This document shows, piece after piece, positions 1 to 64,000 of a stretch of 64,000 nt of DNA (the first letter of the stretch is position 1; the number at the start of each line of letters is the position of its first letter). Position numbers and translations under genes: made by a program. Source of the stretch: a virus (taxonomy: Duplodnaviria; Heunggongvirae; Uroviricota; Caudoviricetes). Where the stretch lies: the IMG/VR virus record IMGVR_UViG_2721755676_000001. One strand, given 5' to 3'. The notes beneath the pieces were generated by a model. It had not been told where the DNA came from. It searched no databases and worked only from the letters and a program-made list of their open reading frames with translations.

Positions 1-162
1 AAAGTCGGCGGGCGTCTTGTAGCAGTATTGCCGGGCACTGCGCCAATACTGGACTGGATGACGATGGATAATTACGTTTATGCCAGAGGGAAGTCGTTTA
101 CCAACGAGTTTGAAGACACAGGGATCACAGTCAGCGTATACGTTTTCAAACGCGTTAAATGA
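1..162 (+). CDS. hypothetical protein, C-terminal fragment (5' end outside window)
   Basis: Frame 1 is open from window start to TGA at 160-162; no recognisable motif. Confidence 0.25.
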   Translation, partial: KVGGRLVAVLPGTAPILDWMTMDNYVYARGKSFTNEFEDTGITVSVYVFKRVK

Positions 163-182
163 TAGGTAAATGCTTACTTAAT
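160..182 (+). promoter_or_regulatory. class II palindromic promoter-proximal element (TGATAGGTAA...CTTACTTAAT)
   Basis: Shares the 10-mer TGATAGGTAA with copies near 47806 and 57273; lies about 40 nt upstream of the start at 224. Confidence 0.4.
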
Positions 183-223
183 TTATGTAAGAATGTAGTT
201 ACTAAACGATAAGAGAAAAACAC

Positions 224-928
224 ATGAGCAACCTCCAGTTAGAGCATTTTAACGTCACAGGCCATTCCGATTTTCCTTTCAAGTTTACATTGAAAGGTTA
301 TGCAGAGGATGCGGTAGGCCAGATCATTATTGATAAAGGCATCGTTAAGTTTGAGGGGAATTTTGATGAATCCGCGAAAACATTCATAGACTTCGTTGCC
401 AAACGTTGGAGCGAGCAATGGAAAGACCTGGAAAAGCGCGCTAGTGAGTTTGATCGGTTCATGGATGCAATGGATACAGCAAAAGAGGCTCTTGCTGCCG
501 GGACTCCGTTAGATCTGGAGTCACTTTTCAACGGAGAAGTGGCCTCTGCGATGTTCGCCACCATGTTCGCGGGTGAGTTCGTCCGCAGCGGTGCCAAAAA
601 CTACCTTGAGCTGGATTACAACGTCCCTGCAATTGGCGATTTCGTCGTTACCATCCAACGCAAAGAAGGTAAGACGCCAGGTGAACGCGTCGCAGAGCTT
701 GAGGCCGTTGTGGATCAGCGTAACGGAGAGTGTGACCGTTTGATCAACGAGCTTCATGCACTTCGGGAAGAAAGAATATGCGCGGGTAGCAATACACGTA
801 ATGCAGCGGATATCTACTTCCAGTTAGTTGAGGAATGCCAGATTCCACCAGGCGGCTCTCTTGTCGATTACGTCAGACATTTAATGACGGAAGTTAACTC
901 CAGCCATAAAGATGGTGAGGTGCGCTGA
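224..928 (+). CDS. hypothetical protein (234 aa)
   Basis: Long ORF with ATG start preceded by a class II element; the 15-mer GAAAAACACATGAGC at its start recurs at 55195-55209. No recognisable domain. Confidence 0.55.
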   Translation: MSNLQLEHFNVTGHSDFPFKFTLKGYAEDAVGQIIIDKGIVKFEGNFDESAKTFIDFVAKRWSEQWKDLEKRASEFDRFMDAMDTAKEALAAGTPLDLESLFNGEVASAMFATMFAGEFVRSGAKNYLELDYNVPAIGDFVVTIQRKEGKTPGERVAELEAVVDQRNGECDRLINELHALREERICAGSNTRNAADIYFQLVEECQIPPGGSLVDYVRHLMTEVNSSHKDGEVR

Positions 929-1308
929 TGTTTGGCATTGATGCACAGCGTATAGCAGCTTTTGCAAAAAGCCCTCTTGATAATCCCTTGTCTCGTAGTG
1001 AGCAAATGGCGCTGGCAAGGCTTTTTCTTCACATTCAAAAACAGGCAGACATTTTCAATAACATGCCTAATCAACCTATTCTGGATGGTCACATCCAGAT
1101 GGTCATTAACAGTCATGAGAAAGGCTGGGCTGCAATCGTCCCCTGCACAATTACATACAAGTTGGCGAAAGAGGTTCAAGAGTTTCGTAAAGCCAGTGTC
1201 GAATCGGAGTCTACCAAAGCCGCAATAAACACTCTTATTCGCATGGGGTTCACATGGAACGGTGGAGCCTACTGGCAAGCACCTCACCCCATTTTATCCG
1301 GCAATTAG
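928..1308 (+). CDS. hypothetical protein (126 aa)
   Basis: ATGA stop-start overlap with the preceding gene; weak hairpin GGCCA..TGGCC downstream (about 1341-1357). Confidence 0.5.
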   Translation: MFGIDAQRIAAFAKSPLDNPLSRSEQMALARLFLHIQKQADIFNNMPNQPILDGHIQMVINSHEKGWAAIVPCTITYKLAKEVQEFRKASVESESTKAAINTLIRMGFTWNGGAYWQAPHPILSGN

Positions 1309-1363
1309 ACGCTACAAATCCTTCGGCATGAATAAATAAAGGCCATAAGTTGTGGCCTTAAAT

Positions 1364-1416
1364 AAATTGTTTTCTATCTTTTCTTATTTGTGAAAATAAC
1401 CACAACTAGAAAACAA
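1364..1416 (+). promoter_or_regulatory. class I promoter/operator unit
   Basis: TTGTTTTCT half-site, TGtGAAAAT extended -10-like (1389-1397), AGAAAACAA half-site 10 nt downstream; same architecture and near-identical sequence to units at 4982-5046 and 8915-8955. Confidence 0.45.
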
Positions 1417-1427
1417 CGGAGTTAAGA

Positions 1428-1475
1428 ATGTCTAGTATTTCCGAAGCTCATATGTTCGCCGCTGGCGCTCGGTGA
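1428..1475 (+). other. 15-codon micro-ORF (MSSISEAHMFAAGAR) between class I promoter and terminator
   Basis: ATG with GGAG 7 nt upstream; stops after 15 codons; may be a short transcript or remnant of a truncated early gene. Confidence 0.25.
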
Positions 1476-1572
1476 TGCTGCCAACTTACTGATTTAGTGT
1501 ATGATGGTGTTTTTGAGGTGCTCCAGTGGCTTCTGTTTCTATCAGCTGTCCCTCCTGTTCAGCTACTGACGG

Positions 1573-1605
1573 GGTGGTGCGTAACGGCAAAAGCACCACC
1601 TTTTT
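1573..1605 (+). terminator. intrinsic terminator, plus-strand only (GGTGGTGC..GCACCACC + TTTTT)
   Basis: 8-bp GC-rich stem followed by T5; ends 1 nt before the mrp stop codon. Confidence 0.55.
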
Positions 1606-1606
1606 A

Positions 1607-2707
1607 TCACACTGCGCGGAATGCGATTTCGCCAGGTATTACTTCACCTTGCCAATACATTTGGGCAGCAACGCGATCTGCGAGGTCACGATAAATAGCC
1701 GTAAATTCACTATCTGGACGACTAATAACGGTTGGTGTTCCGTTATCCAGATCTTCACGAAGAGAGATATGAAGTGGCATTTGGCCTAACAACTGCGTGT
1801 TGTATTTCTCGGCCAGTTTCTGTGCGCCACCGGTGCCAAAAATTGGCTCGTGATGACCGCAGTTACTGCAAATATGCACACTCATGTTTTCAACGATACC
1901 CAGTACCGGCACTTCGACTTTTTCGAACATCACAATGCCTTTCTTCGCATCGATCAGCGCGATGTCTTGCGGCGTAGTTACCACAACCGCACCAGTTACA
2001 GGAATGTTCTGCGCCAGCGTCAATTGAATATCACCAGTGCCCGGTGGCATATCGAGAACGAGATAGTCCAGATCAGGCCACAGTGTTTCCTGCAACATCT
2101 GCATCAGCGCCTTGCTGGCCATCGGTCCACGCCACACCATTGCATTGTCGTCGGTGACCAGATAACCAATAGAGTTGGTTGCCAGGCCATGAGACATGAT
2201 AGGTGCCATGTGAGTACCGTCCGGTGAGGTTGGACGTTGGTTTTCCGCGCCCAGCATGGTTGGAATTGATGGACCATAGATATCGGCATCCAAAATACCA
2301 ACTTTCGCACCTTCAGCAGCCAACGCCAGTGCCAGGTTTACCGCCGTGGAGGATTTACCCACGCCGCCCTTGCCTGAGCTGACGGCGATAATGTTCTTAA
2401 CGCCATTAATGCCTGGTTGGTTTTTGACGCGCTTAAGCGTGGCAATGTTGTACGACAGCTTCCAGTCAATAGCCTTTGCGCCAGTGATACGGAGCAGATC
2501 ACCACTACATTGCTCTTTCAGGTCTTCAAAAGGCTTATTCCACACGAAAGGCATGATTAGTTCGACATGCAGTGTGTCATCCATCAACGCAACATGGTGT
2601 AACGCTTTAAGCGTAGTCAGGTTGTGTTTCAGGGTTGGGTGCTGAAAATTAGCCAGCGTACCGGCTACCATTGCTCTCAGGGCATCCGGCGATTTGGACT
2701 CGCTCAT
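1607..2707 (-). CDS. apbC: iron-sulfur cluster carrier ATPase Mrp/ApbC
   Basis: 366 aa; P-loop [11 protein letters not shown]-terminal CSNCGHH; near-identical to enterobacterial Mrp as recalled. Confidence 0.95.
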
Positions 2708-2864
2708 CCCGTCTCCTTTATTTTAATTTGCGCAATTGTCGCCTTGTAGTGTACTCCAGCTACGACATTTAATCATTTATGAGAAATGCTGTTATCACAT
2801 GGCAGACATAAGGCCATTTTGTTACTATCAAGCCCCTTTTCACTACAAAGAAGTAATGCCTACT

Positions 2865-4898
2865 ATGACCCAAGTCGCGAAGAAAATTCTGGTGACGTGC
2901 GCGCTGCCGTACGCTAACGGCTCAATCCACCTCGGCCATATGCTGGAGCACATCCAGGCTGATGTCTGGGTTCGTTACCAGCGAATGCGCGGCCACGAGG
3001 TTAATTTCATCTGTGCCGACGATGCCCACGGTACGCCAATCATGCTGAAAGCACAGCAGCTTGGTATCACACCGGAACAGATGATTGGCGAAATGAGTCA
3101 GGAACATCAGACTGATTTCGCAGGCTTTAACATCAGCTATGACAACTATCACTCGACGCACAGCGAAGAGAACCGTCAGTTGTCCGAGCTTATCTATACT
3201 CGCCTGAAAGAGAACGGTTTTATTAAAAACCGCACCATCTCTCAGCTGTACGACCCGGAAAAAGGCATGTTCCTGCCGGACCGTTTTGTAAAAGGCACAT
3301 GCCCGAAATGTAAAGCGCCGGATCAATACGGCGATAACTGTGAAGTCTGCGGCGCGACATACAGCCCGACGGAACTGATCGAGCCGAAATCAGTGGTTTC
3401 TGGCGCTACACCGGTAATGCGTGATTCCGAACACTTCTTCTTTGATCTGCCTTCTTTCAGCGAAATGTTGCAGGCATGGACCCGCAGCGGTGCGTTGCAG
3501 GAGCAGGTGGCAAACAAAATGCAGGAGTGGTTTGAATCTGGCCTGCAACAGTGGGATATCTCCCGTGACGCACCTTACTTCGGTTTTGAAATTCCGAACG
3601 CACCGGGCAAATACTTCTACGTCTGGCTGGACGCGCCGATTGGCTACATGGGTTCCTTCAAGAATCTGTGCGACAAACGCGGCGACACTACCAGCTTCGA
3701 CGAATACTGGAAGAAAGACTCCACCGCCGAGCTGTACCACTTCATCGGCAAAGATATCGTTTACTTCCACAGCCTGTTCTGGCCTGCCATGCTGGAAGGC
3801 AGCAACTTCCGCAAGCCGACCAACCTGTTTGTTCACGGCTATGTGACGGTGAACGGCGCGAAGATGTCCAAGTCTCGCGGCACCTTTATTAAAGCCAGCA
3901 CCTGGCTGAATCATTTTGACGCCGACAGCCTGCGTTACTACTACACTGCGAAACTCTCTTCGCGCATTGATGATATCGATCTCAACCTGGAAGATTTCGT
4001 TCAGCGTGTGAATGCCGATATCGTTAACAAAGTGGTTAACCTGGCCTCCCGTAATGCAGGCTTTATCAACAAGCGTTTTGACGGCGTGCTGGCAAGCGAA
4101 CTGGCTGACCCGCAACTGTACAAAACCTTTACTGATGCCGCTGAAGTGATTGGCGAAGCATGGGAAAGCCGCGAATTTGGCAAAGCTATCCGTGAAATCA
4201 TGGCACTGGCTGACCTGGCTAACCGCTATGTTGATGAACAGGCTCCGTGGGTGGTGGCAAAGCAGGAAGGACGCGATGCCGATCTGCAGGCGATTTGCTC
4301 TATGGGCATTAACCTGTTCCGCGTGCTGATGACGTACCTGAAACCGGTACTGCCGAAACTGACTGAACGTGCAGAAGCATTCCTGAATACAGAACTGACC
4401 TGGGATGGTATCCAGCAACCGCTGCTGGGCCATAAAGTGAATCCGTTCAAGGCACTGTATAACCGCATCGATATGAAGCAGGTTGAAGCACTGGTGGAAG
4501 CATCCAAAGAAGAAGTGAAAGCCACAGCCGCACCGGTAACTGGCCCACTGGCTGACGACCCGATTCAGGAAACTATCACCTTTGACGACTTCGCCAAAGT
4601 TGACCTGCGCGTGGCGCTGATTGAAAACGCAGAGTTTGTAGAAGGTTCTGACAAACTGCTTCGCCTGACGCTGGATCTCGGTGGTGAAAAGCGTAATGTC
4701 TTCTCAGGCATCCGTTCCGCTTATCCAGATCCACAGGCACTGATTGGTCGTCACACCATTATGGTGGCTAACCTGGCACCACGTAAAATGCGCTTCGGTA
4801 TCTCTGAAGGCATGGTGATGGCTGCTGGCCCCGGCGGGAAAGATATCTTCCTGTTAAGCCCGGATGCTGGTGCTAAACCTGGCCACCAGGTTAAGTAA
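2865..4898 (+). CDS. metG: methionyl-tRNA synthetase
   Basis: 677 aa from the ATG at 2865 ([29 protein letters not shown] motif, KMSKS, zinc knuckle CPKC..C..C, C-terminal tRNA-binding domain); divergent from mrp as in E. coli-type chromosomes. Confidence 0.95.
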
Positions 4899-4920
4899 TT
4901 AAACAACCTCTCTTCGCAAT

Positions 4921-4946
4921 GCCCGGCAACACGCCGGGCATTTTCA
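4921..4946 (+). terminator. intrinsic terminator downstream of metG
   Basis: GCCCGGC aacac GCCGGGC followed by ATTTTCAT. Confidence 0.7.
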
Positions 4947-4981
4947 TATAGACACAACCCCTTCTGACTTTAACAAACTCT

Positions 4982-5046
4982 AAAACAATTTGTTTTCTAC
5001 CTTTTGTTGATTGAGATAATAAGTCATATAAGAAAACAAATTGTTT
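4982..5046 (+). promoter_or_regulatory. class I promoter/operator unit (two palindromes flanking an extended -10)
   Basis: AAAACAATTTGTTTT (4982-4996), tTGaGATAAT (5011-5020), AGAAAACAAATTGTTT (5031-5046) directly before SD AGGAG. Confidence 0.5.
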
Positions 5047-5051
5047 AGGAG

Positions 5052-5300
5052 ATGAAGATGTTTGGAACAGCAAAAGAAATCATCGAGAAACTGAAAAACT
5101 ATCCAGAAGACGAACCCTTACTCATGGTTATGTGGCACAAAGAAGATATTGCTGAAGTAAGGACAGATCTCACTGATGAACAATGCGTACAGGTGATGCA
5201 AAAAATCAGACAATGCCATAACGCTGATGTCGGCGTTAATTGGGAGGTTATATCAACTACGGCGAATGAGTTGTTTCCGAACGGGGTGGTAAAATGCTGA
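5052..5300 (+). CDS. hypothetical small protein (82 aa; start may be the ATG at 5058)
   Basis: ORF immediately downstream of a class I unit and SD. Confidence 0.5.
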   Translation: MKMFGTAKEIIEKLKNYPEDEPLLMVMWHKEDIAEVRTDLTDEQCVQVMQKIRQCHNADVGVNWEVISTTANELFPNGVVKC

Positions 5301-5594
5301 AACTCACCAAATTGTATAAGACGACAGTTAGTAGCCCTACCCTCGTTACACAGCATGACTCTGAGTGTCTACCAAATATCTGTTTCGAGCACCATACAAT
5401 CTCGGACTCAATTGGGTACAGAAACGGAGTATGGGGGAGTCAGGGGAGGGAAGAAAAGCTGCGTGATTACGGTGTCACATAGCAAACCATCAAGAACATT
5501 CGAAAGGTGCTCGATGTAGGATTTGATGCGGTACAATTCCACCCTGACGCTGAAATAGACGATGGTCTGGAAAATTGGAAATTGTGAGGGATAA

Positions 5595-5993
5595 ATGAAA
5601 TATGCACCATTGGCACTAATATTTTTTGTGCTTTCTGCTAATGCCACGCCAGTTGAAGAGCCTAACACTATCGTGTACCCACGATGCATGAAAATAGATC
5701 CGGAAACACACAAGCAATTACCTGGTTACAATATTGTTATGGATATAGGGAATAAATTTAAAATCGTTTCCCCAAATGGGAATTCGGTGATATCCATCTC
5801 GCTTGCCCAAAGTGAAAAAGATAGGAACATGTTCGACGCCTCAGTCGGCGATGTTTACTTCTCTCGTTACCATGTTCAACCTGATGGGAACTTTCTATAC
5901 TCAGCCTGGAGTGAAAAGGCGAAAGTTACAGTGCTGTGTAATGGTAAAAGCGGTGAGCGGCATTACGTTGACCCTATTCATTTCGAGAACTGA
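5595..5993 (+). CDS. hypothetical secreted protein (132 aa)
   Basis: N-terminal signal-peptide-like segment MKYAPLALIFFVLSANA; SD GAGGGA upstream. Confidence 0.55.
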   Translation: MKYAPLALIFFVLSANATPVEEPNTIVYPRCMKIDPETHKQLPGYNIVMDIGNKFKIVSPNGNSVISISLAQSEKDRNMFDASVGDVYFSRYHVQPDGNFLYSAWSEKAKVTVLCNGKSGERHYVDPIHFEN

Positions 5994-6122
5994 CTACACA
6001 AGTAAACAAATCAATCAGTTGATAATGGCGGTCACAATTTGATTCTTTTCTATAAGAATCCGTTGATCGCCACTACTCTTCTTCCATACCCGCAATCACA
6101 TCCTTAAATATCAATAAGTTAT

Positions 6123-6150
6123 AGTTGTTTATACAATCAAGAAAACAACT
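6123..6150 (+). promoter_or_regulatory. class I-type unit with split palindrome around a TACAAT -10-like hexamer
   Basis: AGTTGTTT-aTACAAT-ca-AGAAAACAACT. Confidence 0.35.
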
Positions 6151-6860
6151 GAATAACAGATCAACGAAACATCAACGCTTTCACCCGATTTGGTCTAAAA
6201 AATTGACGTTTTCACACATCACTGCTTATACCCGTAACTCTACGCAGCAGACAGCGCCACAGCGTCCAATTTTCACCACAGACGACCCAACACACTACCA
6301 ACAAAAACACACGCTCAAAATCGCTCCCGTTGCGTTACACAACCATATAAACAACTTATTTTCAGGCATAACAAAACAACTAAATAACACAAATGCCATT
6401 TCCAAAAACAACCAACCTCTTTATGGCAGGCTACCGAAAAGACCCACCTCTTCTCCCCAGGCTACCGGACAACCAACCTAACTTTCACAGGCAATCCGAA
6501 AACATTCATACGCGCGATACCCACGACACGCCATTCCCCAAACAGCGAAGAACACCAGAATCACTGAAACCCCAACGAAGCCTGTAACCGCAAGGTTTCT
6601 CTCAATCCCAAAAGACACGAAACACAACAATCACGGGAAATGCCATTACCCAATACACGAATAACTACAAAAGCCCTTCACGCACTCCAGACAAACAACT
6701 CAAACACAATAACGAAAGGAATCGCCCACCTGCCATTACTCCATACACGGAGAAGAACAATCACCAAAACGACGAGAACACCCCATAGAAGAACCACCGC
6801 AAAACGAACGAAACCACATACACCGACAGAGAGAACAACACACCCAATTCACCAACAGAA
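6150..6860. other. A+C-rich (G/T-depleted) non-coding tract with degenerate internal repeats
   Basis: A+C about 75% on the plus strand (45% A, 32% C in 6601-6660); repeated TGCCATTnCnCnATACACG (6642, 6731); ORFs here are low-complexity artefacts. Confidence 0.6.
6416..6510. repeat. three tandem ~31-bp repeats with core CAGGCTACCG
   Basis: Cores at about 6427, 6458, 6488; homologous array at 9549-9650. Confidence 0.6.
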
Positions 6861-6976
6861 ATAGTTGCCGTATAGAACATTCTGGAAGGAGTGAGCATTA
6901 ACGCCTATAGAGAGGTTGAGACAGATAAAACACAACATGTATAGCGAAGAAGCCAGGTATGTATAAGTGGGGAGGG

Positions 6977-7000
6977 AAGGAGGGGTGTCGCCTCCTTTTT
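6977..7000 (+). terminator. possible intrinsic terminator (AAGGAGG..CCTCCTT + TTT)
   Basis: 7-bp stem with 7-nt loop and short T-run; would end a transcript from the 6130 promoter. Confidence 0.35.
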
Positions 7001-7063
7001 CGTATTTATTCAACTCCTGATTTTATCCCCCGTAACACCCCTACGGTCAGCCTTCGGTCCATA

Positions 7064-7198
7064 CAGGGAAAAGGTTGCATCCCGCTACAGAAACGGCTGG
7101 GTTGCCTTCGGGGAACGGCTGGAGGTTTTCAGGGAAACGGTCGAGTTGCCTGTGTGGATTTCGGGAAAAGGCTCGATGCCGGTTCAGGAACGGCGGCG
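7064..7198. repeat. six direct repeats of GGGAAACGGCT-like core, 21-32 bp period (iteron-like)
   Basis: Copies at 7064, 7088, 7109, 7130, 7162, 7185; related array at 10247-10326. Confidence 0.65.
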
Positions 7199-7507
7199 TA
7201 CCGGCATAGCGAGAGGGAGAGTTGCGGCTACCCACCTGTAATGTGCGGGAAGAAGAGAGGCGCTCACGTAGGCGGACTTACTTACCGCTGGATTCCCTCT
7301 GAATGCCCAGCTACAGCGTAATTGTGCCAGACAGCCAACGGGTCACAATCGATTTCAGTAGGTTTTTGGGGAGAGGATTACTCTGCCACCAGCCACTTTC
7401 GGCCACTAAATCAGAATAATGTAAAAAGTGTACTCGGTACTGAACCTGAAAACTCACTGCCAAAACCACATTCACCGGAATAAAATCCTTTTTCGCCTGT
7501 GCGTTAT

Positions 7508-7542
7508 TGCGATAATAACACCATCAAGAAAACATGTTGTTT
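7508..7542 (+). promoter_or_regulatory. class I promoter/operator unit
   Basis: tTGcGATAAT (7507-7516), 10 nt spacer, AGAAAACATGTTGTTT (7527-7542), then SD AAGGA. Confidence 0.45.
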
Positions 7543-7554
7543 AAGGATTGCTTT

Positions 7555-7884
7555 ATGTTTACAAATATCGACATCAACCAAATCAAGAAATTAACTCAAA
7601 AAGAGTTTGATCAGTTTTATGAGTTAGAAGGTTGGTCTTCCACTCTGATCAATTCAAGATGGGTGCTGGAACTGATGACTCGTGATGACGCACCTGCTTT
7701 GATGATCAGCGACATGGGTGAAGATGCTGACTTTATGGATATGAGCGAATTTTGTGTGGACACATACAACCGCAGCCAGAAGTACTACTTCACATGCGAT
7801 GGCGAAAATGACGTGATTTCTAAGGTCTATCTTCACCTCGTCCAGCATTGGGACGTTCAGGAGTTTCTTGAAGTATTCGAGTAA
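7555..7884 (+). CDS. hypothetical acidic protein (109 aa)
   Basis: ATG at 7555 downstream of operator and SD; the listed 7534 start lies inside the operator. Confidence 0.5.
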   Translation: MFTNIDINQIKKLTQKEFDQFYELEGWSSTLINSRWVLELMTRDDAPALMISDMGEDADFMDMSEFCVDTYNRSQKYYFTCDGENDVISKVYLHLVQHWDVQEFLEVFE

Positions 7885-7990
7885 CCCCAACCAAAGCCAG
7901 CATTGCTGGCTTAATTTCTCTATAGCCGCAGGGAAGAACCTGCATATCGCTCATGCGCCTGATCAATATGCTTTGTAGCCGTTTTCTTAC

Positions 7991-8026
7991 TGGTATTATT
8001 TACGCCATTGAGAAAACAAGTTGTTT
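7991..8026 (+). promoter_or_regulatory. class I promoter/operator unit
   Basis: TGgTATTAT -10-like, then AGAAAACAAGTTGTTT (8011-8026), SD GGAG. Confidence 0.4.
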
Positions 8027-8037
8027 ACGGAGTTGTG

Positions 8038-8349
8038 ATGAAAAAATCATTGGTTCTTGGTCTGGACAAAGACCAGAAGAGAAAAGAGAAGCCTGCGCTG
8101 GTTGCTCAATTAACTTTGCTGGACATCGTTGCCAATGGGACCTCTATTCGTCTGTTCCGTGAAACAGCGGTGTCTTTCGATAAAAACACCTTTACTCGTT
8201 ATGTAATGAATGTTCGTCGCCAGCGTGGAAAAGGCTGGGTGGCATTTCAAAGAATGTGGCCGGAACATCAGCTCGAACTGGCTTTGATGGAAGTTAACCG
8301 CGTGGCCCAGCAAGAGATTCAGAGAGCATCAGTGATGGCAATAGCCTGA
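8038..8349 (+). CDS. hypothetical protein (103 aa)
   Basis: ATG at 8038 after operator and SD. Confidence 0.5.
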   Translation: MKKSLVLGLDKDQKRKEKPALVAQLTLLDIVANGTSIRLFRETAVSFDKNTFTRYVMNVRRQRGKGWVAFQRMWPEHQLELALMEVNRVAQQEIQRASVMAIA

Positions 8350-8383
8350 TAATGTGCAAGTGGTAATTAGTCGACCGTACGAC

Positions 8384-8413
8384 AGCCCCGCCATCCTTAC
8401 GGGGCTTTTTTTG
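8384..8413 (+). terminator. intrinsic terminator
   Basis: AGCCCCG..CGGGGCT followed by T7. Confidence 0.7.
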
Positions 8414-8476
8414 TATTGTAAGTACATACTTACGATCATAGAATAGAAAAATAACCAATACACTACGGAGAGTGAA

Positions 8477-8872
8477 ATGACCGTTAAACGCGAAAAACTG
8501 ACAGTTGATGTTTACTATGCCTCTGAAACCGCCGAAGGTAAGAATGTGGCAAAAATCACCGTTGTTACGTACAACACCGAAACTGGTGCCGAAGTCCAGG
8601 CCAGTACGATCGTGCGTAAAGGTGATGCCTCCGGCGGCGAGTACGCGACTCAATACCAGTCCATTCTCGATGCAACTAACCCGCTGCTGCTGAAAATCGA
8701 GAACTACTTCCGCCAGGTTGATGAAGAGGTGTTTGAAACCATGATGAATATGGTTAACACCGTATTCGCCTCCAGCCTGAATACCAACACCACCTGGATT
8801 GGCCAGTATGGTCTGCGCATTACCTCCGGCATTCCTGCTGACACCTTAATCCCTGAAAGCGTATTCGCTTAA
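8477..8872 (+). CDS. hypothetical protein (131 aa)
   Basis: SD GGAGAG; class II palindrome GTAAGTAcaTACTTAC upstream (about 8420-8436). Confidence 0.5.
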   Translation: MTVKREKLTVDVYYASETAEGKNVAKITVVTYNTETGAEVQASTIVRKGDASGGEYATQYQSILDATNPLLLKIENYFRQVDEEVFETMMNMVNTVFASSLNTNTTWIGQYGLRITSGIPADTLIPESVFA

Positions 8873-8881
8873 TCCTCTTTG

Positions 8882-8909
8882 AATGGCGCGTAAACCGCGC
8901 CATTTTCTT
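8882..8909 (+). terminator. intrinsic terminator
   Basis: AATGGCGCG taaac CGCGCCATT followed by TTTCTT. Confidence 0.7.
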
Positions 8910-8914
8910 ATGCC

Positions 8915-8955
8915 CGATAACAATTTGTTTTCTGCCTTATCTGATTTGTGAAAAT
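8915..8955 (+). promoter_or_regulatory. class I promoter/operator unit
   Basis: AACAATTTGTTTTCT plus TGtGAAAAT; near-identical to the unit at 1364-1397. Confidence 0.45.
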
Positions 8956-8989
8956 GATTTCACTGAAGCAACTTAATAAGGAAACCATC

Positions 8990-9364
8990 ATGGGGCTTGA
9001 TATCTACATCGAGACGCAGCCAAAAAACGATCTGAATAACGAGGCATCCAGAAAGCAGGTTGCTTACTTCCGTAAGTTCAATGCGCTCGTTGGGTGGATG
9101 GAGCGCAACGTAGGTGAAGTCGAAAATTGTGAGCTTTTAGAATTAACGATGAATGACATTTGTCTTCTGAAAGCTCATTTGATGCACATAAACGAAAGCA
9201 ATTGCGAAGAGTACTTGCCTACTCGGGAAGGTTTTTTCTTCGGCAGTCAGGAGTACGACGAAGGTTACTGGCATGACGTGGATAAGCTGAAAAAACTTGT
9301 GGAAGACCTGATCAGGAACCACGACTTTCACAATAACAGACTGACCTTCTGCGCCTGGTGGTAA
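8990..9364 (+). CDS. hypothetical protein (124 aa from internal ATG)
   Basis: ATG at 8990 with SD AAGGAAA; upstream in-frame starts overlap the -10 element. Confidence 0.5.
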   Translation: MGLDIYIETQPKNDLNNEASRKQVAYFRKFNALVGWMERNVGEVENCELLELTMNDICLLKAHLMHINESNCEEYLPTREGFFFGSQEYDEGYWHDVDKLKKLVEDLIRNHDFHNNRLTFCAWW

Positions 9365-9366
9365 AT

Positions 9367-9510
9367 ATGGGCGATTTCAAGAAACGCCTGAAGGAAAGAG
9401 CCGAGATGATCAGAAAGCAAAACGCCTCTTCTGTCATCAGATACGCAAGGCAGTTTAGTCGCAACAACAAATCAGTTGAGGAAAAGATCCTTAGCGTAAT
9501 CGGTCGATAA
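9367..9510 (+). CDS. hypothetical small basic protein (47 aa)
   Basis: ATG 2 nt after the preceding stop; not in the supplied ORF track (below length cut-off). Confidence 0.3.
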   Translation: MGDFKKRLKERAEMIRKQNASSVIRYARQFSRNNKSVEEKILSVIGR

Positions 9511-9548
9511 TTATTAAGGCCATCAGCATTGGTGGTCTTAAATGACCA

Positions 9549-9650
9549 TCCTGTTTCCCTCAGGCTAATAACACCAACCTCTTACCTCCAGGCAACCGAC
9601 AAACCCACCTGTTCCCTTCCGGCTACCGCAACTTTCCACTTTGACGCCTT
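9549..9650. repeat. three tandem ~32-bp repeats (CCTgTTnCCnTCAGGCTAnC core)
   Basis: Homologous to the array at 6416-6510. Confidence 0.55.
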
Positions 9651-9661
9651 ATTCGTACAAC

Positions 9662-9693
9662 GATAATTAACACCAACAAGAAAACAATTTGTT
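9662..9693 (+). promoter_or_regulatory. class I promoter/operator unit
   Basis: GATAAT, about 10 nt spacer, AAGAAAACAATTTGTT, SD AAGGA. Confidence 0.4.
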
Positions 9694-9714
9694 ATTTACG
9701 ATAAGGAATTAATC

Positions 9715-10197
9715 ATGAATTTTATCGCTACTGTAAACGCACCCGCACATGGCAATATCGCTGTAACGTTCTCTGACATTGAAAAACGAGTACTTGGTGC
9801 ATGGCGCGACAATGAGACGGTAGAACTGTCAGCACAAGAAAAATGCATTATTGCACGCGACATCATTGGCAATCGTCGTTACTCGCGGGTATTTGAGAAA
9901 GCATATGTGGTAAATTCTGGATTCGGAACGTTCGTCTTTCCGGTGCGCTCCGGGCGATTCTGCCAGTCCAAGCTGATTGAGTTCGCTACGCAGATTTCTG
10001 TCTGGATTAAAACTCAATCGTCGTTCAAATTTTCCGACGATGAAGCAGTATCGCAGGGGATGCGAATCGCCAACAATGCAATTAAATGCAAAAACATTAC
10101 GTATACCGCTGGCGTTGATACATGGAAACTGTTTTGCGCTAACTTTATGCTGAATGTATACACAAGCAACCGCATCCACATCCTTGATGGCGTGTAA
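9715..10197 (+). CDS. hypothetical protein (160 aa) flanked by repeat arrays
   Basis: ORF with SD; no recognisable domain. Confidence 0.5.
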   Translation: MNFIATVNAPAHGNIAVTFSDIEKRVLGAWRDNETVELSAQEKCIIARDIIGNRRYSRVFEKAYVVNSGFGTFVFPVRSGRFCQSKLIEFATQISVWIKTQSSFKFSDDEAVSQGMRIANNAIKCKNITYTAGVDTWKLFCANFMLNVYTSNRIHILDGV

Positions 10198-10206
10198 CTG
10201 AGAAGA

Positions 10207-10229
10207 GGGCCAGAAACGGCCCTTTCTCT
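10207..10229 (+). terminator. intrinsic terminator
   Basis: GGGCC agaaac GGCCC followed by TTTCTCT. Confidence 0.65.
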
Positions 10230-10246
10230 ATAGCCACCAGCTGCCG

Positions 10247-10326
10247 CAGGGAAATTTTCAGAAACGGCGAGGAACGTATTCATGAGCCGACGGGGAACGG
10301 CCAGGATTTTTTCGGGAAACGGCTGC
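10247..10326. repeat. direct repeats of GGRAAACGGC core (4 copies)
   Basis: Copies at about 10210, 10259, 10291, 10313; ATCAC/GTGAT-rich segment follows at about 10440-10500. Confidence 0.55.
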
Positions 10327-10731
10327 ATTCGCCTTTGTGTAGAAAAAACATCGGGAAGCTGGTGGAATCCAACCAGCGGTTGTCGGACAGGTGAGTGGGG
10401 AAAATTATGATGACTTTCGTCACCTGAGACATCCAGATTTCTTTCGTAGCATAATCACATACGTGATTAAGTGGTGTGATTATGTGAAAAATCACGCGCA
10501 CATAATACGCGAGCGGATACGGAACAAAACAAAATGCCGATCCGCGCCGACAAATAAACGCAGATCATAAAGCAAGACTAAAAGCCAATGATTAACTATG
10601 CGCTATAACGCGTTTTAAGCGCGTTAATGTGTTAAGTAATGGGTATGTACTGGCAAGGATATAAAAGCGCGTCTATGGCGTTATTTTGGCGCTTATTTTT
10701 ATGTTGTTGGAGTGAGTTAAAGACAATAAAA

Positions 10732-10803
10732 AACGCGCCATCAATGGCGCGTTATTGTGGAAGTATTGGAAACGAAAAAAGCGCCCATAGTGGGCGCTCG
10801 ATT
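10732..10803 (-). terminator. tandem intrinsic terminators for the minus-strand operon
   Basis: Minus-strand hairpins AGCGCCCACTATGGGCGCT + T7 (10780-10798) and AACGCGCCATTGATGGCGCGTT + T6 (10732-10753). Confidence 0.6.
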
Positions 10804-11034
10804 TTATTTATGTAAACTGATTTCAAATCCCATTTCTACAAACGCTTTTAACATTAAAAATATATCAGCGTCGTTCACGTCTACTTTTTTTCGCTCCTGG
10901 TCGCTCAATAAGTCAATTTTGCGCGTCGTTTCATCTATAAGCTCGACTGCGCGCCCAGCGTAACCAGCGATCCCAGCGATGCGACTAACATAATATTCAT
11001 TATGGACGTTAACGCCAGCGATAAGAACAAACAT
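10804..11034 (-). CDS. hypothetical protein (76 aa), AT-rich
   Basis: ORF ending directly at the terminator; low GC relative to flanks. Confidence 0.45.
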   Translation of the reverse strand: MFVLIAGVNVHNEYYVSRIAGIAGYAGRAVELIDETTRKIDLLSDQERKKVDVNDADIFLMLKAFVEMGFEISLHK

Positions 11035-11054
11035 GATTAAGCTCCTTAAAAAAA

Positions 11055-11258
11055 TTAAATAGAATTTTGAAGTTTTCCGATTAATGCGCTTAAGCGTAAG
11101 TATTCACGTTTGCGCTTGCAATCTCGCTTGCTGTTAAGCAAATCAGAAAACGTAAAATTTAACTGGTCGCGTTGCGCGATCAAATCATCGATTAATTCTA
11201 GTTTATAAGCGCGATACTTTGCGCGATATTCCGCGCGGATCTTGTCATAGCTGACCAT
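11055..11258 (-). CDS. hypothetical coiled-coil protein (67 aa from second ATG)
   Basis: ATG at 11258 has SD AAGGAG; the longer 11303 start would place a hairpin inside the first codons. Confidence 0.4.
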   Translation of the reverse strand: MVSYDKIRAEYRAKYRAYKLELIDDLIAQRDQLNFTFSDLLNSKRDCKRKREYLRLSALIGKLQNSI

Positions 11259-11275
11259 TTTCAAAGCTCCTTTAA

Positions 11276-11294
11276 AGCGCCCATAGTGGGCGCT
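11276..11294. repeat. hairpin repeat AGCGCCCA-TAG-TGGGCGCT (second copy of the 10780-10798 hairpin)
   Basis: Identical 19-nt hairpin between two minus-strand genes. Confidence 0.5.
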
Positions 11295-11306
11295 TGATTC
11301 CATTAA

Positions 11307-11957
11307 TTACGCTTTGAAAGCATCAGCCAAATAATTGTAGAAATCATTCTTGATAAAGCGATATTGCTGTGTACCAGCTTTTGCGCTTCCCATTCCTTTG
11401 ACTTTCTCAACAAGTCCAAGACGTTCGCAAAGATTGATCAACTGGTTGGCTTGAGTATAGCCAGCGTCCAATTTAATTTCACACGCTTTTTTAGCTTCAT
11501 TCATTAAATCGAAAACAGCGCCATTGGTGAACGTGTCGATCTCGTCGTTAATCATATCGATTAAAGCGAATACACGAGATCCAGACATATCAGCGATGGA
11601 ATAAACGCATTTGCCAGATTTAATTGATTTAACCAGATAAACCAGTTTTTCCAGAGAATAACTATTAGTCATTGCATCACGGAAAAATACTTCTGGCGCT
11701 TGTTTGCTTGCTTTAATCGCATAGTAGAAAACAGAGCATAATTTTTCGTCTTCTACAGCGTTTACGACGTTGTTGATGAAGTAAGCAAGTTTAGTGGTAG
11801 CAGCTTGCATATTTGCTTTGTCTGCTTTGGTGTGCGTACCATTTTTATAATGTTCATTATATGTTTGAGTTGCCAGATCTGCTTTTTCGCGCAGTTCATC
11901 GGATACAATGGAAGCAGCTTCAACGATGGATTTTTTAGAAATGATAATGTTAGCCAT
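11307..11957 (-). CDS. hypothetical protein (216 aa), AT-rich
   Basis: Long ORF; C-terminal region (LINLCERLGLVEKV) is winged-helix-like; no firm family call. Confidence 0.5.
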   Translation of the reverse strand: MANIIISKKSIVEAASIVSDELREKADLATQTYNEHYKNGTHTKADKANMQAATTKLAYFINNVVNAVEDEKLCSVFYYAIKASKQAPEVFFRDAMTNSYSLEKLVYLVKSIKSGKCVYSIADMSGSRVFALIDMINDEIDTFTNGAVFDLMNEAKKACEIKLDAGYTQANQLINLCERLGLVEKVKGMGSAKAGTQQYRFIKNDFYNYLADAFKA

Positions 11958-12254
11958 GATTTTATTCCTTAGTATAAATATTAAAATTTAACTCAAGAAA
12001 GAAAGTGTTTTGCACTCGTTCCTGATGCGTTCAATTATCGACACGCGAAAAAAGATTGCAAGTGTTTTTTTAAGTTTTTTTGCAGGGATGAAAGTCCTAG
12101 AAATAAAAGCTAGATCGTCGAAGGTGTTCCCTAAATAAATAATAAATTCCGGCTTTTGACCTTATATATTTATACGGGGGAGAATTGAATGAGTGTTAAA
12201 CGAATGGCATGTAAAATAATAACCGGACTTAGCCGGTTATTACCCTTATAGAAA

Positions 12255-12773
12255 TTAAAACGGAAGGATTCGTTCAACCCAATCGAAGAAAATAAGTATT
12301 TTTCTACCGTCTTCCAACTTAAGTGTGACTAGACAGGCGTCAACGCCATCTGACGTTCCCTCAATTTCGCGACCGTCTGCCATGTAGACCCTTATAGATT
12401 TGCCGTTTTGGTAAGCCTGACGACATATCTTAAAAAAGTCACGACGTGATGGCTGATTAACCATCTGTTCATTGTTTAGCGTTAGTCGACCTGTGAATGA
12501 AGTGTCAACCTCTTCTATGCCCGACTCAATTGTGCTAATGCGCTCAAGAGGGAGCCTTATACGATTTGTGTTGCTAAGCGGATCTGGTGTGAGGTTCAGC
12601 TTATTTCTTGCGCTCAATAGCCCGTAGACATACATGCAAAATACTTGGCCGTCTTCGAGAGTGACTCTTACAGGAAATTTTGCACTCCGCCAGAAGAGCA
12701 AGGTGCGCTCAGCATGTTCGTAGTCTCGCGGCCAGACTTCAGCCGGTATGCCGTAGGTGATGTCTTTAACCAT
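12255..12773 (-). CDS. hypothetical protein (172 aa), AT-rich
   Basis: Isolated minus-strand ORF with downstream hairpin AACCGG..CCGGTT. Confidence 0.5.
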   Translation of the reverse strand: MVKDITYGIPAEVWPRDYEHAERTLLFWRSAKFPVRVTLEDGQVFCMYVYGLLSARNKLNLTPDPLSNTNRIRLPLERISTIESGIEEVDTSFTGRLTLNNEQMVNQPSRRDFFKICRQAYQNGKSIRVYMADGREIEGTSDGVDACLVTLKLEDGRKILIFFDWVERILPF

Positions 12774-12875
12774 AGTCTACCTTTTTAAGTCTTTTTTGGT
12801 CATTATATACATCTCTATGATGCGTAGACAGACTAACCGTACATTCCACCAAAAATTGATTATGGAATAAGTTTC

Positions 12876-13676
12876 ATGAAGAATGGGGTGAATAAAAAAT
12901 ACTCATTAGCATTGTTAATAGCGGCTTTACTATTAACAGGTTGTGATTCTGATGAAGAGCGAGCCATAAATCTAGTTGAAAAGGATATTCGCTCTACACT
13001 GCTAGATCCTGATGCTGGTCGGTTCACGAATATGCGAGCTATTCAGTTAGGTGAAAATAGCTATTCATATATGGTGTGTGGAGAGGTGAATGGCAAAAAC
13101 GTCTTGAACGCCTATACAGGTGCGACCGCATTCAATGCACACATCTTTGATGTTCGTGAACGTAACCCGATTGTATTCGTTACAATGGATAAAAGTACCA
13201 ACTCGGCAAGAGAACGATTACGTTTTGAACGCCAAAATCTAGCATGTAAAGAAAATGGTGTGAAACTTTATCTGGAAAACGAATCTAAAATCAGGAAGGA
13301 AAAAGAGAAAATAGATGATTTAAAAAAAACTCCATTAGGTCAGGCTGTGTTTGATGCTGCAAGTGATTCTACATATGTGAGTAGAGAGTTGGGCGAATCG
13401 AGAGGTGTTAGTGAAGTGTATGCAAGAGAAAATGATAAATATGCTCTTGTTAGCGTCACCAATTATGACACTCCTGACTTTTACAAATTTAGGAAAAAAG
13501 ACAACGGTGAATTAGAACCTGTTAGAGGGCTGTCTTATACCGGCTATCCATTCGCAGTTGCGCTGTGTCATTCTGAACAAACAGATTATGACAAATGCAT
13601 AACAGAAGAAGAAATCAGGTTGCTTCGAGACGAAAAGAATAAGCTCGACGATTTTGTCGTACCACCAGAAGAATAA
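12876..13676 (+). CDS. putative lipoprotein (266 aa)
   Basis: Signal peptide with lipobox LLTGC; terminator-like 12-bp-stem hairpin downstream (about 13735-13775). Confidence 0.6.
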   Translation: MKNGVNKKYSLALLIAALLLTGCDSDEERAINLVEKDIRSTLLDPDAGRFTNMRAIQLGENSYSYMVCGEVNGKNVLNAYTGATAFNAHIFDVRERNPIVFVTMDKSTNSARERLRFERQNLACKENGVKLYLENESKIRKEKEKIDDLKKTPLGQAVFDAASDSTYVSRELGESRGVSEVYARENDKYALVSVTNYDTPDFYKFRKKDNGELEPVRGLSYTGYPFAVALCHSEQTDYDKCITEEEIRLLRDEKNKLDDFVVPPEE

Positions 13677-14061
13677 CATATACAAAATATTTAATTGCTG
13701 TAAAATTTAATCGTTCAGACATAGGGAAAGCCCGACGCCCTCGACAAATCTTTTTGGTATTGTCGAGGGCGTGTTTCAGATATGCATCCTATTGAACTCT
13801 TCAGATTTATAGGTAGATAGCGTTAATTGGCGTTTTTGTTCTTCTCTTTTTTGTTAATTTCATCACATGCAATATCATCTACTATATTTCTTAGGTCACA
13901 CGTTTTTATAAATTGTCGCATATATCCTCCGAATTTCTTCGGAGGCGAAGCCTACAAATATCATTCAGCCTATCAAGATCTTTTTTCAGCCGAAGGTATA
14001 TACATTCAAAAATGTGATGAGTGTCACATGCAGGTGCTCTCATACACCTGCATGTAGACTA

Positions 14062-14628
14062 TTAATCATTCAATAATCTATATTTTCTTTTGATTAAATC
14101 TTCACCTTTTTTGGTGAACACAAAACCAAATTGCGATTTTTTGTTCAGCCTAAGGACTCTGTTATCCAACGCATCGGTTGATGGAATCAATGTTTGATCA
14201 TCTATCCAATTAAGTAGCGTAAGAAAGTTCAGCAGCCTCAACGTTGTTGTGCGAAGCTCTTTCGATATATTTTCAATGCTGGCAATTCGTCTTTCTTTTT
14301 TCTCAGGTGGTACAGATAATTGTTCTTGAGGTTTCGTGGGTAGATAATCAATTTCGTTTGCTGAATCGAATGATATGTGTGGCGTAATTTTGCTAAAAAA
14401 GCCTTTCGCTGACTCACTTGATAATAAACCAGACCTATTCATATCGTTTGTTATTCTGTACAGGAGTGGACTGTGTTTCATTTCAGGATAACGTTGATAA
14501 AAGTTAAGCAATTCAAAAGCAGCATTAGCACCAACAAGAAAATCAGAAGGATCGCTGACTTTCCAGAAAGAATGATTTTTCTTAGCGCCAGTGGTGTCAA
14601 CAAATGATAATTCTTTTAACCAACTCAT
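14062..14628 (-). CDS. hypothetical protein (188 aa from ATG with SD), AT-rich
   Basis: ATG at 14628 preceded by AAGGAG; last gene of the helicase operon. Confidence 0.45.
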   Translation of the reverse strand: MSWLKELSFVDTTGAKKNHSFWKVSDPSDFLVGANAAFELLNFYQRYPEMKHSPLLYRITNDMNRSGLLSSESAKGFFSKITPHISFDSANEIDYLPTKPQEQLSVPPEKKERRIASIENISKELRTTTLRLLNFLTLLNWIDDQTLIPSTDALDNRVLRLNKKSQFGFVFTKKGEDLIKRKYRLLND

Positions 14629-14693
14629 GATGTGCTCCTTTCTAACAAGTGAGCACATCATAGAATTAGTAGATAGGGGGTAAATATGAAATG

Positions 14694-14972
14694 TTACGGC
14701 AACCTGCTCAGTATTTCCTCTAGATCTTTTTTTGTCATATTGGAGTTCTCATAGATGCGCATGATTTTCTCACGCGTCTTAGCGGAAACCCCAACGGCAG
14801 ATGTGACTTTGTCAAATTCAGCCATAGTCATCGTCTCCAGAATGGCATTGATAACTTCAGCCTTAGACATCTTGATTTTTTTCTCTTTGAGTTTTATTTG
14901 AAATTTTCCAAGTTTTTCATTGGCCTTATCAGACAATGCCACTTGGCAATAAGTTGTTTTCTTTTCGCTCAT
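14694..14972 (-). CDS. small putative ribbon-helix-helix DNA-binding protein (92 aa)
   Basis: N-terminal beta-strand-helix pattern (TYCQVALSDKANEKLGKF); 3-nt gap to the helicase stop. Confidence 0.45.
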   Translation of the reverse strand: MSEKKTTYCQVALSDKANEKLGKFQIKLKEKKIKMSKAEVINAILETMTMAEFDKVTSAVGVSAKTREKIMRIYENSNMTKKDLEEILSRLP

Positions 14973-14974
14973 AA

Positions 14975-16534
14975 CTAATCTCGTTTCAGAACTCCAAAAT
15001 CGAATGCGCCATCAACAGGCAATACACCTTCTGCAAAGCCAGGTGTGGTGTCGATGATGTGTTTTCGCTCATAAGAGTGAGACAACAGGTATTTGTTGCT
15101 AATGTCAATGAAATCAGTGATAAAACACACGTTTGCCTGATTCTTCTTGGCTCGTAACCCACGACCGACACGTTGTCTCATTTCAACTTCTGCTTTCCCA
15201 CCACCAGCAAGAATGACCGCACCAACGCTTGGCACATCAACACCGACATCCAGAATAGTCGAGCCTATTAAAACATCTATGTCGCCAGACGCTAAACTGT
15301 TCAGCTTTGCTTGCCTTGTCGACTGGTTCGATTCCCCATAAATGAAGTCAACTCTAAGGCCGGACTCTTTCATCATTTCCATCAGGATTTGCCCGTGGCG
15401 TTTAAGACGAACCAGAGTCATACAATTGAGAGAATGTTGCTTATAGAGCAATGCTTCGCGAACAATGGCCTCATTACGTCCCAAATTATACACGATCCCC
15501 AACTGATAAGCCTTTTGGTAGGCAGTGCTCATACCTACTCTAAAATTGAGGTGTTTGTTGGCAAGTTCTGCCTTGATTCTGGCCTCGTCCGGCTTGTAGG
15601 CAACTTTATGATAAAGGAAGTATGGCTTTGCCAGAATGCCTCTATCAATCAGGTACTTTTCCGTGACTTTTATTTCAATTCGCCCGGCCACTGCCATCAG
15701 ACGCATGTTGGCTTCCGTAGAATCCTTCATGAACGGCGTTGCCGTAAGCGCCAGGCGATAGTCTGCGTTCGCACATAATCTGGCAATGTCATAGAAATTA
15801 GAGCCTGAAGACTCATGCGCCTCTTCCAGAATAAGAAGAGAGACACTTGAAAGGAAGCGTTTCACCAAGTCCCGACGTTTGAGGTGGTAGCTCTTCTTAT
15901 CTGGAGTTGCATCGCGTGGTGGTTCTTCAAGGAAACTTGCCAGAGTTTGAACTGTAGCGACGTTGATATGTCGTGATACCTGGAACTCACCCGAGCCAAT
16001 GACTCCAACCTTTTGGTCTTTTAACCACGGTTCGCCATTTTCAGCGCGGTAGTCGATGGATCTCTGGAAGTTTTCGGCCATCTGAAACATCAGAACAGAG
16101 CGGGTTGTTAAAAATAATGTCATTCGACCGATACGTGCAGCTGCTTTGCAGGCAACATTAGATTTCCCGCCACCAGTAGCGATCTGCGCAATCATCATTC
16201 CCTCTCGAACCAGTGTTTCCACAGTCTGATCCTGATATGCATAATCAGGATTGTATGGGAATGGGTTGACCGCCGGATTTGGCTTTCCAAGCGCCGGAGC
16301 TTTGTCTTTGCGGATATGAACACATTTGATGCCCGTCTTGTTCAAGTTCGCCGCTACAGGCTTGGCAAAGCCAGCAGGGAACGAGTTTTTACTCCAGTTG
16401 AACATCGTGCTTGTGCCCTTCCAGTCGCCAGTCTCGACTTCGTAGCTCAACATCTGTTGCACCAGTTGCTTTACCTTGTCATCTGCGCCAGAAATAAGTG
16501 CATTTACTGCGTTAGATACAATCCGAACAGTCAT
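14975..16534 (-). CDS. superfamily 2 DEAD/DEAH-box helicase (ResIII-like)
   Basis: Motif I ATGGGKS, motif II LILEEAHE, motif III TATP, motif VI QRVGRGLR. Confidence 0.8.
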   Translation of the reverse strand: MTVRIVSNAVNALISGADDKVKQLVQQMLSYEVETGDWKGTSTMFNWSKNSFPAGFAKPVAANLNKTGIKCVHIRKDKAPALGKPNPAVNPFPYNPDYAYQDQTVETLVREGMMIAQIATGGGKSNVACKAAARIGRMTLFLTTRSVLMFQMAENFQRSIDYRAENGEPWLKDQKVGVIGSGEFQVSRHINVATVQTLASFLEEPPRDATPDKKSYHLKRRDLVKRFLSSVSLLILEEAHESSGSNFYDIARLCANADYRLALTATPFMKDSTEANMRLMAVAGRIEIKVTEKYLIDRGILAKPYFLYHKVAYKPDEARIKAELANKHLNFRVGMSTAYQKAYQLGIVYNLGRNEAIVREALLYKQHSLNCMTLVRLKRHGQILMEMMKESGLRVDFIYGESNQSTRQAKLNSLASGDIDVLIGSTILDVGVDVPSVGAVILAGGGKAEVEMRQRVGRGLRAKKNQANVCFITDFIDISNKYLLSHSYERKHIIDTTPGFAEGVLPVDGAFDFGVLKRD

Positions 16535-16616
16535 AAACCTCTTTCCTTAGTGCCTTTTGTATGTTATTTGGCTATTATAATAAGTAAGTGATTACTTAAT
16601 GGATTGTAGCAATAAA

Positions 16617-17297
16617 ATGGATGTAAAAATCACGATTTTGCAGGTTGATGTTGCCAACCTTCGCCCGAATACCTGGAACACCAATTCGGTTGGTGCGCAG
16701 AATTTCGAAAAACTGAAAGGTTCTATCGAAAAATTGGGCTTTTTTAAGCCAATTTTGGCTCGTGAACTTGAAGATGGATTTTTTGAAATCCTCGGCGGCG
16801 AACATCGCTGGCGTGCTGCTATTGAGCAAGGGATTTCAACGGTTCCGGTGCTTTCTGTGGGCAAAATTAGCGATGTCGTAGCTAAACAGATGTCACTGGT
16901 GGACAACGAGCGATACGGTGAAGACGACCAAATCGCATTGCAACGCTTCATTGAAGAAATTCAGTCAGAACTTGACTATCAACTGTCTGAAATCGCTCCG
17001 TATGACGACGAAATCTCGATGGTTTTAGCAAAAGAGGCGGCAATCGACCTTGAAGCACTGGAGGCGTTGTCTCGTGGTAGTGATGAGCCTGTCGATACCG
17101 ACAAACGAGAGAAAACCGAACGTGTGGGTGCGGAACATCAGACCATGCGCTTCAAAGTAACTTTCGATGCGTCAGATCGTGTTGCAGAAACCATAAAAAA
17201 CATCATCAAAGAGCAGGCTATTAACACCGGTAATGAAATGGAGAACGCTGGTGAGGCTCTGGTGTGGCTGGTCGACTACTACAAGGAGCGTATGTAA
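16617..17297 (+). CDS. ParB/Srx-fold (ParB-like nuclease domain) protein 1
   Basis: GGEHRWRAA matches the ParB box II GERRxRAA pattern; class II palindrome TAAGTAAGTGATTACTTA overlaps the alternative 16599 start. Confidence 0.65.
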   Translation: MDVKITILQVDVANLRPNTWNTNSVGAQNFEKLKGSIEKLGFFKPILARELEDGFFEILGGEHRWRAAIEQGISTVPVLSVGKISDVVAKQMSLVDNERYGEDDQIALQRFIEEIQSELDYQLSEIAPYDDEISMVLAKEAAIDLEALEALSRGSDEPVDTDKREKTERVGAEHQTMRFKVTFDASDRVAETIKNIIKEQAINTGNEMENAGEALVWLVDYYKERM

Positions 17298-17965
17298 TGA
17301 CCAAAAAGTTTGAAATCGTATATCGCGACCCGGCAGATCTTATTCCCTATGAGATGAATGCCAAAAAGCATGATGAACAGCAGATCCGAGATCTAGCTGC
17401 AGCCATTAAAAAGCGCGGATTTGACCAGCCAATTACGGTCGATAAGAACGACGTAATTATTACTGGCCACGGCCGCCGTGAGGCTGCAATTTTTGCTGGA
17501 CTTGAGCGCGTACCGGTTATTGTTCGCGATGATCTCAGTGATGACGAGGTTCGTGCGAAGCGCCTTGAAGATAACCGACTTGCCAGCATTGATTACGATG
17601 CAATTAAGCTACAGAAAGAGCTTGAGTCGCTTGTTCTGGACGATATCGAGGTTTTCGGCTTTGAAGAGCGTGAGTTGAATGTTCTCGTTGGCAGTATGAC
17701 AGAAGAAATGGACACCGACTCGCTAGTTATCGATCTTGGCGAAGAAACTAAACGACAGAAGGATGAACACACCGAGATCAGTCGTGAAGTTGCAGCGGAA
17801 GAAGTACGTGTTGTCGACGTATTGGGCTTTAAAACGCTCCCTGCTGGCTCTGCCATTGTTGTTGGTGATTTGCTTGCCCACATGGAAGAAATGACGGGAG
17901 AAAGCGGGGTAGACGCATTTGTGGCATATGCGGAGAAGATCTCTTCCGGGGAGATGGCTGCATGA
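17297..17965 (+). CDS. ParB/Srx-fold (ParB-like nuclease domain) protein 2
   Basis: GHGRREAA motif in the N-terminal domain; TAATG stop-start overlap with the preceding gene. Confidence 0.65.
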   Translation: MTKKFEIVYRDPADLIPYEMNAKKHDEQQIRDLAAAIKKRGFDQPITVDKNDVIITGHGRREAAIFAGLERVPVIVRDDLSDDEVRAKRLEDNRLASIDYDAIKLQKELESLVLDDIEVFGFEERELNVLVGSMTEEMDTDSLVIDLGEETKRQKDEHTEISREVAAEEVRVVDVLGFKTLPAGSAIVVGDLLAHMEEMTGESGVDAFVAYAEKISSGEMAA

Positions 17966-18627
17966 GCAAATACATCATCAAAGTATCGTTTCAGACACGC
18001 GTAAATAAAACCACTCGCACGTTGGAAATCGCTGAGTCGTTCGGGCTTGGCCTGGACGAAAAAGAGTGGACGCTTTACGACAATCTGGAGCTGGAAGTGA
18101 AGCAGGGCGATGTGGTGTACATCACCGGCCAATCCGGTTCCGGCAAATCCGTTGTGCTGCGCGAGTTGCAACGACAGATGAAGGATGAAGGGCTGTCTGT
18201 AGCCTCCATCGATGATTTTACCTTCGATAATGAGGTTAACGTCATCGATCAGTTGGGCAAAACGACCAGTGATGCGCTTGGGTTGTTATCTATGGCTGGT
18301 CTGAACGATGCATATCTGTTTGTTCGCAAGCCTTCTGAAATGTCAGACGGCCAGAAATATCGTCTCAAGATTGCCAAACTGATTGAGTCAGGCGCTAAAG
18401 TATGGGCTGCTGACGAGTTCGGCGCTGTTCTCGACCGTGTAACCGCTCAGGTTGTGGCGTCTAACCTCCAGCGTGCCGCTCGAAAGGTTGGTGCGACGGT
18501 AATGGTGGCGACGACTCACGAAGACCTGAAGAACGCGCTGCGCCCGGATATGCAGATCACCAAGCACTACAAAGAACGCGTGAAGGTGGAATATCACAAT
18601 GGTAGTCATGATGAGGTCCATTCATGA
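17962..18627 (+). CDS. minimal ABC-type ATPase (221 aa, no transporter partner)
   Basis: Walker A GQSGSGKS, signature SDGQ, Walker B VWAADE, H-loop TTHE; ATGA overlap with the preceding gene. Confidence 0.7.
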   Translation: MSKYIIKVSFQTRVNKTTRTLEIAESFGLGLDEKEWTLYDNLELEVKQGDVVYITGQSGSGKSVVLRELQRQMKDEGLSVASIDDFTFDNEVNVIDQLGKTTSDALGLLSMAGLNDAYLFVRKPSEMSDGQKYRLKIAKLIESGAKVWAADEFGAVLDRVTAQVVASNLQRAARKVGATVMVATTHEDLKNALRPDMQITKHYKERVKVEYHNGSHDEVHS

Positions 18628-19514
18628 CGGACATCATCATTAAACGCTACCGCCCTGAAGAGTTCCCGCGTCATCTGGACTTTCTGGAGCGAATGACTGT
18701 TACAAAGGGAACTGTAGAGGACTGGCACGCTCTTAAGTCGCTTCACTACAAAACAGACGGCAAACCTTTCGCGCCAACTTACTATCGCTGCGAACTTGAT
18801 GACCGTCTGGTGGGCGTCGTGGTTATGGCTTACCCGAAACTACTGCTGGCACCTCGCCACCGCATGTTTCCTAAGTTGAAACCAACCACTAATACCACCG
18901 TGGCTAACCAGTACTGGGGTCGGTACGTGAATAACAACTTTGCGGTGATCAGTCGCTCAGTTGTGGATACTCAGTATCGTGGCGTAGGCGTCTCTTATCG
19001 AATGATTAACCTGGTTAGCAGGATGCATGACCGGCCAATCATTGAGATCCAGTCCTCGATGAGCAAATACAATCCCTTCGCCATGAAAGCAGGGTTTAAG
19101 TTCATCCGCCCTGAGCGACCGAAGAGCTATGAAAGTGCACTGCGTGTATTCCAGCGCCATTTCCGTTCCGACCCGGGTGATAACGAGGCGATCGTCAAAG
19201 AGTTGTTCGCAATGAGCGAGTCTCGTCGTCGCCGTGCACTGCGTGATCTGGTGGCGGACTACCACAAGAACAGTTCCCTGGCAAAAGCTGGGCGGAATCG
19301 TGGCACGACGATTCAGGACATTGCCGACAGTCTGGTGGACGAGGCCAGCATTGTGAAGCTGCTCAAGGACATTCACAATCTGAGCTTTACGTCTCCGTTG
19401 TATGGTGTGTATCGAAACCCTGACTTTGGTCGTCGACTGCCTGACACGCTGCCACTGCTGGCATTCGACAAACAACCTTTGGATAAACCGTTAGAAATTG
19501 CTTTGCCGGCATAA
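18624..19514 (+). CDS. GNAT-like acetyltransferase-fold protein (296 aa)
   Basis: QYRGVG fits GNAT motif A (Q/R-x-x-G-x-G/A); start overlaps the upstream stop. Domain call is inference. Confidence 0.45.
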   Translation: MTDIIIKRYRPEEFPRHLDFLERMTVTKGTVEDWHALKSLHYKTDGKPFAPTYYRCELDDRLVGVVVMAYPKLLLAPRHRMFPKLKPTTNTTVANQYWGRYVNNNFAVISRSVVDTQYRGVGVSYRMINLVSRMHDRPIIEIQSSMSKYNPFAMKAGFKFIRPERPKSYESALRVFQRHFRSDPGDNEAIVKELFAMSESRRRRALRDLVADYHKNSSLAKAGRNRGTTIQDIADSLVDEASIVKLLKDIHNLSFTSPLYGVYRNPDFGRRLPDTLPLLAFDKQPLDKPLEIALPA

Positions 19515-19523
19515 GGATTTGCC

Positions 19524-19790
19524 ATGACGTTAACCGATAAACAAAAGGACATCATCAAAACGCTCAATCTCGGTTATGAGCGAGGTCATCTACTTGACCT
19601 GGACGAATTGCTTGAAGTTTTGCCGTACAAGACAACCAAGCAAAGTATCCAGTTCTCAATTCGCGCTCTGATAAAAAAGGGGCTGGTGGAGAAAGGGCAT
19701 ACGCGCCAACGCAGTGACAATCGCTATCACCGCCGAACTCTTGGGTTAACCACTTTAGGTCGAGCCAAAGCGAAGTTACTGGTGATGTAA
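19524..19790 (+). CDS. small winged-helix DNA-binding protein (88 aa)
   Basis: Helix-turn-wing pattern (IRALIKKGLVEK), basic C-terminus. Confidence 0.4.
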   Translation: MTLTDKQKDIIKTLNLGYERGHLLDLDELLEVLPYKTTKQSIQFSIRALIKKGLVEKGHTRQRSDNRYHRRTLGLTTLGRAKAKLLVM

Positions 19791-19814
19791 TCGGTCTGGG
19801 AGCTTATTTAAAGA

Positions 19815-19869
19815 CCTGCTTCTGTATATATAAATAATAAGTAACTTATTAAATATATACGGAAGCAGG
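19815..19869. repeat. 55-bp near-perfect palindrome (copy A)
   Basis: CCTGCTTCTGTATATATAAATAATAAGT|AACTTATTAAATATATACGGAAGCAGG; second copy at 52829-52881; outer inverted repeat GGTCTGG/CCAGACC. Confidence 0.7.
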
Positions 19870-19905
19870 CTTCGTAAGACATGCCAGACCTAATTAAACA
19901 CCCCA

Positions 19906-19947
19906 GAAAACAAGTTGGTTAGCAGATGCAGTAAACAAGTTGTTTTA
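19906..19947 (+). promoter_or_regulatory. two class I operator palindromes upstream of terS
   Basis: AGAAAACAAGTTGGTT and TAAACAAGTTGTTTTA, followed by hairpin AGAGCGC..GCGCTCT and SD. Confidence 0.45.
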
Positions 19948-19985
19948 GAGCGCATGGACGCGCTCTGTGTGTTTTAGAGGGATCT

Positions 19986-20618
19986 ATGACGGTCGAAAAA
20001 GACGAGGTAAAAACTCGCCTGACACCAGCGGAGTGGGCCGAAGCTGAAGCCAAATGGACGTCAGGCGAATATACACTCTCAAAGCTGGAGGAAGAGTACG
20101 GCATTCGTCGTGAAACACTCTCCAGACATTTCAAAAAGCGAGGATTAGAGAAAGGCGCGGACTCTGTTGGGAAGATGGTTCGTGAGTCTCTTAAATCTGA
20201 CGCAGAGCTTCGCGCTAAAGCCCGTGCGGAAAAGATAGAAGAACGTCGTACACGTTATGACGGCTGGGCGTATGCGTTGGGGCAGATGGTGATGGTCGAA
20301 GTCACTACGGCCAAACGTGAGGGTAAGCCTTTAGGGGCGATTGAGGATTCTCTCAAGAGCTTACAGAGAGCCAGTAATACCCTTGCAAAATGCTTTGAAG
20401 TTTCGTCCAAAGCATTGGGCATGGATCATGCGGAAAATGACGAGGAAGAAATTCCGAACCTGGTATTTGGTGAGCTTACGCCTTCCCAGGTGGCGAAATT
20501 ACGTCAGGAAGACGACGAGCCTGAAATCATCGATGACGAATTGCTTGAGACGTTGGAAGAAGAAGCTCTAAGCGAATTTGATGCGACAGATGATGGAAGT
20601 GAAGGGGAGGACGAATAA
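19986..20618 (+). CDS. terminase small subunit (putative)
   Basis: 210 aa, helical N-terminus, very acidic C-terminus, directly upstream of and overlapping the large-subunit gene. Confidence 0.6.
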   Translation: MTVEKDEVKTRLTPAEWAEAEAKWTSGEYTLSKLEEEYGIRRETLSRHFKKRGLEKGADSVGKMVRESLKSDAELRAKARAEKIEERRTRYDGWAYALGQMVMVEVTTAKREGKPLGAIEDSLKSLQRASNTLAKCFEVSSKALGMDHAENDEEEIPNLVFGELTPSQVAKLRQEDDEPEIIDDELLETLEEEALSEFDATDDGSEGEDE

Positions 20619-21874
20619 TGGCAATCCCGTCCTCGCTCAGTCTTGTGCAACTGCATTCTGGACAGATGAAAGTCTTCCAGTCTCCGCATCGATTTAAAGT
20701 TGTTTGTGCTGGTCGACGCTGGGGAAAATCCCGGTTGTCGATCTCCACTATTATTCGTGCGGCGGCAAAGGAAAAAAAGCAAAGGGTCTGGTATGTCGCT
20801 CCTACTTACCAGATGGCTCGCCAGATTTTGTGGGACGATCTACAGGAAGTTCTGCCTCGTAAGTGGGTTAGGAAAAAGAACGACACCACGATGACAATCG
20901 TGTTGAAGAACGGTTCGGAGATCGCCCTCAAAGGTGCTGATAAGCCTGACACTCTGCGCGGCGTAGCGTTGCATTTTGTAGTGCTTGATGAATTTCAGGA
21001 TATGAAGGCTGACACCTGGTACAAGGTGTTACGACCTACTCTTTCATCGACACGCGGCGGTGCACTGATCATTGGTACGCCAAAAGGCTTCTCGGAATTT
21101 CACAAACTGTGGACTATAGGCCAGAACGTAGAGCTGCAAAGAAAGGGACAGTGGAAGAGCTGGCAGTTTGTAACTGCCGATTCTCCGTTTGTGCCTACGG
21201 CGGAAATTGAAGCTGCTAAGAACGATATGGACCCGAAATCGTTCGCTCAGGAGTACCTGGCGAGCTTTGAGAACATGTCCGGGCGCGTTTACTACCCGTT
21301 CGATCGTAACGTGCATGTAAAACTGCTTCAGTTCAACCCTCGGTTGCCTATATGGGTAGGGCAGGACTTCAACATTGACCCGATGTCTTCCGTAATTTTG
21401 CAACCTCAGCCAAATGGTGAGCTATGGGCAATTGATGAATTGGTGCTCTTTTCCTCTAACACGGCAGAAGTTTGTGATGAGCTTGAGAGACGCTTCTGGC
21501 GCTGGAAATCACAGGTAACGGTATTTCCAGATCCGGCAGGTGCTTATCGCCAACATGCTCGTGGGGAGTCTGACGTAGACATATTCAAAGAGAAGGGATT
21601 CTTACGTGTCGATTATTCGAAAAAGCACCCGCCAATTGCGGATCGTGTTAATGCTGTTAACCGAATGCTGATGTCCGCATCTGGAGATATCCGGCTGTAT
21701 ATCGATCCGAAGTGCAAGCATTTGATTGATTCACTGGAAAAAGTCATCTACAAGCCTGGAACACGAGATATGGATAAGACAGGTGGCATTGAGCATAGTG
21801 CAGACGCATTGGGCTATCCAGTACATCGTAGGTATCCAGTCAAAAACCGTGTTATTCTTGGTGGTTCTCGATAG
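20618..21874 (+). CDS. terminase large subunit
   Basis: Walker A CAGRRWGKS, Walker B VVLDEFQD, C-terminal nuclease-like acidic residues. Confidence 0.85.
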   Translation: MAIPSSLSLVQLHSGQMKVFQSPHRFKVVCAGRRWGKSRLSISTIIRAAAKEKKQRVWYVAPTYQMARQILWDDLQEVLPRKWVRKKNDTTMTIVLKNGSEIALKGADKPDTLRGVALHFVVLDEFQDMKADTWYKVLRPTLSSTRGGALIIGTPKGFSEFHKLWTIGQNVELQRKGQWKSWQFVTADSPFVPTAEIEAAKNDMDPKSFAQEYLASFENMSGRVYYPFDRNVHVKLLQFNPRLPIWVGQDFNIDPMSSVILQPQPNGELWAIDELVLFSSNTAEVCDELERRFWRWKSQVTVFPDPAGAYRQHARGESDVDIFKEKGFLRVDYSKKHPPIADRVNAVNRMLMSASGDIRLYIDPKCKHLIDSLEKVIYKPGTRDMDKTGGIEHSADALGYPVHRRYPVKNRVILGGSR

Positions 21875-21900
21875 GTAAGTAATTATCTAAGGTTATTCAA

Positions 21901-23475
21901 ATGGAATTGAACGACAAACAAATTAAGGATCTGGTGGCGCGACGCCACCCGGAATACGAAAAGAAAAAAGAACATTGGGACTTCCTCGCCAGCACTTACG
22001 CTGGCGGGCGTGGTTGGTTTACAGACAATATCTTTCGTTACTTTAAAGAGGGAGATCAGGAGTTTAAGGAGCGTGTTGAGCGTGCCTATCGCTTCAACCA
22101 CACTCGTGAGGTGGTAAACCTCATCAACAAATATCTCTTTAAAGAAGACATTCATAGAAATATCGAAGAGGCACCAGAGCAGATCCGCAATTTCTGGAAA
22201 CGTGCGACTCGCCAGAATGCCTCTATTGACTCATTTATGGCCGCCATTGATTTGCAGTCGTCTATTTACGGTCGCATATGGGTTGTTGTCGATAGCACGA
22301 TGAGTGGTGATGTTGAGTCAGTAGCTGACGAGAAAAAGAAAGATGCTCGCGCCTACGCCTACTGGATTTCACCTCAGCAAATGCTGGATGTGGCATGGGA
22401 CGACGACGGGAATATGTTATGGGCGTTAATTGTGGAAGTCGCTCGCGATGACGCAGACCCTTTTACTTCTACAGGTCAGGAATACCAACGTTATCGTCTG
22501 TGGACACAAAACGAGTGGTATCTGTTCCGTGAGGAAGTGAAGAAGGGGGCTGGTGGAGCAGGTCGTCGTCAGGCAAAAGTTATTTTAGAGGACAGCGGTG
22601 AGCATAATCTCGGCGTAGTTCCTGTGTTTCCTGTTGATTGTATTGGAGAAAGTGAATCACCGTATTTCAGCCCATCGTTGATCGATGATATCGCTTATCT
22701 TGATCGTGCGGTTGCAAACTATCTGTCAAACCTTGATGCCATTATTCAGGATCAGACATTTAGCCAGTTGGCTATACCGGTACAGTCGCTTTTACCTGGT
22801 GATGAAAACCACACTAAAGTGCTTGAAATGGGCACAAAGCGAGTCTTCACCTACGATTCTGAAGGTGGAAACCAGCCGTTTTATCTGTCACCAGACCCGA
22901 AACAAGCTCAGATGATCATCACTACGATTAAGACGGTGATTAACGAAATCTACCATTCAGTTGGTGTAGCTGGTGAGCGAACGAAGCAGGACAACGCACA
23001 GGGAATCGATAATTCATCTGGTGCCGCAAAAATGTATGACTTCCAGCGTGTAAATAGCTTGCTTGTCACAAAAGCAGAGCGTCTGGAAAGGGCTGAACGC
23101 CAAATCATGCTACTGGTTGCGAAATGGATGGGGGTAGATCTGGACGAAGACCACTCTTTAATTGCGTATCCAGAAAGTTTCGATATTCGTGGCCTTACTG
23201 ATGAATTTTCTGTTGCCGAGAAACTGTCATTACTTCAGGCACCGGACTCTGTACGTCGTCACCAGATGGAAATGCTTATTGAGAAGATTTTCCCGAACAT
23301 TACTGAGGCGATGAAAAAGGAATTTGATAAAGATCTCTTGAATTTTCCTCCAAAAAATGATCTAAATACCCTTGAAAATAAGTCAGTACTTACTTATGAT
23401 CGTGGTGCAGCCCAAGAAAGCGGGCAAGATCAACCCCGAGGGAATGGGGACTCATCTACTCAAGAGAACGAGTGA
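21901..23475 (+). CDS. portal protein
   Basis: 524 aa, position after terminase, acidic C-terminus; class II element and SD upstream. Confidence 0.7.
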   Translation: MELNDKQIKDLVARRHPEYEKKKEHWDFLASTYAGGRGWFTDNIFRYFKEGDQEFKERVERAYRFNHTREVVNLINKYLFKEDIHRNIEEAPEQIRNFWKRATRQNASIDSFMAAIDLQSSIYGRIWVVVDSTMSGDVESVADEKKKDARAYAYWISPQQMLDVAWDDDGNMLWALIVEVARDDADPFTSTGQEYQRYRLWTQNEWYLFREEVKKGAGGAGRRQAKVILEDSGEHNLGVVPVFPVDCIGESESPYFSPSLIDDIAYLDRAVANYLSNLDAIIQDQTFSQLAIPVQSLLPGDENHTKVLEMGTKRVFTYDSEGGNQPFYLSPDPKQAQMIITTIKTVINEIYHSVGVAGERTKQDNAQGIDNSSGAAKMYDFQRVNSLLVTKAERLERAERQIMLLVAKWMGVDLDEDHSLIAYPESFDIRGLTDEFSVAEKLSLLQAPDSVRRHQMEMLIEKIFPNITEAMKKEFDKDLLNFPPKNDLNTLENKSVLTYDRGAAQESGQDQPRGNGDSSTQENE

Positions 23476-23496
23476 TAAGTAACAAAAGGAATTTTT

Positions 23497-24384
23497 ATGA
23501 ATCTGTGGCAAATGCTTTTGGCCCGTCGTGGTCTGATGGATGTCGCTGAAGCGCATGAGCGTGGAGGCGCTGGCGGTGTAGCTGCTGATAATGAGCAGAG
23601 CACACAAGATCCTGACAAACAGGGTGAACAAAAAGAGCAGCCGAAGGGCGATGACGAATACGCTGGGATGACTCAGGAAGAGTTACTGGCCGAACTTCGT
23701 AAAACCAAGAAAGCTGGTGCTGAACTGCTGAAGGAGAACATGAAGCGCAAAGAGAAAGAGCGCACATTGGCCGATCAGCTTGCTCAGTACGGTGATATCG
23801 ACCCGGCGCGTGCTCGCCAGCTTTTAGAAGCTGAACAGGCCGCAGAAAATGCACGTCGTGAGGCGGAGCAAGCTGAACTGGAGCGTCGTGGTGAGTTCGA
23901 TGCTGTTAAAAAACAGATGATCGAAGCACACCAGGCAGAGCTGGCACAGCGTGACGAACGTTATACAGCACTGGAAAGTGAAAACGCATCACTGAAATCT
24001 CAATTAGTCGAGATGACCGTGGGCGCTTCCTTCAGTAACTCTCTCTTCCTACGTGACAAAGTTCTGATGACCCCGGCAAAAGCCCGCGTGATCTACGGTT
24101 CTCATTTTGAAGTGGGTGAAGACGGTAGCGTAGTGGGTTATGACAAACCGGCAGGTCATAAAGAACGAGCTGTTCTGGTTGACGGTGAAGGTAAGCCGTT
24201 GCCGTTTGAATCCGCGATTGAACGCATTGTGCGGGCAGATCCGGAAGCTGACGCATTGATGCGTAGCGAAGCCAAGCAGGGTGTAGGCTCACATTCCAAA
24301 TCGACCTACACAATATCCCAACCGAAGAACAAGTCGACTATGGATAAGTTGGCCTCCGGTCTGGGGAAAATTGGACTTAAGTAA
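23497..24384 (+). CDS. head scaffolding protein (putative)
   Basis: Glu/Ala/Arg-rich coiled-coil protein between portal and capsid genes. Confidence 0.5.
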   Translation: MNLWQMLLARRGLMDVAEAHERGGAGGVAADNEQSTQDPDKQGEQKEQPKGDDEYAGMTQEELLAELRKTKKAGAELLKENMKRKEKERTLADQLAQYGDIDPARARQLLEAEQAAENARREAEQAELERRGEFDAVKKQMIEAHQAELAQRDERYTALESENASLKSQLVEMTVGASFSNSLFLRDKVLMTPAKARVIYGSHFEVGEDGSVVGYDKPAGHKERAVLVDGEGKPLPFESAIERIVRADPEADALMRSEAKQGVGSHSKSTYTISQPKNKSTMDKLASGLGKIGLK

Positions 24385-24409
24385 CATCTAAATCAAAGGG
24401 AATTGATAG

Positions 24410-25285
24410 ATGCCATTACTGCGTGAAGAAGCTGAAAAGCTGTCTAACAACGAACTTGAACAGGGTGTGATCGAAACTATCATCGATCGCGATGACCTGT
24501 TTGCCATCCTGCCTTTTATGAAAATTAATTCAAAGGCATATCTGTACAACCGTGAAAAAACGCTGAGCGAAGCTACTTTCATTGATGTGAACGACACCAT
24601 CACCGAAGGTGCAGCAACCTTCGAAGAGAAAGTTGCGAAGCTGCGCATTCTGGCTGGCGACGTTGACGTCGACAAATTCCTGGCTACCACTATGGCTGAT
24701 ACCAACAACCAGCTGGCTATCCAGGTTCGTCAGAAAGTCAAAGGTCTGGCTCGTGCCTTCCGTCGCAATCTGATTGTTGGCGACTCCACCACTAACAACA
24801 AAGCCTTCGACGGTATTCCGAAGCTGATGCATGACGATCAGAAGATCGACATCTCCGGCGCATCCATGACTTTCTCTATGTTCGACGAACTGGTCGACGC
24901 AGTTAAAGATCTGGGCGCAGACTGCATCATGATGCGTTCTGAGCATCTTCGCGCATATCGTGCGCTGCTGCGAACTGTAAACGTAGGCCCGTCCGAAATC
25001 ATGATGGAAAACTTCGGTCGACCAATGCTGTGCCATAACGGCGTTCCGTTTATCGTAAACGACTTCATCCCGACCGATGCTGGCAAAGCAAGCATCTACT
25101 GCCTGCATCTGTCAGAAGAGAACGGCGTTACTGGTCTGTATGGCGGCGACAACGCAGGTATCGTTGTTGAAAACATTGGTACTGTACAGAACAAAGACGC
25201 AGTACGTACCCGTGTGAAGTGGTACTGCTCTCTGGCGAATAAGCACGATAAGGCTATCGCTGCACTGACCAATGTAAAAATTTAA
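24410..25285 (+). CDS. major capsid protein
   Basis: 291 aa, position and composition typical of HK97-fold capsid proteins. Confidence 0.75.
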   Translation: MPLLREEAEKLSNNELEQGVIETIIDRDDLFAILPFMKINSKAYLYNREKTLSEATFIDVNDTITEGAATFEEKVAKLRILAGDVDVDKFLATTMADTNNQLAIQVRQKVKGLARAFRRNLIVGDSTTNNKAFDGIPKLMHDDQKIDISGASMTFSMFDELVDAVKDLGADCIMMRSEHLRAYRALLRTVNVGPSEIMMENFGRPMLCHNGVPFIVNDFIPTDAGKASIYCLHLSEENGVTGLYGGDNAGIVVENIGTVQNKDAVRTRVKWYCSLANKHDKAIAALTNVKI

Positions 25286-25319
25286 TCAGTGTGGTAGATA
25301 AGTAATTATCTATGTTTAA

Positions 25320-25345
25320 GGGTGGGCTATACGCCCACCCTTTTT
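25320..25345 (+). terminator. intrinsic terminator after capsid gene
   Basis: GGGTGGGC tatac GCCCACCC followed by T5; class II palindrome AGATAAGTAATTATCT just upstream. Confidence 0.7.
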
Positions 25346-25358
25346 GTAGGAGCAAGAA

Positions 25359-26279
25359 ATGCCAGAACAAAAGATGAAGATTACGGAAGAGGCATTTTCG
25401 GATTTTACGGGGCATATGTGCCGCGCCGGATTTACCAATTCTATCTCCGATGAACCTTTAACCGAGCGGCAACAAAGTCAGCTATCTGCTTGTTTGCAGG
25501 CGGTTCCCTTCTCCCAATCCGTAAACATAACTCCGGCTTCACCATCAGTTTTGGTTGGGAAAACTGTTCAACTTAGTGCAGGTATTAGTATGGGTAAGAG
25601 TGCCAGTTCATTCACCTGGAAGTCAGCCAATGATCAAATTGCAACCGTTAACGGCACTGGATTAGTAACTGGCGTAGCCCCAGGCAAAGTAAAAATTACT
25701 GCAACTGATCAGGAAACCCAGCTTTCCGCTTCAGTGGAAGTCACCGTAAATCCGGTAGCCGTTCAATCCGTAACGGTAACGCCAGAATCAACGTCTGTTG
25801 AGAAAGGGAAATCAGTCAGTCTGAAAGCGAATGTTCAGCCGTCAAATGCGACGAATAAGGCTGTTACCTGGTCTTCCAAAAATGAAGATAAGGCAACGGT
25901 AGACCAGAGCGGGAACGTAACTGGTGTAGAAGTTGGCACTGCGACGATTGAGATCGTTTCCCAAGATGGTAGCAAAAAGGCAACTGCAACGGTGGAAGTA
26001 ACTGCGCCTGTTGTGGCTGTTACAGGCGTCGAAATCGACCCAAATAGCACAACCGTTGAGGCAAACAAAACTGTTCAGCTGACCGCAAATGTCGAGCCGG
26101 CAGGAGCCACAAATAAAACCGTTACTTGGGAATCCAAAAATACCGAGTTTGCAACGGTGGACAGCGAAACCGGTGTTGTAACTGGTGTTGCGGCTGGCAC
26201 TGCCACAATCGAGGTTACTACCCAAGATGGTAGCCACAAAGCGACAGCGACCGTAGAGGTCACTGCCGCACAGGAATAA
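25359..26279 (+). CDS. Ig-like (Big_2-type) domain protein, probable head decoration
   Basis: Three repeats of the pattern VTV.P.S..V..GK.V.L.A.V.P..ATNK.VTW.S...ATVD..G.VTGV..G.ATI. Confidence 0.65.
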   Translation: MPEQKMKITEEAFSDFTGHMCRAGFTNSISDEPLTERQQSQLSACLQAVPFSQSVNITPASPSVLVGKTVQLSAGISMGKSASSFTWKSANDQIATVNGTGLVTGVAPGKVKITATDQETQLSASVEVTVNPVAVQSVTVTPESTSVEKGKSVSLKANVQPSNATNKAVTWSSKNEDKATVDQSGNVTGVEVGTATIEIVSQDGSKKATATVEVTAPVVAVTGVEIDPNSTTVEANKTVQLTANVEPAGATNKTVTWESKNTEFATVDSETGVVTGVAAGTATIEVTTQDGSHKATATVEVTAAQE

Positions 26280-26323
26280 CCGACATTGGGCGGCGAAAGC
26301 CGCCCAAGAGGAGAGAAAGCGTT

Positions 26324-26758
26324 ATGAAACCAGCAAAAATTGTTTTATTAGAACCGCAATTTTCCGGTTATTCGGGAATGCTGTGCGGCGTTCAGTTCGA
26401 GAACGGGGTATCCGTAGCGGAGTTGCCTTTTATCGATCAGCAGAGGATTTGTGCTTCAATGCGAGCGTCAACAGTAGAGGGCAAAAATGTCTCTCCGTCT
26501 GCCGCATACAGTGATCGTGGTGAATTGACAGCAGACCTGATTACCGAGCCAGCAGCGCCTGACATTGTGCCAATGAAACGTGGAACACCAGATGAACCGG
26601 CCAAACAGATCCAGGCTTTCACACGAGAAGAGCTGGAGTCAATTGCAGACAACGAAGGTATTGCCGGTCTACGAATTATTGGTAATCAGGTTGGTGTCAA
26701 AGCGAAAGGAATTGTCGAAATGATTGACGGCATCCTGAAAGCACAAGGCGGTGAGTAA
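26324..26758 (+). CDS. hypothetical head-associated protein
   Basis: ORF in the head module; no motif. Confidence 0.4.
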   Translation: MKPAKIVLLEPQFSGYSGMLCGVQFENGVSVAELPFIDQQRICASMRASTVEGKNVSPSAAYSDRGELTADLITEPAAPDIVPMKRGTPDEPAKQIQAFTREELESIADNEGIAGLRIIGNQVGVKAKGIVEMIDGILKAQGGE

Positions 26759-27591
26759 TGGCGCAGATCGACTCGTATCGTAGCGGTGAAGCTGTTTCCC
26801 TTTCATTTGCCTTCAACGTGCTGGATATCGAATCTGCTACCTACACAGTAAAGGACAGCACCGGGGCTATTCTCGTTGATGGCGAGCCGCTAGAAATTAC
26901 CAGCGGTCAAATGTCGATCCCGGTTGTCGTGTCGGCTGAATATAACCAGCTCTCTGAGAAAGAGCGAGATCTGCGGTACGTCATTGTGAAGGCTGTTGCA
27001 TCGGGTCTGACGCATGAAGAGCGGCAAATGTATGTTCTGCTGAATAGTTTTGAACTGTCGATACCAGAACAGTCGTTTGCAACTGTCGCTGATGCTCAAA
27101 TGCAGGCGATCGATATGCTGAATGGGGACACTTTGCTGTCGGATGGTGAAGGCTTAATGCGCAAGCGTCTCATTGAGGCTACCAGACGAATTAAAACTTT
27201 ACCGTTCTCAATCCGCAAAATTCTACGTATCGACTTTGACCGATACGATCGCTCTCAAAATATGCTGAATGTGTATGACATTCCGTGGGGAGCAGATGGA
27301 GCGTACCGGCATGATTTAGTCGATTGGGAAAAGATGACGCAGGAGAAGTTTGAAGAGTTCCCTGACTACTTCAAAGAAGCGTTGATGCTTGCCGTTGTCA
27401 ACGAAGCGTGTGAGATCGCAAATGGCAATGATGTAGCCGCAGCACGAGAGGATGGCATTTTGTCAGAGTCCATCGGTGAAACAACCAACATGTACCGTAC
27501 CGGTAAAGCTGCAAACGTGCATGTGGCTCGTAGTACCTGGCGCTTGCTGGTCAGTTACATCAACAACCGTATGATTGTTCGCCGTGCGTAA
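26758..27591 (+). CDS. hypothetical head/connector protein
   Basis: Stop-start overlap with the preceding gene. Confidence 0.4.
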   Translation: MAQIDSYRSGEAVSLSFAFNVLDIESATYTVKDSTGAILVDGEPLEITSGQMSIPVVVSAEYNQLSEKERDLRYVIVKAVASGLTHEERQMYVLLNSFELSIPEQSFATVADAQMQAIDMLNGDTLLSDGEGLMRKRLIEATRRIKTLPFSIRKILRIDFDRYDRSQNMLNVYDIPWGADGAYRHDLVDWEKMTQEKFEEFPDYFKEALMLAVVNEACEIANGNDVAAAREDGILSESIGETTNMYRTGKAANVHVARSTWRLLVSYINNRMIVRRA

Positions 27592-27670
27592 CGCCAGTCG
27601 CATTATTTACTTTTGGTCGAAAGGTTTTTTGGCCAGTAATGAGAGCGACCGACAACAACAGGGAGAGAGC

Positions 27671-28015
27671 ATGAATATTTCATGGCAAACAGAAATTGCG
27701 ATATACCGATTTGGCGCAAAGAATGTTTACGGCGAGGCGCAATTGCAATTCGTCAGGAAGACGAATGTCGGCGTGGTTAAGTTCGAACAGAGTAATGAGA
27801 AATCGTCAGTTCGTGCTGATAGCTCTGGTAGTCGTGGTAAGGCGAGCCTGGAACTGTTTGATGCTGTGTTAGTTGTCCCTTTGGAAGCGGCTGTACAACT
27901 TGATGATGTACTGATCCTTGAAGGTCAAAAATTAAAGGTGTCCAGTGTTCATCGCCGCTGGGGGCTACGAGGAAGACCAGGGCATCTTGAAGTGGGGGCG
28001 AATATATGGGTCTGA
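27671..28015 (+). CDS. hypothetical head-tail joining protein
   Basis: ATG at 27671 with SD GGGAGAGAG. Confidence 0.4.
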   Translation: MNISWQTEIAIYRFGAKNVYGEAQLQFVRKTNVGVVKFEQSNEKSSVRADSSGSRGKASLELFDAVLVVPLEAAVQLDDVLILEGQKLKVSSVHRRWGLRGRPGHLEVGANIWV

Positions 28016-28479
28016 AATACGATGCGCATCAGTTCAAACGTGCGGGGAATAGACTCAATAACAGCCAGAAAGCATTTAAGCGATATCTTATTCGGGACAT
28101 GGAAAAGCTGGCGCGTTTGGTTGAGCGTCTCAGCCGTGCAATGGCCCCGCTGGAAACCGGATCTCTGGAGACAGCCATCTTTGCCAGGGTGATTAAAGAA
28201 GGTTATTCAGGGCTGCGCATTGAGCTTTCTGTGTCTGGAGCAAAACCACGTCAGGGGCATCCGGGCGTAGAAGTCGGTGACTATGCTAAGTACATGGAGC
28301 TGGGTAAATACCGACTCGGTTATCTTTCTCGAATGAAGAACGTGACAAACCCACCAATTGCCGGTGTTAAACCTCGTGTTGGGCCACACTTTCTGGAAAG
28401 AGCGGTGGAAATTAGCGAGAAGCAGTTCTCAGAAGCGATTCTTGAGGCTGCCAGAAAAGCCGGTTTTACGAGAGGTTAA
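28006..28479 (+). CDS. hypothetical head-tail joining protein
   Basis: Overlaps the preceding stop; position in the connector region. Confidence 0.4.
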   Translation: MGLKYDAHQFKRAGNRLNNSQKAFKRYLIRDMEKLARLVERLSRAMAPLETGSLETAIFARVIKEGYSGLRIELSVSGAKPRQGHPGVEVGDYAKYMELGKYRLGYLSRMKNVTNPPIAGVKPRVGPHFLERAVEISEKQFSEAILEAARKAGFTRG

Positions 28480-28480
28480 T

Positions 28481-28864
28481 GTGTTTATTGAAGCGTTTGC
28501 AAGTTTGATGCAGAAGGCAAAGATTGGCACGGTCGGGACTGACATTTTCTGTCACTACTTGCCTGCCAATGTGAAATCTGGCGTCCTGCTTATTAACCCA
28601 AATACCGGTATCAGCATCGATCATGAGCTACAGGGCTTTTACCACGAATCATTCACAATAATTGTGCGTGGTTCGTCAATTACTACGACGGTTGAGAAAG
28701 CCAATAAAATCATTGAGATGTTTCCAGTAGAGGAAACGGAATCTGGTGGTGTTTATTTTCGACTGGTACGACCGATGGCGATGCCAATCATTTATCCCAA
28801 AAATGATGGAGCATTAATAGAAGCAGGCATTCCTGTTGAATTTGCTGGCTATTTATTGAATTAG
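28481..28864 (+). CDS. hypothetical tail completion protein (GTG start)
   Basis: GTG 2 nt after the preceding stop with SD GAGAGG; the listed upstream extension overlaps the previous gene. Confidence 0.4.
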   Translation: MFIEAFASLMQKAKIGTVGTDIFCHYLPANVKSGVLLINPNTGISIDHELQGFYHESFTIIVRGSSITTTVEKANKIIEMFPVEETESGGVYFRLVRPMAMPIIYPKNDGALIEAGIPVEFAGYLLN

Positions 28865-28938
28865 GTTAATCGGTAGGTATATACTTACTGTTAGCGCAAT
28901 GAATGCGTAGAATTAACGGAAAAAGGAGTTTTCCATCA

Positions 28939-29685
28939 ATGTCTAATACCCATGTAAAAAACATCAAACTTGGTGCCTGTAAGGTGTCGTTTGGTGGTGT
29001 GGATTTGGGTTACACCAAAGGTGGTGTTCAGGTTGAAATCGCAACCGAAACGCTGAAAGTGACCGTAGACCAGCTGGGCCAGACCACGATCTCCGAGCTG
29101 ATCCAGGGCCGTAACATCACCATTACTGCGCCGCTGGCTGAATCCGTGTTGAAAAACATGGTCGATCTGATGCCAGGTTCCACGCTGAGTTCTGGCGAAG
29201 ATATCGTAACCATCACGTCTGCGCAGGGAGTGAACCTGATCGACGTTGCGAAAGAGTTGGTGCTGACCCCGCAGGATGCGACGGATTATGTTCTGACCAT
29301 CCCTAAAGCAGCAACCGCGGGTAACTTCACCATGACCTACCAGTCTGACGACGTTCGCGTGTTCTCAGTTGAGTTTTCCGCTTACCCGGACGACGCTGGC
29401 GTGTTGGGGAAAATGAGCCTCCCAAAGCCGGTTGAGAGCGTCACGCTGACCCCGTCTTCACCGACCGTAAAAGTGGGCACTAAAGTTCAATTGAGCGCAA
29501 CCTTCACCCCGGCCGATGCAACCAATAAGACTGGCGTGTGGAGCTCTGATGCGACTGATAAAGCGACCGTAGATCAGAACGGACTGGTAACTGGTAAAGC
29601 TGTCGGTTCAGCCAATATCACCTTCACAACTAATGACGGTGCCAAGAAGGCGACCAAAGCCGTCTCTGTAACTGCCGCAAGCTAA
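28939..29685 (+). CDS. major tail protein with C-terminal Ig-like domain
   Basis: ATG at 28939 with SD AAGGAG; C-terminal Big_2-like repeat as in lambda gpV-type tail tubes. Confidence 0.7.
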   Translation: MSNTHVKNIKLGACKVSFGGVDLGYTKGGVQVEIATETLKVTVDQLGQTTISELIQGRNITITAPLAESVLKNMVDLMPGSTLSSGEDIVTITSAQGVNLIDVAKELVLTPQDATDYVLTIPKAATAGNFTMTYQSDDVRVFSVEFSAYPDDAGVLGKMSLPKPVESVTLTPSSPTVKVGTKVQLSATFTPADATNKTGVWSSDATDKATVDQNGLVTGKAVGSANITFTTNDGAKKATKAVSVTAAS

Positions 29686-29746
29686 ATTGTGATAACCCAA
29701 GAGGCCCATGGATGGGCCTCTGTATGAGTTTAAAAGGATTTAAACC

Positions 29747-30064
29747 ATGACCAAATTACTCGATCTCGACTCCATTCTGCCGCCGAAAAAAAGCATCAAA
29801 TTTGGTGGCAAAGAATATCCCATCGTTGAAATGACCGTCGGCCTCTTTGTTTCCATCAAGCAGATGGAAGGCAAAGATCTCATGAACATGACTCCTGTTG
29901 AGCAAGTGACAGCTTATGCAGATCTGGTTCGTAAGGTTATCCCTTCAGTACCTGACGAAGTTCTTGAAAAACTGACTGTTCCGCAACTCCAGCAGATCTT
30001 CACCTTCGCTATGGAAGTGATTGATGAAGAAAACGAAAAAGCGGCTGGCGAAGGGGCAAAGTAA
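29747..30064 (+). CDS. tail assembly chaperone (G-like)
   Basis: Small acidic protein immediately before the tape-measure gene; -1 frame open across its stop. Confidence 0.55.
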   Translation: MTKLLDLDSILPPKKSIKFGGKEYPIVEMTVGLFVSIKQMEGKDLMNMTPVEQVTAYADLVRKVIPSVPDEVLEKLTVPQLQQIFTFAMEVIDEENEKAAGEGAK

Positions 30065-30144
30065 TTTCCCGCGATGAATCCGGGACAAGGACCGTCTCAA
30101 TAGATCTCGGATTCTATTTCAGTCGTGTAGTTGCTCACTACGCC

Positions 30145-30414
30145 GTGTCGCCATTAGAGCTACTGAACGTTCCTCTCACGATGTTCTGGATGCTCAGTCG
30201 CAATATAGACCGTCTGCGTGCGGAAGAGGATGTCCGCAACTTACAAGTCGCTCGTGCGTCCCAGGCGGATGGCGAGGCTGTGAAGGCGTTCATGGAGGGT
30301 TTGCAACTCAGGATTGGAAGACCAGTCGTAACAGATAAAGTCTACGATCCAAGCCAGGATAAGGCAGACCCTGACGCCAAAGAGCAACTGATGCAAATAT
30401 TTGGCAGAGGATGA
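30145..30414 (+). CDS. T-like frame, probable C-terminal part of a G-T frameshift product
   Basis: -1 frame relative to G is open from about 30031 to 30414 and overlaps the tape-measure start. Confidence 0.35.
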   Translation: MSPLELLNVPLTMFWMLSRNIDRLRAEEDVRNLQVARASQADGEAVKAFMEGLQLRIGRPVVTDKVYDPSQDKADPDAKEQLMQIFGRG

Positions 30415-33400
30415 CAAGGGAATGTCACAAAACGTAGAGTTTATCCTGTCGCTGGAAGACAAACAGTTTACAGCGTCAATCGATCGTGCGGGGAAACTGC
30501 TTACTCGATTTGGTGAGCAGGTAACAAAGCCTGCTCAAAAAATCCAAACCTTTGAACGCTCTTTGGGTTCGGTCGCCCGTATCATTGGCGTTCTGGAAAG
30601 CAAGCTCGATTCTACGGCAGATAAACTACAGGATGTAGCTGCCGGTTTTGAGCTTGCTTCAGATGCTACGCGTAAAATGCGTGGCAACATCACCAGCCTC
30701 AATTCTGGTCTTAAAGCCCTGATTGAGCGCGTCGATACGACAACTTCTTCAGTAGATAAACTCACCGCGTCATTACGTAAAGTGCAATCAGAGCTAAATG
30801 ATTTCTCTGATTGGGCGACCTATGCAAGCAAAAGCGCAAGCCGCTTTGGTACGGAGGTCAAAGAAGCCTCTGCGTCCGTGAGTGGCATGAATACGCGCCT
30901 TAATACCACGACGAAGCGACTCAGTAATTGGGGTGTCACAACGAGTCAGGCTGCCGAGGGACTGAAAAAGGTTCGTGAGCAGATGGACGAAGTTATCGGA
31001 CGTCAGCAACTGATTAGCAAGCCGGTACGCGTTCGTACATCTGGAAGTGGCGATGGTGGCAGCGGGCGGCGTAGCGGCTCTGGCCATAGCGATAAAAGTA
31101 ACGAAGGAGGTATGTTCTCTGGCCTTCGTGGCAACATTTTCCTGCTTGGCGAGATCGGAGATGCAGCCAGAACGGTTACTGACATCATGTTTGGGTGGCA
31201 GAAGCCTATTGTTGAAGCTGCGGCCGAAATGGAACGTATGCGGGTGATGCTTCGAGGGTTGAATAAGGAGAAGTCCAACCCGGGCCAGGCTGCCGCTGAT
31301 GATATGAAGTACATCGTAGACATGGCTCAAAATGCGCCGTTCGCGATGCAGGCGTTAACAGATTCCTTCGTGAAGTTTCGTTCTGCTGGCTTAGATCCAA
31401 CCGATGGCTCTCTGAAGGCGCTGGTGGACTCCGTTGCTCGTTTTGGTGGTGATAGTGAGCTGTTGAAACGTGCGGCTGTGGCCGTTCAGCAGATGTCCGG
31501 TAAGGGCGTCGTGTCAATGGAAGAGCTACGTCAGCAATTAGGTGAAGCCGTTCCTAACGCGATGCAGGCAATGGCAGACGCCGCAGGCATCACTATGGGG
31601 GAACTGACTAAAGCCGTTGCCAGCGGTACGGTTGAGGCAAAACAGGCGTTGTCTCTGATGTTTGTTGGTCTGCGTGCGGAGAATGAGAACGCAGCGAAAG
31701 ACATGATGCAAACCTACACAGGTGCGCTGGCGCAACTTCAGACGTCATTCACGTTATTTGCTGATCGGGTTGGTCAGGCCGGATATCTGGATTCTCTATC
31801 GAAGGGGATGAAAGAACTGGCTTCAATCATGAATAGCGCCGAAGGGATTTCGTTTGCCAATTCTTTAGGTTCGGGGTTAACAACGGCAATCGATGGGTTG
31901 CGTCAGCTTGCTCAATGGTTAGCAAAGAACCAAGAGCTGGTAATTAATCTCGGTAAGGTCGTGGCCGCGATGGTTGCGTTCAAACTGATGCGAGCATGGA
32001 TCATGGGGGTAGTTGGCGCTGGGAGCCAGATGGTTAGCACCTTTGCCACGATGGCGACCGCCATACAGACTCCATTTAACCTCGGCGCTACAGCAGTAAC
32101 TCGATTCAATCGTGCGGCACGTATGGGGCTGGCTCCGATCCCCTCTCTTATTTTCGCCATCCGTGGGGCGATTACGGGGCTTAAAGGCGCTTTTGCTGGC
32201 CTGACTGCGTTTATTGCGGCGAATCCGATAGGTTTTGTTTTCACTGCTGCAATGACCGCTGTTGCTGGCTTAATCACGTATATGACCATGCTTCGTAGCG
32301 AAACTTCAAAGGTCGTTGACGAGATTAGGAAAATACCAGAAGCGATGACGGCGGCTAAACGTGCACAGATGGCCGAGTATAAAGCGCGTCTTGAGCAACA
32401 AATCACGCAAAAGGAACAAGAGTTAAAATCTGGCGAAAAGGTGGTTTATGGGCCGGGTATGGCCGGAACTACAGTAAAGATTAATCATGATGAACGTAAG
32501 CGAATAGAAAATGAGCTAAATGAACTTCGTAAGAAACGCGATAAAACCAATGAAACTATTGCCAGAGGGGATTTGGCTGTAGCCAAACGTCTGGCAAAAG
32601 AGACGGCAGAATCCCAGATAGAGAAAATACTCGAAGAGAATAGAGACTTTGCGGCAACGTTCGTGAAAGCTCGTCAGGAGGCTCTGGAGAAAATCCAGAA
32701 AATCAAGGATGACGGTTCACTTTCGGATGACGAAAAGAACAAGCTATTGGCACCGTTACGTGAAACGGTAAACAAAAGCTATCTGGAGCCTGCGCAAAAA
32801 CTGGTTGATTCACTTTCTTCTCGTAAGAATGCGACCGAGAAGCAAATCGCGACTCTTAATGATCAGCTTGAAAAAGCGAAAAAGGAAGGAAATACCGAGC
32901 AGATTCAGAAACTGCAAGGAAGTATTCGTGGCTATCAGGAGCATTTGGAAGTCGTTGCTCAGGAACTGACTCAGGCAGAGTTTAAGAGGGATAACGCGGC
33001 CAAAAGTGGTAATGGCTTAGTGTCAATCAATGGAGATGTTCTGGGGTTAGGTACAACTGATAAAGCTGCTCAGAAGGCGCTGGCGCAATATATGCGAAAC
33101 CAGATGGATTCTGCGACTTATCAGCGTACTTTGCCTGACGGCACTCCGATGATGGACTTCGAAGGTAAGCCGATTATTGGGCCTAAACAACTCAAGACGC
33201 AGCTTAATTTGCAGAAAGCATCCAGCGCCAGCTCTCTGGAGAAAATGAGCGATGAAGAGCGTGCCGCAGCCATTGCTGCACTAACTAAAGCTCGTGAACA
33301 GGATGCAGCAGCTGCCGAGAAAGCAGCCCAACGATCAGCTAACGCCTCGCAGCGTGCGGCCAAGAAGGAACAGGCAGCGCAACAGAAACTGGCAGCCGGA

Positions 33401-34978
33401 TACCAGAAGGCTCTGGACAAAGCCGATCAGCTTATGGGGCAAATGGGTGAAAGCTCTAAGGCTACGGTATCGTTTGATCAGTCTCTTCGCGATACAACGA
33501 AATCGCTGACAGATTTGGCTAATGCGGTTCCTAACGAGTTCATCACTCAAGAGATGATCGACAAGGCGAAAAAACGTCTTGAAGACCTCAAAAATGCGAC
33601 ACCTGAATATCGCGAGATGTTTAATCGCCGCAATGTTGAGCAGATGATCTCCACTTGGGCACCGGAGGCGGATTCCATTATTAGTGCTGGCTATACGCCG
33701 TCTCGCGAAGAGAAAGTTGCTGATTTCGAAGACACCTACAACCGCAATCTCAAAGCGTTGATAGAACTTCGTGATAAGGCGTCTGATCCTAAAGTTGTGG
33801 CGCTTTATACAAAGAAAATCAATCAACTGATTGCTGCTGGCAATACCGCGCTTATTAAAGAGACGGGGACTGCGACGCAGAAGTTGGCACTGGAATACGA
33901 AAACCTGGCAGAGCAGATCGAAAGCACCTGGACTGATTTGTTTAGTGGCTTAACTGATGTCCTGACTGATTTCGTTATTAACGGGAAGATGAGCTTCTCC
34001 AGCCTATCTCAGTCCATTTTGAAAGATATCACCAATATGGTCGTGAAGTCGCAGATCACGCTGCCTCTAATGAACATGTTGGGGATGGGAACCACCGCAG
34101 CTGGTAGTTCACAGAGTGGTAATTTGCTGACCGGGGTTGCTTCCGCCGTTGCCAATCAAGGGGTACGAATGGGCAACACTGTTAACGGCGACAAGTCGGT
34201 AGGAGAAGCCACGAAGGAGACGTCCAGTTCGGTAACTGGATTGGGGCAAACAACACAGCAGACCACCAGCGCAATTGGCACTGCAACAAATGCGATTGGT
34301 AGCTGGGTATCAGGGCTATTTGATAGCACTGAAGCCAAAGATGCCGAGACAAAAGCCGTGAAGGACTCCATCTTCTCGATGCAGAACCTCAGCTCTGTTA
34401 CCGGCGCGCTGTCTGCCGCGTTTGCAATGCTTGGAGCTAATGCTTCCGGCTCTGGTAATAAGTGGTTGAGTTTTGGAGCAACGGTTGCATCTGGTCTTGT
34501 TTCAGCTTGGGCTGGCGGTGGTTTCGACAGCGTGACATCAAGCTCTGCTAAAACCGCAACCAGCAGTGTGGCTGACGGAACTAAAGGCATTCCTGCAATC
34601 CCGAAGTTTGCAAATGGAGGAATATTCGGAAAAGACGGCGTGATCCCGCTCCGTGCATACCAGAAAGGCGGTATTGCTAACTCGCCTCAATTAGCGTTGT
34701 TTGGGGAAGGTTCTATGAATGAGGCGTATGTTCCATTGCCTGATGGCCGAACAATCCCTGTAACGCTCAGTACCGATGGTATGAGTGGAGGCGGAAATGT
34801 TCTTTCTCCTGTATCAATTGAGATCAACGTCCATAGTGACGGTAGCACGACAGAATCCGGCGATACAGAAAGCATATGGAACAATGCCGCTCAACGGATG
34901 AAAGCAATCGCGCTTGAGACTATCGCTCAAGAGAAACGCCCTGGCGGATCACTCAACCCAAACACTCAACGTAACTAA
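30401..34978 (+). CDS. tail tape measure protein
   Basis: 1525 aa, coiled-coil-rich, Gly/Ala/Ser-rich C-terminal region, position in tail module. Confidence 0.85.
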   Translation: MAEDDKGMSQNVEFILSLEDKQFTASIDRAGKLLTRFGEQVTKPAQKIQTFERSLGSVARIIGVLESKLDSTADKLQDVAAGFELASDATRKMRGNITSLNSGLKALIERVDTTTSSVDKLTASLRKVQSELNDFSDWATYASKSASRFGTEVKEASASVSGMNTRLNTTTKRLSNWGVTTSQAAEGLKKVREQMDEVIGRQQLISKPVRVRTSGSGDGGSGRRSGSGHSDKSNEGGMFSGLRGNIFLLGEIGDAARTVTDIMFGWQKPIVEAAAEMERMRVMLRGLNKEKSNPGQAAADDMKYIVDMAQNAPFAMQALTDSFVKFRSAGLDPTDGSLKALVDSVARFGGDSELLKRAAVAVQQMSGKGVVSMEELRQQLGEAVPNAMQAMADAAGITMGELTKAVASGTVEAKQALSLMFVGLRAENENAAKDMMQTYTGALAQLQTSFTLFADRVGQAGYLDSLSKGMKELASIMNSAEGISFANSLGSGLTTAIDGLRQLAQWLAKNQELVINLGKVVAAMVAFKLMRAWIMGVVGAGSQMVSTFATMATAIQTPFNLGATAVTRFNRAARMGLAPIPSLIFAIRGAITGLKGAFAGLTAFIAANPIGFVFTAAMTAVAGLITYMTMLRSETSKVVDEIRKIPEAMTAAKRAQMAEYKARLEQQITQKEQELKSGEKVVYGPGMAGTTVKINHDERKRIENELNELRKKRDKTNETIARGDLAVAKRLAKETAESQIEKILEENRDFAATFVKARQEALEKIQKIKDDGSLSDDEKNKLLAPLRETVNKSYLEPAQKLVDSLSSRKNATEKQIATLNDQLEKAKKEGNTEQIQKLQGSIRGYQEHLEVVAQELTQAEFKRDNAAKSGNGLVSINGDVLGLGTTDKAAQKALAQYMRNQMDSATYQRTLPDGTPMMDFEGKPIIGPKQLKTQLNLQKASSASSLEKMSDEERAAAIAALTKAREQDAAAAEKAAQRSANASQRAAKKEQAAQQKLAAGYQKALDKADQLMGQMGESSKATVSFDQSLRDTTKSLTDLANAVPNEFITQEMIDKAKKRLEDLKNATPEYREMFNRRNVEQMISTWAPEADSIISAGYTPSREEKVADFEDTYNRNLKALIELRDKASDPKVVALYTKKINQLIAAGNTALIKETGTATQKLALEYENLAEQIESTWTDLFSGLTDVLTDFVINGKMSFSSLSQSILKDITNMVVKSQITLPLMNMLGMGTTAAGSSQSGNLLTGVASAVANQGVRMGNTVNGDKSVGEATKETSSSVTGLGQTTQQTTSAIGTATNAIGSWVSGLFDSTEAKDAETKAVKDSIFSMQNLSSVTGALSAAFAMLGANASGSGNKWLSFGATVASGLVSAWAGGGFDSVTSSSAKTATSSVADGTKGIPAIPKFANGGIFGKDGVIPLRAYQKGGIANSPQLALFGEGSMNEAYVPLPDGRTIPVTLSTDGMSGGGNVLSPVSIEINVHSDGSTTESGDTESIWNNAAQRMKAIALETIAQEKRPGGSLNPNTQRN

Positions 34979-35020
34979 CTATCGACTGCCCCGACCGGGG
35001 CAGTCTCACAAGGATGTGAG

Positions 35021-35356
35021 ATGGAAAGACAAACGTTTAATTGGTATCCAGATTACGAATCTGAAAAGAGCGTAAAACCGAATGTAACGGTACTTAATTT
35101 TGGTGATGACTACGAGCAGCGACAGGCTCAAGGTCTTAATCGTATTAAAGAAGAATGGTCGTTAACCTTTACCAGGTCATACAACGAAATTAATGCAATC
35201 GATGATTTCCTGACTGAGCGATCAGGTGTTGAATCGTTCTATTGGGTTAATCCAAGAGGCAAGCAGATTGTAGTTGTATGTGACAGTCATACGGTCAAGC
35301 GATATCAGGGGTACTGTGTCTTAACTGCTACATTCAGACAAGTATTTGAGGCTTAA
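35021..35356 (+). CDS. minor tail protein, lambda gpM homologue
   Basis: 111 aa; conserved FGDDY.QR..GLN and SFYWVNP pattern matches lambda M as recalled. Confidence 0.75.
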   Translation: MERQTFNWYPDYESEKSVKPNVTVLNFGDDYEQRQAQGLNRIKEEWSLTFTRSYNEINAIDDFLTERSGVESFYWVNPRGKQIVVVCDSHTVKRYQGYCVLTATFRQVFEA

Positions 35357-35438
35357 GCATCTGGATAAGTAAGTACTAATTTACTATCATTGTGGCGCTG
35401 ACAGGATGTTAGCGCCTACTTATTTCAAGGATGAAACA

Positions 35439-36137
35439 ATGGGAATTAAAGCTGATATTCAGAGCTTATCTCCCTCTGCACTCATTGAGTTGTTCGTACT
35501 GGATATGTCGAACACAACTTCAGGGGGGAAGCTATTCTTCCACGCCGGAACAAACGAACTGATGCAACCGGTCGTCTGGCAAGGAGTGACATACGAGCCG
35601 TGGCCAATCAAAGCATCAGGCTTTGACAAAACTGGCCAGGGAACGTTGCCACGTCCAAAAATTCAGGTATCGAACTTTGCCGGAACCGTCTCTGCGGAAG
35701 TTCAGGCGAACGACGATCTTGTTGGCTGCCGCATTATTCGCAAGATGACGCTGGCTCGCTTCCTCGATGCCGTTAATTTTAAAGATGGTAATCCAACAGC
35801 AGATCCAAACCAACATTTCCCGGATGAAATGTGGTTTATCGAACAGAAAACGCTCGAAACTCATCAGGTTGTCGAGTTTGAGTTGTCCAGTGTGTTCGAT
35901 TTGATGGGGGTGCAACTGCCGTATCGTCAGATCATTAAAAACACCTGCCCGTGGAAATACCGAGGGCCAGAATGCGGCTATACCGGTCCATATTTCGACA
36001 AAAATAACCAGCAGACGTCTATGTCTGGTGCTGATTACTGCACAAAACGTTATGACGCCTGTAATGCGCGTCGGAATTATTTTGCCAACGGAGTGATCCA
36101 TTTTGGCGGGTTTATTGGAGCTACGCGATATGGGTAA
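35439..36137 (+). CDS. minor tail protein, lambda gpL homologue
   Basis: WQG..Y.P.PI, RFLDAVNF, NTC.W.YRG.ECGY.GP and C-terminal NFGGF motifs match lambda L as recalled. Confidence 0.85.
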   Translation: MGIKADIQSLSPSALIELFVLDMSNTTSGGKLFFHAGTNELMQPVVWQGVTYEPWPIKASGFDKTGQGTLPRPKIQVSNFAGTVSAEVQANDDLVGCRIIRKMTLARFLDAVNFKDGNPTADPNQHFPDEMWFIEQKTLETHQVVEFELSSVFDLMGVQLPYRQIIKNTCPWKYRGPECGYTGPYFDKNNQQTSMSGADYCTKRYDACNARRNYFANGVIHFGGFIGATRYG

Positions 36138-36927
36138 TAAAGCAATCCCTGAGCTTGGCTCTGATGTTATGCAGCAAATCTATCTCTGCGCCATAAATCG
36201 CTACCCTAATGAAGCGTGTGGCTTTCTGGTGAGAACTAATGGCGACAAATATCGCTTTATGGAAGCGCGAAATGTTTCGGAGAACCCGCAGAACACTTTT
36301 GTAATGCACGTTGACGACATTATGGCGGCAGAGGATGCGGGTGATGTTATCGCAATCTGGCATTCACATACTGATGAATCAGCAGAAGCATCTGATGCCG
36401 ATCGTGCAGGCTGTGAAGCGACGGAAGTTCCGTGGATGATTCTGGCTATTCGCAAGAATGTTGAGGGAGATGCCCCTTTCCATTTTAGCGAGATGAATGT
36501 GATCACACCTGATGGTTTCGAAATGCCATACCTGGGTAGACCGTATGTATTTGGCGTATTCGATTGCTGGATGTTGTGTCGGGACTATTTGAAGCGTGAG
36601 TTTAACGTCGAACTAAACCCGAACGCACACCTGCATATTCCATCGTGGTACACCGGCGATAACGACATTCTCGATCAGAACTACCGTAACGAGGGATTGG
36701 TGCGTCTTGCGCCCGGAACAGAGCCTCAACGTGGGGACGTATTCTTTATCCAATACGGAAAAATGCCTGACCACTGTGCGGTTTATATCGGCGATGGAAT
36801 GATTCTTCATCACCAGATCGACCGCCTTAGTTGTCGTGCTTATTACGGCGGGATGTATCAGAAACATACGACGCATCACTTGCGTCACAGAGACTTGCTC
36901 AAGGGAGATGAGACGTGTCTGAGTTAG
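36130..36927 (+). CDS. tail assembly protein K-like (JAMM/MPN + NlpC/P60)
   Basis: JAMM motif H-x-H-x7-S-x2-D (HSHTDESAEASDAD); Cys/His-containing C-terminal peptidase-like domain; ATGGGTAA overlap with L. Confidence 0.85.
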   Translation: MGNKAIPELGSDVMQQIYLCAINRYPNEACGFLVRTNGDKYRFMEARNVSENPQNTFVMHVDDIMAAEDAGDVIAIWHSHTDESAEASDADRAGCEATEVPWMILAIRKNVEGDAPFHFSEMNVITPDGFEMPYLGRPYVFGVFDCWMLCRDYLKREFNVELNPNAHLHIPSWYTGDNDILDQNYRNEGLVRLAPGTEPQRGDVFFIQYGKMPDHCAVYIGDGMILHHQIDRLSCRAYYGGMYQKHTTHHLRHRDLLKGDETCLS

Positions 36928-37508
36928 TTCATGTGCAGCTTGGCGGCCCTATGGCCAAACATTTTGGCCGCCACTGGCATCTAAAGGTGCGCAATACAAA
37001 ACAGGCTCTGGATTTAATTGAGGCCAACAAGCCTGGGTTTAAAGCATGGATGAAGCGCAACATCAAAACCTATGACAGATACCACATCCAGATCACCAAT
37101 AAACAGGGCCACAAGTGGTCTGTGGACGAGAGTGAATATCAGATGATGGGGCAGTCTGACAACATAGCCAAAATCCGCATTACCCCTGTTCCGCGAGGAA
37201 GCGGCGGTTCTGCTTTTGGGTGGTTTCAGACGGTAGTAGGAGCCGCTTTGTTGGTTGTATCGGCGGTAATGATGCCCGCTCTTGCGCCTCTCGGTTTGTC
37301 ACTGATGATGGGCGGTATAGCGCAAATCATATCTCCGCAAGCCACTAACGAAAGTGTGAGGCAGGCGGATAACTCGAACTCTTATTACTTTGATGGACCT
37401 CAAAACACAACAAACCAGGGGAACCCTGTACAGCTTATCTATGGCGAGGAAATTTTAGTTGGCTCACAGGTCGTGAGTTCTTCTATCACCATCGACCAGC
37501 TTATGTAA
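36915..37508 (+). CDS. tail assembly protein I-like
   Basis: GTG start with SD AAGGGA overlapping the K stop; hydrophobic/Gly-rich C-terminus; position between K and J. Confidence 0.6.
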   Translation: MSELVHVQLGGPMAKHFGRHWHLKVRNTKQALDLIEANKPGFKAWMKRNIKTYDRYHIQITNKQGHKWSVDESEYQMMGQSDNIAKIRITPVPRGSGGSAFGWFQTVVGAALLVVSAVMMPALAPLGLSLMMGGIAQIISPQATNESVRQADNSNSYYFDGPQNTTNQGNPVQLIYGEEILVGSQVVSSSITIDQLM

Positions 37509-37519
37509 TCAAGGATTTT

Positions 37520-40500
37520 TTGGACATGGAACAGTTCAAGAAGAAAAAATTACCGCTTCTTATTGCCGGTGCTGGTGGCAAGAAAAGTAAAAGCTCCAGC
37601 CGTACCCCGGTTGAAGCTGATGATACTGTCAATTCTCGTGCTATGGCAGCCATCCTCGACCTTCTTGGCGAGGGGGTTATCGGTGGCCTGGTAAATGGCG
37701 CAAAGTCGATCTTCATCGACGATTTACCGATCTTGAATGAAGATGGCTCTTCCAACTTCAGCGGTATTACATGGGATTTTCGTGACGGCTCACAAGACCA
37801 GACGCCAATGGCTGGTTTTGATTTTGTTGAAACGCCTAAGTCCGTAAATATTCAGCTTAAAAAAACACACGACGTTACGGTTTCAATCGATAACGATGAA
37901 GCTGATCGCGTTCGTGTCATCATGAAATTCCCCTCTTTACGTAGCGTTGATAAAAGCTCTGGCGATACAAATGGCACTACGGTGAAGTACAAATTCCAGA
38001 TCGCCAACGCAGACGCAACATTTTCTGATGTAGTGGCAGAAGGTGAGAAAAGCGTTGATATCACGCTAACGGCAAAGAAAACCGGCGTGTATTACCGTAG
38101 CTATGAGCTGAAACTGCCTAAGCCTGGTCGTGCATACAAGGTTAGGGTGATTCGTCTTACAGATGATAATAGTAGCCAGTACCTCTACAACGACACATGG
38201 GTTGATTCCATCGGTGAGATTGTCGACACGCCAATGAACTACCCTAACTCTGCTCTTGTTGGCTTGAAGGTCAATTCAGAGCAGTTTGGTAGCACAATGC
38301 CTTCCCGTTCGTATTTGGTGCGCGGTATCAAAATCCGAGTACCGTCAAACTACAACGAATACACCAATACTTATGTCGGCGTATGGGACGGTACTTTTAA
38401 GCTGTTGTCTTCTTCAAACCCTGCGTGGATTCTCTACGATTTGCTTACCAATACTCGGTATGGTCTTGGGCAATTTGTGTCGGAATCCATGATTGACCTC
38501 GGCCAGCTCTACCAGATTGGTCGATATTGTGACGAGGAGGTCGATGATGGCTTTGGGGGTAAAGAGAAACGTTTTGCAATCAATACGCAGATCACTAGCC
38601 GACAGGATGCATACCGATTAATTCAGGATATTGCCGGTGCATTCCGCGGCATGGTGTTTTGGGCTGGTGGCATGGTTAACATCATGCAGGATAGCCCATC
38701 AGATCCGGTAATGATGTTTACCAACTCCAACGTCAAAGATGGACTGTTTACCTATAAAGGTTCTGCGCGTAAAGATCGCCCATCCGTTGCGCTCGTAACC
38801 TACAACAACAAGGAGGACGGTTATAAGCAAAATATCGAGTACGTTGAAGATCAGGACGCAATGCGCCGTTATGGTGAGCGTAAAACAGAAGTCGTAGCAT
38901 TTGGATGTACAAGCCGAGGCCAGGCTCACCGAGTTGGTTTGTGGCTTTTGTATACCGCCAGAATGGAGTCGGATGTAATTACATTTACTGCCGGCTTAGA
39001 CGCCTCATTTCTGATGCCTGGTGAAACCGTTCTGATTCAGAACAAATATCGTGCAGGTAAACGTAACTCCGGTCGAATTGTGGAGTTTACCAAAAACAGC
39101 ATCACTCTCGATGCGCCTGTGTCGTTAGCTAAAAGCGGCAGCTTTATTCGGATATTGAATCAGGAAGGCAAAATCGTTGAACGCGATGTTCTTGAAACTG
39201 GCGAAAACATAACAAAGGTTACGTTTTCAAAAGCCCTGTCGTCAGCGGAAACGCCTGTTTTGAACGGTGTCTGGACAATTACAGAACCAGATCTCGAACC
39301 TATGCGCGTTCGCATCGTTAACATCGCACAGGGGGAAACGCCGGGTAGCTTTGACATCACCGCTGTTGAGAACAATCCGTCTAAATATGAGGCAATCGAC
39401 AATGGTGCAACGCTGATCCCGCAGAATACGACGGTATTGGACCCAACTTACTCCAAGCCATCTAATCTGCAAATCACTGAAGGGACTTATCTCTCAAGCC
39501 CGGGCAACCTGTCAGTAAAACTGACTGCAACATGGGAAGGGAAGTCTCCAGAGTATTGGATCAGTTGGCGACGTTCTGATGAAAACAATGTATCGAACTG
39601 GCAATCGGCGCGTGTAACCGAAGAGCAATACGAAATCGTTAATGTCGCGGAGAATGGACGCTACGACTTCCAGCTGTATGCGGTTTCATTCAACGGTAAA
39701 AAAACAGAGATTATCAGTACCGTTTATCAGGTGTTGGGCACAATGACACCGCCTGATGCCCCAACGTCATTAACGGCCGTTGGAGACTATCGTAATGTGA
39801 TACTGAATTGGGTTAATCCAGATTCGGTAGACCTTGATCACATTAATGTTTACGCATCCCAGACCAACAATCTGGATACGGCGAAACTGATCGCAGAGTC
39901 TGCAAGCACCACCTTTACACATGCTGGTCTTGGGGATAGCGAAACGTGGTATTACTGGGTTCGAGCATCGAACAAGCGAGGTATGTTAAGCCCTCCGAAC
40001 TCAAACTTGGGTACAGAGGCGACAACTCGCGATGTACTGTCGTTCCTGGCTGGCAAAATTACATCTTCCGAGCTTGGTCAGGCTCTGCTTGAGGACATCA
40101 ACAGCAAAGCCTCTCAAGAAGCAGTTGACGAGTTAAATGAGCATATCAACCAGAGCGTCGAATCTTTAGAGGGGGCGGTAAACGACGTTAAGGAAGATAT
40201 AGCTGAATTAGATAAGCAGTTCAGCGATAACCTCGCGGATTTTGAAATAAAATTCAACGAGCGTAGCGATGCTTTGGAGAACGCACAAACCGAGCTTAAA
40301 GGTGAGGTTTCGGCAACGATTGACAAGGTCAATGAAGCGTTTGAAAAAATTGATGCTACTGATGCTGCAATTGTTGAAATCGAAAACACCGTATCTGAAC
40401 ACGATAAAGCTCTCGCTAATACAGTCGAGGCAATAAAGGCTGCAAGAGATGAAGCGGCGGCTCTTATTGCTAAGGAAAGCGAGGCTCGTGTTGAAGGCGA

Positions 40501-42250
40501 TGCTGCAAACGCTAAACAACTGGAAGTGTTGCAGTCAACGGTAGAGGAAAGCTCCGCTGCCGTTGAAGAAATGAAAAAGACGGTTGCAGAGGTCGATCGT
40601 GCCAGTGCAGAACTGACTACGAACATTGAGGCGTTAGCCAAAACAAATATTGACCTGGCTCTTCGTCAAGATGAAGACCAGCACAAGCAGATGGTCAATA
40701 ACGCGAAGATCGCAACAACACAGAAAACCTTTGCTGATGATATGTCTGCAATGGCCACGAAGGTTGAGGAAATTCGCGTAGAAATTGGCGAAGACATTAA
40801 GGCCAGTATTCTGGAAGAGTCCACCGCTCGTGCCGATGGCGATGAAGCGTTGGCAAAGCGTGTCACTCAGCTGCAATCTAAGTTTGAAGGAGATATCAGC
40901 GCGGCGATTAGTACAGAGCAGGAGGCTCGTACATCTGCCGATGAAGCTCTGACGACACAAATCACTCAGCTTGAGTCGAAAGTAAGCAACGATATCGTCG
41001 CAGCTATTAAGGAAGAGCAAGAAGCCCGAGCAACGGAAGATTCGGCTCTGGCAAGCCAGATCACCCAACTTCAGGCAAAGGTTGATGATGATATTTCTGC
41101 TGCAATACGTAGTGAGCAGGAGGCCCGAGCAAGCGGGGACTCTGCGTTAGCCAAACAAATAAACCAGCTTCAGTCAAAGGTTGACGGTGATATATCCGCT
41201 GCCATCACTCAGGAGCAGGAGGCCAGAGCAAGTGCTGACCAGGCGCTCTCACGAGAAATTAACAGCCTGCGAGCACAAACCGGAACTGATATTGCCGCAG
41301 CGGTTGCTGTAGAGACAAAAGCAAGGACTGATGCCGATAGTGCATTGTCTACCCAGATTACGTCTCTTACAGCAAAAGCTAATGATCTCAAGGCGTCTCT
41401 TGCCAGAGAAACAACGGCTCGTGCAGATGGTGATACCGCTTTAACAAAAGAGGTTTCAAGTTTAAAAGCACAGACAGCGAAAGATATTAGTGCGGCCGTT
41501 GCAGTTGAAACGCAGGCTCGAACTGATGCTGACTCGGCGTTGTCGTCTCAGATCACCAAGCTGACCTCTCAATACAAAGAGGATATTAAAGCGGCTGTAG
41601 CAACCGAAACGAAAACACGTACAGAGCAAGATGCTGCATTGGCGACTCAAATCACAAACTTAGAGTCTCAAACGGCAGCCAACATTTCCGCGGCGGTCAC
41701 AACTGAAACGACAGCGAGAACGCAGGCAGATAATGCTCTGAGTGGGCGAATCGATACTCTGAAAGCAGAGGTGAATGGAAATACCGCGACAATTCAACAG
41801 CAGGCAACAGCTATTGCTGATACCAACAAAAAAGTGTCAACCGCGTGGACGTTGAAAATGGAGACTTCAACGAGCGGAGGGCAGAAGTATGTTGCCGGTA
41901 TTGCGCTTGGTATTGACACCACTGGGCTATCTCAGTTTTTGGTTCAGGCGGACAGGTTTGGTTTGGTCAACTCTGTTAACGGGAAGATCACAACGCCATT
42001 TGTTATCGAAAACAGTATCGCCTATATGAATGGAGCGTATATCAAGGATGGCACAATCACCAATGCAAAAGTAGGCGATCTGCAATCTACCAATTTTGTT
42101 AGCGGTAGATCTGGATGGCGATTCGGCAAAAATGGAACGCTTGAGATCAACGGTAATAGCGGCGGCAATGGGCGATTGGTTATAAATGGTCAGCGGATTG
42201 ACGTTTATGACGATAACAACGTCTTACGAGTAAGAATTGGCCGTCTGTGA
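37520..42250 (+). CDS. central tail fibre / host specificity protein J-like with coiled-coil repeat insertion
   Basis: 1576 aa following M-L-K-I; about 570 aa of heptad-like repeats (DISAAI..EQEARA.ADEAL..QITQL) before the C-terminal domain. Confidence 0.85.
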   Translation: MDMEQFKKKKLPLLIAGAGGKKSKSSSRTPVEADDTVNSRAMAAILDLLGEGVIGGLVNGAKSIFIDDLPILNEDGSSNFSGITWDFRDGSQDQTPMAGFDFVETPKSVNIQLKKTHDVTVSIDNDEADRVRVIMKFPSLRSVDKSSGDTNGTTVKYKFQIANADATFSDVVAEGEKSVDITLTAKKTGVYYRSYELKLPKPGRAYKVRVIRLTDDNSSQYLYNDTWVDSIGEIVDTPMNYPNSALVGLKVNSEQFGSTMPSRSYLVRGIKIRVPSNYNEYTNTYVGVWDGTFKLLSSSNPAWILYDLLTNTRYGLGQFVSESMIDLGQLYQIGRYCDEEVDDGFGGKEKRFAINTQITSRQDAYRLIQDIAGAFRGMVFWAGGMVNIMQDSPSDPVMMFTNSNVKDGLFTYKGSARKDRPSVALVTYNNKEDGYKQNIEYVEDQDAMRRYGERKTEVVAFGCTSRGQAHRVGLWLLYTARMESDVITFTAGLDASFLMPGETVLIQNKYRAGKRNSGRIVEFTKNSITLDAPVSLAKSGSFIRILNQEGKIVERDVLETGENITKVTFSKALSSAETPVLNGVWTITEPDLEPMRVRIVNIAQGETPGSFDITAVENNPSKYEAIDNGATLIPQNTTVLDPTYSKPSNLQITEGTYLSSPGNLSVKLTATWEGKSPEYWISWRRSDENNVSNWQSARVTEEQYEIVNVAENGRYDFQLYAVSFNGKKTEIISTVYQVLGTMTPPDAPTSLTAVGDYRNVILNWVNPDSVDLDHINVYASQTNNLDTAKLIAESASTTFTHAGLGDSETWYYWVRASNKRGMLSPPNSNLGTEATTRDVLSFLAGKITSSELGQALLEDINSKASQEAVDELNEHINQSVESLEGAVNDVKEDIAELDKQFSDNLADFEIKFNERSDALENAQTELKGEVSATIDKVNEAFEKIDATDAAIVEIENTVSEHDKALANTVEAIKAARDEAAALIAKESEARVEGDAANAKQLEVLQSTVEESSAAVEEMKKTVAEVDRASAELTTNIEALAKTNIDLALRQDEDQHKQMVNNAKIATTQKTFADDMSAMATKVEEIRVEIGEDIKASILEESTARADGDEALAKRVTQLQSKFEGDISAAISTEQEARTSADEALTTQITQLESKVSNDIVAAIKEEQEARATEDSALASQITQLQAKVDDDISAAIRSEQEARASGDSALAKQINQLQSKVDGDISAAITQEQEARASADQALSREINSLRAQTGTDIAAAVAVETKARTDADSALSTQITSLTAKANDLKASLARETTARADGDTALTKEVSSLKAQTAKDISAAVAVETQARTDADSALSSQITKLTSQYKEDIKAAVATETKTRTEQDAALATQITNLESQTAANISAAVTTETTARTQADNALSGRIDTLKAEVNGNTATIQQQATAIADTNKKVSTAWTLKMETSTSGGQKYVAGIALGIDTTGLSQFLVQADRFGLVNSVNGKITTPFVIENSIAYMNGAYIKDGTITNAKVGDLQSTNFVSGRSGWRFGKNGTLEINGNSGGNGRLVINGQRIDVYDDNNVLRVRIGRL

Positions 42251-42343
42251 TGGTGGAAAAAAAATTTTATATCGGTAAAAATAGGTAAGTATCTACTTAA
42301 TAGCGGGCAAGGATAGCCCGCCAAATCAAGGAGCATATTCAAC

Positions 42344-45300
42344 ATGTGGTACAGGGAAGGTACTATCACATTTACACAGGGCAGCAATACTCTGGTTGGG
42401 GCAGGGACAGCCTGGAACGTAACAGCTAATGGTGTGTTGCCGGGGATGATCGTCATTGGCCCCGACAATAAGCTGTATGAGATCAAGCGCGTAACCAGTG
42501 ATACGAACATTGTTCTCTCAGAACCTTATACCGGCGAAACTCAGTCTGAAGTTCCGTGCCGAATCATTACGACCTATGAAGGCGACTTAACACAGTTTAG
42601 CGCGCGCTTTACTGCGCTAATGTCGCGTATGTCGGCTGATTCCAAGTCCATACGCAGTTGGTTGACTGCGCTGGATGAGGTGACAATCGAGCGTGAAGAC
42701 GGTACAGAAGTGACCGTTAAGCCGCTAATGCAGATCGCCAACGAGCACAACGAAAACGTTGAGTGGTATAAAAATAACACTGACGCGATTGATGCTGCTG
42801 GCGACAAAGCTCGTGAGGCGGCGGCCAGTGCTGCCGCAGCAGCAAAAAGCGCCAATGCCGCTGGAGAAAAAGCCTCTCAAGCGTCTCAAAGTGCATCCGC
42901 TGCGGCATCCTCACAAAGTGCCGCAAGTGCGAGTGCAACTGCTGCGAAAAAATCTGAAACGAATGCTGCAGCGTCACAAAAATCTGCAGCCACTTCTGCA
43001 TCCACCGCGACCACGAAGGCGTCAGAAGCTGCCACCTCAGCCCGGGATGCGGCGGCCTCAAAAGAGGCAGCGAAATCATCAGAAACGAACGCATCCTCAA
43101 GCGCCAGTAGTGCCGCTTCCTCGGCAACGGCGGCAGGAAATTCCGCGAAGGCGGCAAAAACGTCCGAGACGAACGCCAGGTCTTCTGAAACGGCAGCGGG
43201 ACAGAGCGCCTCAGCTGCGGCAGGCTCAAAAACAGCGGCTGCGTCGTCTGCCAGTGCCGCGTCAACAAGTGCCGGGCAGGCCTCAGCCAGTGCCACCGCC
43301 GCCGGAAAATCGGCAGAAAGTGCCGCATCGTCTGCTTCAACAGCCACAACGAAGGCTGGCGAAGCCACTGAACAGGCCAGCGCAGCAGCGAGGTCTGCTT
43401 CCGCAGCGAAGACATCCGAAACGAACGCGAAAGCGTCGGAAACCAGCGCAGAATCCTCAAAAACGGCTGCCGCATCGTCCGCCAGTTCGGCGGCGTCATC
43501 GGCATCATCGGCGTCTGCTTCAAAAGATGAGGCGACCAGACAGGCGTCAGCAGCGAAGGGCAGCGCCACGACGGCATCCACGAAAGCAACAGAGGCGGCA
43601 GGCAGTGCGACGGCAGCATCTCAGAGCAAAACTGCTGCTGAATCCGCTGCGACTCGTGCGGAAGCTGCTGCTGATCGTGCTGAAGAGATTGCCGGTGCAG
43701 TTGCGATGGAAGACGCAAGCCTTACAACTAAAGGTGTTGTGAAACTTAGCAGTGCTGTCGACAGCACCAGTGAATCGCTGGCCGCAACGCCAAAAGCAGT
43801 TAAAGCAGCCAATGACAATGCGAATAGCAGGGTGCCATCTAACCGAAAAGTTAACGGTAAAGCACTGACTGCGGATATCAAATTAACGCCGAAAGATATT
43901 GGTACTTTAAATTCAGTAACGATGTCTTTCTCTGGCGGGGCAGGGTGGTTCAAACTGGCTACGGTTACCATGCCACAAGCGAGTTCCATCGTTTACATCG
44001 CATTGATTGGTGGCGCTGGTTACAACGTCGGCTCCCCACATCAGGCAGGCATTTCAGAACTGGTTCTACGAGCAGGCAATGGAAACCCCAAAGGGATTAC
44101 AGGTGCTTTGTGGAAGCGTACAGCTGTCGGATTAACGAATTTCGCCTGGATCAACACATCCGGCGATACATATGATATTTACGTTGAGATTGGCAATTAT
44201 GCGACTCGTGTAAATATCCATTGGGATTGTACTGCAAATGCGACAGTTTCTATTTATACCTCGCCAACATATTCAGCGAGTAAGCCTTCCAGCGTTACCG
44301 ATGGTGTTGTTTATACGATGTATAGCACACATCAGAAACCGACGCCGTTAGATATTGGAGCACTGCCAACAACCGGAGGAACAGTTTCAGGTCCGTTGTC
44401 TGTTACAGGTGGATTAACTGGTTCATTGAATGGTAATGCAAGTACAGCCACGAAATTGCAGACGGCAAGATCTATCGGTGGAGTTGTTTTCGACGGTTCT
44501 GCAAATATTAACCTTCCAGGTGTAAACACTACGGGTAATCAGAACACCACTGGTAATGCTGCAACTGCTACAAAACTTCAGACTGCAAGAAAAATATCCG
44601 GTGTTCCATTTGATGGTTCTACTGATATCACTTTAACCGCTGCGCATGTTGCCGCTTTCGCAAGAAGGGCAACAGGGTCATATGCGGATGCTGATGGTGG
44701 CGTGCCGTGGAATGCTGAATCTGGTGCTTACAATGTAACTAGAACAGGCGACAGTTATATTCTTGCCAACTTTTATACCGGTGTAGGTAGTTGCCGGACC
44801 CTGCAGATGAAGGCGCATTACAGAAATGGAGGTCTGTTCTACCGTTCCTCAAGAGATGGCTATGGTTTTGAAAGTGGTTGGGAGCAGGTTTACACGACTG
44901 GATTTATGCCTCAGCCGGCTGATATAAACGCGCCAACCGCTGCCGCTGGATGGTTAAATAGTGGTAACGGAACGGCATTTACGACTGCTCAATTTATAAC
45001 TTGGCTAAATAATCAGGGGGCATTTACAAACAAACATTGGATCGCACGGTGCTCATGGGCTTACGCCAACAATAATTATATAGACGACACTGGTTGCGGT
45101 AGGATCGATCTATCTGGTTCCGTGATTGAGGTGTTTAGTAATAAGGCAACAAGCCACTACACTATTCGTGTTACAACGACAACAACATCGGGTCATGGTG
45201 GTGTTAACAATGCGGAATTTATTTATGTGTACAATGGAAGTGATTATGCACCAGGCTGGCGTCGTTCTTATAACACTAGAAACAAACCAACAGCTTCTGA

Positions 45301-46642
45301 TGTAGGAGCATTATCGCTTTCTGGAGGAGCGTTAACTGGCGGATTAACTGCTGCTGGCGAGATTATTTCAAAATCGGCGAATGGTCTGCGCATTGCCTAC
45401 GGAAACTACGGATTCTTTATCCGAAACGATGGTTCAAGCACATACTTCATGTTGACCGATTCGGGTAACAGCCTGGGAACCTATAATAGTTTAAGGCCGC
45501 TTATCATTAACAATGCCAATGGTGCTGTTAGGATCGGTAATGGACTCAATGTTACTGGCGGCATCAATGGTAGTTTGAACGGTAATGCTTCAACAGCTAC
45601 GAAGTTGCAAACAGCGAGAAACATCAATGGTGTTAAGTTTGATGGTTCAGGCGATATCAACATTAATACATTGGTATCTCGTGGCCGAGTTACGGCGTTA
45701 AGCGGCTCTACTCAAGGCACTGCTGGCATTCAAATGTATGAGGCGTACAACAATAGCTACCCGACCACGTATGGCAACGTATTGCACATGAAAGGTGCGA
45801 GTGCTGCTGGTGAGGGCGAGTTGCTTATTGGCTGGAGTGGTACGAGCGGTGCACATGCGCCAGTTTTCATTCGCTCACGAAGAGATAACACAGGTGCAGC
45901 ATGGTCAGCGTGGGCGCAGGTATATACCGCTAAGGATTCAATCCCTGGTGTGAATACAACTGGTAATCAGAACACTACTGGTAATGCCGCAACCGCCACA
46001 AAATTGCAGACAGCAAGGAAAATTGCTGGTGTGGCGTTTGATGGCTCTGCCGATATAACTTTGACTGCGGCTAACCTTAATGCTTACACGAAAACAGAGG
46101 TAGCAAACCTTCTAAGCTCCTATGCAAGCAGATCATCACTGACAGGCTATAGTGGCAACCTGGATATTGTTGCTGAAACACTGGTTGTCAAATCAGGCGG
46201 TAGTGGAGGGTTTGCTATATGGGATATTGGCACAACTACTAGCGGTGCCAATATGTACATTGATCCAAACCCAGGTATCAATACAGTTTGGCGTTCAACG
46301 TCTTCAAGGCGCTATAAAAAGGATATTGAAACATTACAAGATCGATATGCTGATGAACTTTTGTCATTAAGACCTGTTTGGTATCGTTCAATTTGTCGAG
46401 GTGACCGAAAGGATTGGGGGTATTACGGCCTTATTGCTGAAGAGGTTGGTGAGATTGCCCCGCAATATGTCCATTGGCGTGAACCAACAAATAATGATTC
46501 TCCAGAAGATATTTCCTCAAATGGTATGGTCGCTGAAGGAGTGATGTATGAGCGTTTGGTTGTACCACTCATTCATCATATTCAGCAATTGACCAAAAGG
46601 GTTGAGGAGCTTGAAACGAAGTTAAATTCACCTAAAGAATAA
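42344..46642 (+). CDS. side tail fibre protein with C-terminal intramolecular-chaperone (peptidase S74-like) domain
   Basis: Ala/Ser-rich low-complexity region, three GNASTATKLQTAR..GV.FDGS fibre repeats, C-terminal DIVAE...RRYKKDIE...GLIAEEV segment. Confidence 0.8.
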   Translation: MWYREGTITFTQGSNTLVGAGTAWNVTANGVLPGMIVIGPDNKLYEIKRVTSDTNIVLSEPYTGETQSEVPCRIITTYEGDLTQFSARFTALMSRMSADSKSIRSWLTALDEVTIEREDGTEVTVKPLMQIANEHNENVEWYKNNTDAIDAAGDKAREAAASAAAAAKSANAAGEKASQASQSASAAASSQSAASASATAAKKSETNAAASQKSAATSASTATTKASEAATSARDAAASKEAAKSSETNASSSASSAASSATAAGNSAKAAKTSETNARSSETAAGQSASAAAGSKTAAASSASAASTSAGQASASATAAGKSAESAASSASTATTKAGEATEQASAAARSASAAKTSETNAKASETSAESSKTAAASSASSAASSASSASASKDEATRQASAAKGSATTASTKATEAAGSATAASQSKTAAESAATRAEAAADRAEEIAGAVAMEDASLTTKGVVKLSSAVDSTSESLAATPKAVKAANDNANSRVPSNRKVNGKALTADIKLTPKDIGTLNSVTMSFSGGAGWFKLATVTMPQASSIVYIALIGGAGYNVGSPHQAGISELVLRAGNGNPKGITGALWKRTAVGLTNFAWINTSGDTYDIYVEIGNYATRVNIHWDCTANATVSIYTSPTYSASKPSSVTDGVVYTMYSTHQKPTPLDIGALPTTGGTVSGPLSVTGGLTGSLNGNASTATKLQTARSIGGVVFDGSANINLPGVNTTGNQNTTGNAATATKLQTARKISGVPFDGSTDITLTAAHVAAFARRATGSYADADGGVPWNAESGAYNVTRTGDSYILANFYTGVGSCRTLQMKAHYRNGGLFYRSSRDGYGFESGWEQVYTTGFMPQPADINAPTAAAGWLNSGNGTAFTTAQFITWLNNQGAFTNKHWIARCSWAYANNNYIDDTGCGRIDLSGSVIEVFSNKATSHYTIRVTTTTTSGHGGVNNAEFIYVYNGSDYAPGWRRSYNTRNKPTASDVGALSLSGGALTGGLTAAGEIISKSANGLRIAYGNYGFFIRNDGSSTYFMLTDSGNSLGTYNSLRPLIINNANGAVRIGNGLNVTGGINGSLNGNASTATKLQTARNINGVKFDGSGDININTLVSRGRVTALSGSTQGTAGIQMYEAYNNSYPTTYGNVLHMKGASAAGEGELLIGWSGTSGAHAPVFIRSRRDNTGAAWSAWAQVYTAKDSIPGVNTTGNQNTTGNAATATKLQTARKIAGVAFDGSADITLTAANLNAYTKTEVANLLSSYASRSSLTGYSGNLDIVAETLVVKSGGSGGFAIWDIGTTTSGANMYIDPNPGINTVWRSTSSRRYKKDIETLQDRYADELLSLRPVWYRSICRGDRKDWGYYGLIAEEVGEIAPQYVHWREPTNNDSPEDISSNGMVAEGVMYERLVVPLIHHIQQLTKRVEELETKLNSPKE

Positions 46643-46702
46643 ACAACTTCAATCGGGGCTGGAGCTAAACCAGCCCCTGCTTAAAAGTATAAGGATATAT
46701 TT

Positions 46703-46957
46703 ATGAGCTATGGTGCACAGGTTTGGTCGCCATCAAGACAGGAGATGGTCAATGCGTTGGCCCCTGTTTATTACCTCGATTATTTTACTCCCTCTGGTTC
46801 AGGAAGTAGAACATATGAGGTTGAGGCGGGATTGGGAATCGACTATTACATAATGGACGTAACCAATGGAAAGTACACAAGTCTTACGGTTTCTGGAAAT
46901 ACCATTTCGTGGTCTGGAGCTAGTGGTAATTTAAACATATTGGTTTTTCAAAAATAA
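46703..46957 (+). CDS. hypothetical protein (84 aa)
   Basis: Terminator hairpin GGGGCTGG..CCAGCCCC and SD upstream. Confidence 0.4.
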   Translation: MSYGAQVWSPSRQEMVNALAPVYYLDYFTPSGSGSRTYEVEAGLGIDYYIMDVTNGKYTSLTVSGNTISWSGASGNLNILVFQK

Positions 46958-47565
46958 TGTACGGAAGCAAGATATATCGATCTGACGGGAAGGTCTGGAT
47001 GTCTCCTTCTTTGTCTCCTATCGTTTTTCAGAGAAAGCAGGTTGTTTCTTTGTCCGGCGGGACAGAGTTTAACACCAAAATATCTCCAGATCGTTCACCG
47101 ATTATTTTTGTTGCCTATTCGAAAGCTGTTTCATTAATAGCCAACAGAATAGTGCGTAACAACCAGGTGATTTACAGTTTCGGAGGTCGGGGTAGCGACT
47201 CTAGTGCCACGATATACGTATTTTCGAAAGGTATAGCCAAAAAAGAAACTTGGGGCATGAGTTTTTTCAATGCACAAGGGGGGGAAATCTATAATACGGC
47301 AAATATCCCACTTTCATTTACCTTTCTTAATAATACGGAGTGGAACAGCTCTGGAGGGCATGTTTTTGATTACCCTCCAGCGATAATCCCAACATATGCG
47401 AATGTGTTCGCTGTTCCAGTACCGGGCGGAGCCATGACAATGGTTTATGGATATGCGGCGTATGGAAATACTGTTAGCTCGATATTCGTAAACCAACTTA
47501 ATGGCGGCCATAGTTTTAGCGTAAATGGCAGAGTACCGGTAATAAATAGAAATCTGTATAACTGA
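46957..47565 (+). CDS. hypothetical Gly/Ser-rich protein (202 aa)
   Basis: TAATG overlap with the preceding gene. Confidence 0.4.
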   Translation: MYGSKIYRSDGKVWMSPSLSPIVFQRKQVVSLSGGTEFNTKISPDRSPIIFVAYSKAVSLIANRIVRNNQVIYSFGGRGSDSSATIYVFSKGIAKKETWGMSFFNAQGGEIYNTANIPLSFTFLNNTEWNSSGGHVFDYPPAIIPTYANVFAVPVPGGAMTMVYGYAAYGNTVSSIFVNQLNGGHSFSVNGRVPVINRNLYN

Positions 47566-47572
47566 TGAGTAA

Positions 47573-47806
47573 ATGATGAAAAGATTATTTCTAACAATAG
47601 CTGTTGTTCTCTCTCTTACTGGCTGCCAGAAATTGCCGACACCTATATGTTATGGTGAAGCTATCATTGGTGGACAGGAGACAGTCATACCCATATATGC
47701 TGTTAAAAAAGTGAACGACTATACCTTATACAAAGCGGGTAGCATCTATAACTGGCGATGGGTTGGAGTAGGTGCTTTCTCATCAATCGGTTGCAATGCT
47801 GAATGA
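47573..47806 (+). CDS. small lipoprotein (77 aa), candidate superinfection-exclusion factor
   Basis: Signal peptide with lipobox LTGC, directly downstream of the fibre genes. Confidence 0.6.
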   Translation: MMKRLFLTIAVVLSLTGCQKLPTPICYGEAIIGGQETVIPIYAVKKVNDYTLYKAGSIYNWRWVGVGAFSSIGCNAE

Positions 47807-47875
47807 TAGGTAAGTACACACCTACAACAAAAGGGTGAAATGTGATATAAATCCGCCATCCCGATTTGACTTTTC

Positions 47876-48211
47876 ATGGAGGAAAACATGTCGAACGAGA
47901 TGGCGGGCGTTACAACAGAGCAAGTTGAGCGTATTGCCGCGATCGTTGCTCGGGAGGTTGTTGGCAAATTAGGTAAAGAGCTACGTGAAGAAATTGGCCA
48001 GGAGGTCAATGATCAGCTGAAAACCTACTTTGGTGATATGACCCCGGCGCAACATAGTATTCAACACTCCAATCTGGACAAACTCCTTAACCGGTTAGAT
48101 TCCATCTCAAGTGGGTTCTTTGGCGGCATTGTTTCTAAAATAACGTCGTTCATTATTACCGCACTGCTTTTGGGGTTAGCCGCGTATGGCGTAAAAAGTG
48201 GACTGCAATAA
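47876..48211 (+). CDS. membrane protein with C-terminal TM segment (possible holin)
   Basis: One hydrophobic helix (ITSFIITALLLGLAAYGV) at the C-terminus; immediately precedes the lysin gene. Confidence 0.4.
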   Translation: MEENMSNEMAGVTTEQVERIAAIVAREVVGKLGKELREEIGQEVNDQLKTYFGDMTPAQHSIQHSNLDKLLNRLDSISSGFFGGIVSKITSFIITALLLGLAAYGVKSGLQ

Positions 48212-48224
48212 CAGGAGATCAAGG

Positions 48225-48917
48225 ATGAAGACTCCGAGAGGCATTCGTAATAATAACCCCGGTAATCTTGATAAAGGATCACCGTGGCAAGGTCTGGTTG
48301 CGAATCCAGACGAACCGCGCTTTTGCACGTTTAAAGACCCTGTTTGGGGGATTCGTGCGCTGGCGGTGACTCTAATTACCTACCACGATAAACGTCGCGC
48401 AAAAGACGGCTCAAGTATCGATACCATTCGTGAAGTTATTGAACGCTGGGCACCGCCGAATGAAAACAATACTGACGCCTACATTAATGAGGTGTCTAAA
48501 GCCGTTGGTGTAACCGCAGACATGATCATCGATCTGCATGATTACGACATCCTTCGACCTTTGGTTGAGGCAATCATTCGCCACGAGAATGGCCGAGGCC
48601 CGCTAAAAACGCTGAACACCTGGTATGCGGCAGAAGTTATTGAGGAAGGTCTGCGTCGAGCTGGCGTTGTTAAGCCGGTGAAAACCGTGAAGGCTGTTCC
48701 TGTAACTAAAGAAACCGCAGGCGCAACTGTTACAGCAGGTATTGGTCTGGCGCAGCTGGCCGATGTTATGCCGCAGGTTTCCGCTGCTATGGATAAAGCA
48801 CAAGGTCATATCTCTAGCGGGGATACAGTACGCATCATCTTCGGTATTGCCACTATTGTTGTGGCAGGATTCATTGCCTGGTCGCAGGTAAGAAAACACC
48901 AGAAAGGGATGGTCTAA
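48225..48917 (+). CDS. putative endolysin with C-terminal membrane anchor
   Basis: ATG at 48225 with SD CAGGAG; position in lysis cassette; N-terminal GIRNNNPGNL-containing domain, C-terminal TM (IIFGIATIVVAGFIAW). Enzymatic class not determined. Confidence 0.45.
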   Translation: MKTPRGIRNNNPGNLDKGSPWQGLVANPDEPRFCTFKDPVWGIRALAVTLITYHDKRRAKDGSSIDTIREVIERWAPPNENNTDAYINEVSKAVGVTADMIIDLHDYDILRPLVEAIIRHENGRGPLKTLNTWYAAEVIEEGLRRAGVVKPVKTVKAVPVTKETAGATVTAGIGLAQLADVMPQVSAAMDKAQGHISSGDTVRIIFGIATIVVAGFIAWSQVRKHQKGMV

Positions 48918-48918
48918 T

Positions 48919-49170
48919 ATGCTAGGCAGCCTGATGACAAAGCTAAAAGTTGCTTTGATTACGCTGGCTGCCGTTCTTTTCGTTCTGGTCGGCGCTTACA
49001 CGATGGGCGGAAATGCGGCGCGACGAGCAATGGAAGAGAAGGCAAAACAGGAAGACAGGAAACGACTTCAAAGCACAGTGGATGTCAAAAATGAAACGGT
49101 TAATGAAGTGCGGCAAAAAGATGCCTCTGGTGTTCATCGCGAGCTGTTTGATAAATGGGTGCGTGATTAA
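48919..49170 (+). CDS. i-spanin (Rz-like)
   Basis: N-terminal TM helix then charged coiled-coil periplasmic region; follows the lysin. Confidence 0.55.
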   Translation: MLGSLMTKLKVALITLAAVLFVLVGAYTMGGNAARRAMEEKAKQEDRKRLQSTVDVKNETVNEVRQKDASGVHRELFDKWVRD

Positions 49171-49318
49171 GACGCAGGCTCCAGGCGTGCTATTCTGCGA
49201 TGCTGCAAATCCTATCTATGTGAGTAGAGAGGATTTTATGACTGAGGAAACGGAGCGACAGTTGCTTATCCACAATACGATAGGTGAAAGGCTGTGTGAG
49301 TGGGGGCACCTGAACTGA
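49091..49318 (+). CDS. o-spanin (Rz1-like lipoprotein), overlapping +1 frame
   Basis: Start inside the i-spanin gene; signal peptide with lipobox FIASC. Confidence 0.5.
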   Translation: MKRLMKCGKKMPLVFIASCLINGCVIKTQAPGVLFCDAANPIYVSREDFMTEETERQLLIHNTIGERLCEWGHLN

Positions 49319-49542
49319 GTCGATGATTGATGAGTGGTCTCAGTTTACCTTTTATCCTAAAGATGGCATCTTCACTCATATACACGCCTGTTCACTCAAG
49401 CTCATGTTGAATCATTTAGTAATTTGATGTAGATTTATTAGGCATCCACGTAAGTGGGCACATACAGGCTACGCATCCTCGTAGCCTTCAACCCCGAGAG
49501 GGGTGCCGCAATGACACTTGTGTTAACGGCTAAGGTGGATAT

Positions 49543-49962
49543 ATGCTAAATTATCATGACAATACGCGTTCTATGCAGACGATCCGCACCAATACTGCGG
49601 TCATCGACAGCTTTCCTATGCGTATTCACAACAGTGAAGACGCAGTAGAAGTGCGACGTATGTTGTGCCGTGAATCAGCTAACCGCCAGCACTTCATCGT
49701 CACTTTTAAGAGCGATGTGGCGCGTGCCGAAAAGATCTCTAATTCTACGTCACTGGTTAAACCGTTGGCCGAGGTTGTCGCTAACGGTAAACGAACCTCT
49801 TTTGTTTTAGATGTTGCTGAACAATATCCTGACTTGAAGTGTTTAGATCGTGATATTTCTTCACGAATCAAACAAGTTGTAGAGTCTTTTATGAAGAAAT
49901 TCTGTAAAATCGATGATATGGAACCATCAACGGCACAGAATACTTCATGGCACCATCTCTAA
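49543..49962 (+). CDS. hypothetical protein (139 aa)
   Basis: ORF after a 220-bp hairpin-rich intergenic region. Confidence 0.45.
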   Translation: MLNYHDNTRSMQTIRTNTAVIDSFPMRIHNSEDAVEVRRMLCRESANRQHFIVTFKSDVARAEKISNSTSLVKPLAEVVANGKRTSFVLDVAEQYPDLKCLDRDISSRIKQVVESFMKKFCKIDDMEPSTAQNTSWHHL

Positions 49963-50720
49963 TTGGTCAGGCGAACAGATTAATCCCTGAAATAGAAGAC
50001 TACAGCAAGGTCTTGTCTGAAATGCCGAGAGCGACGAGAATTATCGCTCTCGGTGAGTTCTATTTTATCTCCCGAGGTTTCGATCTAATTCGATTTACCG
50101 AATACGAGCTTGTTGATTCGGCCTATGAACGCTGTATTGTTGGCGAGTGTCTTGAGTCATGTGATCCTGATTACCAAGAGCAGGAAGTTAAGCGACTCAA
50201 ACGTGCTGGTTACACACCTCTTGAGATAGGAGCAGAAATTGAATCCTACAAGTTGCATGTGGGGCAGCCAGTCCAAACAGTCTTCCGCGTGGCCTACTGC
50301 GAGTTTCCAATCAAGGATAAATCTGGAGTAAAAGTCAGCGCCAAGCAGATTAGAGGGGTTTTTACTCATGCTGATTATATGGGATTAGGCATCGCAAGTT
50401 TTGCTTACCTTTATCTCGTAGATAAGTATCAGTACTTGGTTTGCGATACGTTACAGACGGTAAAAGGCGCAACTCTTTGGGCTGTGAGTATGCGCAAACA
50501 TGGACTGGTCGAAATTTACGATACGAAGAACGAAAATTTTATAGAGGAATTGGGTGAGGATGCCTGTGGCGTAAGTGGTTTTATTCCGTGGGATATCGGT
50601 AAGTCTGACGGAGGCCAGATGCGAAGACGTGAAGAGTGGGGGACTAATAAAATCAATCTCACCCCAGGTGCTTGTACTCATATAGTGAACATTCTGACTA
50701 AACGATCTATGAATCAATAA
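49947..50720 (+). CDS. hypothetical protein (257 aa)
   Basis: Overlaps the preceding gene end; followed by a strong terminator. Confidence 0.45.
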   Translation: MAPSLIGQANRLIPEIEDYSKVLSEMPRATRIIALGEFYFISRGFDLIRFTEYELVDSAYERCIVGECLESCDPDYQEQEVKRLKRAGYTPLEIGAEIESYKLHVGQPVQTVFRVAYCEFPIKDKSGVKVSAKQIRGVFTHADYMGLGIASFAYLYLVDKYQYLVCDTLQTVKGATLWAVSMRKHGLVEIYDTKNENFIEELGEDACGVSGFIPWDIGKSDGGQMRRREEWGTNKINLTPGACTHIVNILTKRSMNQ

Positions 50721-50741
50721 ACCCGCTACGGCGGGTTTTTT
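50721..50741 (+). terminator. intrinsic terminator
   Basis: CCCGC tacg GCGGG followed by T6. Confidence 0.7.
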
Positions 50742-50810
50742 GTTATTAAGCCCCCCCTATGTACCTATCATTAAACCTTTACACCGCAGCCGTAGGCATT
50801 TAGGCTATAT

Positions 50811-50834
50811 CACATATAAGAAAACAAGTTGTTT
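50811..50834 (+). promoter_or_regulatory. class I operator upstream of parA (CATATAAGAAAACAAGTTGTTT)
   Basis: Same TATAAGAAAACAA junction as at 5025-5046. Confidence 0.45.
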
Positions 50835-50869
50835 CAGACGATAATTATATACGCAAAGGGAACTCTCCA

Positions 50870-51538
50870 ATGACCAAGATCTTTGTGGTTGGCGGCACAA
50901 AGGGCGGGCCTGGCAAATCCACCGTTGCCCAGCAAATTGCCGTTTGCCTGAAAGTCAAAAAGAAGAAGAAGGTTTATATTACCGATATAGATATTCAGCG
51001 CACGACAACGAGCTGGTGTGAAGACCGTCGACAGAACGAAGACCTTGAGCTGATTCCTTTTGCATACGTTCAGGATGACATCATTAAGCACCTAAAATCG
51101 CTTCAGGGTAGAGCTGAGTTTGTAGTGGTAGATGCTGGTGGCTTCGACTCCGAAATTCAGCGACAAGCGATGCTGATGGCTGACGTTATCATTATCCCGC
51201 TGCGTCCTAAGCGTCGTGATTTGAAATCTTTACGTGACATCGATCCTATTATCGACAATGTTCGCAATGTAAACGATAAAGTGAAGGTCCGCGCGGTCAT
51301 GAACCAGTGCCCGGCTTTGCCATCACAAGTGTCTCGCATTCTGGCGGCTAAAGAGATTGTTGAGACGTTTGGAATCGAGTCTGCGCCAGTCAATCTATAT
51401 AACCGCAACGTCTATGATGATGCGGAAGAGTCTGGTCGTTCTATCTTTGAAATGACCGGTAGCGAGCGCGACAAAAAGGCGGAAGCCGAGTTTGAAGAAT
51501 TTGTAGATTATCTGTTGAGTCTGGAGGAAGAAGAATAA
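50870..51538 (+). CDS. ParA-family partition ATPase (small, Type Ib-like)
   Basis: Deviant Walker A GGTKGGPGKST; 222 aa with no N-terminal HTH; acidic tail. Confidence 0.85.
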   Translation: MTKIFVVGGTKGGPGKSTVAQQIAVCLKVKKKKKVYITDIDIQRTTTSWCEDRRQNEDLELIPFAYVQDDIIKHLKSLQGRAEFVVVDAGGFDSEIQRQAMLMADVIIIPLRPKRRDLKSLRDIDPIIDNVRNVNDKVKVRAVMNQCPALPSQVSRILAAKEIVETFGIESAPVNLYNRNVYDDAEESGRSIFEMTGSERDKKAEAEFEEFVDYLLSLEEEE

Positions 51539-51897
51539 TGTCCATGAAAATGGGTGACCTAGCAAAGCGCAAAGAGCCTGATGCACCGGCTAAGAACACA
51601 ACTCCTTTGCGCCAACCAGTCAGACCACAGGGACGCCCGACTCGTGGCAAAGAGAAAATTAAAAGCCGCACAATGTCACTGGAGGACGAATACTTCGAAC
51701 TGCTGGAGATGATGAAGTTCATCCCTCGCTTCGAGAAGTTCACTCGTTCTGACGTGATTCGAGCAGCCATTTTCCATCTGGCAGAGAAGTCACCGCAGGA
51801 AATCGAGGACATCGTGAAATTGAATGAGGCGATCACCGCTGCCGATGTCACGATGCGTACCGATGAAATCAAACGAGAGTTGATGAAGAAAGGTTAA
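51538..51897 (+). CDS. putative ribbon-helix-helix centromere-binding partner (ParG-like)
   Basis: ATGA overlap with parA; basic disordered N-terminus and RHH-like KSRTMSLEDEYFELLEMM segment. Confidence 0.55.
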   Translation: MSMKMGDLAKRKEPDAPAKNTTPLRQPVRPQGRPTRGKEKIKSRTMSLEDEYFELLEMMKFIPRFEKFTRSDVIRAAIFHLAEKSPQEIEDIVKLNEAITAADVTMRTDEIKRELMKKG

Positions 51898-51902
51898 AAA
51901 TC

Positions 51903-51933
51903 ATGCATTGGCGCGTACATTGCGCCAATGCAT
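51903..51933 (-). terminator. terminator hairpin (12-bp perfect stem) between convergent genes
   Basis: ATGCATTGGCGC gtacatt GCGCCAATGCAT; T-run only on the minus-strand side. Confidence 0.6.
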
Positions 51934-51949
51934 AACTACAGTGTCAGCT

Positions 51950-52717
51950 TTATGCCGCGCTAACACTATGTTCAGTCCTAACCACCCCAACCTTCACAAA
52001 AGGGCTACCGTAGCTTGGTGGCTTCTTGATTAATTTGCCTACATACAGTTTTCTAATATGCTCATCGGCTATTCTGCCAACAAATTCATAACGTTTTGTG
52101 TCGGGGCCAAGAGCTATATCCCTTGTAAAGTACTGCTGAGAACCGGCTTTGACCCAGCATTCAATCTGATAAACTTCCATTATCAGCCCACCATATGTAG
52201 CGTAGGCATATTTGAGATTCTCGTCTCTTGGAACCTTTGCCCATACGCCACGCGTAGCTTCATATAATGCCAGAGCGGACATTCCTGACTTGTAGGTGCT
52301 GTTTAGCAGGAAGGCAAGACCGGCGTGCTCAGGAGCAATTTCAGTTTCCTCTTGCAGCACTAAGTGATGGTAGGCGTCCAGTGATATTCTGCCCATCATG
52401 GAACCACTTCCTCGTACCTTATTCGTAAGCTCTCCGACCCCCATAAGGTCGATGCATGTCGCCTCAACAAGTTTGGCTGTGGTTTCATCCATACCATGAC
52501 GAAGTATATCTATGCCTAATTTTTTATTAGCCAAAAGTTCTTTGATCCGCATGGATTTGGGAGAGTCATCGGGATACTTGATGTGATCGAGACAACGAGT
52601 CGATTTGCCTTTTCCTATGTAAAACGGTCTTTTCATCTTGTCTTCTGTATCATAGAGACAGTAAACATAGTATTTAGCCTTATCCAATGATCTCGCGTAT
52701 ACCGATAAATCGTCCAT
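51950..52717 (-). CDS. GIY-YIG nuclease-domain protein (255 aa)
   Basis: N-terminal YYVYCLYD...RPFYIGKGK motif; C-terminal ~150 aa of unknown type. Confidence 0.6.
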   Translation of the reverse strand: MDDLSVYARSLDKAKYYVYCLYDTEDKMKRPFYIGKGKSTRCLDHIKYPDDSPKSMRIKELLANKKLGIDILRHGMDETTAKLVEATCIDLMGVGELTNKVRGSGSMMGRISLDAYHHLVLQEETEIAPEHAGLAFLLNSTYKSGMSALALYEATRGVWAKVPRDENLKYAYATYGGLIMEVYQIECWVKAGSQQYFTRDIALGPDTKRYEFVGRIADEHIRKLYVGKLIKKPPSYGSPFVKVGVVRTEHSVSAA

Positions 52718-52828
52718 TATTGCATCTCTTTGCTACTGACTAATGCGTTCTATTTTACACATAAGTTTTTAATCAATTTAACAGGCTCAAAGTGTAGAGC
52801 TTCTGGGCGTCTAAGACGACAAGTTATG

Positions 52829-52881
52829 CCTGCTTCTGTATATAAATAATAAGTAACTTATTAAATATATACGGAAGCAGG
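52829..52881. repeat. 53-bp near-perfect palindrome (copy B)
   Basis: Same sequence as 19815-19869 minus 2 bp; lies in the divergent region before the replication module. Confidence 0.7.
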
Positions 52882-52988
52882 TCTTTTAAAAGACACCACC
52901 AGAACAACTCCCTTCCGTTTCCACTTCCAAAAACTGCCACCAGTCGCTATCATCCGCTCATTGTGATAAGTAAGTAACTACCAACTAG

Positions 52989-53738
52989 GTGAGCCACATG
53001 AGCCAAATCTTTTTCGATACCATCGACAACGACCAGTACGACTTCATGACAGAGTGGAATACCGCTGTTATGGACAAGTGGGTCGCTGAAAACATTGGTT
53101 TGTCGCGCTGTAAAGACGAGGCTGAACTCTTCGAGACGAAGTGGTTTGATTACCGCGACATGCATCCTCTCATGGCCACCTGTCTTTTTACGGAGGCATA
53201 CAAACGTCAGTACTCAAATATCATGCTGACGCACGGTCGCGAACACTTTGAAACAGCTCCGTTCACCACCGGGTTAAAACGCCTGCCTTATCAGGAGTTG
53301 TCGACTGCCAATAAAACGTCGCTATGGAAAGCACGCCAGTTTGCGGATCGCTATTGCTGCTCATACGACTACTTTATCTCCACCGTTCTTTCCGCAGCTG
53401 CACGACGGCTGTGGGACAAGCTGCCGCGCCCACAGCATTTATGGCAGCCAGAACTGATTGAGATATTTGAAGAGAAATTAGCCAGACGCGCAACAACCCG
53501 TCTGGATGACTCTCTGGTTAGCTTTAAGCATATGGGAGACATGCAGTTCAACCCGATTCAGGAAAGCTATTTTGAGTGGATTCTGGAGCGTTTGCGCACC
53601 ATCCCTCGCAGCAAGCGCATACGCGCAATTTTCTCCGCTATCTGGCTAATGGAAATCGTTCCAGAGCGCCTTATTTCCGCCCACTTTCCAGAAGAACTGG
53701 AAGAAGCACGGCGGTTTATTGATCCCCTATCTAATTAA
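52989..53738 (+). CDS. hypothetical replication-associated protein (start GTG 52989 or ATG 52998)
   Basis: First gene of the replication operon; class II element TGATAAGTAAGTAA upstream; no NTP-binding motif. Confidence 0.45.
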   Translation: MSHMSQIFFDTIDNDQYDFMTEWNTAVMDKWVAENIGLSRCKDEAELFETKWFDYRDMHPLMATCLFTEAYKRQYSNIMLTHGREHFETAPFTTGLKRLPYQELSTANKTSLWKARQFADRYCCSYDYFISTVLSAAARRLWDKLPRPQHLWQPELIEIFEEKLARRATTRLDDSLVSFKHMGDMQFNPIQESYFEWILERLRTIPRSKRIRAIFSAIWLMEIVPERLISAHFPEELEEARRFIDPLSN

Positions 53739-53746
53739 CTAATACT

Positions 53747-53762
53747 AGAAAACAATTTGTTT
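53747..53762 (+). promoter_or_regulatory. class I operator (AGAAAACAATTTGTTT) upstream of the helicase gene
   Basis: Perfect palindrome 19 nt before the ATG. Confidence 0.45.
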
Positions 53763-53781
53763 AAAAAACAAAGGAAAGCAC

Positions 53782-55122
53782 ATGACCGAACTTTGCCATA
53801 CAGGACGCGGGCTGTCCGAAGAGTTTGATGAAGATTTCCAGAACAGACTGACGGCATATTTTTGTCGTGATCACGAGTTTCTTACTCGTGCGGGAGATCT
53901 GGTTGTGCCTAGCCAATTTGCCAATGCGGCCAATGCCATATTGGTTAATATGGTTTCGGGCTATTACCGTATGTACAAGAGCGCGCCCTCTTCATCTGCA
54001 ATTCTGGATATGCTTAAGCGTGCGAAACGCGATAAGACTATCCGTGAGGAACTATTCGCCGATGTTGTTGCTGCGTTTAAGCGCATTCTTGCAGAAAAAT
54101 TGTCCGATACCTCGTACATGGTTGACCAGGTATCAACCTTCGCAAAAAGTGTAGCGTTTGATGATGCTCTGATTAAGGCTGCTGAACTGAAAGAGAAAGG
54201 CGACTTTCACGGGGCGATGGCAATCATGGCCAAGGTTCAGCAGATTGGATCGAACGAAGCGACCGGAATCTATGACTACTACACCTCCGCAAGTGAGCGA
54301 TTGAAAGCGCGTGAATATGAGGCTTCAGAGGAGTATGTACCAAACAGTATTACAACTGGACTCCCTCTTCTCGATAGGTTGCTGTACCAAAAAGGCTGGG
54401 CAAAGCGCGAAATGGTGCTCTTCATGGGGTTCGCTAAATCCGGTAAATCGACCGCAATGGGTGAGTTTTCCATAAACGCAACACTTGCTGGCTACAATGT
54501 TCTGTATCTCTCGCTGGAGGTTCACACCACCATTTTATCCGACCGTTTTGATGCAAGATTGTCGGAGACGGAAATGTCCAAGCTGGTGGAACGGCGCGAT
54601 GAGGTTCATCGTAAGTTGGCAGAGTTGGGAGCCACGAAGGGGATTGGTAGTTTGTGGGTGGTTGAGCGTCCGTCAGGAAGTATGTCACCGGCAGATCTGG
54701 ACCGTATGCTTAACAGCATGAAAGCCAATGGCATGGTGCCTGACATGGTTGTTGTCGACTACGCAGATTTGATGCGTGCCAGTTATGATCTTCGTGATGA
54801 TCGCGCCAACATTCGTAGTATCTACACCGATTTACGTGCTCTTTATGACAAGCATAACGTTGCTGGGATCACGGCATCGCAGACAAACCGTGAAGGTGGC
54901 GCGTCAGAAGTTGCCACAATGATGCACGCTGCCGACAACATCGAAAAAGTACGTATTGCTGACCTGGTAATAACGATCAACAAAACCGAAGAAGAAGAAG
55001 CGAAAGGAGAGGCTCGTCTCTACTTTGCTGGTTCACGTAACCAGCAGGGAGGGATCAGCATTCGCGTTAAACAAAACCTCGAACAAATGCGCTTCATTGA
55101 GCGAATCTTAGACGTTACCTAA
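53782..55122 (+). CDS. DnaB-like replicative helicase
   Basis: RecA-type core: Walker A GFAKSGKST, Walker B VVVDYADLM, ITASQTNREG. Confidence 0.8.
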   Translation: MTELCHTGRGLSEEFDEDFQNRLTAYFCRDHEFLTRAGDLVVPSQFANAANAILVNMVSGYYRMYKSAPSSSAILDMLKRAKRDKTIREELFADVVAAFKRILAEKLSDTSYMVDQVSTFAKSVAFDDALIKAAELKEKGDFHGAMAIMAKVQQIGSNEATGIYDYYTSASERLKAREYEASEEYVPNSITTGLPLLDRLLYQKGWAKREMVLFMGFAKSGKSTAMGEFSINATLAGYNVLYLSLEVHTTILSDRFDARLSETEMSKLVERRDEVHRKLAELGATKGIGSLWVVERPSGSMSPADLDRMLNSMKANGMVPDMVVVDYADLMRASYDLRDDRANIRSIYTDLRALYDKHNVAGITASQTNREGGASEVATMMHAADNIEKVRIADLVITINKTEEEEAKGEARLYFAGSRNQQGGISIRVKQNLEQMRFIERILDVT

Positions 55123-55203
55123 AAAATAAGCGTGGAGAACACCTCCACGCTTGATTCATTGGTGAAACAACTTTTCTTTTGCCAAACCACAAAAGAAAAA
55201 CAC

Positions 55204-56385
55204 ATGAGCCTTTATGTTATATCAACATTTAGGTTGGTCACAATATTGCCTGTTAAAAGTGGAATTATCGTGAGCGAGCTGAAAGAGCTAATTACCGAAT
55301 TAGATTTTGAACAATGGTTGGATACTGAAGGTATCGTTTATCGACGTGGAGGCGTGAGTACTCGCGGTCGTGAAGTGAATATCAAGGAGTGTCCGGTATG
55401 TGGCAGCTCCAACTGGAAGGTATATTTCAATCTGACCAGTGGCGTCGGTAAATGCTTCGCTGGTGATCATCCCGAAGAGATTCAGTTCAATAAGCTGGTC
55501 TTCCTCAAGCACTACAGCGGCAAATCACGACGACAGTTCGAGGAATATGTGCAGAACGCCCTTCTTTCCCAGGGGTGGGCACCAAAGAAAGAAGAGCTAG
55601 TGCTTGCAAGCACAGTCGAGTTAGAGGGGCCAGTTGCACTCCCTCGTCATTACGAGCTTCCTATAGATGGCCGTCTTCCAGACTATCTGGTTGAACGAAA
55701 CATATCGCCTGAAATGGCAAAGTATTTTGACCTACGATACTGCGTCGAAGGCAAGTACGCCTATGTAGATCCGTATACAGATCAGGTTAAAGGACAGATA
55801 TTCGATATGCGAATACTGATACCGGTTTACGATCTGGATGGGGTAATGAAGACATTTCAGGGACGAGACATTACCGGTACAGCAGAACGCCGCTACCTCT
55901 TTCCTATGCAACTTCCAGCTTCAGGTAAGTTTCTCTACAACGGCCATAATGCAGTCGGCAAACAGACTGTAGTTGTCTGTGAGGGGGCGTTCGATGTTAT
56001 GGGGGTTAAACGAGCTATTTTTGACGAAGAAACATTACGTGATTACGTGGAACCAATAGGAACGTTCGGGATGCATCTATCTGGTAACACCACTCAGGAT
56101 GCAGAAGATCAGTTAGGCGCGTTCCTGACGCTCAAGGCGCGTGGGTTACGTAATGTGATCATGATGTGGGATAGTGAAAAGCAAGCTATACGCAACACTA
56201 TGGCCGCAGCCAGGCGACTGACCAGTATCGGTCTTAATGTCAAAGTTGCGTGTTTGGGTGAGGAAGGACTCGACCCGGGCGGTGCAACGCCAGAACAAAT
56301 TATCAAAGCCTATTATCGGGCAAAACCGTATACCAAACAGTTGGAGTTGCAAAGCAAGGTTTTGGGCATTAAGGCTCTATCATAA
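55204..56385 (+). CDS. DNA primase (zinc ribbon + Toprim)
   Basis: CPVCGSSNW...C..GDH zinc-binding element and VVCEGAFDVMG Toprim motif; ATG 55204 chosen because the listed 55132 start spans the upstream regulatory motif. Confidence 0.7.
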   Translation: MSLYVISTFRLVTILPVKSGIIVSELKELITELDFEQWLDTEGIVYRRGGVSTRGREVNIKECPVCGSSNWKVYFNLTSGVGKCFAGDHPEEIQFNKLVFLKHYSGKSRRQFEEYVQNALLSQGWAPKKEELVLASTVELEGPVALPRHYELPIDGRLPDYLVERNISPEMAKYFDLRYCVEGKYAYVDPYTDQVKGQIFDMRILIPVYDLDGVMKTFQGRDITGTAERRYLFPMQLPASGKFLYNGHNAVGKQTVVVCEGAFDVMGVKRAIFDEETLRDYVEPIGTFGMHLSGNTTQDAEDQLGAFLTLKARGLRNVIMMWDSEKQAIRNTMAAARRLTSIGLNVKVACLGEEGLDPGGATPEQIIKAYYRAKPYTKQLELQSKVLGIKALS

Positions 56386-56460
56386 CAATCACCTTTAAAA
56401 TAAGTAGATGATTACTTATCTTTCTGTGAGAATACTTTCATCTGTTAGCTAGGAGTTGGT

Positions 56461-57243
56461 ATGAAAGACGAAATTCAGAAATTAGCCTGCGACATCATTG
56501 ATAAAACTGGTTTAGAAATCAGCGAGAGCAATCGGCTAGACATCATTGAAAAAGCCGTAAAAACAGCAATGGATCATATCGCCACTCGTTTGGTCGAGAT
56601 CCCGCTACCGGGGCTACCTTATCTGAAGGTTAAGTTACACGTATGGGGTGAACCTTCTTGTGCACGGCGTTCTGCATTAGTTGTTTTTATTAGCAAAGAA
56701 AACCCGATCAGTCTTAAAGTGCAGGTTGGGGCATGGATGGATGGCAAAGTGATCTACACAAATACCGTTTTTTGTGCGTCAAATGACAGTATTATTGAAG
56801 AGGCTATTCAAGAATCACTTCTAACTATGCATAGCTTATTTTTGCTGGAAGACAAGCAAAACTACGAAGAGTACTTGCGGTCGATAAAAGGTGAGAGAAC
56901 ATTGTCACTTAAAGCCGATTTCGTTACCCCGACAAACCTGTTGGAAGTCTTGCTTAATAAAGGGGCTAATGATGCCGTAAATGTAATCAGAGAGAGTGAG
57001 TATGCGTCTCTTTGCGACATGTGCAAAAGCCAGTTGGATCTGGTGCATATCGTTATTGATGCTGGGAAGGCATGTGATGGCGTAATGGCGGAGTTTGCTG
57101 GGAAGATGGTCAGGATTGCTAACGAATTACCGATGATAGAGCAAGAGGCTAAATCATACGCCACCAATCATGTCACAGAGCTTCTTGTCCCCTATCGCTT
57201 AGAAAGCGATCAGCGCAAGATGATTAGCTGGGGAAGTTGGTAA
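56461..57243 (+). CDS. hypothetical protein (260 aa)
   Basis: Class II palindrome ATAAGTAgatgatTACTTAT upstream. Confidence 0.45.
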   Translation: MKDEIQKLACDIIDKTGLEISESNRLDIIEKAVKTAMDHIATRLVEIPLPGLPYLKVKLHVWGEPSCARRSALVVFISKENPISLKVQVGAWMDGKVIYTNTVFCASNDSIIEEAIQESLLTMHSLFLLEDKQNYEEYLRSIKGERTLSLKADFVTPTNLLEVLLNKGANDAVNVIRESEYASLCDMCKSQLDLVHIVIDAGKACDGVMAEFAGKMVRIANELPMIEQEAKSYATNHVTELLVPYRLESDQRKMISWGSW

Positions 57244-57298
57244 GCTCTCAGTGTGTCGTTTTTTACGCAAATAATGATAGGTAAGCACAAGATTATTT

Positions 57299-57781
57299 TT
57301 GGCGGTAATTGTGAAAGCTGATTTGTCAAAAATCCCCTCTATTTCAGGAAATAATGGTTATTCACTTCGTTGTGAGGAAGTAAAGATAAACGGTGAGTCG
57401 GCATATTGCAGCTACTCCGTTTGCCAGCACACCATTCTTGCCTTCAAAGAAAACCGTCTTCCTCGAACTTCATTCCAGTCGTGCGCAACCGCTATCAAAG
57501 CAGGCAAATGCAAGGCGTTAAAAATGATGGTTGAAGAGATTCGTAAAGGAGAATCTCTGTATTTCGAAGATATGACCGCGCTCATTAAGGAGGTTGAAGA
57601 ACGGAATAAACAAGCCAGAACTTTAAAACGAAAACGTGACAGTGTAACGATTAATAGCATGGTTAAGAAGAGCACCACATCACAAACAGCGATCACTGAC
57701 GTGTATGCGGCGTTGCTTGAAGAAACAACAAAAGAAACACATGAGCAAATCGATCAACATATGGAGGTAAAACAACAATGA
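57299..57781 (+). CDS. hypothetical Cys-rich protein (160 aa; start uncertain, TTG 57299 or GTG 57311)
   Basis: ORF with class II element upstream; overlaps the ligase start. Confidence 0.4.
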   Translation: MAVIVKADLSKIPSISGNNGYSLRCEEVKINGESAYCSYSVCQHTILAFKENRLPRTSFQSCATAIKAGKCKALKMMVEEIRKGESLYFEDMTALIKEVEERNKQARTLKRKRDSVTINSMVKKSTTSQTAITDVYAALLEETTKETHEQIDQHMEVKQQ

Positions 57782-59100
57782 AAAAGTTGATCGCACTTAA
57801 GCATAAGCTGGACGAAATGAAAGCTATGGGAACCAATGCAAAAAAAGAGGCATTGGCCAACATGGATGACTTTGAACAAAGCATGGTTTCATTGATGCTC
57901 AACCCTTTCATCCGTTTTGGGGTAAAGAAATACAAAGTGGCAGAGCCGCTTAGTGAGTCCATCCCAAGTGACGAAAAAGCCATTGATGTACTGAATAAGC
58001 TGGCCTCTCGCGAGCTAACGGGGAACGCAGCAATAGCAGCTGTTGAGTCTATCGTGGCGTCAATGTGCGCCGATGGGCAGGACGTGTTCCGTCGTTTCCT
58101 CTTAAAAGACCCGAAAGCAGGTGTTGGGATTAGCCTATGCAACAAGGTTTTTGAAAATCCCATTCCGAAATTCGAGGTGCAGCTGGCGTCAACGTATAAA
58201 GAAAAAGGCGACAAATACCCCTTCAAGCCAAATCCTAAAGCAAAATGGCCGATGATTGGCAGTCTTAAGCTCGATGGTTTGCGAGTAATTTGCGAGGTTA
58301 TTGTTGACGAGGAAGAGGTTAACTTCCTTTCTCGTACTGGTAATCCAATCACGTCTCTCGATCACCTAAAGCCAGCCATGCTCGAATTAGGCAAACTTTC
58401 AGGCCACAAACACATCTTCTTCGATGGCGAAGGAACTGCCGGTTCATTTAACCAGTCCGTATCTGCATTGCGCAAAAAGAACGTGCAGGCAATTGGCGCT
58501 ATTTATCATATTTTCGACTTCTTCCTACCGGAATGGCGAGCACAGGCTAAATCCAAAGAGTATGCAAAGACAGGTATGAAGCTGAAAGAGCGCCTGGCTA
58601 TGCTGGTGGCGTTGTTCAAAAACGATCGCAGTGAAGGCTACACACAAGACATTCACCTGCATCCGTTCTATATCATCCATAGCCACGAAGACTTCATCGA
58701 ACGCTTCATGAAACGCCTGGACGATAACGAAGAAGGGGAGATGGGCAAAGATCCGAACTCTGTTTACGAGTTTAAACGTACCCGCAGCTGGTGGAAGTTA
58801 AAAGACGAAGATTCAGAAGATGGTGAAATTATCGACTTTGAGCCGGGCGATCCGGACTCTGGTTTTGCCAACACGCTTGGAAAAATTGTTATTCGCCTTG
58901 AAAACGGTGTGATTGTTCGTGCGAGCGGCATTAAGCATAAATATCTGGACGAGATCTGGAACAACAAAGAGAAGTACCGTGGTCGTATTGTCGAGGTTCA
59001 TTGTCACGAGAAAACACCTGATGGCAGCTTACGCCACCCACGACTGAAATGGCCGCGTTGCTTACGCGATACCGAAGATCGAATCGGAGATAAAGAATGA
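57778..59100 (+). CDS. ATP-dependent DNA ligase
   Basis: Adenylation motif I KLDGLR (MIGSLKLDGLRVI); 440 aa. Confidence 0.75.
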   Translation: MKKLIALKHKLDEMKAMGTNAKKEALANMDDFEQSMVSLMLNPFIRFGVKKYKVAEPLSESIPSDEKAIDVLNKLASRELTGNAAIAAVESIVASMCADGQDVFRRFLLKDPKAGVGISLCNKVFENPIPKFEVQLASTYKEKGDKYPFKPNPKAKWPMIGSLKLDGLRVICEVIVDEEEVNFLSRTGNPITSLDHLKPAMLELGKLSGHKHIFFDGEGTAGSFNQSVSALRKKNVQAIGAIYHIFDFFLPEWRAQAKSKEYAKTGMKLKERLAMLVALFKNDRSEGYTQDIHLHPFYIIHSHEDFIERFMKRLDDNEEGEMGKDPNSVYEFKRTRSWWKLKDEDSEDGEIIDFEPGDPDSGFANTLGKIVIRLENGVIVRASGIKHKYLDEIWNNKEKYRGRIVEVHCHEKTPDGSLRHPRLKWPRCLRDTEDRIGDKE

Positions 59101-59312
59101 TCGTATTAAGTAAAAGGGAGAAAGAAACGCTTCATGAAATCAGTAAGTGGCCGGAGTTCCCTGAGTACTGGAAGCCTAAAACGCGAGCTAAGTTAGAGCG
59201 TTTAGGGTTGGTTGCAAACGTTTCTGAAACGTGGTGCTCGGCCAACTACCAGTTAACTGATAAAGGGAAAGTATTGCTACAGCAATTAGTAGAATCAGGA
59301 GTGTTAAAATGA
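59097..59312 (+). CDS. small winged-helix-like protein (71 aa)
   Basis: ATGA overlap with ligase; KLERLGLV pattern. Confidence 0.4.
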   Translation: MIVLSKREKETLHEISKWPEFPEYWKPKTRAKLERLGLVANVSETWCSANYQLTDKGKVLLQQLVESGVLK

Positions 59313-59461
59313 TTCCATACATCTCATTAGCTTTTATGGGTGGCTTCCTTATCGGCTTCGGCATCTGTCGTGATTTAATTAAGCAGGAACTTAAAACCAA
59401 AACACTGTGCATCGGAAAGCGTGTGTATCGGGTAGTTCATGAAACAAAGGTTAGAAAATGA
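59309..59461 (+). CDS. small membrane peptide (50 aa)
   Basis: ATGA-coupled ORF with one hydrophobic helix; below the ORF-track cut-off. Confidence 0.3.
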   Translation: MIPYISLAFMGGFLIGFGICRDLIKQELKTKTLCIGKRVYRVVHETKVRK

Positions 59462-59748
59462 GCAATTTAACTTCTTGGGACTGGTGGTTGGCCACCTATT
59501 TCTTAGCGGCCGGAGTCGCATTCGCCTTTTACGTAGGTCAGTTAGTCGTAAAACTGCTGCTGATTAAATTTGCCAGTCATAAACGTATCGATGATGGTCT
59601 GTGGCGTCTTGGCACCCTGGTGGAAACTCGCTACGGGCAACTTAAGGAGAACGAAACCATTACTATCCAAGCGAAACGGTTCACTGCCACCATCACAAGA
59701 ACACCTAGTCGTAGAGTGGCATTGATCAAAAAAGTCACAACCGAATAA
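59458..59748 (+). CDS. small membrane protein (96 aa)
   Basis: ATGA-coupled; N-terminal TM helix; terminator-like palindrome GATAAGTA..TACTTATC + TTTT downstream. Confidence 0.4.
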   Translation: MSNLTSWDWWLATYFLAAGVAFAFYVGQLVVKLLLIKFASHKRIDDGLWRLGTLVETRYGQLKENETITIQAKRFTATITRTPSRRVALIKKVTTE

Positions 59749-60138
59749 AAACATATTGATAAGTATTTACTTACTTATCTTTTATGTATAAGATGACTTT
59801 GTTTTCGTTGAGACGCGACTGTTTGAACTTAAATACAAGTGCAAACGAAGAAGTCTATCTGGCAGTAGCCTAATAAGCCAAACACCAGCGAGGTCAGTTT
59901 CCAGCCTCGTTACCGAAATGGGACACACTGAGCGAGTGTGATTGCAGAACGCAGGAGGGAACATGAATGTTCCCTCCGATGAAGTAACAGAATGGGCGGT
60001 TGGTATATTTTCAACTCCATATGACTCCCGGATTCTTAGCCACTGACCGCCCATCCTGTTACGTCATTTTGTTCAATTATGTCGTTTATACTGGGTTAAA
60101 AAGCGGCGACGTAGCCCGGCTGGTATGGTTAGCCAGCA

Positions 60139-60260
60139 CACAACGTTGAGGCCATTACATTTTTATCAATTCTAAGGTTCTATTCACAGAGATACCGGCG
60201 AGCGTTGATATGTAACATGTTGGGCAAACATTCAATCGGAGTAGTGGCCTCAACGTTGTG
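60139..60260. repeat. long inverted repeat: 16-bp perfect arms CACAACGTTGAGGCCA / TGGCCTCAACGTTGTG around about 90 nt
   Basis: Perfect complementarity; related arms at 61087-61164. Confidence 0.5.
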
Positions 60261-60526
60261 AAGACAGGATTGTTGTGTAGGTTTAACCACTGTTGCCATT
60301 GGTGCCTGTTTTCACAACAAATGATTCCATACATCACATTGTATAAATTACAAAGTAGGTGCTGTCCTCAGAAACATCATCTACTTAAAGATTTTGCCTT
60401 CTACTATTGAGCGAAGTCGAAAGCGTCTGGCACTAACGAAAAGTGCAAGTAGCGGTGCGTTTCCTGGCAGAAACTAAACCGTTGCGATTGGCACTGTTGA
60501 GTAATAAATACTGGCAGTGCTGAATT

Positions 60527-60601
60527 GATGGTGTAGCTCAGCGGTAGAGCAGTTGGCTGTTAACCAACTGGTCGGTGGTTCGAATCCACCCACCATCGCC
60601 A
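60527..60601 (+). tRNA. tRNA-Asn (anticodon GTT)
   Basis: Canonical cloverleaf with T-loop TTCGAAT and 3' CCA; sequence differs from chromosomal E. coli tRNA-Asn as recalled. Confidence 0.9.
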
Positions 60602-60606
60602 ATTTA

Positions 60607-60693
60607 GGGGAGTTAGTCCGTAGGGGCAGCGGAGTAGACTGTAAATCTACTGTCATGGCGACTCGGGTGGTTCGACTCCATCACTCCCCACCA
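60607..60693 (+). tRNA. tRNA-Tyr (anticodon GTA)
   Basis: Class II tRNA with long variable arm, anticodon loop CTGTAAA, 3' CCA. Confidence 0.85.
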
Positions 60694-60697
60694 AATT

Positions 60698-60773
60698 GCC
60701 GGTTTAGCTCAGTTGGTAGAGCGCCTGCCTTGTAAGCAGGATGTCAGCGGTTCGAGTCCGCTAACCGGCACCA
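60698..60773 (+). tRNA. tRNA-Thr (anticodon TGT)
   Basis: Perfect cloverleaf with anticodon loop CTTGTAA, T-loop TTCGAGT, 3' CCA. Confidence 0.9.
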
Positions 60774-60845
60774 ATACAACGATAAGATCATTACGGTTAA
60801 TCGTCGTTCATGTGCACAATGACTGGTCGAAAGGTAGTGATCTTA

Positions 60846-60995
60846 CCGTTGTGGTGGATTCGCAGACTGATGCGATAGCTTTCTTGGATGTTAGGGAAAT
60901 GCGGCCGCAAATCTTCCCTTTCGCGAGCGGTGATCGTCCGTAGTCCTAATTGGCTGCACCGTATGCCGGAGATTCAGTACCGGCCACCACAACGG
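60846..60995 (+). ncRNA. structured RNA-like element between tRNA-Thr and tRNA-Ser (function unknown)
   Basis: 12-bp closing stem CCGTTGTGGTGG/CCACCACAACGG around internal hairpins; ends 2 nt before tRNA-Ser; no canonical tRNA fold. Confidence 0.3.
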
Positions 60996-60997
60996 CC

Positions 60998-61084
60998 GGA
61001 GAGTAGGGAGCATGGTGCTCAAGCGGTCTTGAAAACCGTCCCATTGCGCAAGCGATGATGGTTCGATTCCATTACTCTCCGCCA
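60998..61084 (+). tRNA. tRNA-Ser (anticodon TGA)
   Basis: Class II tRNA with 3-bp D stem, long variable arm, anticodon loop CTTGAAA, 3' CCA. Confidence 0.85.
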
Positions 61085-61086
61085 GA

Positions 61087-61164
61087 CACAGCGTTGAGCG
61101 GTTTGGCCTTTTAATCACCCAGATTAAGACTCCGCTAACATAAACCAGACCGCTCAACGCTGTG
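61087..61164. repeat. long inverted repeat: 16-bp perfect arms CACAGCGTTGAGCGGT / ACCGCTCAACGCTGTG around 46 nt
   Basis: Starts 2 nt after tRNA-Ser; arms resemble those at 60139-60260. Confidence 0.5.
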
Positions 61165-61241
61165 ATAGACAATTACGGCAGACGTTCTTAACCATAGCTT
61201 GCTAACATCCTAGCAACACTTTTTTCAGCGCAAAATTCAAA

Positions 61242-61260
61242 GGGGCTTCGGCCCCTTTTT
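61242..61260. terminator. bidirectional intrinsic terminator
   Basis: GGGGC ttcg GCCCC with A-run upstream and T5 downstream; abuts the stop of the minus-strand gene at 61262. Confidence 0.65.
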
Positions 61261-61261
61261 G

Positions 61262-62158
61262 TTAATGATTATCTAGGTATGCTATTAACTCATTTTTAAT
61301 GATAAGTGAATATTCTAAAATCTCACCTAGTAAATATTCTGCTTTTTTAAAATGCCAACCCATATAGCCTAATTTTTCTGAAGGTCCTTCTAACAACATT
61401 ATAATATCGCTGTCTTTCTCTTTGGCAATGTATTGTCTTATTTCTATCTCAAAATTATTTCTTGTCTTCCCACTTATTGATGATTCATCCAAAACTTTAG
61501 TTATAAACTTTTCCGTGTCGATGAACTTTCCTGCATTATGCACAATTGTATGTCTTAGCAGCTCAATTAAAGTGATCTCGAAACGATAGTTTTTACCTAT
61601 CTTGTTATTTATTTCTACGTCTCTAAAATTGGGTAACTTTCTTCTAAATACTTTCAGGATTTTTTTTGGTGCTTTATTATTTCTTTTTATCGCATTGTAG
61701 TAGGTTTCCATGTCTCCATTTTGTTCGATCTGAACATTTTTAAATTCACTAGGTTGCCAAAAATGGTCATGAATACTCACTGTATGGGCATATATTTTCT
61801 TAATATAGTCTTCAAACAATTCATATGCTTCGGTTATAACCCATTGATACTGTTTATTTTTTAACACTTCACATAACTTTATCTTCTCTGAAAGATCTGT
61901 TCTAGTATGCCCAATTCCAAATGTTGAACCTGTATATGGATTTGAGCATGTATGGTTTGCTAACGTTGTCCCGCATGTTAATGGGAAAGTATTATTAGCA
62001 TCTAGATTTTGTACGTTTTCAAGTGTATGCTTAAATCGCTTTATGTTGTCTTTCGTTGTAACATTTATATGACCTAACAAGTCACAACGTAAAATTATTT
62101 CATTTCTTAAATCAGTGAATATTTTTTCGACAAAAGAACCTGATGGGTTTTCAATCAT
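61262..62158 (-). CDS. AT-rich hypothetical protein with HEPN-like Rx4H motif (possible abortive-infection-type protein)
   Basis: 298 aa, about 30% GC versus about 50% for flanks; RHTIVH fits R-x4-6-H; stand-alone gene between terminators. Confidence 0.55.
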   Translation of the reverse strand: MIENPSGSFVEKIFTDLRNEIILRCDLLGHINVTTKDNIKRFKHTLENVQNLDANNTFPLTCGTTLANHTCSNPYTGSTFGIGHTRTDLSEKIKLCEVLKNKQYQWVITEAYELFEDYIKKIYAHTVSIHDHFWQPSEFKNVQIEQNGDMETYYNAIKRNNKAPKKILKVFRRKLPNFRDVEINNKIGKNYRFEITLIELLRHTIVHNAGKFIDTEKFITKVLDESSISGKTRNNFEIEIRQYIAKEKDSDIIMLLEGPSEKLGYMGWHFKKAEYLLGEILEYSLIIKNELIAYLDNH

Positions 62159-62333
62159 CTAAACCTCTACGAAAATCTTACCTATAAGACAGTCCTTAAT
62201 GTAATCTGTTTTCTCCACTACTTCAAATTACCTCACAATCTATTGATAGGTGACTACCTACTTACATACAAAGTTGATTTATAGTATAGTCCCTCTGTTG
62301 CGTATTAGTATTTTAAAAGGCATCTGTTAAGTT

Positions 62334-62579
62334 ATGACGATCACTATCTACGGACGAGATAACTGCTCATACTGCAAACGTGCGGTCGAGCTGGCGAAGC
62401 AACTAAAGGGACATGGCTACGGTGATTATAAGTACATCGACATCACCACTGCCGGTATCGATAAGGAAAAACTTAGCGAAATTGTTGGAAAACCGGTAGA
62501 GACTATCCCCCAGGTGCTGATCGATGGCCAGCCGATTGGCGGATACACAGAGATGGCATCTTTCGTAAGTTTCTTATAA
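62334..62579 (+). CDS. glutaredoxin-like redoxin
   Basis: 81 aa thioredoxin-fold protein with CSYC active-site motif near the N-terminus. Confidence 0.7.
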   Translation: MTITIYGRDNCSYCKRAVELAKQLKGHGYGDYKYIDITTAGIDKEKLSEIVGKPVETIPQVLIDGQPIGGYTEMASFVSFL

Positions 62580-62616
62580 GTAAAGGCCACATCTTTGTAT
62601 ATATAGTACATATAAC

Positions 62617-62641
62617 AAAAAAGGCCCATGTGGGCCTTTTT
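62617..62641. terminator. bidirectional intrinsic terminator
   Basis: A6 - GGCCC atgt GGGCC - T5. Confidence 0.65.
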
Positions 62642-62763
62642 CATAACTTCTAGCTAATCACTACAGAGGCTTAAAGACCACTTCACCCTTGCGTTCAGCT
62701 TCAGCTTTAGCAGTCATGAATCGTTTGATCATTTCGACTTTGCTAGCATGGATAGTTTTAAAA

Positions 62764-63318
62764 TCAATCTTCCCTTTGTTTTGGGTAGTGTTGTGTTCGT
62801 ATCGCATAGGAAGCTCCGTCATTTAAATAAGTTAGGCCACGCTCTTGTGTAAATCTCTTCACATATCTCTTGTATGTGGCCATCAGTTCTTCGCGTTCTG
62901 CCGCAAAGAATAAAATCTGTATGCCTTCATTGTCGGCAACTTTGAGCATTAAGTCAACTAAAGTACCGTAAAGGTATTGAAGTTCACCTAAAGTAAGATT
63001 AAAAGACCCTTCGGGTTTGGCAAATACGTTAATTGGCTCTTCCGCTCCAAGAGCAGCATTCTGGAGCTGTTCTTGCTGCCTGTCAAGTTGAATCATGTCC
63101 ACAAAACTAACGACAGATACACACAACCCATAAACATCAGCACCTAACATATTATGCATAGTTTCTGCGGCAACAGGATCTAAAGAAGGAGGGCAAAAGA
63201 CTAAACGGTATCTAGCCTTACGAGCTTCATTGCCAGAGAAAACAAAGTCTATATCTAAATATGACAGATCACCCGGCAATGAAGCCAAACCAGGTGTAAC
63301 CAACTTATGCAAGTGCAT
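62764..63318 (-). CDS. hypothetical protein (184 aa)
   Basis: Minus-strand ORF; a 48-codon ORF with SD overlaps its 3' end (about 62663-62807). Confidence 0.45.
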   Translation of the reverse strand: MHLHKLVTPGLASLPGDLSYLDIDFVFSGNEARKARYRLVFCPPSLDPVAAETMHNMLGADVYGLCVSVVSFVDMIQLDRQQEQLQNAALGAEEPINVFAKPEGSFNLTLGELQYLYGTLVDLMLKVADNEGIQILFFAAEREELMATYKRYVKRFTQERGLTYLNDGASYAIRTQHYPKQRED

Positions 63319-63453
63319 CTGTCTCGAATCCCTCTTTATTAGTATAAGTTGTCTTATTGTACCCTACCAAACGTTTATATGCATTGTTATGTATTATTTT
63401 GATTTTCAATATTACCTCCTAGAACGAAGGGTAGATTTCAAAAAACGCATCCT

Positions 63454-63488
63454 TAATGATTCCATACCTACTATGTATGGAATCATTA
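63454..63488. repeat. 35-bp palindrome with 14-bp perfect arms (TAATGATTCCATAC ctactat GTATGGAATCATTA)
   Basis: About 100 bp upstream of the recombinase-like ORF. Confidence 0.45.
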
Positions 63489-63585
63489 GTGAAAATGAGT
63501 TACTTTTACTCTTGATCCTATAAGAATCTATGCCTAATATACTGTTTACTTATACAGTGAATCGGCGTAACTCGGTGATTGTCAT

Positions 63586-63999
63586 ATGAAAAATAGCTTT
63601 GACAGAGCACGCGCTGCGGAGAACACCTCAAAAGAGGCGATAGAGTATCTCGAAAGAGCATCTCAAATGCAGGCCGTTATGATCTCCCAGGTCAGCAATG
63701 ACATGAGATTCTCGGACGCATTCATGTTATTCACTCGCTTATCTCTGCTGATAACCAGACGTCGGCCAGAGATCGCTGTTCATTGTATTTTGATACATGT
63801 TTTGCCGCACATTGCCGATGTAAAAGTAAGTGACATTAATAGGTTCATGGTGAACCAACTGGTCAACCCACTAATACTGGATGGCAAAATTGTTATGGGC
63901 CGCCGCGTTTTCTCTCTGATGAAGCAGTTCCTTAGCTGGTGCGCCTTCCAGGGGATGATAGACGTGTCACCGTTAAACGATATGTCACTAAACAAAGTT
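63586..63999 (+). CDS. tyrosine recombinase/integrase-like protein, N-terminal part (truncated by window end)
   Basis: Frame open from ATG 63586 to window end; segment VKVSDINRFMVNQLV...GRRVFSLMKQFLSWCAFQGMIDVSPLND resembles the core-binding region of P4-type integrases; catalytic domain not in window. Confidence 0.4.
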   Translation, partial: MKNSFDRARAAENTSKEAIEYLERASQMQAVMISQVSNDMRFSDAFMLFTRLSLLITRRRPEIAVHCILIHVLPHIADVKVSDINRFMVNQLVNPLILDGKIVMGRRVFSLMKQFLSWCAFQGMIDVSPLNDMSLNKV

Positions 64000-64000
64000 G

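Follow-up and report, generated by a model that had tools for sequence, protein, structure and literature searches.

A divergent gp22–gp23–cor cassette in an SSU5-like phage-plasmid: a Cor-family lipoprotein beside two probable tail-tip receptor-binding proteins

Introduction

The cor locus is present in phages T1, HK022, N15, ES18 and phi80. In phi80 the gene order is J, gp22 (phrog_557), gp23 (phrog_425) and cor, and the FhuA-dependent phage JakobBernoulli is arranged in this way too. Cor proteins abolish FhuA function, exclusion at this receptor having been shown for the Cor of mEp167, HK022 and phi80, and they share a structural family and fold, as well as an intramolecular disulphide, with Llp of T5. 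Llp binds FhuA from the periplasm, closing loops EL7 and EL8, and works without a helper. All ten BASEL phages found with cor and both upstream genes use FhuA. The role of the proteins encoded upstream of cor is nevertheless disputed in the literature, where they are taken either as receptor-binding proteins (RBPs) or as exclusion helpers; an RBP function has been assigned to this locus in published work, from comparative genomics and from AF3 models.

Here we analyse such a locus in a 64,000-nucleotide stretch of caudoviral DNA (IMG/VR record IMGVR_UViG_2721755676_000001), referred to below as the window. A preliminary description, made from the letters and the open reading frames alone, had proposed a candidate host-range or superinfection-exclusion module downstream of the side tail fibre gene. 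The carrier is an SSU5-like phage-plasmid and, judged by homology, the triad is a divergent copy of a cassette that has already been described, as gp22–gp23–cor in phi80 and N15 and as the ‘Cor cassette’ in T1.

Results

The three ORFs all lie on the plus strand, at the positions originally claimed for them: 46703–46957 (84 aa), 46957–47565 (202 aa) and 47573–47806 (77 aa). The stop codon of the first and the start codon of the second overlap by one base (TAATG, 46955–46959), so that these two genes are translationally coupled, as had also been proposed, and the 77-aa gene starts 7 nt past the stop of the 202-aa gene. Chance ORFs can be rejected and the three regarded as real genes, since they have strong phage-family matches (phrog_557 with E = 2.4e-24, phrog_425 with E = 6.4e-48 and phrog_1119 with E = 7.8e-30, respectively) and since the block is conserved at 95–100% identity on plasmids of 65–67 complete E. 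coli genomes. The epithet ‘Gly/Ser-rich’ given earlier to the first two proteins holds to a moderate degree only (10.7% Gly and 13.1% Ser in the 84-aa protein, 9.9% and 11.9% in the 202-aa protein). Between the stop codon of the side-fibre gene and the 84-aa gene lies a GC-rich 8-bp hairpin (46655–46677, plus strand), and RNA folding of the 66-nt stretch that holds it (46640–46705) gives an MFE of −19.1 kcal/mol, with z = −3.3 against shuffles. The hairpin has no T-run and was not called by the terminator scan; it may therefore terminate transcription weakly or affect the stability of the RNA. A promoter scan for independent expression of cor returned two weak sites, fewer than the 4.5 that chance alone would give.

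The preliminary description had found the 77-aa lipoprotein reminiscent of Cor, and the comparison goes beyond this resemblance: the protein is assigned to the Cor family by the NCBIfam equivalog NF047972 (‘phage exclusion lipoprotein Cor’), which it matches over model positions 1–77 of 78 with 80.1 bits (E = 8.7e-23; curated cutoff 31 bits). It is 59% identical to SSU5_025, 58% to the Cor of Stx2-86, 47% to that of HK022 and 42% to that of phi80, and it is nearer to the HK022 and phi80 proteins than the T1-like Cor of Bas07 is to either one. In an alignment of the window, SSU5, Stx2-86, HK022, phi80, Bas07 and tonijn sequences, residues C18, C26, C74, W63 and F69 are invariant and are all kept here; the traits of the family that we looked for, two extra conserved cysteines and a conserved NWRW/F core, are present. 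The N-terminus reads MMKRLFLTIAVVLSLTG up to the predicted cleavage site and CQ beyond it. The lipobox LTGC, already recognized in the preliminary description and read directly from the sequence (L15-T16-G17-C18; 47615–47626, plus strand), ends in the cysteine that is invariant in the alignment. Residues 1–17 form a predicted signal peptide and Cys18 is the predicted lipidation site, which gives a mature form of 60 aa, and the length of the precursor fits the ~75–78 aa of the family; Pfam LPAM_1 matches residues 2–19 at 16.6 bits, under its cutoff of 20 bits. Under the established sorting rule of the Lol pathway, the protein would be expected to reach the outer membrane, because its +2 residue is Gln and not Asp. 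On about 65 near-identical E. coli plasmids, PGAP names the gene cor. Searched by phmmer against every PDB chain, the FhuA–Llp complex included, the 77-aa protein gave zero matches at E up to 10, and none of the three proteins matched an anti-phage defence model in PADLOC.

The 84-aa and 202-aa proteins have neither a signal peptide nor a transmembrane helix (maximum KD19 of 0.54 for the 84-aa protein). With either protein no Pfam family, PF02413/Caudo_TAP included, reaches its gathering score and no NCBIfam model matches, and the 202-aa family profile has no sequence match among PDB chains at E up to 10. The phrog_425 match spans residues 1–201 of 202 and the full-length family alignment has conserved termini; an exhaustive profile search gathers 247 representative clusters in this family. 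The 84-aa protein aligns over its full length with SSU5_023, tonijn gp17, a 93-aa protein of PhiR41_1, Stx2-86 gp27, phi80 gp22 and Bas07_0024, and a gp22-like gene stands directly before a gp23-like gene in seven phages. The two proteins are also related to each other: hhalign of the 84-aa protein against the 202-aa family (probability 91.5%, E = 8.6e-7, over residues 1–78) identifies it, at the profile level, as a paralogue of the N-terminal domain of the 202-aa protein. A MAFFT alignment had suggested that the 202-aa protein is a tandem duplication of an 84-aa-like domain; in hhalign, its two halves align with E = 0.026 and the 84-aa protein aligns with its C-terminal half with E = 2.6e-4, both scores being driven by a leading motif of ~20 residues.

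Structure prediction of the two proteins, which the preliminary description had put forward as a check, was carried out with AF2 and lends support to a role in host range. The model of the 84-aa protein is largely β, with one short helix (pLDDT 80). The model of the 202-aa protein is of moderate confidence (pLDDT 72) and is structurally related to the solved RBP of this locus type; at the profile level, the similarity between the 202-aa family and the RBP family of Oekolampad is weak (hhalign E = 0.19). Residues 147–190 of the 202-aa protein are modelled with low confidence and probably form the receptor-contact region. The N-terminal arm, whose motif M-x-YG-x2-[IW]-x3-G...P is common to both proteins, is the best-conserved segment of the pair, yet in both models, each made of the isolated protein, its pLDDT is low, in keeping with the solved RBP, whose tail-proximal part is poorly ordered.

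The tip of the central tail fibre J (gene 37520–42250; C-terminal tip domain, residues 1370–1576, approximately 41627–42247, plus strand) is 32–42% identical to the tips of phi80, HK022, Bas07, Bas10, Bas18 and tonijn, among which Bas07 uses FhuA, Bas10 YncD and Bas18 LptD. This conserved tip is common to all of the compared phages that have separate RBP-locus proteins. Moreover, a J-tip-like domain ends the tail fibre gp26 of the Stx podophage Stx2-86, the gp26 gene being directly upstream of the pair of that phage, and the occurrence of the pair in general goes with the J-tip domain, not with cor. [quoted passage not shown] (2021), the window has the conserved J tip and lacks the adjacency, J being separated from the pair by the 4.3-kb side-fibre gene, and a side-fibre gene stands between them in SSU5 too. 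This position of the pair away from J was counted against a receptor-binding role, as were two further observations: Cyrano has a J tip identical to that of the window and a different pair allele, and in R41-type elements the pair lies amid early and accessory genes, distant from the tail genes. A J::gp23-like fusion (P0159) was considered as Rosetta-stone evidence and discarded as a deletion artefact, because the contigs that encode it derive from decayed prophages in which several internal stretches have been lost. As for the virion, the distal tip is unresolved in the cryo-EM structure of T1, the virion study of the Warwickvirus SECphi27 analysed one gel band, and our literature search found no mass-spectrometry or cryo-EM evidence of either small protein in the particle.

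The intervening side tail fibre (1432 aa; 42344–46642, plus strand) matches Pfam Gp34_trimer with 105.7 bits. As the preliminary description had stated, it has its own C-terminal chaperone domain, an intramolecular Peptidase_S74 chaperone at residues 1320–1376 (nt 46301–46471; 27 bits, cutoff 22).

Among complete E. coli genomes, about 1.2% have the cassette, and its carrier is in every case a phage-plasmid of ~110 kb. In PLSDB the window-type pair allele is present on 68 plasmids and the SSU5-type allele on 53, and the 121 other matches, below 60% identity, are mostly R41-type. When 60 PLSDB rows were taken at even intervals along the ranking, 59 showed a single copy of the pair; the sampled SSU5-like plasmids have one pair each, as alternative alleles at two loci. 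The window-type plasmid pEcFELIX526.1 is without an R41-type pair at the other locus, and Cyrano and PhiR41_1 have the R41-type pair and not the window cassette. Positions 1–159 of the window match the gene that follows the R41-type pair in PhiR41_1. A second, R41-type pair just before the window start was considered and rejected, as pEcFELIX526.1, a near-identical complete plasmid, has none there; within the window itself there is no second copy. In a blastn comparison with Cyrano, the window is colinear (95.8%) to 44634, matches patchily at 75–92% to 46124, matches nothing at 46125–47804 and resumes at 47805. On this comparison, the distal side fibre, the pair and cor appear as one swapped block (44635–47804, plus strand) relative to Cyrano, in which the gap between fibre and holin is only ~200 nt. 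The GC content is 38–44% in the cassette and 45–52% downstream. In SSU5, the pair and cor are conserved together.

Discussion

The pair most readily fits a receptor-binding role: the 84-aa and 202-aa products are probably tail-tip receptor-binding proteins, and not membrane or exclusion factors. This reading is favoured because of the structural link to a solved RBP, the paralogy of the two proteins, the co-occurrence with the J tip in siphophages and podophages alike and the one-allele-per-element pattern, and for the same four reasons the PHROG labels ‘outer membrane protein’, ‘membrane associated protein’ and ‘moron’ are misleading. The interpretation of the locus as a host-range and exclusion module is thereby supported, by the assignment of the lipoprotein to Cor and by the predicted structural homology to the RBP.

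We propose that the three genes together serve as a terminal-receptor module, a model that we hold to be moderately probable as a whole. The two small proteins would be soluble, mostly β virion proteins that sit non-covalently on the conserved C-terminal tip of J, their putative docking platform, probably attached through the common, highly conserved N-terminal arm. The 202-aa protein would be the receptor-binding protein proper and the 84-aa protein an accessory or adaptor subunit; structure, homology and co-occurrence together make this placement and division of roles likely. Cor, by a mechanism modelled on published work on Cor and T5 Llp, would bind the periplasmic face of the receptor and make its surface loops unavailable, and infected or lysogenic cells, as well as debris, would cease to adsorb this phage and others using the same receptor. 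The side fibre would make the initial glycan/LPS contact, and the pair, cor and the distal half of this fibre would be exchanged jointly as a host-range block. The promoter scan, which gave no convincing promoter that could drive cor in the plasmid (lysogenic) state, counts against this model.

By analogy, FhuA is the most probable receptor, because every characterized Cor acts on FhuA and because the full triad is tied to FhuA in all typed phages. The two halves of this assignment differ in strength: that Cor acts on FhuA is likely, and for the pair also binding FhuA the odds are about even. The window pair is 20–30% identical both to the FhuA-linked 224-aa subgroup and to the ~204-aa subgroup, so homology cannot serve as a guide to its receptor specificity. 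The only documented receptor of SSU5 is the LPS core, bound through its fibre adhesin gp22. The YncD-type locus of IsaakIselin, tried as a guide to the receptor, has the same layout and was unhelpful, since its PHROG families are different and its small proteins are only faintly linked to those of the window. Finally, the module may be taken a step further, in a speculative version that we would not expect to hold in full. The pair would form a ‘split’ receptor-binding cap, to which the 84-aa protein contributes one β-sandwich domain and the 202-aa protein one or two homologous ones; seated on the three-fold tip of J, these domains would break its symmetry, so that a single receptor site is presented. 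One interchangeable pair allele at either of two loci would retarget a universal J tip. A cognate Cor would come with the post-fibre alleles alone, and it would also give the host resistance to colicin M, albomycin and phages that depend on FhuA.

We may wonder whether Cor and the pair belong together at all. Cor could be an independent moron that blocks FhuA against T1, T5 and phi80, while the pair are tail-tip RBPs for another outer-membrane receptor, with no cognate pairing between them. Stx2-86 fits such a separation, since its 58%-identical cor follows a fibre and an adhesin with no adjoining pair (order fibre, adhesin, cor), so that the linkage of cor and the pair is not obligatory. The equidistance of the window pair from the FhuA-linked and other subgroups is also in line with it, as are the nearest relatives of the pair outside SSU5, which are Warwickviruses reportedly not using FhuA alone, and the existence of related R41-type alleles without any Cor. 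Yet FhuA is the receptor in every typed phage with all three genes, and both T5 (pb5/Llp) and Oekolampad/Rtp place an exclusion lipoprotein beside its cognate RBP. Moreover, the gap between the pair and cor is only 7 nt and the three genes stay together in SSU5, and tonijn too has a weak Cor-like gene beside the pair. We therefore regard independent functions as unlikely and retain the terminal-receptor module.

It is still less probable that the pair are host-cell factors that assist exclusion by Cor and are not parts of the virion, as the authors of the KanT1 study assumed from ‘membrane protein’ labels. The conservation of the pair beside cor in T1-like and lambdoid phages agrees with their assumption, and so do the unresolved distal tip of T1 and the negative outcome of our literature search for virion evidence. 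However, both proteins lack a signal peptide and a transmembrane helix, so the pair cannot reach the envelope, and a similar label is attached to phrog_1265, a member of which is a solved RBP. The pair is common without Cor (the 121 PLSDB matches below 60% identity, mostly R41-type, and Stx phages) and follows the J-tip domain, not cor; its predicted structural homology is to an RBP, and T5 Llp works without a helper. Least probable by far are Tfa-like assembly chaperones or adhesins for the upstream side fibre, the chaperone role having already been doubted in the preliminary description: the pair occupies the usual tfa position directly downstream of a side fibre, as in lambda Stf/Tfa, but it has no homology to that system, the fibre here is self-chaperoned through its S74 domain, neither protein matches Caudo_TAP or another chaperone family, the pair follows J with no preceding side fibre in phi80 and in JakobBernoulli (Bas07), and SSU5 keeps the same pair with a different fibre and a separate adhesin of its own.

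If Cor is expressed on these phage-plasmids, the sensitivity of their hosts to T1, T5, phi80, colicin M and albomycin would change, and ferrichrome uptake might be altered too, which bears on phage therapy and on plasmid ecology. The misleading PHROG labels are, for their part, now spreading through annotations.

The receptor-binding pair and Cor can thus be placed among known systems. The loci of phi80, N15 and HK022 and the ‘Cor cassette’ of T1 and KanT1 have the same three families in the same order (~85–100 aa, ~200–225 aa and a Cor of ~77 aa) and a J tip domain homologous to that of the window. The differences lie in the pair, only 20–27% identical between phi80 and the window, which together with SSU5 forms a separate subgroup; in the position, after a side-fibre gene here and directly after J in phi80-type loci; in the spacing of cor from the pair, 7 nt here, 112 nt in phi80 and on the opposite strand in Bas07; and in the carrier, here a phage-plasmid of ~110 kb. 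The LptD-targeting module of Oekolampad (Bas18; RBP bas18_0025 and lipoprotein bas18_0026, PDB entry 9rpt), like Rtp44/Rtp45, likewise has an RBP downstream of J that adjoins its exclusion lipoprotein. Its families are nevertheless different (phrog_1265 and phrog_4281, compared with phrog_425 and phrog_1119 here), a single 321-aa RBP takes the place of the 84-aa and 202-aa pair, the receptor is LptDE and exclusion proceeds by steric displacement of a loop. T5 pb5/Llp follows the same logic: at the tip, a monomeric RBP targets an outer-membrane transporter, which an adjacent small lipoprotein inactivates from the periplasm, although pb5 has 640 aa and is unrelated in sequence; a kinship of the Cor and Llp folds has been reported in the literature. 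None of our results overturns current understanding: the cassette is a useful, largely ordinary host-range and exclusion module, and a known arrangement is here extended to a phage-plasmid lineage.

Gene organization and identification of Cor

Three genes lie on the + strand 3′ of the side tail fibre (42344-46642, + strand, 1432 aa), exactly where the preliminary description had placed them. The first, read as an ORF from the sequence, encodes an 84-aa protein (46703-46957); the second encodes a 202-aa protein (46957-47565) and its start overlaps the previous stop in TAATG, so that the two genes (hereafter the pair) are coupled as described; the third, for a 77-aa lipoprotein (47573-47806), begins 7 bases past the stop of the second. 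The fibre has its own C-terminal chaperone domain, again as described (Peptidase_S74 intramolecular chaperone, residues 1320-1376, 27 bits for a cutoff of 22), together with a Gp34-type trimerisation domain, and a stable hairpin is located 3′ of its stop codon. The label 'Gly/Ser-rich' given to the pair holds only moderately (Gly about 10-11%, Ser 12-13%). The GC content of the cassette, 38-44%, is lower than that of the lysis genes downstream. It should be noted that PGAP and the SSU5 GenBank record annotate the 202-aa gene from a start 14 codons too far downstream (188 aa), which affects 46957-47000 in the window, NZ_CP101923.1 NP442_RS22875 and SSU5_024, and removes MYGxxIxxxDGxxWxSP, the most conserved N-terminal motif of the 202-aa family. 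Downstream of the lysis cassette, 49543-50720 contains two ORFs (139 and 257 aa); the matching region of Escherichia phage Cyrano and of plasmid pEcFELIX526.1 has a KacT/TacA-type toxin-antitoxin pair on the opposite strand.

The 77-aa protein, previously likened to Cor, is by its sequence Cor itself: it scores 80.1 bits (cutoff 31) against the NCBIfam equivalog NF047972 'phage exclusion lipoprotein Cor' and matches phrog_1119 (E 8e-30), and the PGAP annotation of near-identical plasmids already names the gene cor. Its N-terminus, MMKRLFLTIAVVLSLTG followed by CQ, is a lipoprotein signal peptide with the lipobox LTGC that had been reported. The protein is 59% identical to SSU5_025, 58% to Cor of Stx2-converting phage 86, 47% to that of HK022 and 42% to that of phi80, and it keeps all of the residues that a seven-member alignment shows as invariant (Cys18, which is lipidated, Cys26, Cys74, W63 and F69). 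A promoter scan found no convincing promoter for cor, which is therefore probably co-transcribed with the late genes. The +2 residue of a lipoprotein governs its outer-membrane sorting (the Lol rule); since this residue is Gln, outer-membrane sorting is expected for Cor. Cor proteins are described in the literature as functionally inactivating FhuA and excluding FhuA-dependent phages, and an AF3 model in the 2026 T1/KanT1 paper puts the T1-like Cor on the periplasmic face of FhuA. Cor can also occur without the adjoining pair, as seen with Stx2-phage 86. In the Warwickvirus tonijn (L004), the gene just upstream of the pair (4452-4727) encodes a lipoprotein of 91 aa that matches Cor weakly (phrog_1119, E 6e-8); even this genus, which is not FhuA-typed, thus has a partner resembling Cor, with the genes in another order.

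The upstream pair resembles a receptor-binding protein

The 84-aa and 202-aa proteins belong to phrog_557 (E 2e-24) and phrog_425 (E 6e-48), respectively, and are thus members of known but uncharacterised families. A homologue scan identified these as the families of phi80 gp22/gp23 (annotated as similar to N15 gp22/gp23), of the two proteins that the FhuA-dependent JakobBernoulli (BASEL collection) encodes between J and cor, of gp27 and gp28 of Stx2-phage 86 and of a pair in the phage-plasmid PhiR41_1. The two proteins are moreover paralogous, as hhalign relates the 84-aa family to the first ~87 residues of the 202-aa family (probability 91.5%, E 8.6e-7). A second copy of the leading motif at residues ~99-122 of the 202-aa protein (TWGMSFFNAQGGEIYNTANIPL; WGMAIWDAAGKLVLTNESRVL in phi80 gp23) hints at an internal duplication, but the profile comparison of the two halves was not significant (E 0.026).

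Structure prediction of the pair, proposed in the preliminary description, gave for the 84-aa protein a small domain that is mostly beta and has a single short helix (pLDDT 80), and the pair family is structurally similar to the solved receptor-binding protein (RBP) of phage Oekolampad (Bas18; PDB entry 9rpt). Sequence links to this RBP are weak and consistent in register: the PhiR41_1 family member matches phrog_1265 (E 8e-5), two long family members match the RBP (E 2e-4) over a common Y.F..P..G..G...PL motif, and the register agrees in hhalign (E 0.19). Foldseek and sequence searches of the PDB found no match; in BFVD, Foldseek retrieved the fold in uncharacterised proteins of 204-321 aa from many phages of Proteobacteria. 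The N-terminal arm, M-x-YG-x2-[IW]-x3-G...P, is the most conserved sequence, is also present in the Oekolampad RBP and is the least confident part of both the 84-aa and 202-aa models, in line with the solved RBP, where the tail-proximal part is poorly ordered. In the models this fits a docking element that would become ordered only on its partner.

PHROG labels phrog_557, phrog_425 and phrog_1265 'outer membrane protein', 'membrane associated protein' and 'membrane protein / moron', respectively, and such labels are now spreading through RefSeq phage annotations. We consider them unsupported, in the first two cases because the window members have neither a signal peptide nor a hydrophobic helix (maximum 19-residue Kyte-Doolittle means of 0.54 and 1.38), and in the third because one member is the solved Oekolampad RBP.

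The pair tracks the J-tip domain

The last ~200 residues of the window central tail fibre J (37520-42250; tip, residues ~1370-1576) share 32-42% identity with the J tips of phi80, HK022, JakobBernoulli, IsaakIselin, Oekolampad and tonijn, and all six of these relatives have separate RBP-locus proteins. Their receptors include FhuA (JakobBernoulli), YncD (IsaakIselin) and LptD (Oekolampad). In the Stx2 podophage 86 (L006, 8158-10345), gp26 is directly followed by the phrog_557/phrog_425 pair and then by lom. The C-terminus of this tail fibre is a J-tip-like domain, ending in IEVYDENGRLAVRIGRLS (window J, IDVYDDNNVLRVRIGRL) and matching the tonijn and IsaakIselin tips over ~200 residues (E ~3e-7). 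The pair thus tracks the tip domain across morphotypes, as would be expected for proteins docking on the tip. The arrangement of gp26 and the pair in phage 86 suggests that 933W-like Stx phages use a module of this kind as their terminal receptor-binding device.

Upstream of the tip, J residues ~1076-1370 (40700-41630) form a long run of Ala/Glu/Ser-rich repeats of ~33 residues resembling a coiled coil, owing to which the window J is ~400 aa longer than that of phi80; SSU5 J is ~190 aa shorter in this region. Tail-module decay is exemplified by two metagenome contigs (L014, 6001-7014; L015, 3530-4543), degraded prophage remnants where deletions have joined part of J to a gp23-like protein; a 77-aa ORF comes next. 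The YncD-dependent IsaakIselin (L013, 10099-11473) has the same layout, encoding proteins of 101 aa, 217 aa and then 110 aa, the last with an N-terminal hydrophobic leader; the PHROG families differ from those of the window triad, and the small protein carries the N-terminal motif of the 84-aa family, to which faint profile links (phrog_2427) also connect it.

Interchangeable alleles in SSU5-like phage-plasmids

The window is an SSU5-like phage-plasmid, in which the lysis genes directly 3′ of the cassette are 99% identical to those of Cyrano and 85% to those of Salmonella phage SSU5. Of 5,426 complete E. coli genomes, 65-67 have the cassette (95-100% identity); every copy sits on a plasmid of ~95-125 kb, and none is chromosomal. 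Compared with Cyrano, colinearity (95.8%) stops within the fibre gene at 44634; matches to the distal fibre are merely patchy, 46125-47804 has no counterpart and homology returns at 47805, within the last bases of the cor stop codon. The Cyrano J is 97.8% identical to that of the window (tip, 99.5%). Cyrano has no cassette between fibre and holin; its R41-type pair, the type of PhiR41_1, lies ~55 kb away, an arrangement also found in PhiR41_1 and CMS-2020a.

This second locus, between a 189-aa gene and a DUF4942 gene (window 1-159; PhiR41_1 (L007) 5714-6615; Cyrano 82217-82828), is occupied by the R41-type pair in Cyrano, PhiR41_1 and CMS-2020a and is empty in pEcFELIX526.1, the window-type plasmid examined, which lacks an R41-type pair there. 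The R41-type pair shares 80% identity with the 'unmatched RBP module' of Nonagvirus JenP1/JenP2 and 61% with the pair found in Stx phages. No second pair copy was found within the window. In PLSDB, a family member is present on 246 plasmids (261 places in all): 68 are of window type (at least 95% identity), four are at 80-90%, 53 are of SSU5 type (60-80%; Enterobacter, Salmonella and Citrobacter) and 121, mostly R41-type, are below 60%. Exactly one copy was found in 59 of 60 rows sampled evenly down the ranking, a census in which plasmids with more divergent alleles may be missed. One copy per element, with alternative alleles, looks like a required structural or host-range component rather than an optional moron.

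Proposed mechanism and relation to known cassettes

We propose that the side fibre would make the first contact with surface glycans, and that the 84-aa and 202-aa proteins, docked on the J tip of the virion and probably dividing the labour between them, would bind the terminal outer-membrane receptor and so trigger DNA ejection. In infected or lysogenic cells, Cor would be produced, be lipidated, reach the outer membrane and inactivate the same receptor from its periplasmic face, so that superinfection would be prevented and progeny would not be lost on debris. The earlier host-range/superinfection-exclusion reading is supported by the identity of Cor and the RBP evidence for the pair. Our best guess for the receptor is FhuA, the target of every characterised Cor and the receptor that invariably accompanies the full triad: the ten BASEL phages found with cor and both upstream genes all use FhuA (2026 T1/KanT1 paper). 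This assignment is weakened because Cor can travel without the pair, and because the divergence of the pair makes receptor specificity not transferable by homology. The only documented receptor of SSU5, the LPS core bound via its fibre adhesin, also weakens it, yet leaves room for a protein terminal receptor.

Family membership of all three proteins makes the triad the cassette of T1 and KanT1 (2026 paper), which that paper, drawing on Wietzorrek et al. (2006), gives as common to T1, HK022, N15, ES18 and phi80. The 2026 paper found no structural homologues for the upstream proteins and guessed at an exclusion role, whereas the BASEL authors and a 2026 preprint describe the locus downstream of gpJ as an RBP, accessory proteins and a cognate exclusion protein. 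To this we add evidence for the two 'membrane' proteins being receptor-binding proteins of the tail tip, and the finding that the pair of SSU5-like phage-plasmids is one of several interchangeable alleles. SSU5 has a fibre unlike that of the window and a separate adhesin, but its cassette and lysis genes are colinear with 46703-49277 (76%). The window pair is closest to that of SSU5 (76% and 68% identity), in a divergent subgroup common to both, and shares only 24-30% identity with the ~204-aa subgroup (tonijn, PhiR41_1 and Stx phages) and 20-26% with the FhuA-linked subgroup of 224 aa. The window module is thus a divergent member of the cassette already described in T1, phi80, N15 and HK022.

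Follow-up and report, generated by a model that had tools for sequence, protein, structure and literature searches.

The locus examined here encodes a lysin described as atypical, with a hydrophobic helix at its C-terminus, next to a small protein whose single transmembrane (TM) helix also lies at the C-terminus. It lies within a stretch of 64,000 nucleotides (the window), which we assign from its sequence to an SSU5-like phage-plasmid with E. coli as host. By megablast, Cyrano, PhiR41_1, CMS-2020a and SSU5 are 83-95% identical to the window, and gene order across it is syntenic with SSU5. Positions 47888-49318 are a late lysis module, a cousin of the cassette of Chi-like phages in which the first gene is a different one.

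The cassette and its spanins

The cassette consists of four genes, all on the + strand, in the order holin candidate, lysin, i-spanin and o-spanin (Table 1). PHROG families match all four proteins (E-values 1e-25 to 1e-88), and of 80 related IMG/VR loci all have the holin candidate, 79 the lysin, 77 the i-spanin and 78 the o-spanin. Because the genes are kept in 77-80 of the 80 loci and the PHROG matches are strong, chance open reading frames (ORFs) can be ruled out. Against Pfam and NCBIfam, the same proteins gave sub-threshold noise and nothing meaningful; the PHA02564 domain of the lysin has no covering Pfam model. The cassette is found in 395 plasmids of ~110 kb each, mostly non-mobilizable. 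In the plasmid records examined, its genes are labelled 'hypothetical protein'.

The first-pass annotation had proposed that these genes form a lysis cassette in which the lysin is anchored by its C-terminus and the spanins overlap, and hydropathy, homology, PHROG matches and synteny all bear this out. It had also allowed that the true holin or endolysin might lie elsewhere. The annotation of the syntenic SSU5 genome lists neither a second endolysin nor a second holin, and a hydropathy screen of ~10 kb around the cassette flagged no further holin-like small membrane ORF. A promoter and terminator scan of positions 46500-50000 gave fewer hits than shuffled sequence, so a separate transcription unit is unsupported.

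Table 1. Features of the lysis cassette, in window coordinates
Feature	Position	Strand	Basis
Putative holin / lysis-timing protein, 107 aa, phrog_5093	47888..48211	+	phrog_5093, E = 2e-68
Conserved core motif of the phrog_5093 protein, residues F48-D71, YFGDMTPAQHSIQHSNLDKLLNRLD	48029..48100	+	48-sequence alignment A1
Sole C-terminal TM helix of the phrog_5093 protein, I85-V102	48140..48193	+	Kyte-Doolittle 19-residue mean 2.02
Enc34/M4Lys-type endolysin (by homology), 230 aa	48225..48917	+	PDB 7Q47, Chi gp38, phrog_873
Catalytic domain, PHA02564-type, lysozyme-like alpha-lobe fold, residues 1-~150	48225..48674	+	AlphaFold2, Foldseek
Catalytic Glu121 codon of the lysin	48585-48587	+	aligns with Enc34 E131
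Proximal helix H1 of the lysin, weakly hydrophobic, residues 166-184, GATVTAGIGLAQLADVMPQ	48720..48776	+	hydropathy, composition
Distal TM helix H2 of the lysin, strongly hydrophobic, residues 202-221	48828..48887	+	hydropathy, model
i-spanin (Rz-like), 83 aa, N-terminal TM at ~residues 9-29, short charged periplasmic domain	48919..49170	+	phrog_1026
o-spanin (Rz1-like) lipoprotein, +1 frame, start ATG 49091 or 49103 (SSU5 annotation)	49091..49318	+	phrog_1275
Likely lipobox L-I-N-G-C	49148..49162	+	Cys24 codon 49160-49162, conserved

The i-spanin matches phrog_1026 ('Rz-like spanin', E = 6e-25), has a TM segment with a Kyte-Doolittle value of 2.38 (residues 11-29) and shows weak homology to Chi gp39 (E = 1e-4). 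The o-spanin matches phrog_1275 (E = 1e-25) and is 47% identical to Chi gp40 (E = 1e-17); the SSU5 o-spanin has been assigned to the Chi family (PMC6139136). The coordinates confirm the earlier statement that o-spanin translation begins within the i-spanin gene, shifted to the +1 frame: the two genes share 80 nt (49091-49170) and differ in frame (48919 mod 3 = 1 vs 49091 mod 3 = 2). The o-spanin stop at 49318 lies beyond the i-spanin stop at 49170, which makes the pair 'overlapped' rather than 'embedded'.

At its N-terminus the o-spanin carries a basic n-region (MKRLMKCGKK) and a hydrophobic stretch, followed by a lipobox ending in Cys, LING-C. The lipobox had previously been placed five residues upstream, at FIASC. 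That sequence is indeed present, but it is disfavoured as the lipidation site: its Cys (49145-49147) is replaced by Phe in ~11 SSU5-like loci and is missing from the Photorhabdus, Xenorhabdus, Morganella and Chi homologues, whereas the Cys of LING-C is invariant wherever the o-spanin gene was detected among the 80 loci and is retained in all four of those groups of homologues. The lipidated residue is thus most likely Cys24 of LING-C and not the Cys of FIAS-C. An Asn at lipobox position -2 is unusual.

The lysin and its C-terminal membrane region

The second gene product is identified by homology as an Enc34/M4Lys-type endolysin. It aligns in phmmer with PDB 7Q47, the catalytic domain of Enc34 ORF39 (E = 2.6e-54, 59% identity), shares 55% identity with Chi-like endolysins, Chi gp38 among them, across 99% of its length, and matches phrog_873 ('endolysin') with E = 3e-88. 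At E <= 1e-20 it has 1611 homologues; most of the best 120 of these are 226-245 aa long with 98-100% query coverage, the others being fragments or over-long calls. The AlphaFold2 model has pLDDT > 85 at residues 30-150, and Foldseek returned 7Q47 as its top match, with a target-normalised TM-score of 0.82. Residues W75, Y86 and E121 align with W79, Y95 and E131 of Enc34 (PMC8943055) and are invariant in 36 full-length lysin homologues (alignment A5). Degradation of peptidoglycan has been demonstrated for both Enc34 (PMC8943055) and M4Lys (PMC7143992), and by this close homology the domain is judged to be muralytic; the 7Q47 match and the conserved Glu121, Trp75 and Tyr86 speak against the earlier reservation that it might prove non-muralytic.

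Hydropathy analysis of the lysin gave a strong peak only at the C-terminus (residues 202-221, Kyte-Doolittle 19-residue mean 2.07) and no hydrophobic segment at the N-terminus, as the first-pass annotation had described. The peak corresponds to the distal helix H2, which has a family mean Kyte-Doolittle value of 1.77 and is followed by a basic tail, VRKHQKGMV; the model predicts a helix at residues 199-226. The proximal segment H1 has a family mean of 0.80, is 55% Gly, Ala, Ser and Thr and contains one conserved acidic residue, a composition that resembles that of signal-arrest-release (SAR) segments. This composition is the only SAR-like trait of the lysin, which does not have the N-terminal, weakly hydrophobic Sec signal-anchor of a SAR protein. 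Across the family, the net charge is +2.0 in the linker before H1, -1.5 in the H1-H2 loop and +2.2 in the tail after H2. Because both outer flanks of H1-H2 are basic, an N-in/C-in arrangement is favoured, and we predict that the lysin forms a membrane hairpin of this kind. The topologies of the lysin and of the phrog_5093 protein are both predictions from hydropathy and charge counts, and confidence in the model of the lysin membrane region is low (pLDDT 43-74).

Conservation extends well into this region. Eight linker and membrane-region residues are invariant (P159 and T161, both inside the linker motif VPVTKET, and A167, G174, Q177, A188, S198 and Q221), and the 55% identity to Chi gp38 continues through the membrane region to the C-terminus. 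We also considered the hairpin as a fused copy of the free two-helix protein encoded after the endolysin in other phrog_5093 cassettes, and rejected this at an hhalign probability of 0.1%. The topology called atypical by the first-pass annotation is unusual, but it is not new because the class was published in 2019-2022: it is that of Siskin (2019), M4Lys (2020) and Enc34 (2022), and of the AP1 lysin LysAP (2022), which has a different catalytic domain.

The dependence of lysis on the membrane region is documented for these homologues. M4Lys at full length lyses E. coli in the absence of the adjacent gene and also in the presence of azide; truncation of the membrane region abolishes lysis, the membrane region alone is bacteriostatic, co-expression with the upstream gene makes lysis slightly slower, and the catalytic domain without the membrane region does not lyse when combined with the neighbouring gene (PMC7143992). 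Enc34 ORF39 is toxic at full length and non-toxic when truncated at the C-terminus (PMC8943055). The latter study leaves unexplained how a C-terminal anchor would bring an N-terminal domain to the periplasm, a point that weighs against the reading we prefer below, and cautions that a strong promoter may produce lysis artefactually when the lysin is overexpressed (PMC8943055). The M4Lys and AP1 papers disagree on the involvement of Sec. Enc34-type lysins are paired with varied upstream partners, or with none that bears a TM helix; in a Pasteurella relative, no membrane-protein gene lies directly upstream.

The phrog_5093 protein and its neighbourhoods

The first gene had been read from an ATG at 47876. 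We place its start at 47888, where the ATG has GGAGGA upstream and agrees with the annotated SSU5 and Cyrano starts and with the full phrog_5093 profile; no Shine-Dalgarno sequence precedes the in-frame ATG at 47876, which reads ACG in three related loci. A dual-start holin/antiholin reading of the MEENM N-terminus was rejected, since the upstream ATG has no ribosome-binding site, is ACG in some loci and is not universal.

The protein matches phrog_5093 over its full length, a family whose function is blank in PHROG, and its gene is annotated as 'putative holin' in SSU5 and Cyrano. Among the known holin families of Pfam, NCBIfam and PHROG it has no match, phrog_5093 being the only family recovered. 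Its single C-terminal TM helix, already noted in the first-pass annotation, is its one hydrophobic peak and is followed by a tail of five residues, KSGLQ. A C-terminal TM helix is found in all 48 family members aligned (A1), with a mean tail of 10 residues and a net charge of +1; the charged hydrophilic C-terminal tail typical of holins is absent from the protein. G49, H56 and H60 are invariant in the alignment and D71 is nearly so. The AlphaFold2 model (pLDDT 91) consists of two long helices with G49 at the turn, and helix 53-103 runs into the TM segment. Foldseek found nothing below E = 6 in the PDB with this model, a null result that is uninformative because the fold is a simple pair of long helices. 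The earlier 'holin' label is a putative one: a small membrane protein with one TM helix, encoded beside an endolysin, fits it in position and topology, but homology to known holins is absent.

Several more distant relationships were examined and set aside. Chi gp37 ('holin') has no BLAST similarity to the phrog_5093 protein and is analogous at most. A 'D..ISSG + transmembrane helix' pattern shared by the C-termini of the phrog_5093 protein and the lysin (hhalign probability 11.6%, E = 0.0026, 30 columns) was attributed to composition. A 99-aa tail-anchored protein preceding an Alcaligenaceae Enc34-type lysin (locus L115) was not accepted as a remote member at a profile score of 5 bits, a score at which the profile aligns its His-x3-His in register.

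The phrog_5093 gene lies 13 nt upstream of the lysin gene in the window and 15-18 nt upstream in 79 of the 80 SSU5-like loci, and across the 80 loci its conservation matches that of the lysin and exceeds that of the spanins. On unrelated contigs it stands directly before endolysins with Peptidase_M15_4, Peptidase_M15_3, GH108 + PG_binding_3 or Amidase_2 domains, and in one contig group it is followed by a PHROG holin and then an SLT-like endolysin; in all, the family heads cassettes with six or more endolysin families in unrelated phages. Most cassettes of the distant relatives also carry another small protein with 1-3 hydrophobic segments, in one case with a PHROG holin match. Because cassettes of its relatives hold other holin-like proteins, the family could be an antiholin or an accessory regulator. 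The distant contexts were obtained by exact-protein look-ups; scans of metagenomes and of additional viral sequences gave 1-3 loci. The three genes that precede phrog_5093 in the window are assigned by PHROG to an outer-membrane protein ('other'), a membrane-associated protein and the Cor exclusion protein, the latter two as moron genes. Genes inserted within the cassettes of two other loci (L092 and L098) have no tblastn similarity to these cor-region genes.

Proposed working of the cassette and known systems

We read the phrog_5093 protein as a lysis protein because of its position at the cassette head, its coupling to the lysin, the variety of its endolysin neighbours and the lack of another holin candidate. 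On balance, we slightly favour a lysis module of SSU5-type phage-plasmids made up of a phrog_5093 trigger or timer, a membrane-held lysin and the spanins. The lysin would be a lysozyme-like glycosidase acting through Glu121 and kept at the inner membrane by H1-H2 during late expression; by homology with M4Lys and Enc34 ORF39, lysis would require its membrane region on the same polypeptide, and this region would make the enzyme toxic by itself. The phrog_5093 protein would serve as the holin-equivalent trigger or timer. Tail-anchored, with its two-helix region and the invariant Gly, His-x3-His and Asp presumably on the cytoplasmic side, it would build up in the inner membrane and then permeabilise or depolarise it. 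The tethered lysin would thereby be activated or released onto the murein, and the i-spanin and o-spanin would then fuse the inner and outer membranes. An analogous, non-homologous case is provided by phage AP1, in which the single-helix HolAP binds a C-terminally anchored lysin and speeds lysis (PMC8879335).

The same M4Lys data can be turned towards a different arrangement, in which holin and endolysin are combined in one self-sufficient polypeptide and phrog_5093 is an antiholin or brake acting on its membrane region. M4Lys lyses E. coli alone, its membrane region alone is bacteriostatic and its upstream gene slows lysis slightly (PMC7143992), which together with the differing or TM-less upstream partners of Enc34-type lysins, the other holin-like proteins beside relatives of phrog_5093, and a conserved 80-residue soluble region whose invariant His-x3-His is more regulatory- than pore-like, speaks for this arrangement. 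However, phrog_5093 has no homology to the M4Lys partner, the overexpression lysis may be the promoter artefact mentioned above (PMC8943055), the AP1 partner accelerates rather than delays lysis, and the phrog_5093 family also precedes soluble endolysins that offer no membrane region to bind. We consider a self-sufficient lysin unlikely, if still a serious contender.

That phrog_5093 precedes soluble M15, GH108 and Amidase_2 endolysins, which need a large-hole holin unless one is supplied elsewhere, fits instead with a canonical system in which it makes large holes and the lysin waits on the cytoplasmic side, its anchor serving only to concentrate it there. The order of holin, endolysin and spanins is the canonical one, and the charge pattern favours a catalytic domain on the inside. 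Yet a tethered enzyme could not diffuse through a hole, the M4Lys catalytic domain without its membrane region did not lyse together with its (non-homologous) neighbour, and the invariant linker and membrane-region residues argue that this part of the lysin has a particular function besides anchoring. A charged C-terminal tail is characteristic of known large-hole holins, as are, outside the T4 type, at least two TM helices; the phrog_5093 protein has neither the tail nor a second TM helix. A canonical system is, in our estimate, quite improbable here. It is very improbable that the 107-aa gene is a moron or membrane accessory unrelated to lysis, for example in superinfection exclusion like the adjacent cor. 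Its blank PHROG function, the 'other' outer-membrane protein gene and two moron genes, including cor, that precede it, and a relative on a short contig (L111) with no same-strand endolysin after it are compatible with such a role, but in otherwise unrelated phages the family directly precedes endolysins of six or more mutually unrelated catalytic types, and in the SSU5-like loci the gene is tightly coupled to the lysin (15-18 nt in 79 of 80) and is kept as well as the lysin and better than the spanins.

If phrog_5093 is a lysis protein, it may represent a widespread and so far unrecognised class, either holin or timer, with a layout the reverse of known holins and carried between cassettes as a portable first gene; we put this forward tentatively, as a proposal that could well fail. 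As part of the same tentative reading, a membrane-tethered Enc34-type lysin might have this protein as its sole partner in SSU5-type phage-plasmids. The lysin class and the spanin family are already known, and the main interest lies in phrog_5093 and in the export route of the lysin. Resistance genes are sometimes found on SSU5-like phage-plasmids, which are frequent in E. coli, Salmonella, Klebsiella and Enterobacter. In SSU5 a lysin of this class is found with a different partner, in an E. coli element that is amenable to genetics, and comparison could separate the lysin's own role from that of the partner. A role for phrog_5093 would improve phage annotation and widen the repertoire of holins and antiholins, and, were the class reading true, abundant E. 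coli plasmids would offer a tractable system for how C-terminally anchored lysins reach the wall. The catalytic domain is also close to one that acts on peptidoglycan from several Gram-negative bacteria, which bears on its use as an enzyme.

With the Chi-like lysins (Enc34 ORF39, BSPM4 M4Lys, Chi gp38 and Siskin) the lysin of the window shares an all-helical PHA02564-type domain with catalytic Glu, Trp and Tyr, a linker, and a two-helix membrane region at the C-terminus that ends in a basic tail; the H1 equivalent of M4Lys was called by one program only, and H1 here is likewise weakly hydrophobic. The cassettes agree in placing the lysin between a small membrane-protein gene and overlapped spanins, and in the o-spanin family, with the i-spanins weakly similar. 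They differ in the carrier, an SSU5-group phage-plasmid of ~110 kb here and a 60-kb virulent siphovirus for Chi-like phages, and in the upstream partner, which is phrog_5093 with a C-terminal TM helix here and gp37 (phrog_7686) with an N-terminal one in Chi. The spanins have the overlapped architecture and N-terminal i-spanin TM of P2 LysB/LysC and the Chi family (Kongari et al. 2018, PMC6139136), but are very short by comparison (83 aa and ~52 aa mature), and the o-spanin differs in its lipobox Asn and in the additional lipobox-like Cys five residues upstream.

Like the class III holin T of T4, the phrog_5093 protein combines one TM helix with a large soluble domain that might take regulatory input, but it is not homologous to T and is predicted to have the reverse layout: in T the N-terminus is short and cytoplasmic, and the large domain is C-terminal and periplasmic. 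The N-terminal SAR systems of P1 Lyz and of phage 21 (R21 with the pinholin S21) likewise pair a tethered lysin with a small membrane protein as presumed trigger, and H1 is SAR-domain-like in its Gly, Ala, Ser and Thr content. S21, however, has two helices against one in the phrog_5093 protein, and Sec-dependent co-translational export by a signal-anchor is inapplicable here because the hydrophobic region of the lysin is C-terminal. Acidovorax phage AP1 has no sequence kinship to the window proteins, and differs in the GH24 catalytic domain of LysAP and in HolAP, a member of the holin 2_3 superfamily with its helix near the N-terminus (residues 32-54). It nevertheless offers the same arrangement of an N-terminal catalytic domain, a single C-terminal membrane segment required for lysis and an upstream single-helix membrane protein of ~110 aa, for which the published model is that of a tethered lysin freed after depolarisation (PMC8879335).

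Cassette genes and carrier element

Megablast of 46600-49600 matched the Escherichia phages Cyrano (95%), PhiR41_1 and CMS-2020a and the Salmonella phage SSU5 (83%), in whose records the cassette genes are labelled holin, endolysin, Rz and Rz1. GenBank already lists the SSU5 counterparts as lysis genes; our literature search found no functional work on them. Synteny with SSU5 extends over the whole window, running in that genome from ~84 kb across the origin to ~43 kb, and 395 PLSDB plasmids contain the cassette. Most of these are non-mobilizable E. coli plasmids of ~110 kb, and in them the cassette genes carry the label 'hypothetical protein'. The window thus belongs to an SSU5-type phage-plasmid. 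All 80 related IMG/VR loci have the holin candidate, 79 the lysin (in the one exception a contig end interrupts it), 77 the i-spanin and 78 the o-spanin; 15-18 nt separate the first gene from the lysin. The four cassette features are real genes, not chance ORFs.

Features of the window and of comparison loci (positions are those of the window or of the locus named)
Sequence	Feature	Coordinates	Strand	Remark
Window	tail fibre	42344-46642		1432 aa
Window	three genes between tail fibre and cassette	46703-47806		
Window	holin candidate	47876/47888-48211	+	
Window	lysin	48225-48917	+	co-oriented with the other three cassette ORFs
Window	i-spanin	48919-49170	+	
Window	o-spanin	ATG 49091 or 49103 to 49318	+	+1 frame, start inside i-spanin ORF
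Window	variable region	49319-50720		directly 3' of spanins
L003	Chi gp37	2150-2488		
L098	inserted blocks, ~1 kb	4327-5448, 6137-7190		Photorhabdus element
L092	inserted block, ~1 kb	4519-5835		low-GC SSU5-like viral contig
L114	Enc34-type lysin locus	2731-3932		Pasteurella element
L115	Enc34-type lysin locus	2705-3717		Alcaligenaceae prophage
L116	Enc34-type lysin locus	2645-4110		
L108	phrog_5093 member directly upstream of endolysin			Peptidase_M15_4
L109, L110, L117	same			Peptidase_M15_3
L088, L107, L113	same			M15-like
L112	same			GH108 + PG_binding_3
L118	same			Amidase_2
L086	phrog_5093 member directly upstream of three-helix protein (phrog_8226 'holin', E = 5e-7)			then SLT-like endolysin (phrog_669) and embedded spanins
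L089, L090	similar three-helix protein			L090 copy without PHROG match
L088	two-helix family	4285-4503		
L107	two-helix family	4260-4493		
L109	two-helix family	4791-5066		
L118	two-helix family	3800-4057		

The genes separating the tail fibre from the cassette are phrog_557 'outer membrane protein', phrog_425 'membrane associated protein' and a Cor-like superinfection-exclusion lipoprotein (phrog_1119, signal LSLTG↓C); Cyrano has none of the three at this position. In the tail fibre itself a long stretch of low complexity is rich in Ala, Ser and Thr, a GNASTATKLQTAR-type motif is repeated several times, and the C-terminal end resembles self-cleaving chaperone domains of other fibres. The variable region holds two genes (phrog_2594 and phrog_3307, no assigned function) in the window and SSU5 alike, and a KacT-type toxin-antitoxin pair takes its place in Cyrano.

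The 83-aa i-spanin spans the membrane with residues 11-29; its PHROG match is phrog_1026, and its similarity to Chi gp39 is weak (E = 1e-4). The o-spanin falls in phrog_1275 and shares 47% identity with Chi gp40 (E = 1e-17). Of the SSU5 spanins, Kongari et al. assigned the o-spanin to the Chi family and left the i-spanin as a singleton (PMC6139136). The arrangement is 'overlapped', as the first-pass annotation had described, and the overlap measures 80 nt. The lipobox chosen in the first pass, FIASC, needs correction. The o-spanin signal peptide contains two lipobox-like motifs, FIAS↓C and LING↓C, five residues apart (49145-49162). In the homologue alignment the first Cys is Phe in ~11 SSU5-like loci and has no counterpart in the aligned Photorhabdus, Xenorhabdus, Morganella and Chi homologues; the second (ISGC, VSGC, TNGC or LINGC) is invariant wherever the o-spanin gene was found in the 80-locus set. 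Because the second Cys is conserved and the first is not, the mature o-spanin most likely starts at Cys24 (49160-49162). The Asn at position -2 of this lipobox is unusual.

The lysin and its C-terminal membrane region

The lysin matches phrog_873 'endolysin' (E = 3e-88), with weaker matches to tail-injection transglycosylase and tape-measure families and none in Pfam or NCBIfam. A PDB sequence search returned 7Q47, the catalytic domain of the Hafnia phage Enc34 endolysin (E = 2.6e-54); both matches bear out the label of putative lysin given in the first pass, which had left the catalytic family to be sought. An AlphaFold2 model built from 36 homologues is confident over residues 30-150; superposed on 7Q47, it reaches a target-normalised TM-score of 0.82 at 59% identity. 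E121, W75 and Y86, counterparts of the Enc34 residues Glu131, Trp79 and Tyr95 singled out by its authors (PMC8943055), are invariant in the homologue alignment. In tblastn, endolysins of Chi, iEPS5, SPN19 and other Chi-like phages align with 99% of the lysin at 55% identity, and the catalytic domain alone also occurs in virion-associated proteins of many other phages. A large protein database yielded 1611 relatives (E <= 1e-20), among them Cronobacter, Klebsiella, Xenorhabdus, Photorhabdus, Pasteurella and Alcaligenaceae proteins; the best 120 are mostly 226-245 aa with 98-100% query coverage, the rest of these being fragments or over-long gene calls.

A Kyte-Doolittle scan found no hydrophobic segment at the lysin N-terminus. 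The sole strong peak lies at residues 202-221 (H2; 2.07), followed by the basic tail VRKHQKGMV, so the helix is C-terminal as first noted. The topology called 'atypical' in the first pass is that of a published class (Siskin, M4Lys, Enc34 ORF39). Upstream of H2, residues 166-184 (H1) are weakly hydrophobic (family mean 0.80), with 55% Gly, Ala, Ser or Thr across the family and one conserved acidic residue. Family mean net charges of +2.0 in the linker before H1, -1.5 in the H1-H2 loop and +2.2 in the tail would, by the positive-inside rule, fit an N-in/C-in hairpin, the topology that TMHMM gave for the Siskin endolysin (PMC6498227); the prediction of the M4Lys authors differs, with one helix and the catalytic domain outside (PMC7143992). 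AlphaFold2 places helices at 162-170, 176-194 and 199-226 with low confidence. Although the 36 homologues are only 56-90% identical overall, P159 and T161 (within VPVTKET), A167, G174, Q177, A188, S198 and Q221 are invariant, which argues against a generic anchor.

The phrog_5093 protein and its cassettes

The Shine-Dalgarno sequence GGAGGA serves ATG 47888. No such sequence precedes the start first assigned, ATG 47876, and three related loci have ACG in its place; the product is therefore 107 aa long, matching the SSU5 and Cyrano annotation. Apart from this start codon and the lipobox Cys, the first-pass description holds. The in-frame ATG 12 nt upstream of the real start gives MEENM..., a holin dual-start-like motif (47876-47890), and much of the conservation here may come from GGAGGA read as Glu codons.

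The sole family match of this protein is phrog_5093 (no assigned function); Pfam and NCBIfam gave no match, and it has no similarity to Chi gp37. Among cultured phages, tblastn found it only in 12 SSU5-like records, and an exhaustive HMMER search of 1.84 billion representative proteins returned 57 relatives (E <= 1e-3) of 94-150 aa and one layout, bar ~10 shorter entries covering part of the query. All aligned members (48/48) match phrog_5093, with G49, H56 and H60 invariant and D71 nearly so (motif YFGDMTPxQHxIQHxRLDKLLxxLD). The single C-terminal transmembrane helix described in the first pass recurs in every member (mean Kyte-Doolittle 2.0), with a short tail (mean 10 residues). The AlphaFold2 model (pLDDT 91) consists of two long helices, 10-48 and 53-103, that meet at G49, the second being continuous with the membrane segment; a PDB search returned no matching fold. 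Flank charges (N-terminal +0.35, tail +1.0) are ambiguous as a topology cue; a helix at the extreme C-terminus precludes co-translational targeting, and this argues for a tail-anchored, N-in/C-out protein.

Segments before and within the transmembrane helices of this protein (48100-48193) and the lysin (48795-48890) look alike: in both, D..ISSG leads into a helix rich in Gly and Ala that closes with an aromatic residue and Lys/Arg. hhalign of the two gave a probability of 11.6%; the likeness may be one of composition, or could reflect helix-helix pairing.

SSU5-like elements of several hosts (Photorhabdus, Xenorhabdus, Morganella, Kluyvera, Buttiauxella and others) carry a phrog_5093 member followed by an Enc34-type lysin with the same C-terminal region, some with unrelated genes inserted between cassette members. 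One gene of the tabulated insertions encodes a lipoprotein, and none resembles the cor-region genes of the window. In unrelated contigs phrog_5093 members adjoin several endolysin types, which makes a strong guilt-by-association case for a lysis-cassette protein in the canonical holin position; one short contig (L111) has no endolysin within its remaining 390 nt. Since most of these cassettes also encode another small membrane protein, phrog_5093 may be a second holin, antiholin or regulator rather than 'the' holin. A recurrent uncharacterised two-helix family (72-91 aa; ARPY[LV]T..FN..C.W...IGP.NA.IIGFWFGER; weak match to phrog_6637) lies just after the endolysin in phrog_5093-headed cassettes. 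Its members, probably class II holins or pinholins, have no counterpart in the window.

Outside the SSU5 group the Enc34-type lysin, its C-terminal membrane region kept, combines with different partners: an upstream Chi gp37-like protein (L116), a 99-aa tail-anchored protein with a His-x3-His in register with phrog_5093 but no significant similarity (5 bits; L115), and no membrane protein immediately upstream (L114). It looks like a portable module, which fits the self-sufficiency of M4Lys. Chi gp37 is a putative 'class IV' holin (N-out, C-in) in the literature and an 'Rz-like spanin' in RefSeq and PHROGs (phrog_7686), a name that leaves the Chi annotation with an apparent three spanin genes and no holin.

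Proposed lysis sequence and comparison with published lysins

The identity of the cassette is well supported; its mechanism we infer. The sequence of events that we favour, taken overall by a slight balance of probability, would begin with the lysin building up at the inner membrane, where its C-terminal helices tether it, and the phrog_5093 protein building up as a tail-anchored membrane protein that acts as trigger or timer. Permeabilisation or depolarisation of the membrane would activate or release the lysin, which would use Glu121 to cleave glycan strands, and the short overlapped spanins would fuse both membranes. A release step of this kind is part of the model for AP1 LysAP (2022), a separate case whose catalytic domain is GH24: there a pinholin releases the 'C-terminal SAR endolysin', and Sec takes part (PMC8879335).

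In the main rival, which we regard as rather unlikely, the membrane work falls to the helices of the lysin itself, and phrog_5093 acts as an antiholin. M4Lys of phage BSPM4 (2020) degrades peptidoglycan to glucosaminidase-type products, lyses E. coli alone, without the neighbouring gene and with azide present, and loses lysis when its C-terminal region is truncated; the membrane region alone is bacteriostatic (PMC7143992). A canonical large-hole holin in phrog_5093 seems less likely, indeed improbable, and a non-lysis moron, set against its recurrence beside endolysins, would be very surprising. Were phrog_5093 to prove a new holin or antiholin class, the significance of the cassette would rise from modest.

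The Siskin protein (2019) was the first putative endolysin with two C-terminal transmembrane helices, for which a new class was proposed (PMC6498227). Enc34 ORF39 (2022), whose crystal structure was solved, is toxic at full length and non-toxic without its C-terminal region. According to its authors, export by a C-terminal signal is not accounted for by any known mechanism, and the architecture 'appears to be limited' to Chivirus and relatives (PMC8943055). Our literature search found no later paper solving the export mechanism of C-terminally anchored lysins. The window lysin adds another case to this published class; new here are that a very common group of enterobacterial phage-plasmids has the Enc34-type class as its standard lysin, and that the lysin's partner in them is an unstudied family heading many kinds of lysis cassette.

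What the first reader, a model, noticed from the sequence alone, without database searches (positions are those of the whole stretch)
50811..51933. Plasmid-type partition module (ParA with small RHH partner) in a tailed-phage genome with tRNAs and a recombinase-like gene
A small ParA (deviant Walker A GGTKGGPGKST, no N-terminal HTH) is translationally coupled to a basic RHH-like protein, the Type Ib partition architecture. Together with a DnaB-like helicase/primase/ligase module and a tyrosine-recombinase-like ORF, this suggests the element can persist as a low-copy plasmid (phage-plasmid lifestyle) rather than only as an integrated prophage. The centromere is not identifiable; the class I operator and the 55-bp palindromes are candidates.
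Basis: partly seen in the sequence, partly recalled or inferred. Interest (0 to 1): 0.5.

Follow-up and report, generated by a model that had tools for sequence, protein, structure and literature searches.

The report
Phage-plasmid partition operon: ParA plus partner
This is the two-gene DNA-segregation (partition) operon of a well-known family of E. coli viruses that live as free plasmids (SSU5/pHCM2/pECOH89-like); the lifestyle is already established, and the only fresh point is that the small second gene, unnamed or mis-named in databases, is probably the missing DNA-binding partner of ParA.

Summary
A 222-aa ParA (50870-51538, Walker A GGTKGGPGKST, no N-terminal extension) is followed, with a TAATG overlap, by a 119-aa protein (51538-51897) with a very basic N-terminal half.

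The window is an SSU5-supergroup phage-plasmid, 98-99% identical to Escherichia phages PhiR41_1 and CMS-2020a and to about 110-kb plasmids such as pECOH89. The module occurs in 263 of 5,426 complete E. coli genomes. All 264 copies are on plasmids and none is on a chromosome, so the phage-plasmid reading is right but already published.

ParA is closest to ParF of TP228 (type Ib). The partner belongs to a tiny family (18 representative clusters in 1.84 billion proteins). In every locus examined it sits directly after a small ParA, down to 26% identity. Its ribbon-helix-helix fold is only weakly supported.

No repeat-array centromere exists. The 95 bp upstream is more conserved than parA itself. 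It carries one copy of a genome-wide palindromic operator (class I, 14 copies in the window) at the predicted transcription start. Comparative tests lean against that operator being the partner's site, so the centromere remains unidentified.

Verdict: an ordinary, unannotated member of a known kind, of low to moderate interest.

The parts
50719..50738 (+). Intrinsic terminator of the upstream, variable gene (49947-50720). It insulates the par promoter from read-through.
   Evidence: Terminator scan: 8-bp GC-rich stem followed by a T-run. It lies upstream of 50763, where homology with relatives that carry different upstream genes begins.
50763..50869 (+). Conserved non-coding leader of the par operon. 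It holds the promoter, the operator and the RBS, and is the most likely place for the partner's own binding site or centromere (inferred).
   Evidence: Homology with 726 plasmid records starts here whatever gene lies upstream. The 95 bp before the ATG are 84-94% identical to Salmonella, Citrobacter, Cronobacter and Klebsiella relatives, against 77-85% for parA coding DNA.
50777..50805 (+). Putative sigma-70 promoter: TTTACA, 17 nt, TAGGCT.
   Evidence: Read from alignment A2. Both hexamers and the 17-nt spacing are kept in close relatives. An equivalent TTGTCA-17-TAGGCT is found in K. quasipneumoniae pKqq_SB1124_3, and TTTACA-17-TAGGCT/TAGTAT in metagenomic loci L017 and L014. The simple consensus scan did not call it, so it is inferred.
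50820..50836 (.). Class I palindromic operator (GAAAACAAGTTGTTTCA) at about +3 to +24 of the predicted transcript. It is one of 14 copies in the window.
   Evidence: 14 matches against 0.9 expected by chance. This copy is invariant in all Enterobacteriaceae relatives, even where the rest of the leader is unalignable. In the copies that precede genes it lies 9-12 nt after a -10-like hexamer.
50870..51538 (+). parA: small deviant-Walker-A partition ATPase, 222 aa, ParF-like (type Ib).
   Evidence: KGGPGKST motif. Pfam MipZ, AAA_31 and CbiA above threshold. NCBIfam ParA_partition 1.9e-33, below the equivalog cutoff. PHROG 164 'ParA-like partition protein' 4e-51. Best solved relatives are ParF of TP228 and chain 5u1g, deposited as 'ParA', both at 1.2e-10 with Walker A, A' and B aligned for ParF.
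51538..51897 (+). Partner gene (119 aa; conserved start probably 51544): proposed centromere-binding and ParA-activating protein. Layout: N-terminal MGDLAKR peptide, basic arm, probable RHH core (about residues 41-85), C-terminal helices.
   Evidence: TAATG overlap. It lies directly downstream of a small ParA in every locus examined, down to 26-31% identity. Conserved blocks are shown. Weak RHH signals: NCBIfam aCcr1 family in 9 of 13 members at about 1e-4; Pfam RHH_1 in 2 of 13. Predicted helices at 48-59, 70-82, 86-97 and 101-118.
51903..51933 (-). Hairpin terminator of the convergent PD-T4-3 (GIY-YIG) defence gene. It may also stop par transcription, but it is not a conserved part of the par module.
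   Evidence: 12-bp perfect inverted repeat. As RNA on the minus strand it forms a 16-bp stem (-25.1 kcal/mol, z = -4.9) followed by a U-run. In the relatives whose annotation was inspected and that lack the GIY-YIG gene (SSU5, Cyrano, Citrobacter, Klebsiella, Cronobacter), the match ends at or near the partner stop at 51897.

Best explanation
This is the plasmid-partition operon of an SSU5-supergroup phage-plasmid, built on the type Ib (ParF/ParG-like) plan.

Shown:
- parA encodes a small deviant-Walker-A ATPase without a DNA-binding N-terminal domain.
- It is co-transcribed and translationally coupled with a 119-aa protein that always accompanies it.
- The pair, with about 107 bp of leader, moves as one conserved cassette between variable accessory and defence genes.
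- The cassette is found only on plasmids about 110 kb long and on their phage forms.

Inferred:
1. In the plasmid-prophage state the partner dimerises and binds specific DNA through a ribbon-helix-helix-like core (about residues 41-85), helped by the basic arm (residues 24-44).
2. The bound site is most likely within the unusually conserved leader, which would also give autoregulation.
3. The partner's invariant N-terminal peptide (MGDLAKR) contacts ATP-bound, nucleoid-associated ParA dimers and stimulates ATP hydrolysis.
4. The plasmid copies are then pulled apart along the nucleoid by a diffusion-ratchet or 'Venus flytrap' mechanism, as for ParF/ParG.
5. The promoter carries a class I operator at its transcription start. 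Par expression is therefore also wired into the element-wide regulon that controls early, packaging and replication genes through an unidentified regulator.

Sub-probabilities: partition function about 0.8; the partner is the centromere-binding and ParA-activating protein about 0.7; RHH fold about 0.55; centromere within 50763-50869 about 0.4.
For: - ParA identity and type.
- Strict ParA-partner adjacency across Escherichia, Salmonella, Citrobacter, Cronobacter, Klebsiella, Moellerella and metagenomic relatives, down to 26% partner identity.
- Cassette boundaries at about 50763 and 51897, with different flanking genes on each side (KacT/GNAT toxin-antitoxin pair, HEPN, PD-T4-3, DUF2971, Abi_2).
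- Leader more conserved than coding DNA.
- Extrachromosomal state: 736-796 PLSDB plasmid records, mostly non-mobilizable and about 110 kb; 264 of 264 E. coli occurrences on plasmids.
- No other ParA/ParB partition pair is annotated in the rest of pECOH89. There are no paralogues of either protein in the window or in the fetched pECOH89 segments.
- pMT1, a relative that lacks this cassette, carries a P1-type ParA/ParB pair instead. That fits functional replacement.
- Partner architecture (conserved N-terminal L-x-K peptide, basic arm, SRTxSxE strand-like block, TRSDVIRAA helix N-cap).
- Weak RHH hits. hhalign places the blocks in the RHH register.
Against: - No experiment on this module was found in the searchable literature.
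- There is no array of direct or inverted repeats next to the operon of the kind seen in parH or the omega heptads.
- ParA scores below the NCBIfam ParA_partition equivalog cutoff (115.7 against 180).
- An operator at the transcription start that is shared with lytic-type genes could mean the operon is repressed in lysogeny. That would sit awkwardly with a maintenance role.
Confidence: 0.75

Rival explanations
1. Omega-like or N15-like dual system. The partner is itself the protein that binds the class I operators (about 20 per genome). It would then act both as a global repressor of early, packaging and replication promoters and as the centromere-binding protein, and the centromere would be dispersed over the genome.
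For: - The class I palindrome is the only element of the par leader kept in all Enterobacteriaceae variants. This includes the two Klebsiella lineages whose leaders are otherwise unalignable, while the partner's putative DNA-reading block (KSRTMSxEDE) is identical.
- L014, whose partner is 31% identical, still has class I-like sites at both the parA and dnaB promoters.
- Type Ib centromere-binding proteins normally repress their own promoter, and this operator lies at the transcription start.
- Precedents recalled from the literature: omega of pSM19035 uses several promoter regions as centromeres (PMC9499535), and N15 has a Sop system that affects late-gene expression (cited in PMC11652158).
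Against: - pMT1 has no ParA or partner homologue (tblastn) yet keeps 6-7 class I sites at homologous promoters, plus 12 class II sites. Caveat: from memory, pMT1 is very close to pHCM2, so these could be recent relics.
- Moellerella pW18-2-b keeps the partner with the same SRTxSxEDE block, but has no class I palindrome at its parA or dnaB promoters or elsewhere in 34.6 kb.
- L017, L013 and L012 also lack the palindrome at the par promoter.
- The motif's fixed position, 9-12 nt after -10 hexamers of many unrelated small genes, looks like a classical repressor regulon.
Confidence: 0.13
2. ParA works with the two ParB_N-domain proteins encoded at 16599-17962, as the published gene lists 'parA, parB' imply. 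The 119-aa protein would then be only a transcriptional regulator, or unrelated to segregation.
For: - Both proteins have a ParB N-terminal domain (3e-13 and 1.5e-8).
- They are annotated ParB in Cyrano and pJN2-26.
- They are used as 'parB' backbone markers in papers (PMC3999498, PMC4270462, 10.1101/2025.09.12.675607).
Against: - They lie 33 kb from parA, inside the block that leads into the terminase and portal genes.
- Pfam detects only the ParB_N domain in them.
- They are retained in pMT1, which has its own complete P1-type ParA/ParB pair and has lost the small ParA. They therefore behave as phage-backbone genes rather than as ParA's partner.
- ParA has no HTH domain, which is the type Ib hallmark that goes with an adjacent small partner.
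- The partner is strictly adjacent to ParA in every locus examined.
Confidence: 0.07
3. Not a partition system. The pair would be a toxin-antitoxin or defence module (the Cyrano record calls the partner 'RelE/ParE putative toxin'), or a MipZ-like regulator of host cell division (RefSeq often names this ParA 'division plane positioning ATPase MipZ').
For: - The Cyrano annotation.
- The RefSeq name MipZ on some copies, and Pfam MipZ as ParA's top hit.
- The cassette sits between defence and toxin-antitoxin islands.
Against: - No RelE or ParE hit for the partner or any of 13 family members in Pfam or NCBIfam.
- No significant PADLOC hit for either protein.
- The best full-length models for ParA are ParA_partition and PHROG 'ParA-like partition protein', and ParF is the best solved relative over the whole length.
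- MipZ matches only the N-terminal 130 residues.
- The cassette is core to the group while the flanking defence genes vary.
Confidence: 0.04

Closest known systems
TP228 ParF / ParG / parH (type Ib partition, E. coli multiresistance plasmid)
   Same: - A small (about 206-222 aa) deviant-Walker-A ATPase without an N-terminal HTH. ParF is the joint best solved relative of this ParA (1.2e-10, aligned over residues 9-199).
- A small downstream partner with an unstructured basic N-terminal tail followed by a short DNA-binding core.
- An operon with its regulatory DNA upstream.
- The partner's tail is expected to stimulate the ATPase. This property of ParG is taken from PMC7308502 and PMC3130281 and was not tested here.
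   Different: - The partner has no detectable sequence homology to ParG and no ParG or Omega_Repress Pfam hit.
- It is longer (119 against 76 aa), with two extra C-terminal helices.
- There is no parH-like array of tetramer boxes. The leader has a single 17-bp palindrome and two TAGGC repeats.
- The host replicon is a tailed phage-plasmid.
pSM19035 delta / omega / parS (type Ib, Firmicutes)
   Same: - Small ParA-like delta plus an RHH protein whose N-terminal tail activates the ATPase.
- Omega is also a global regulator, and its promoter-embedded sites double as centromeres (PMC9499535). This is the model for the 'novel case' below.
- From my recalled omega sequence, its N-terminus (GNLGAQKAKR) resembles MGDLAKRK here. 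This is a lead, not a test.
   Different: - No heptad repeats.
- No significant sequence similarity (hhalign against a small RHH set that included omega: E = 0.25).
- Different host phylum.
- Binding of the partner to multiple promoters is unproven and is disfavoured.
P1 ParA/ParB/parS, the homologous pMT1 system, and N15 SopA/SopB (partition systems of other phage-plasmids)
   Same: Same biological role: segregation of a low-copy plasmid prophage. pMT1 belongs to the same SSU5 supergroup and carries a P1-type ParA/ParB pair in place of this cassette (PMC7969092).
   Different: Those are type Ia systems: a large ParA with an HTH domain, a large HTH-type ParB (ParB/RepB/Spo0J family), and parS downstream or dispersed. 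Here ParA is 222 aa with no HTH domain, and the partner is a 119-aa protein unrelated to ParB.
SSU5 / pHCM2 / pECOH89 / pSLy3-type phage-plasmids (SSU5 supergroup)
   Same: The window is a member.
- 98-99% nucleotide identity to Escherichia phages PhiR41_1, CMS-2020a and Cyrano, and to plasmids such as CP056250.1 and pECOH89; 84% to SSU5.
- Same gene order: tail fibre, lysis, parA, partner, helicase, primase, ligase, tRNAs, integrase.
   Different: Nothing essential. This copy has a PD-T4-3 defence gene inserted after the par operon, and a particular pair of unknown genes before it.

Membership tests
ParA/MinD superfamily (deviant Walker A ATPases) | Deviant Walker A motif KGGxxK[ST] with the signature N-terminal lysine | tested here: met
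   Residues 11-18 are KGGPGKST. They align with KGGSGKTT of ParF.
ParA/MinD superfamily (deviant Walker A ATPases) | Family HMM matches above curated thresholds | tested here: met
   Pfam MipZ 52.1 bits (cutoff 20.7), AAA_31 52.2 (27), CbiA 31.9 (25.4), ParA/NUBPL 29.8 (27.1).
NCBIfam NF041546 'ParA family partition ATPase' (equivalog) | Whole-protein score at or above the curated cutoff of 180 bits | tested here: not met
   115.7 bits, E = 1.9e-33, covering profile positions 6-202 of 203. It is a clear relative but not an equivalog-level member.
Type Ib plasmid partition system | Small ParA (about 200-230 aa) lacking the N-terminal HTH autoregulatory domain | tested here: met
   222 aa, with Walker A starting at residue 8. 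No HTH family hit.
Type Ib plasmid partition system | Small partner gene immediately downstream in the same operon, co-inherited with parA | tested here: met
   TAATG overlap. The two genes are adjacent in every locus examined, including four remote metagenomic lineages and Moellerella.
Type Ib plasmid partition system | Partner is a sequence-specific DNA-binding protein, typically with a ribbon-helix-helix fold | tested here: inconclusive
Type Ib plasmid partition system | Centromere made of clustered short repeats adjacent to (usually upstream of) the operon | tested here: not met
   No repeat array in 50650-52050 or by Tandem Repeats Finder. There is only one 17-bp palindrome, which is a genome-wide operator, plus two TAGGC repeats. 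The leader is nevertheless under strong constraint.
Type Ib plasmid partition system | Stabilises a low-copy replicon, and the partner stimulates ParA ATPase | not testable with these tools
   Needs stability assays and biochemistry. The only indirect support is that the module is found exclusively on plasmids.
ParG (TP228) / omega repressor protein families | Sequence-family membership (Pfam ParG or Omega_Repress model, or a significant profile match) | tested here: not met
   No such Pfam hit for the window protein or any of 13 members, even at E up to 10. Profile-profile E = 0.25. No PDB sequence hit.
RelE/ParE toxins (annotation in the phage Cyrano record) | Match to RelE/ParE family models | tested here: not met
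   No RelE or ParE hit in Pfam, NCBIfam or PADLOC. The only toxin-antitoxin-related trace is one member's weak ParD antitoxin (RHH) hit at E = 0.12.
SSU5-supergroup phage-plasmids | High nucleotide identity and synteny with SSU5, pHCM2 or pECOH89-type elements, and occurrence as a circular plasmid of about 100-115 kb as well as a virion genome | tested here: met
   The group is defined in PMC7969092.

The most novel reading that the evidence does not exclude
The 119-aa partner is an omega-like dual-function protein. It would bind the class I palindromes (14 in this window, about 20 per genome) that sit on the transcription start sites of the early, packaging (terS), replication (dnaB) and par promoters. 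The phage-plasmid would then have a dispersed centromere that doubles as its lytic-gene operator set, and plasmid segregation would be physically coupled to maintenance of lysogeny. This would be a more extreme version of what N15 Sop does with its scattered centromeres.
Probability: 0.12. Interest if true: 0.6.

Novelty: new member of a known kind. Interest (0 to 1): 0.3.

Why it matters
SSU5-type phage-plasmids are common and clinically relevant.
- This par cassette is present in 4.8% of complete E. coli genomes and in about 800 PLSDB plasmids from Klebsiella, Escherichia, Enterobacter, Salmonella and other genera.
- pHCM2-like elements are reported in almost a fifth of S. Typhi (10.1101/2025.09.12.675607).
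- Members carry resistance genes, such as blaCTX-M-15 on pECOH89 (PMC3999498).

Their maintenance machinery has not been studied. Papers pair 'parA' with distant ParB_N-domain genes. The adjacent gene, the likely true partner, is left as 'hypothetical protein', truncated (SSU5, some RefSeq records), or called a toxin (Cyrano).

Recognising the operon as a type Ib-like system would:
- give a correct annotation for about 800 records;
- supply a candidate incompatibility and curing determinant;
- define a compact cassette (50763-51897) for testing how a phage-plasmid ties segregation to its regulatory circuit.

It does not change any general concept.

Tried and rejected

2. Sequence route to the RHH fold. 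PDB phmmer and hmmsearch gave only noise.

3. Remote-homologue route. A profile search of 1.84 billion representatives found only 18 clusters, all of the same family and none annotated.

4. Centromere by repeats. Neither repeat finder nor Tandem Repeats Finder found an array in or near the operon. A shared k-mer analysis of 12 par leaders recovered only the class I word.

5. Hairpin 51903-51933 as a parS-like palindrome. Rejected: it is the terminator of the inserted PD-T4-3 gene, and the match of the inspected relatives that lack that gene ends at or near 51897, before it.

6. The 366-aa 'MinD' gene (1610-2707) as a second partition ATPase. Rejected: it is an Mrp/ApbC Fe-S carrier (PF10609, 2e-102) next to a MetRS-like gene.

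7. ParB_N pair as ParA's partner. Disfavoured (see rival explanations).

8. Identifying the class I regulator. Ten proteins encoded beside class I sites had no informative Pfam hit. The FljA-like repressor (12255-12773) remains an untested candidate.

9. pMT1 as a natural partner-deletion test for the class I and II motifs. The motifs persist. The test is weak, however, because from memory pMT1 is very close to pHCM2, so relic sites would not yet have decayed. pMT1 is 79% identical to this window over 30 kb.

10. Literature. No paper in the searchable library describes the partner, the centromere or the operators of this group.
Full report
**1. What is at the coordinates**

The + strand carries an ORF at 50870-51538 (222 aa) beginning MTKIFVVGGTKGGPGKST, and a second ORF at 51538-51897 (119 aa).
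- The parA stop and the second gene's ATG overlap by one base: gaaTAATGtcc.
- Two more in-frame ATGs follow at 51544 and 51550.
- Most relatives start at the equivalent of 51544 (MKMGDLAK), 5-6 nt after the parA stop. Coupling is tight whichever start is used.

The first protein is a ParA-family ATPase.
- Pfam MipZ, AAA_31, CbiA and ParA/NUBPL all score above their gathering thresholds.
- NCBIfam ParA_partition gives 1.9e-33 over the full profile, but below the equivalog cutoff.
- PHROG 164 'ParA-like partition protein' gives 4e-51.

The second protein matches PHROG 5111 ('unknown function') end to end at 4.5e-80. It has no Pfam family.

It is basic overall (pI 9.6), but only in residues 1-45 (pI 11.4). 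The remainder is acidic.

**2. What the element is**

The 4.5 kb around the operon is 98-99% identical to Escherichia phages PhiR41_1, CMS-2020a and Cyrano, and 84% identical to Salmonella phage SSU5.

It matches 736 PLSDB plasmids, of which 702 are typed non-mobilizable; those listed are mostly about 105-115 kb. The first 25 kb of the window behaves the same way.

Gene order matches these records: tail fibre, holin/endolysin/spanin, variable genes, parA, partner, variable genes, a PHROG 2500 protein, DnaB-like helicase, primase, ligase, tRNAs, integrase.

This is the SSU5 supergroup of phage-plasmids (PMC7969092). pECOH89 and pHCM2 were recognised as phage-like plasmids years ago (PMC3999498, PMC4270462).

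Among 5,426 complete E. coli genomes, 263 carry the cassette. All 264 copies are on plasmid replicons and none is on a chromosome. The phage-plasmid lifestyle is real, but it is not new.

**3. ParA**

The protein has no room for an N-terminal HTH domain, because Walker A begins at residue 8.

Its best solved relatives are ParF of TP228, the type Ib paradigm, and chain 5u1g, deposited as 'ParA'. Both score 1.2e-10. ParF aligns over residues 9-199, with KGGPGKST opposite KGGSGKTT, DIDIQ opposite DTDPQ, and VVVDAGG opposite AIVDGAG.

MipZ matches only the N-terminal 130 residues. The RefSeq name 'division plane positioning ATPase MipZ' on some copies therefore comes from Pfam's top-scoring model, not from evidence of function.

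**4. The partner**

Family size:
- 25 sequences in 5.8 billion proteins.
- 18 representative clusters in 1.84 billion proteins, even with a profile search.
- By tblastn, present on 796 plasmids of Klebsiella, Escherichia, Enterobacter, Salmonella, Citrobacter, Cronobacter, Shigella and Moellerella.

In every locus examined it lies directly downstream of a small ParA, in the same neighbourhood. This holds for the remote metagenomic members P0030, P0032, P0035 and P0036 (26-40% identity) and for Moellerella pW18-2-b. Conservation of the gene pair over that distance is the strongest evidence that the two proteins work together.

Alignments show four conserved blocks:
- An N-terminal peptide M-G-D/G-L-A-K-K/R, in which L8 is invariant and K10 nearly so.
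- A variable linker followed by a basic arm, P-Q-G-R-P-T-R-G-K.
- The block I-K-S-R-T-M-S-x-E-D-E.
- F-T-R-S-D-V-I-R-A-A-I, followed by two less conserved helices.

This layout is what an RHH centromere-binding protein of the ParG/omega kind looks like: a flexible, ATPase-activating basic tail, then a beta-strand, helix 1, and an N-capped helix 2.

The fold evidence is weak.
- The RHH family aCcr1 (NCBIfam) is hit by 9 of 13 members at about 1e-4, below its cutoff. Pfam RHH_1 is hit by 2 of 13 at 0.005.

I rate RHH at about 0.55.

Annotation status:
- Cyrano's 'RelE/ParE putative toxin' has no support in any library.
- SSU5 and some RefSeq records call truncated versions of 96 or 72 aa, although the full-length frame is intact.

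**5. Boundaries and regulation**

Across hundreds of relatives, homology starts at about 50763 and stops at the partner stop codon at 51897, whatever lies on either side.
- Upstream neighbours include a KacT/GNAT toxin-antitoxin pair, a HEPN protein, or unknown genes.
- Downstream neighbours include a GIY-YIG gene, a DUF2971 protein or an Abi_2 protein.

In this window the downstream gene (51950-52717, minus strand) is the PD-T4-3 defence nuclease (PADLOC 1.3e-23). The perfect 12-bp inverted repeat at 51903-51933 is its terminator (-25.1 kcal/mol, z = -4.9, followed by a U-run on the minus strand). It is not a par element.

The leader holds TTTACA (50777), a 17-nt spacer, and TAGGCT (50800-50805). 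The same hexamers and spacing recur in distant relatives. The simple promoter scanner did not call this site, so it is an inference.

The 95 bp before the ATG are 84-94% identical to Salmonella, Citrobacter, Cronobacter and Klebsiella relatives, whose parA coding DNA is only 77-85% identical. Something more than a promoter is being conserved there.

**6. The class I operator and the centromere question**

The palindrome GAAAACAA-N-TTGTTTTC occurs 14 times in the window, against 0.9 expected by chance. About seven more copies lie in the rest of pECOH89.

In the copies that precede genes it sits 9-12 nt after a -10-like hexamer, which places it on the transcription start. It precedes many small early genes, the terS gene (19906 and 19931), dnaB (53748) and parA (50820-50836). 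At four promoters two copies about 51 bp apart bracket the promoter.

The parA copy is invariant even in two Klebsiella lineages whose leaders are otherwise unalignable.

Could this operator be the partner's site, and therefore a dispersed centromere? Three tests:
- pMT1 lacks ParA and the partner (tblastn finds nothing) and has a P1-type ParA/ParB pair instead. It nevertheless keeps 6-7 class I sites and 12 class II sites at homologous promoters.
- Moellerella pW18-2-b keeps the partner with the same SRTxSxEDE block. It has no class I palindrome at its parA or dnaB promoters, or elsewhere in 34.6 kb. It has only separated half-sites, AAGAAAAC and GTTTTCTT, 31 bp apart.
- L017, L013 and L012 also lack the palindrome, whereas L014 keeps it at both the parA and dnaB promoters.

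Together these lean against the partner being the class I binder. None is decisive. In particular, pMT1 is, from memory, a very recent relative of pHCM2, so relic sites would persist; it is 79% identical to this window over 30 kb.

No repeat array exists in or beside the operon. The centromere remains unidentified. My best guess, at about 0.4, is that it lies within the constrained leader at 50763-50869.

**7. Other ParA- and ParB-like genes**

The 366-aa 'MinD' of the Cyrano annotation (window 1610-2707, minus strand) is an Mrp/ApbC Fe-S carrier (PF10609, 2.4e-102). It lies next to a MetRS-like gene and is not a partition protein.

Two ParB_N-domain proteins (16599-17962) are what papers call 'parB'. 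They lie 33 kb from parA, in the block that runs into the terminase and portal genes. Pfam detects only the N-terminal domain. They are retained in pMT1 alongside its own ParA/ParB pair. They behave as phage-backbone genes.

The rest of pECOH89 encodes the RepB initiator with about 20 iterons (TATGCTGTCAGCGGT), DNA polymerase III alpha and the integrase. No further ParA or ParB is annotated there. Neither protein has a paralogue in the window or in the fetched pECOH89 segments.

**8. Mechanism (inferred)**

1. In the plasmid-prophage state the operon is transcribed from the leader promoter, under the class I regulon and probably under autoregulation.
2. The partner binds specific DNA as a dimer or higher oligomer.
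3. Its N-terminal peptide engages ATP-bound ParA dimers on the nucleoid and triggers ATP hydrolysis.
4. The resulting ParA gradient separates sister plasmids, as described for ParF/ParG (PMC7308502, PMC5389482).
5. The integrase, cut by the window end, could resolve dimers as Cre does for P1. That is an inference only.

**9. Verdict**

The element and its lifestyle are already known, and ParA is already annotated. What is not in the databases or the searchable literature is that the adjacent 119-aa gene is ParA's conserved partner. That makes this a type Ib-like system with an unrecognised centromere-binding protein family and no obvious centromere.

It is a new member of a known kind. It is useful for annotation and as an experimental handle on a very widespread group of plasmids, but it is not surprising. 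Interest: 0.3.

Noticed in passing
window 1357-1416, 4980-5048, 6347, 7476-7544, 8012, 8915-8974, 9680, 14945, 19906/19931, 50820, 53748: Class I operator family, AGAAAACAA-N-TTGTTT(T/A): 14 sites against 0.9 expected. In the copies that precede genes it lies 9-12 nt after a -10-like hexamer, i.e. on the transcription start of early genes, terS, parA and dnaB. Four promoters are bracketed by two copies about 51 bp apart. The binding protein is unknown; ten proteins encoded beside these sites had no informative Pfam hit. This resembles a P1 C1-style dispersed operator regulon, which no paper in the searchable library describes for this group.
   Followed up: partly
window 162, 16580, 19830-19856, 23378, 35365, 42281, 52842-52868, 56400, 59759 (also 47802, 52961, 62242): Second dispersed palindrome family (class II), ATAAGTAA-N4-TTACTTAT: 11 sites against 0.25 expected. 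It lies just upstream of the ParB_N, structural, replication and other genes. It is also conserved in pMT1 (12 sites) and in remote relatives. Its function is unknown; it could be a late or middle promoter, or an operator.
   Followed up: partly
window 19807-19889 and 52824-52898: Two copies (87% identical) of an imperfect palindrome about 55-60 bp long, with CCTGCTTCTGTATAT...ATATACGGAAGCAGG arms around a class II-like core. One copy lies before the terS/packaging operon. The other lies about 930 bp after the par operon, before the replication-gene operon. A copy also exists in pMT1 before its packaging genes. L014 has a much larger inverted repeat at the equivalent position.
   Followed up: partly
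window 51950-52717 (-): The convergent gene after the par operon is a PD-T4-3 anti-phage defence nuclease (GIY-YIG; PADLOC 1.3e-23; Pfam LEM-3_GIY-YIG). Both flanks of the par cassette are hot spots for variable toxin-antitoxin and defence genes in relatives: KacT/GNAT with a DUF1778 antitoxin, HEPN, ApeA-HEPN, Abi_2 and DUF2971.
   Followed up: partly
window 1610-2707 (-) and 2736-4898 (+): A divergent gene pair on the phage-plasmid: an Mrp/ApbC Fe-S cluster carrier (PF10609, 2.4e-102) and a 720-aa gene whose Cyrano and PhiR41_1 homologues are annotated as methionyl-tRNA synthetase. This mirrors the mrp-metG arrangement I recall for the E. coli chromosome. The Cyrano record labels the Mrp gene 'MinD', which could be mistaken for a second partition ATPase.
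   Followed up: partly
window 16599-17297 and 17264-17965 (+): Two consecutive ParB_N-domain proteins, followed by ABC-type ATPase genes and the terminase. The literature and screening schemes use them as 'parB' of SSU5-like plasmids. They are conserved in pMT1 beside its own P1-type ParA/ParB pair, so they look like phage-backbone genes rather than the partition partner.
   Followed up: partly
window 12255-12773 (-): A FljA-like 'repressor of phase-1 flagellin' protein (PF03614, 1.3e-68), conserved in SSU5, pJN2-26 and pMT1. It could be a host-manipulating factor, or a candidate for one of the dispersed-operator regulators. Not tested.
   Followed up: no
window 60527-61084 (+) and 63586-64000 (+): tRNA cluster (Asn-GTT, Tyr-GTA, Thr-TGT, Ser-TGA). 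The first 138 codons of the site-specific tyrosine integrase are cut by the window end; this stretch is 98.4% identical to the pECOH89 integrase gene region.
   Followed up: yes
L022 (Moellerella pW18-2-b) 18909-19225; L013 9170-9318: In the most remote par operons the class I palindrome is replaced by separated half-sites: AAGAAAAC, 31 bp, GTTTTCTT in L022, and GTTTTCTT, 7 bp, GAAAACAA in L013. L022 also has two direct ATAACAAGGC repeats just before the ATG. The GAAAAC word is therefore older than the palindrome arrangement.
   Followed up: no
L020 (pECOH89) 79-220 and 1316-1867, outside the window: The RepB initiator gene is flanked by about 20 copies of a 15-bp iteron (TATGCTGTCAGCGGT). About 5 lie upstream and about 15 downstream, an ori plus copy-control layout similar to that of P1. 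The replicon lies about 32 kb from the par operon.
   Followed up: no
L002 (SSU5) 4893-5183; L008 3383-3601; L003 (Cyrano) 3776-4135: Database annotation problems for the partner gene. It is truncated to 96 aa in SSU5 and to 72 aa in a RefSeq Klebsiella plasmid, although the full 119-121-aa frame is intact. It is named 'RelE/ParE putative toxin' in Cyrano without any supporting homology.
   Followed up: yes
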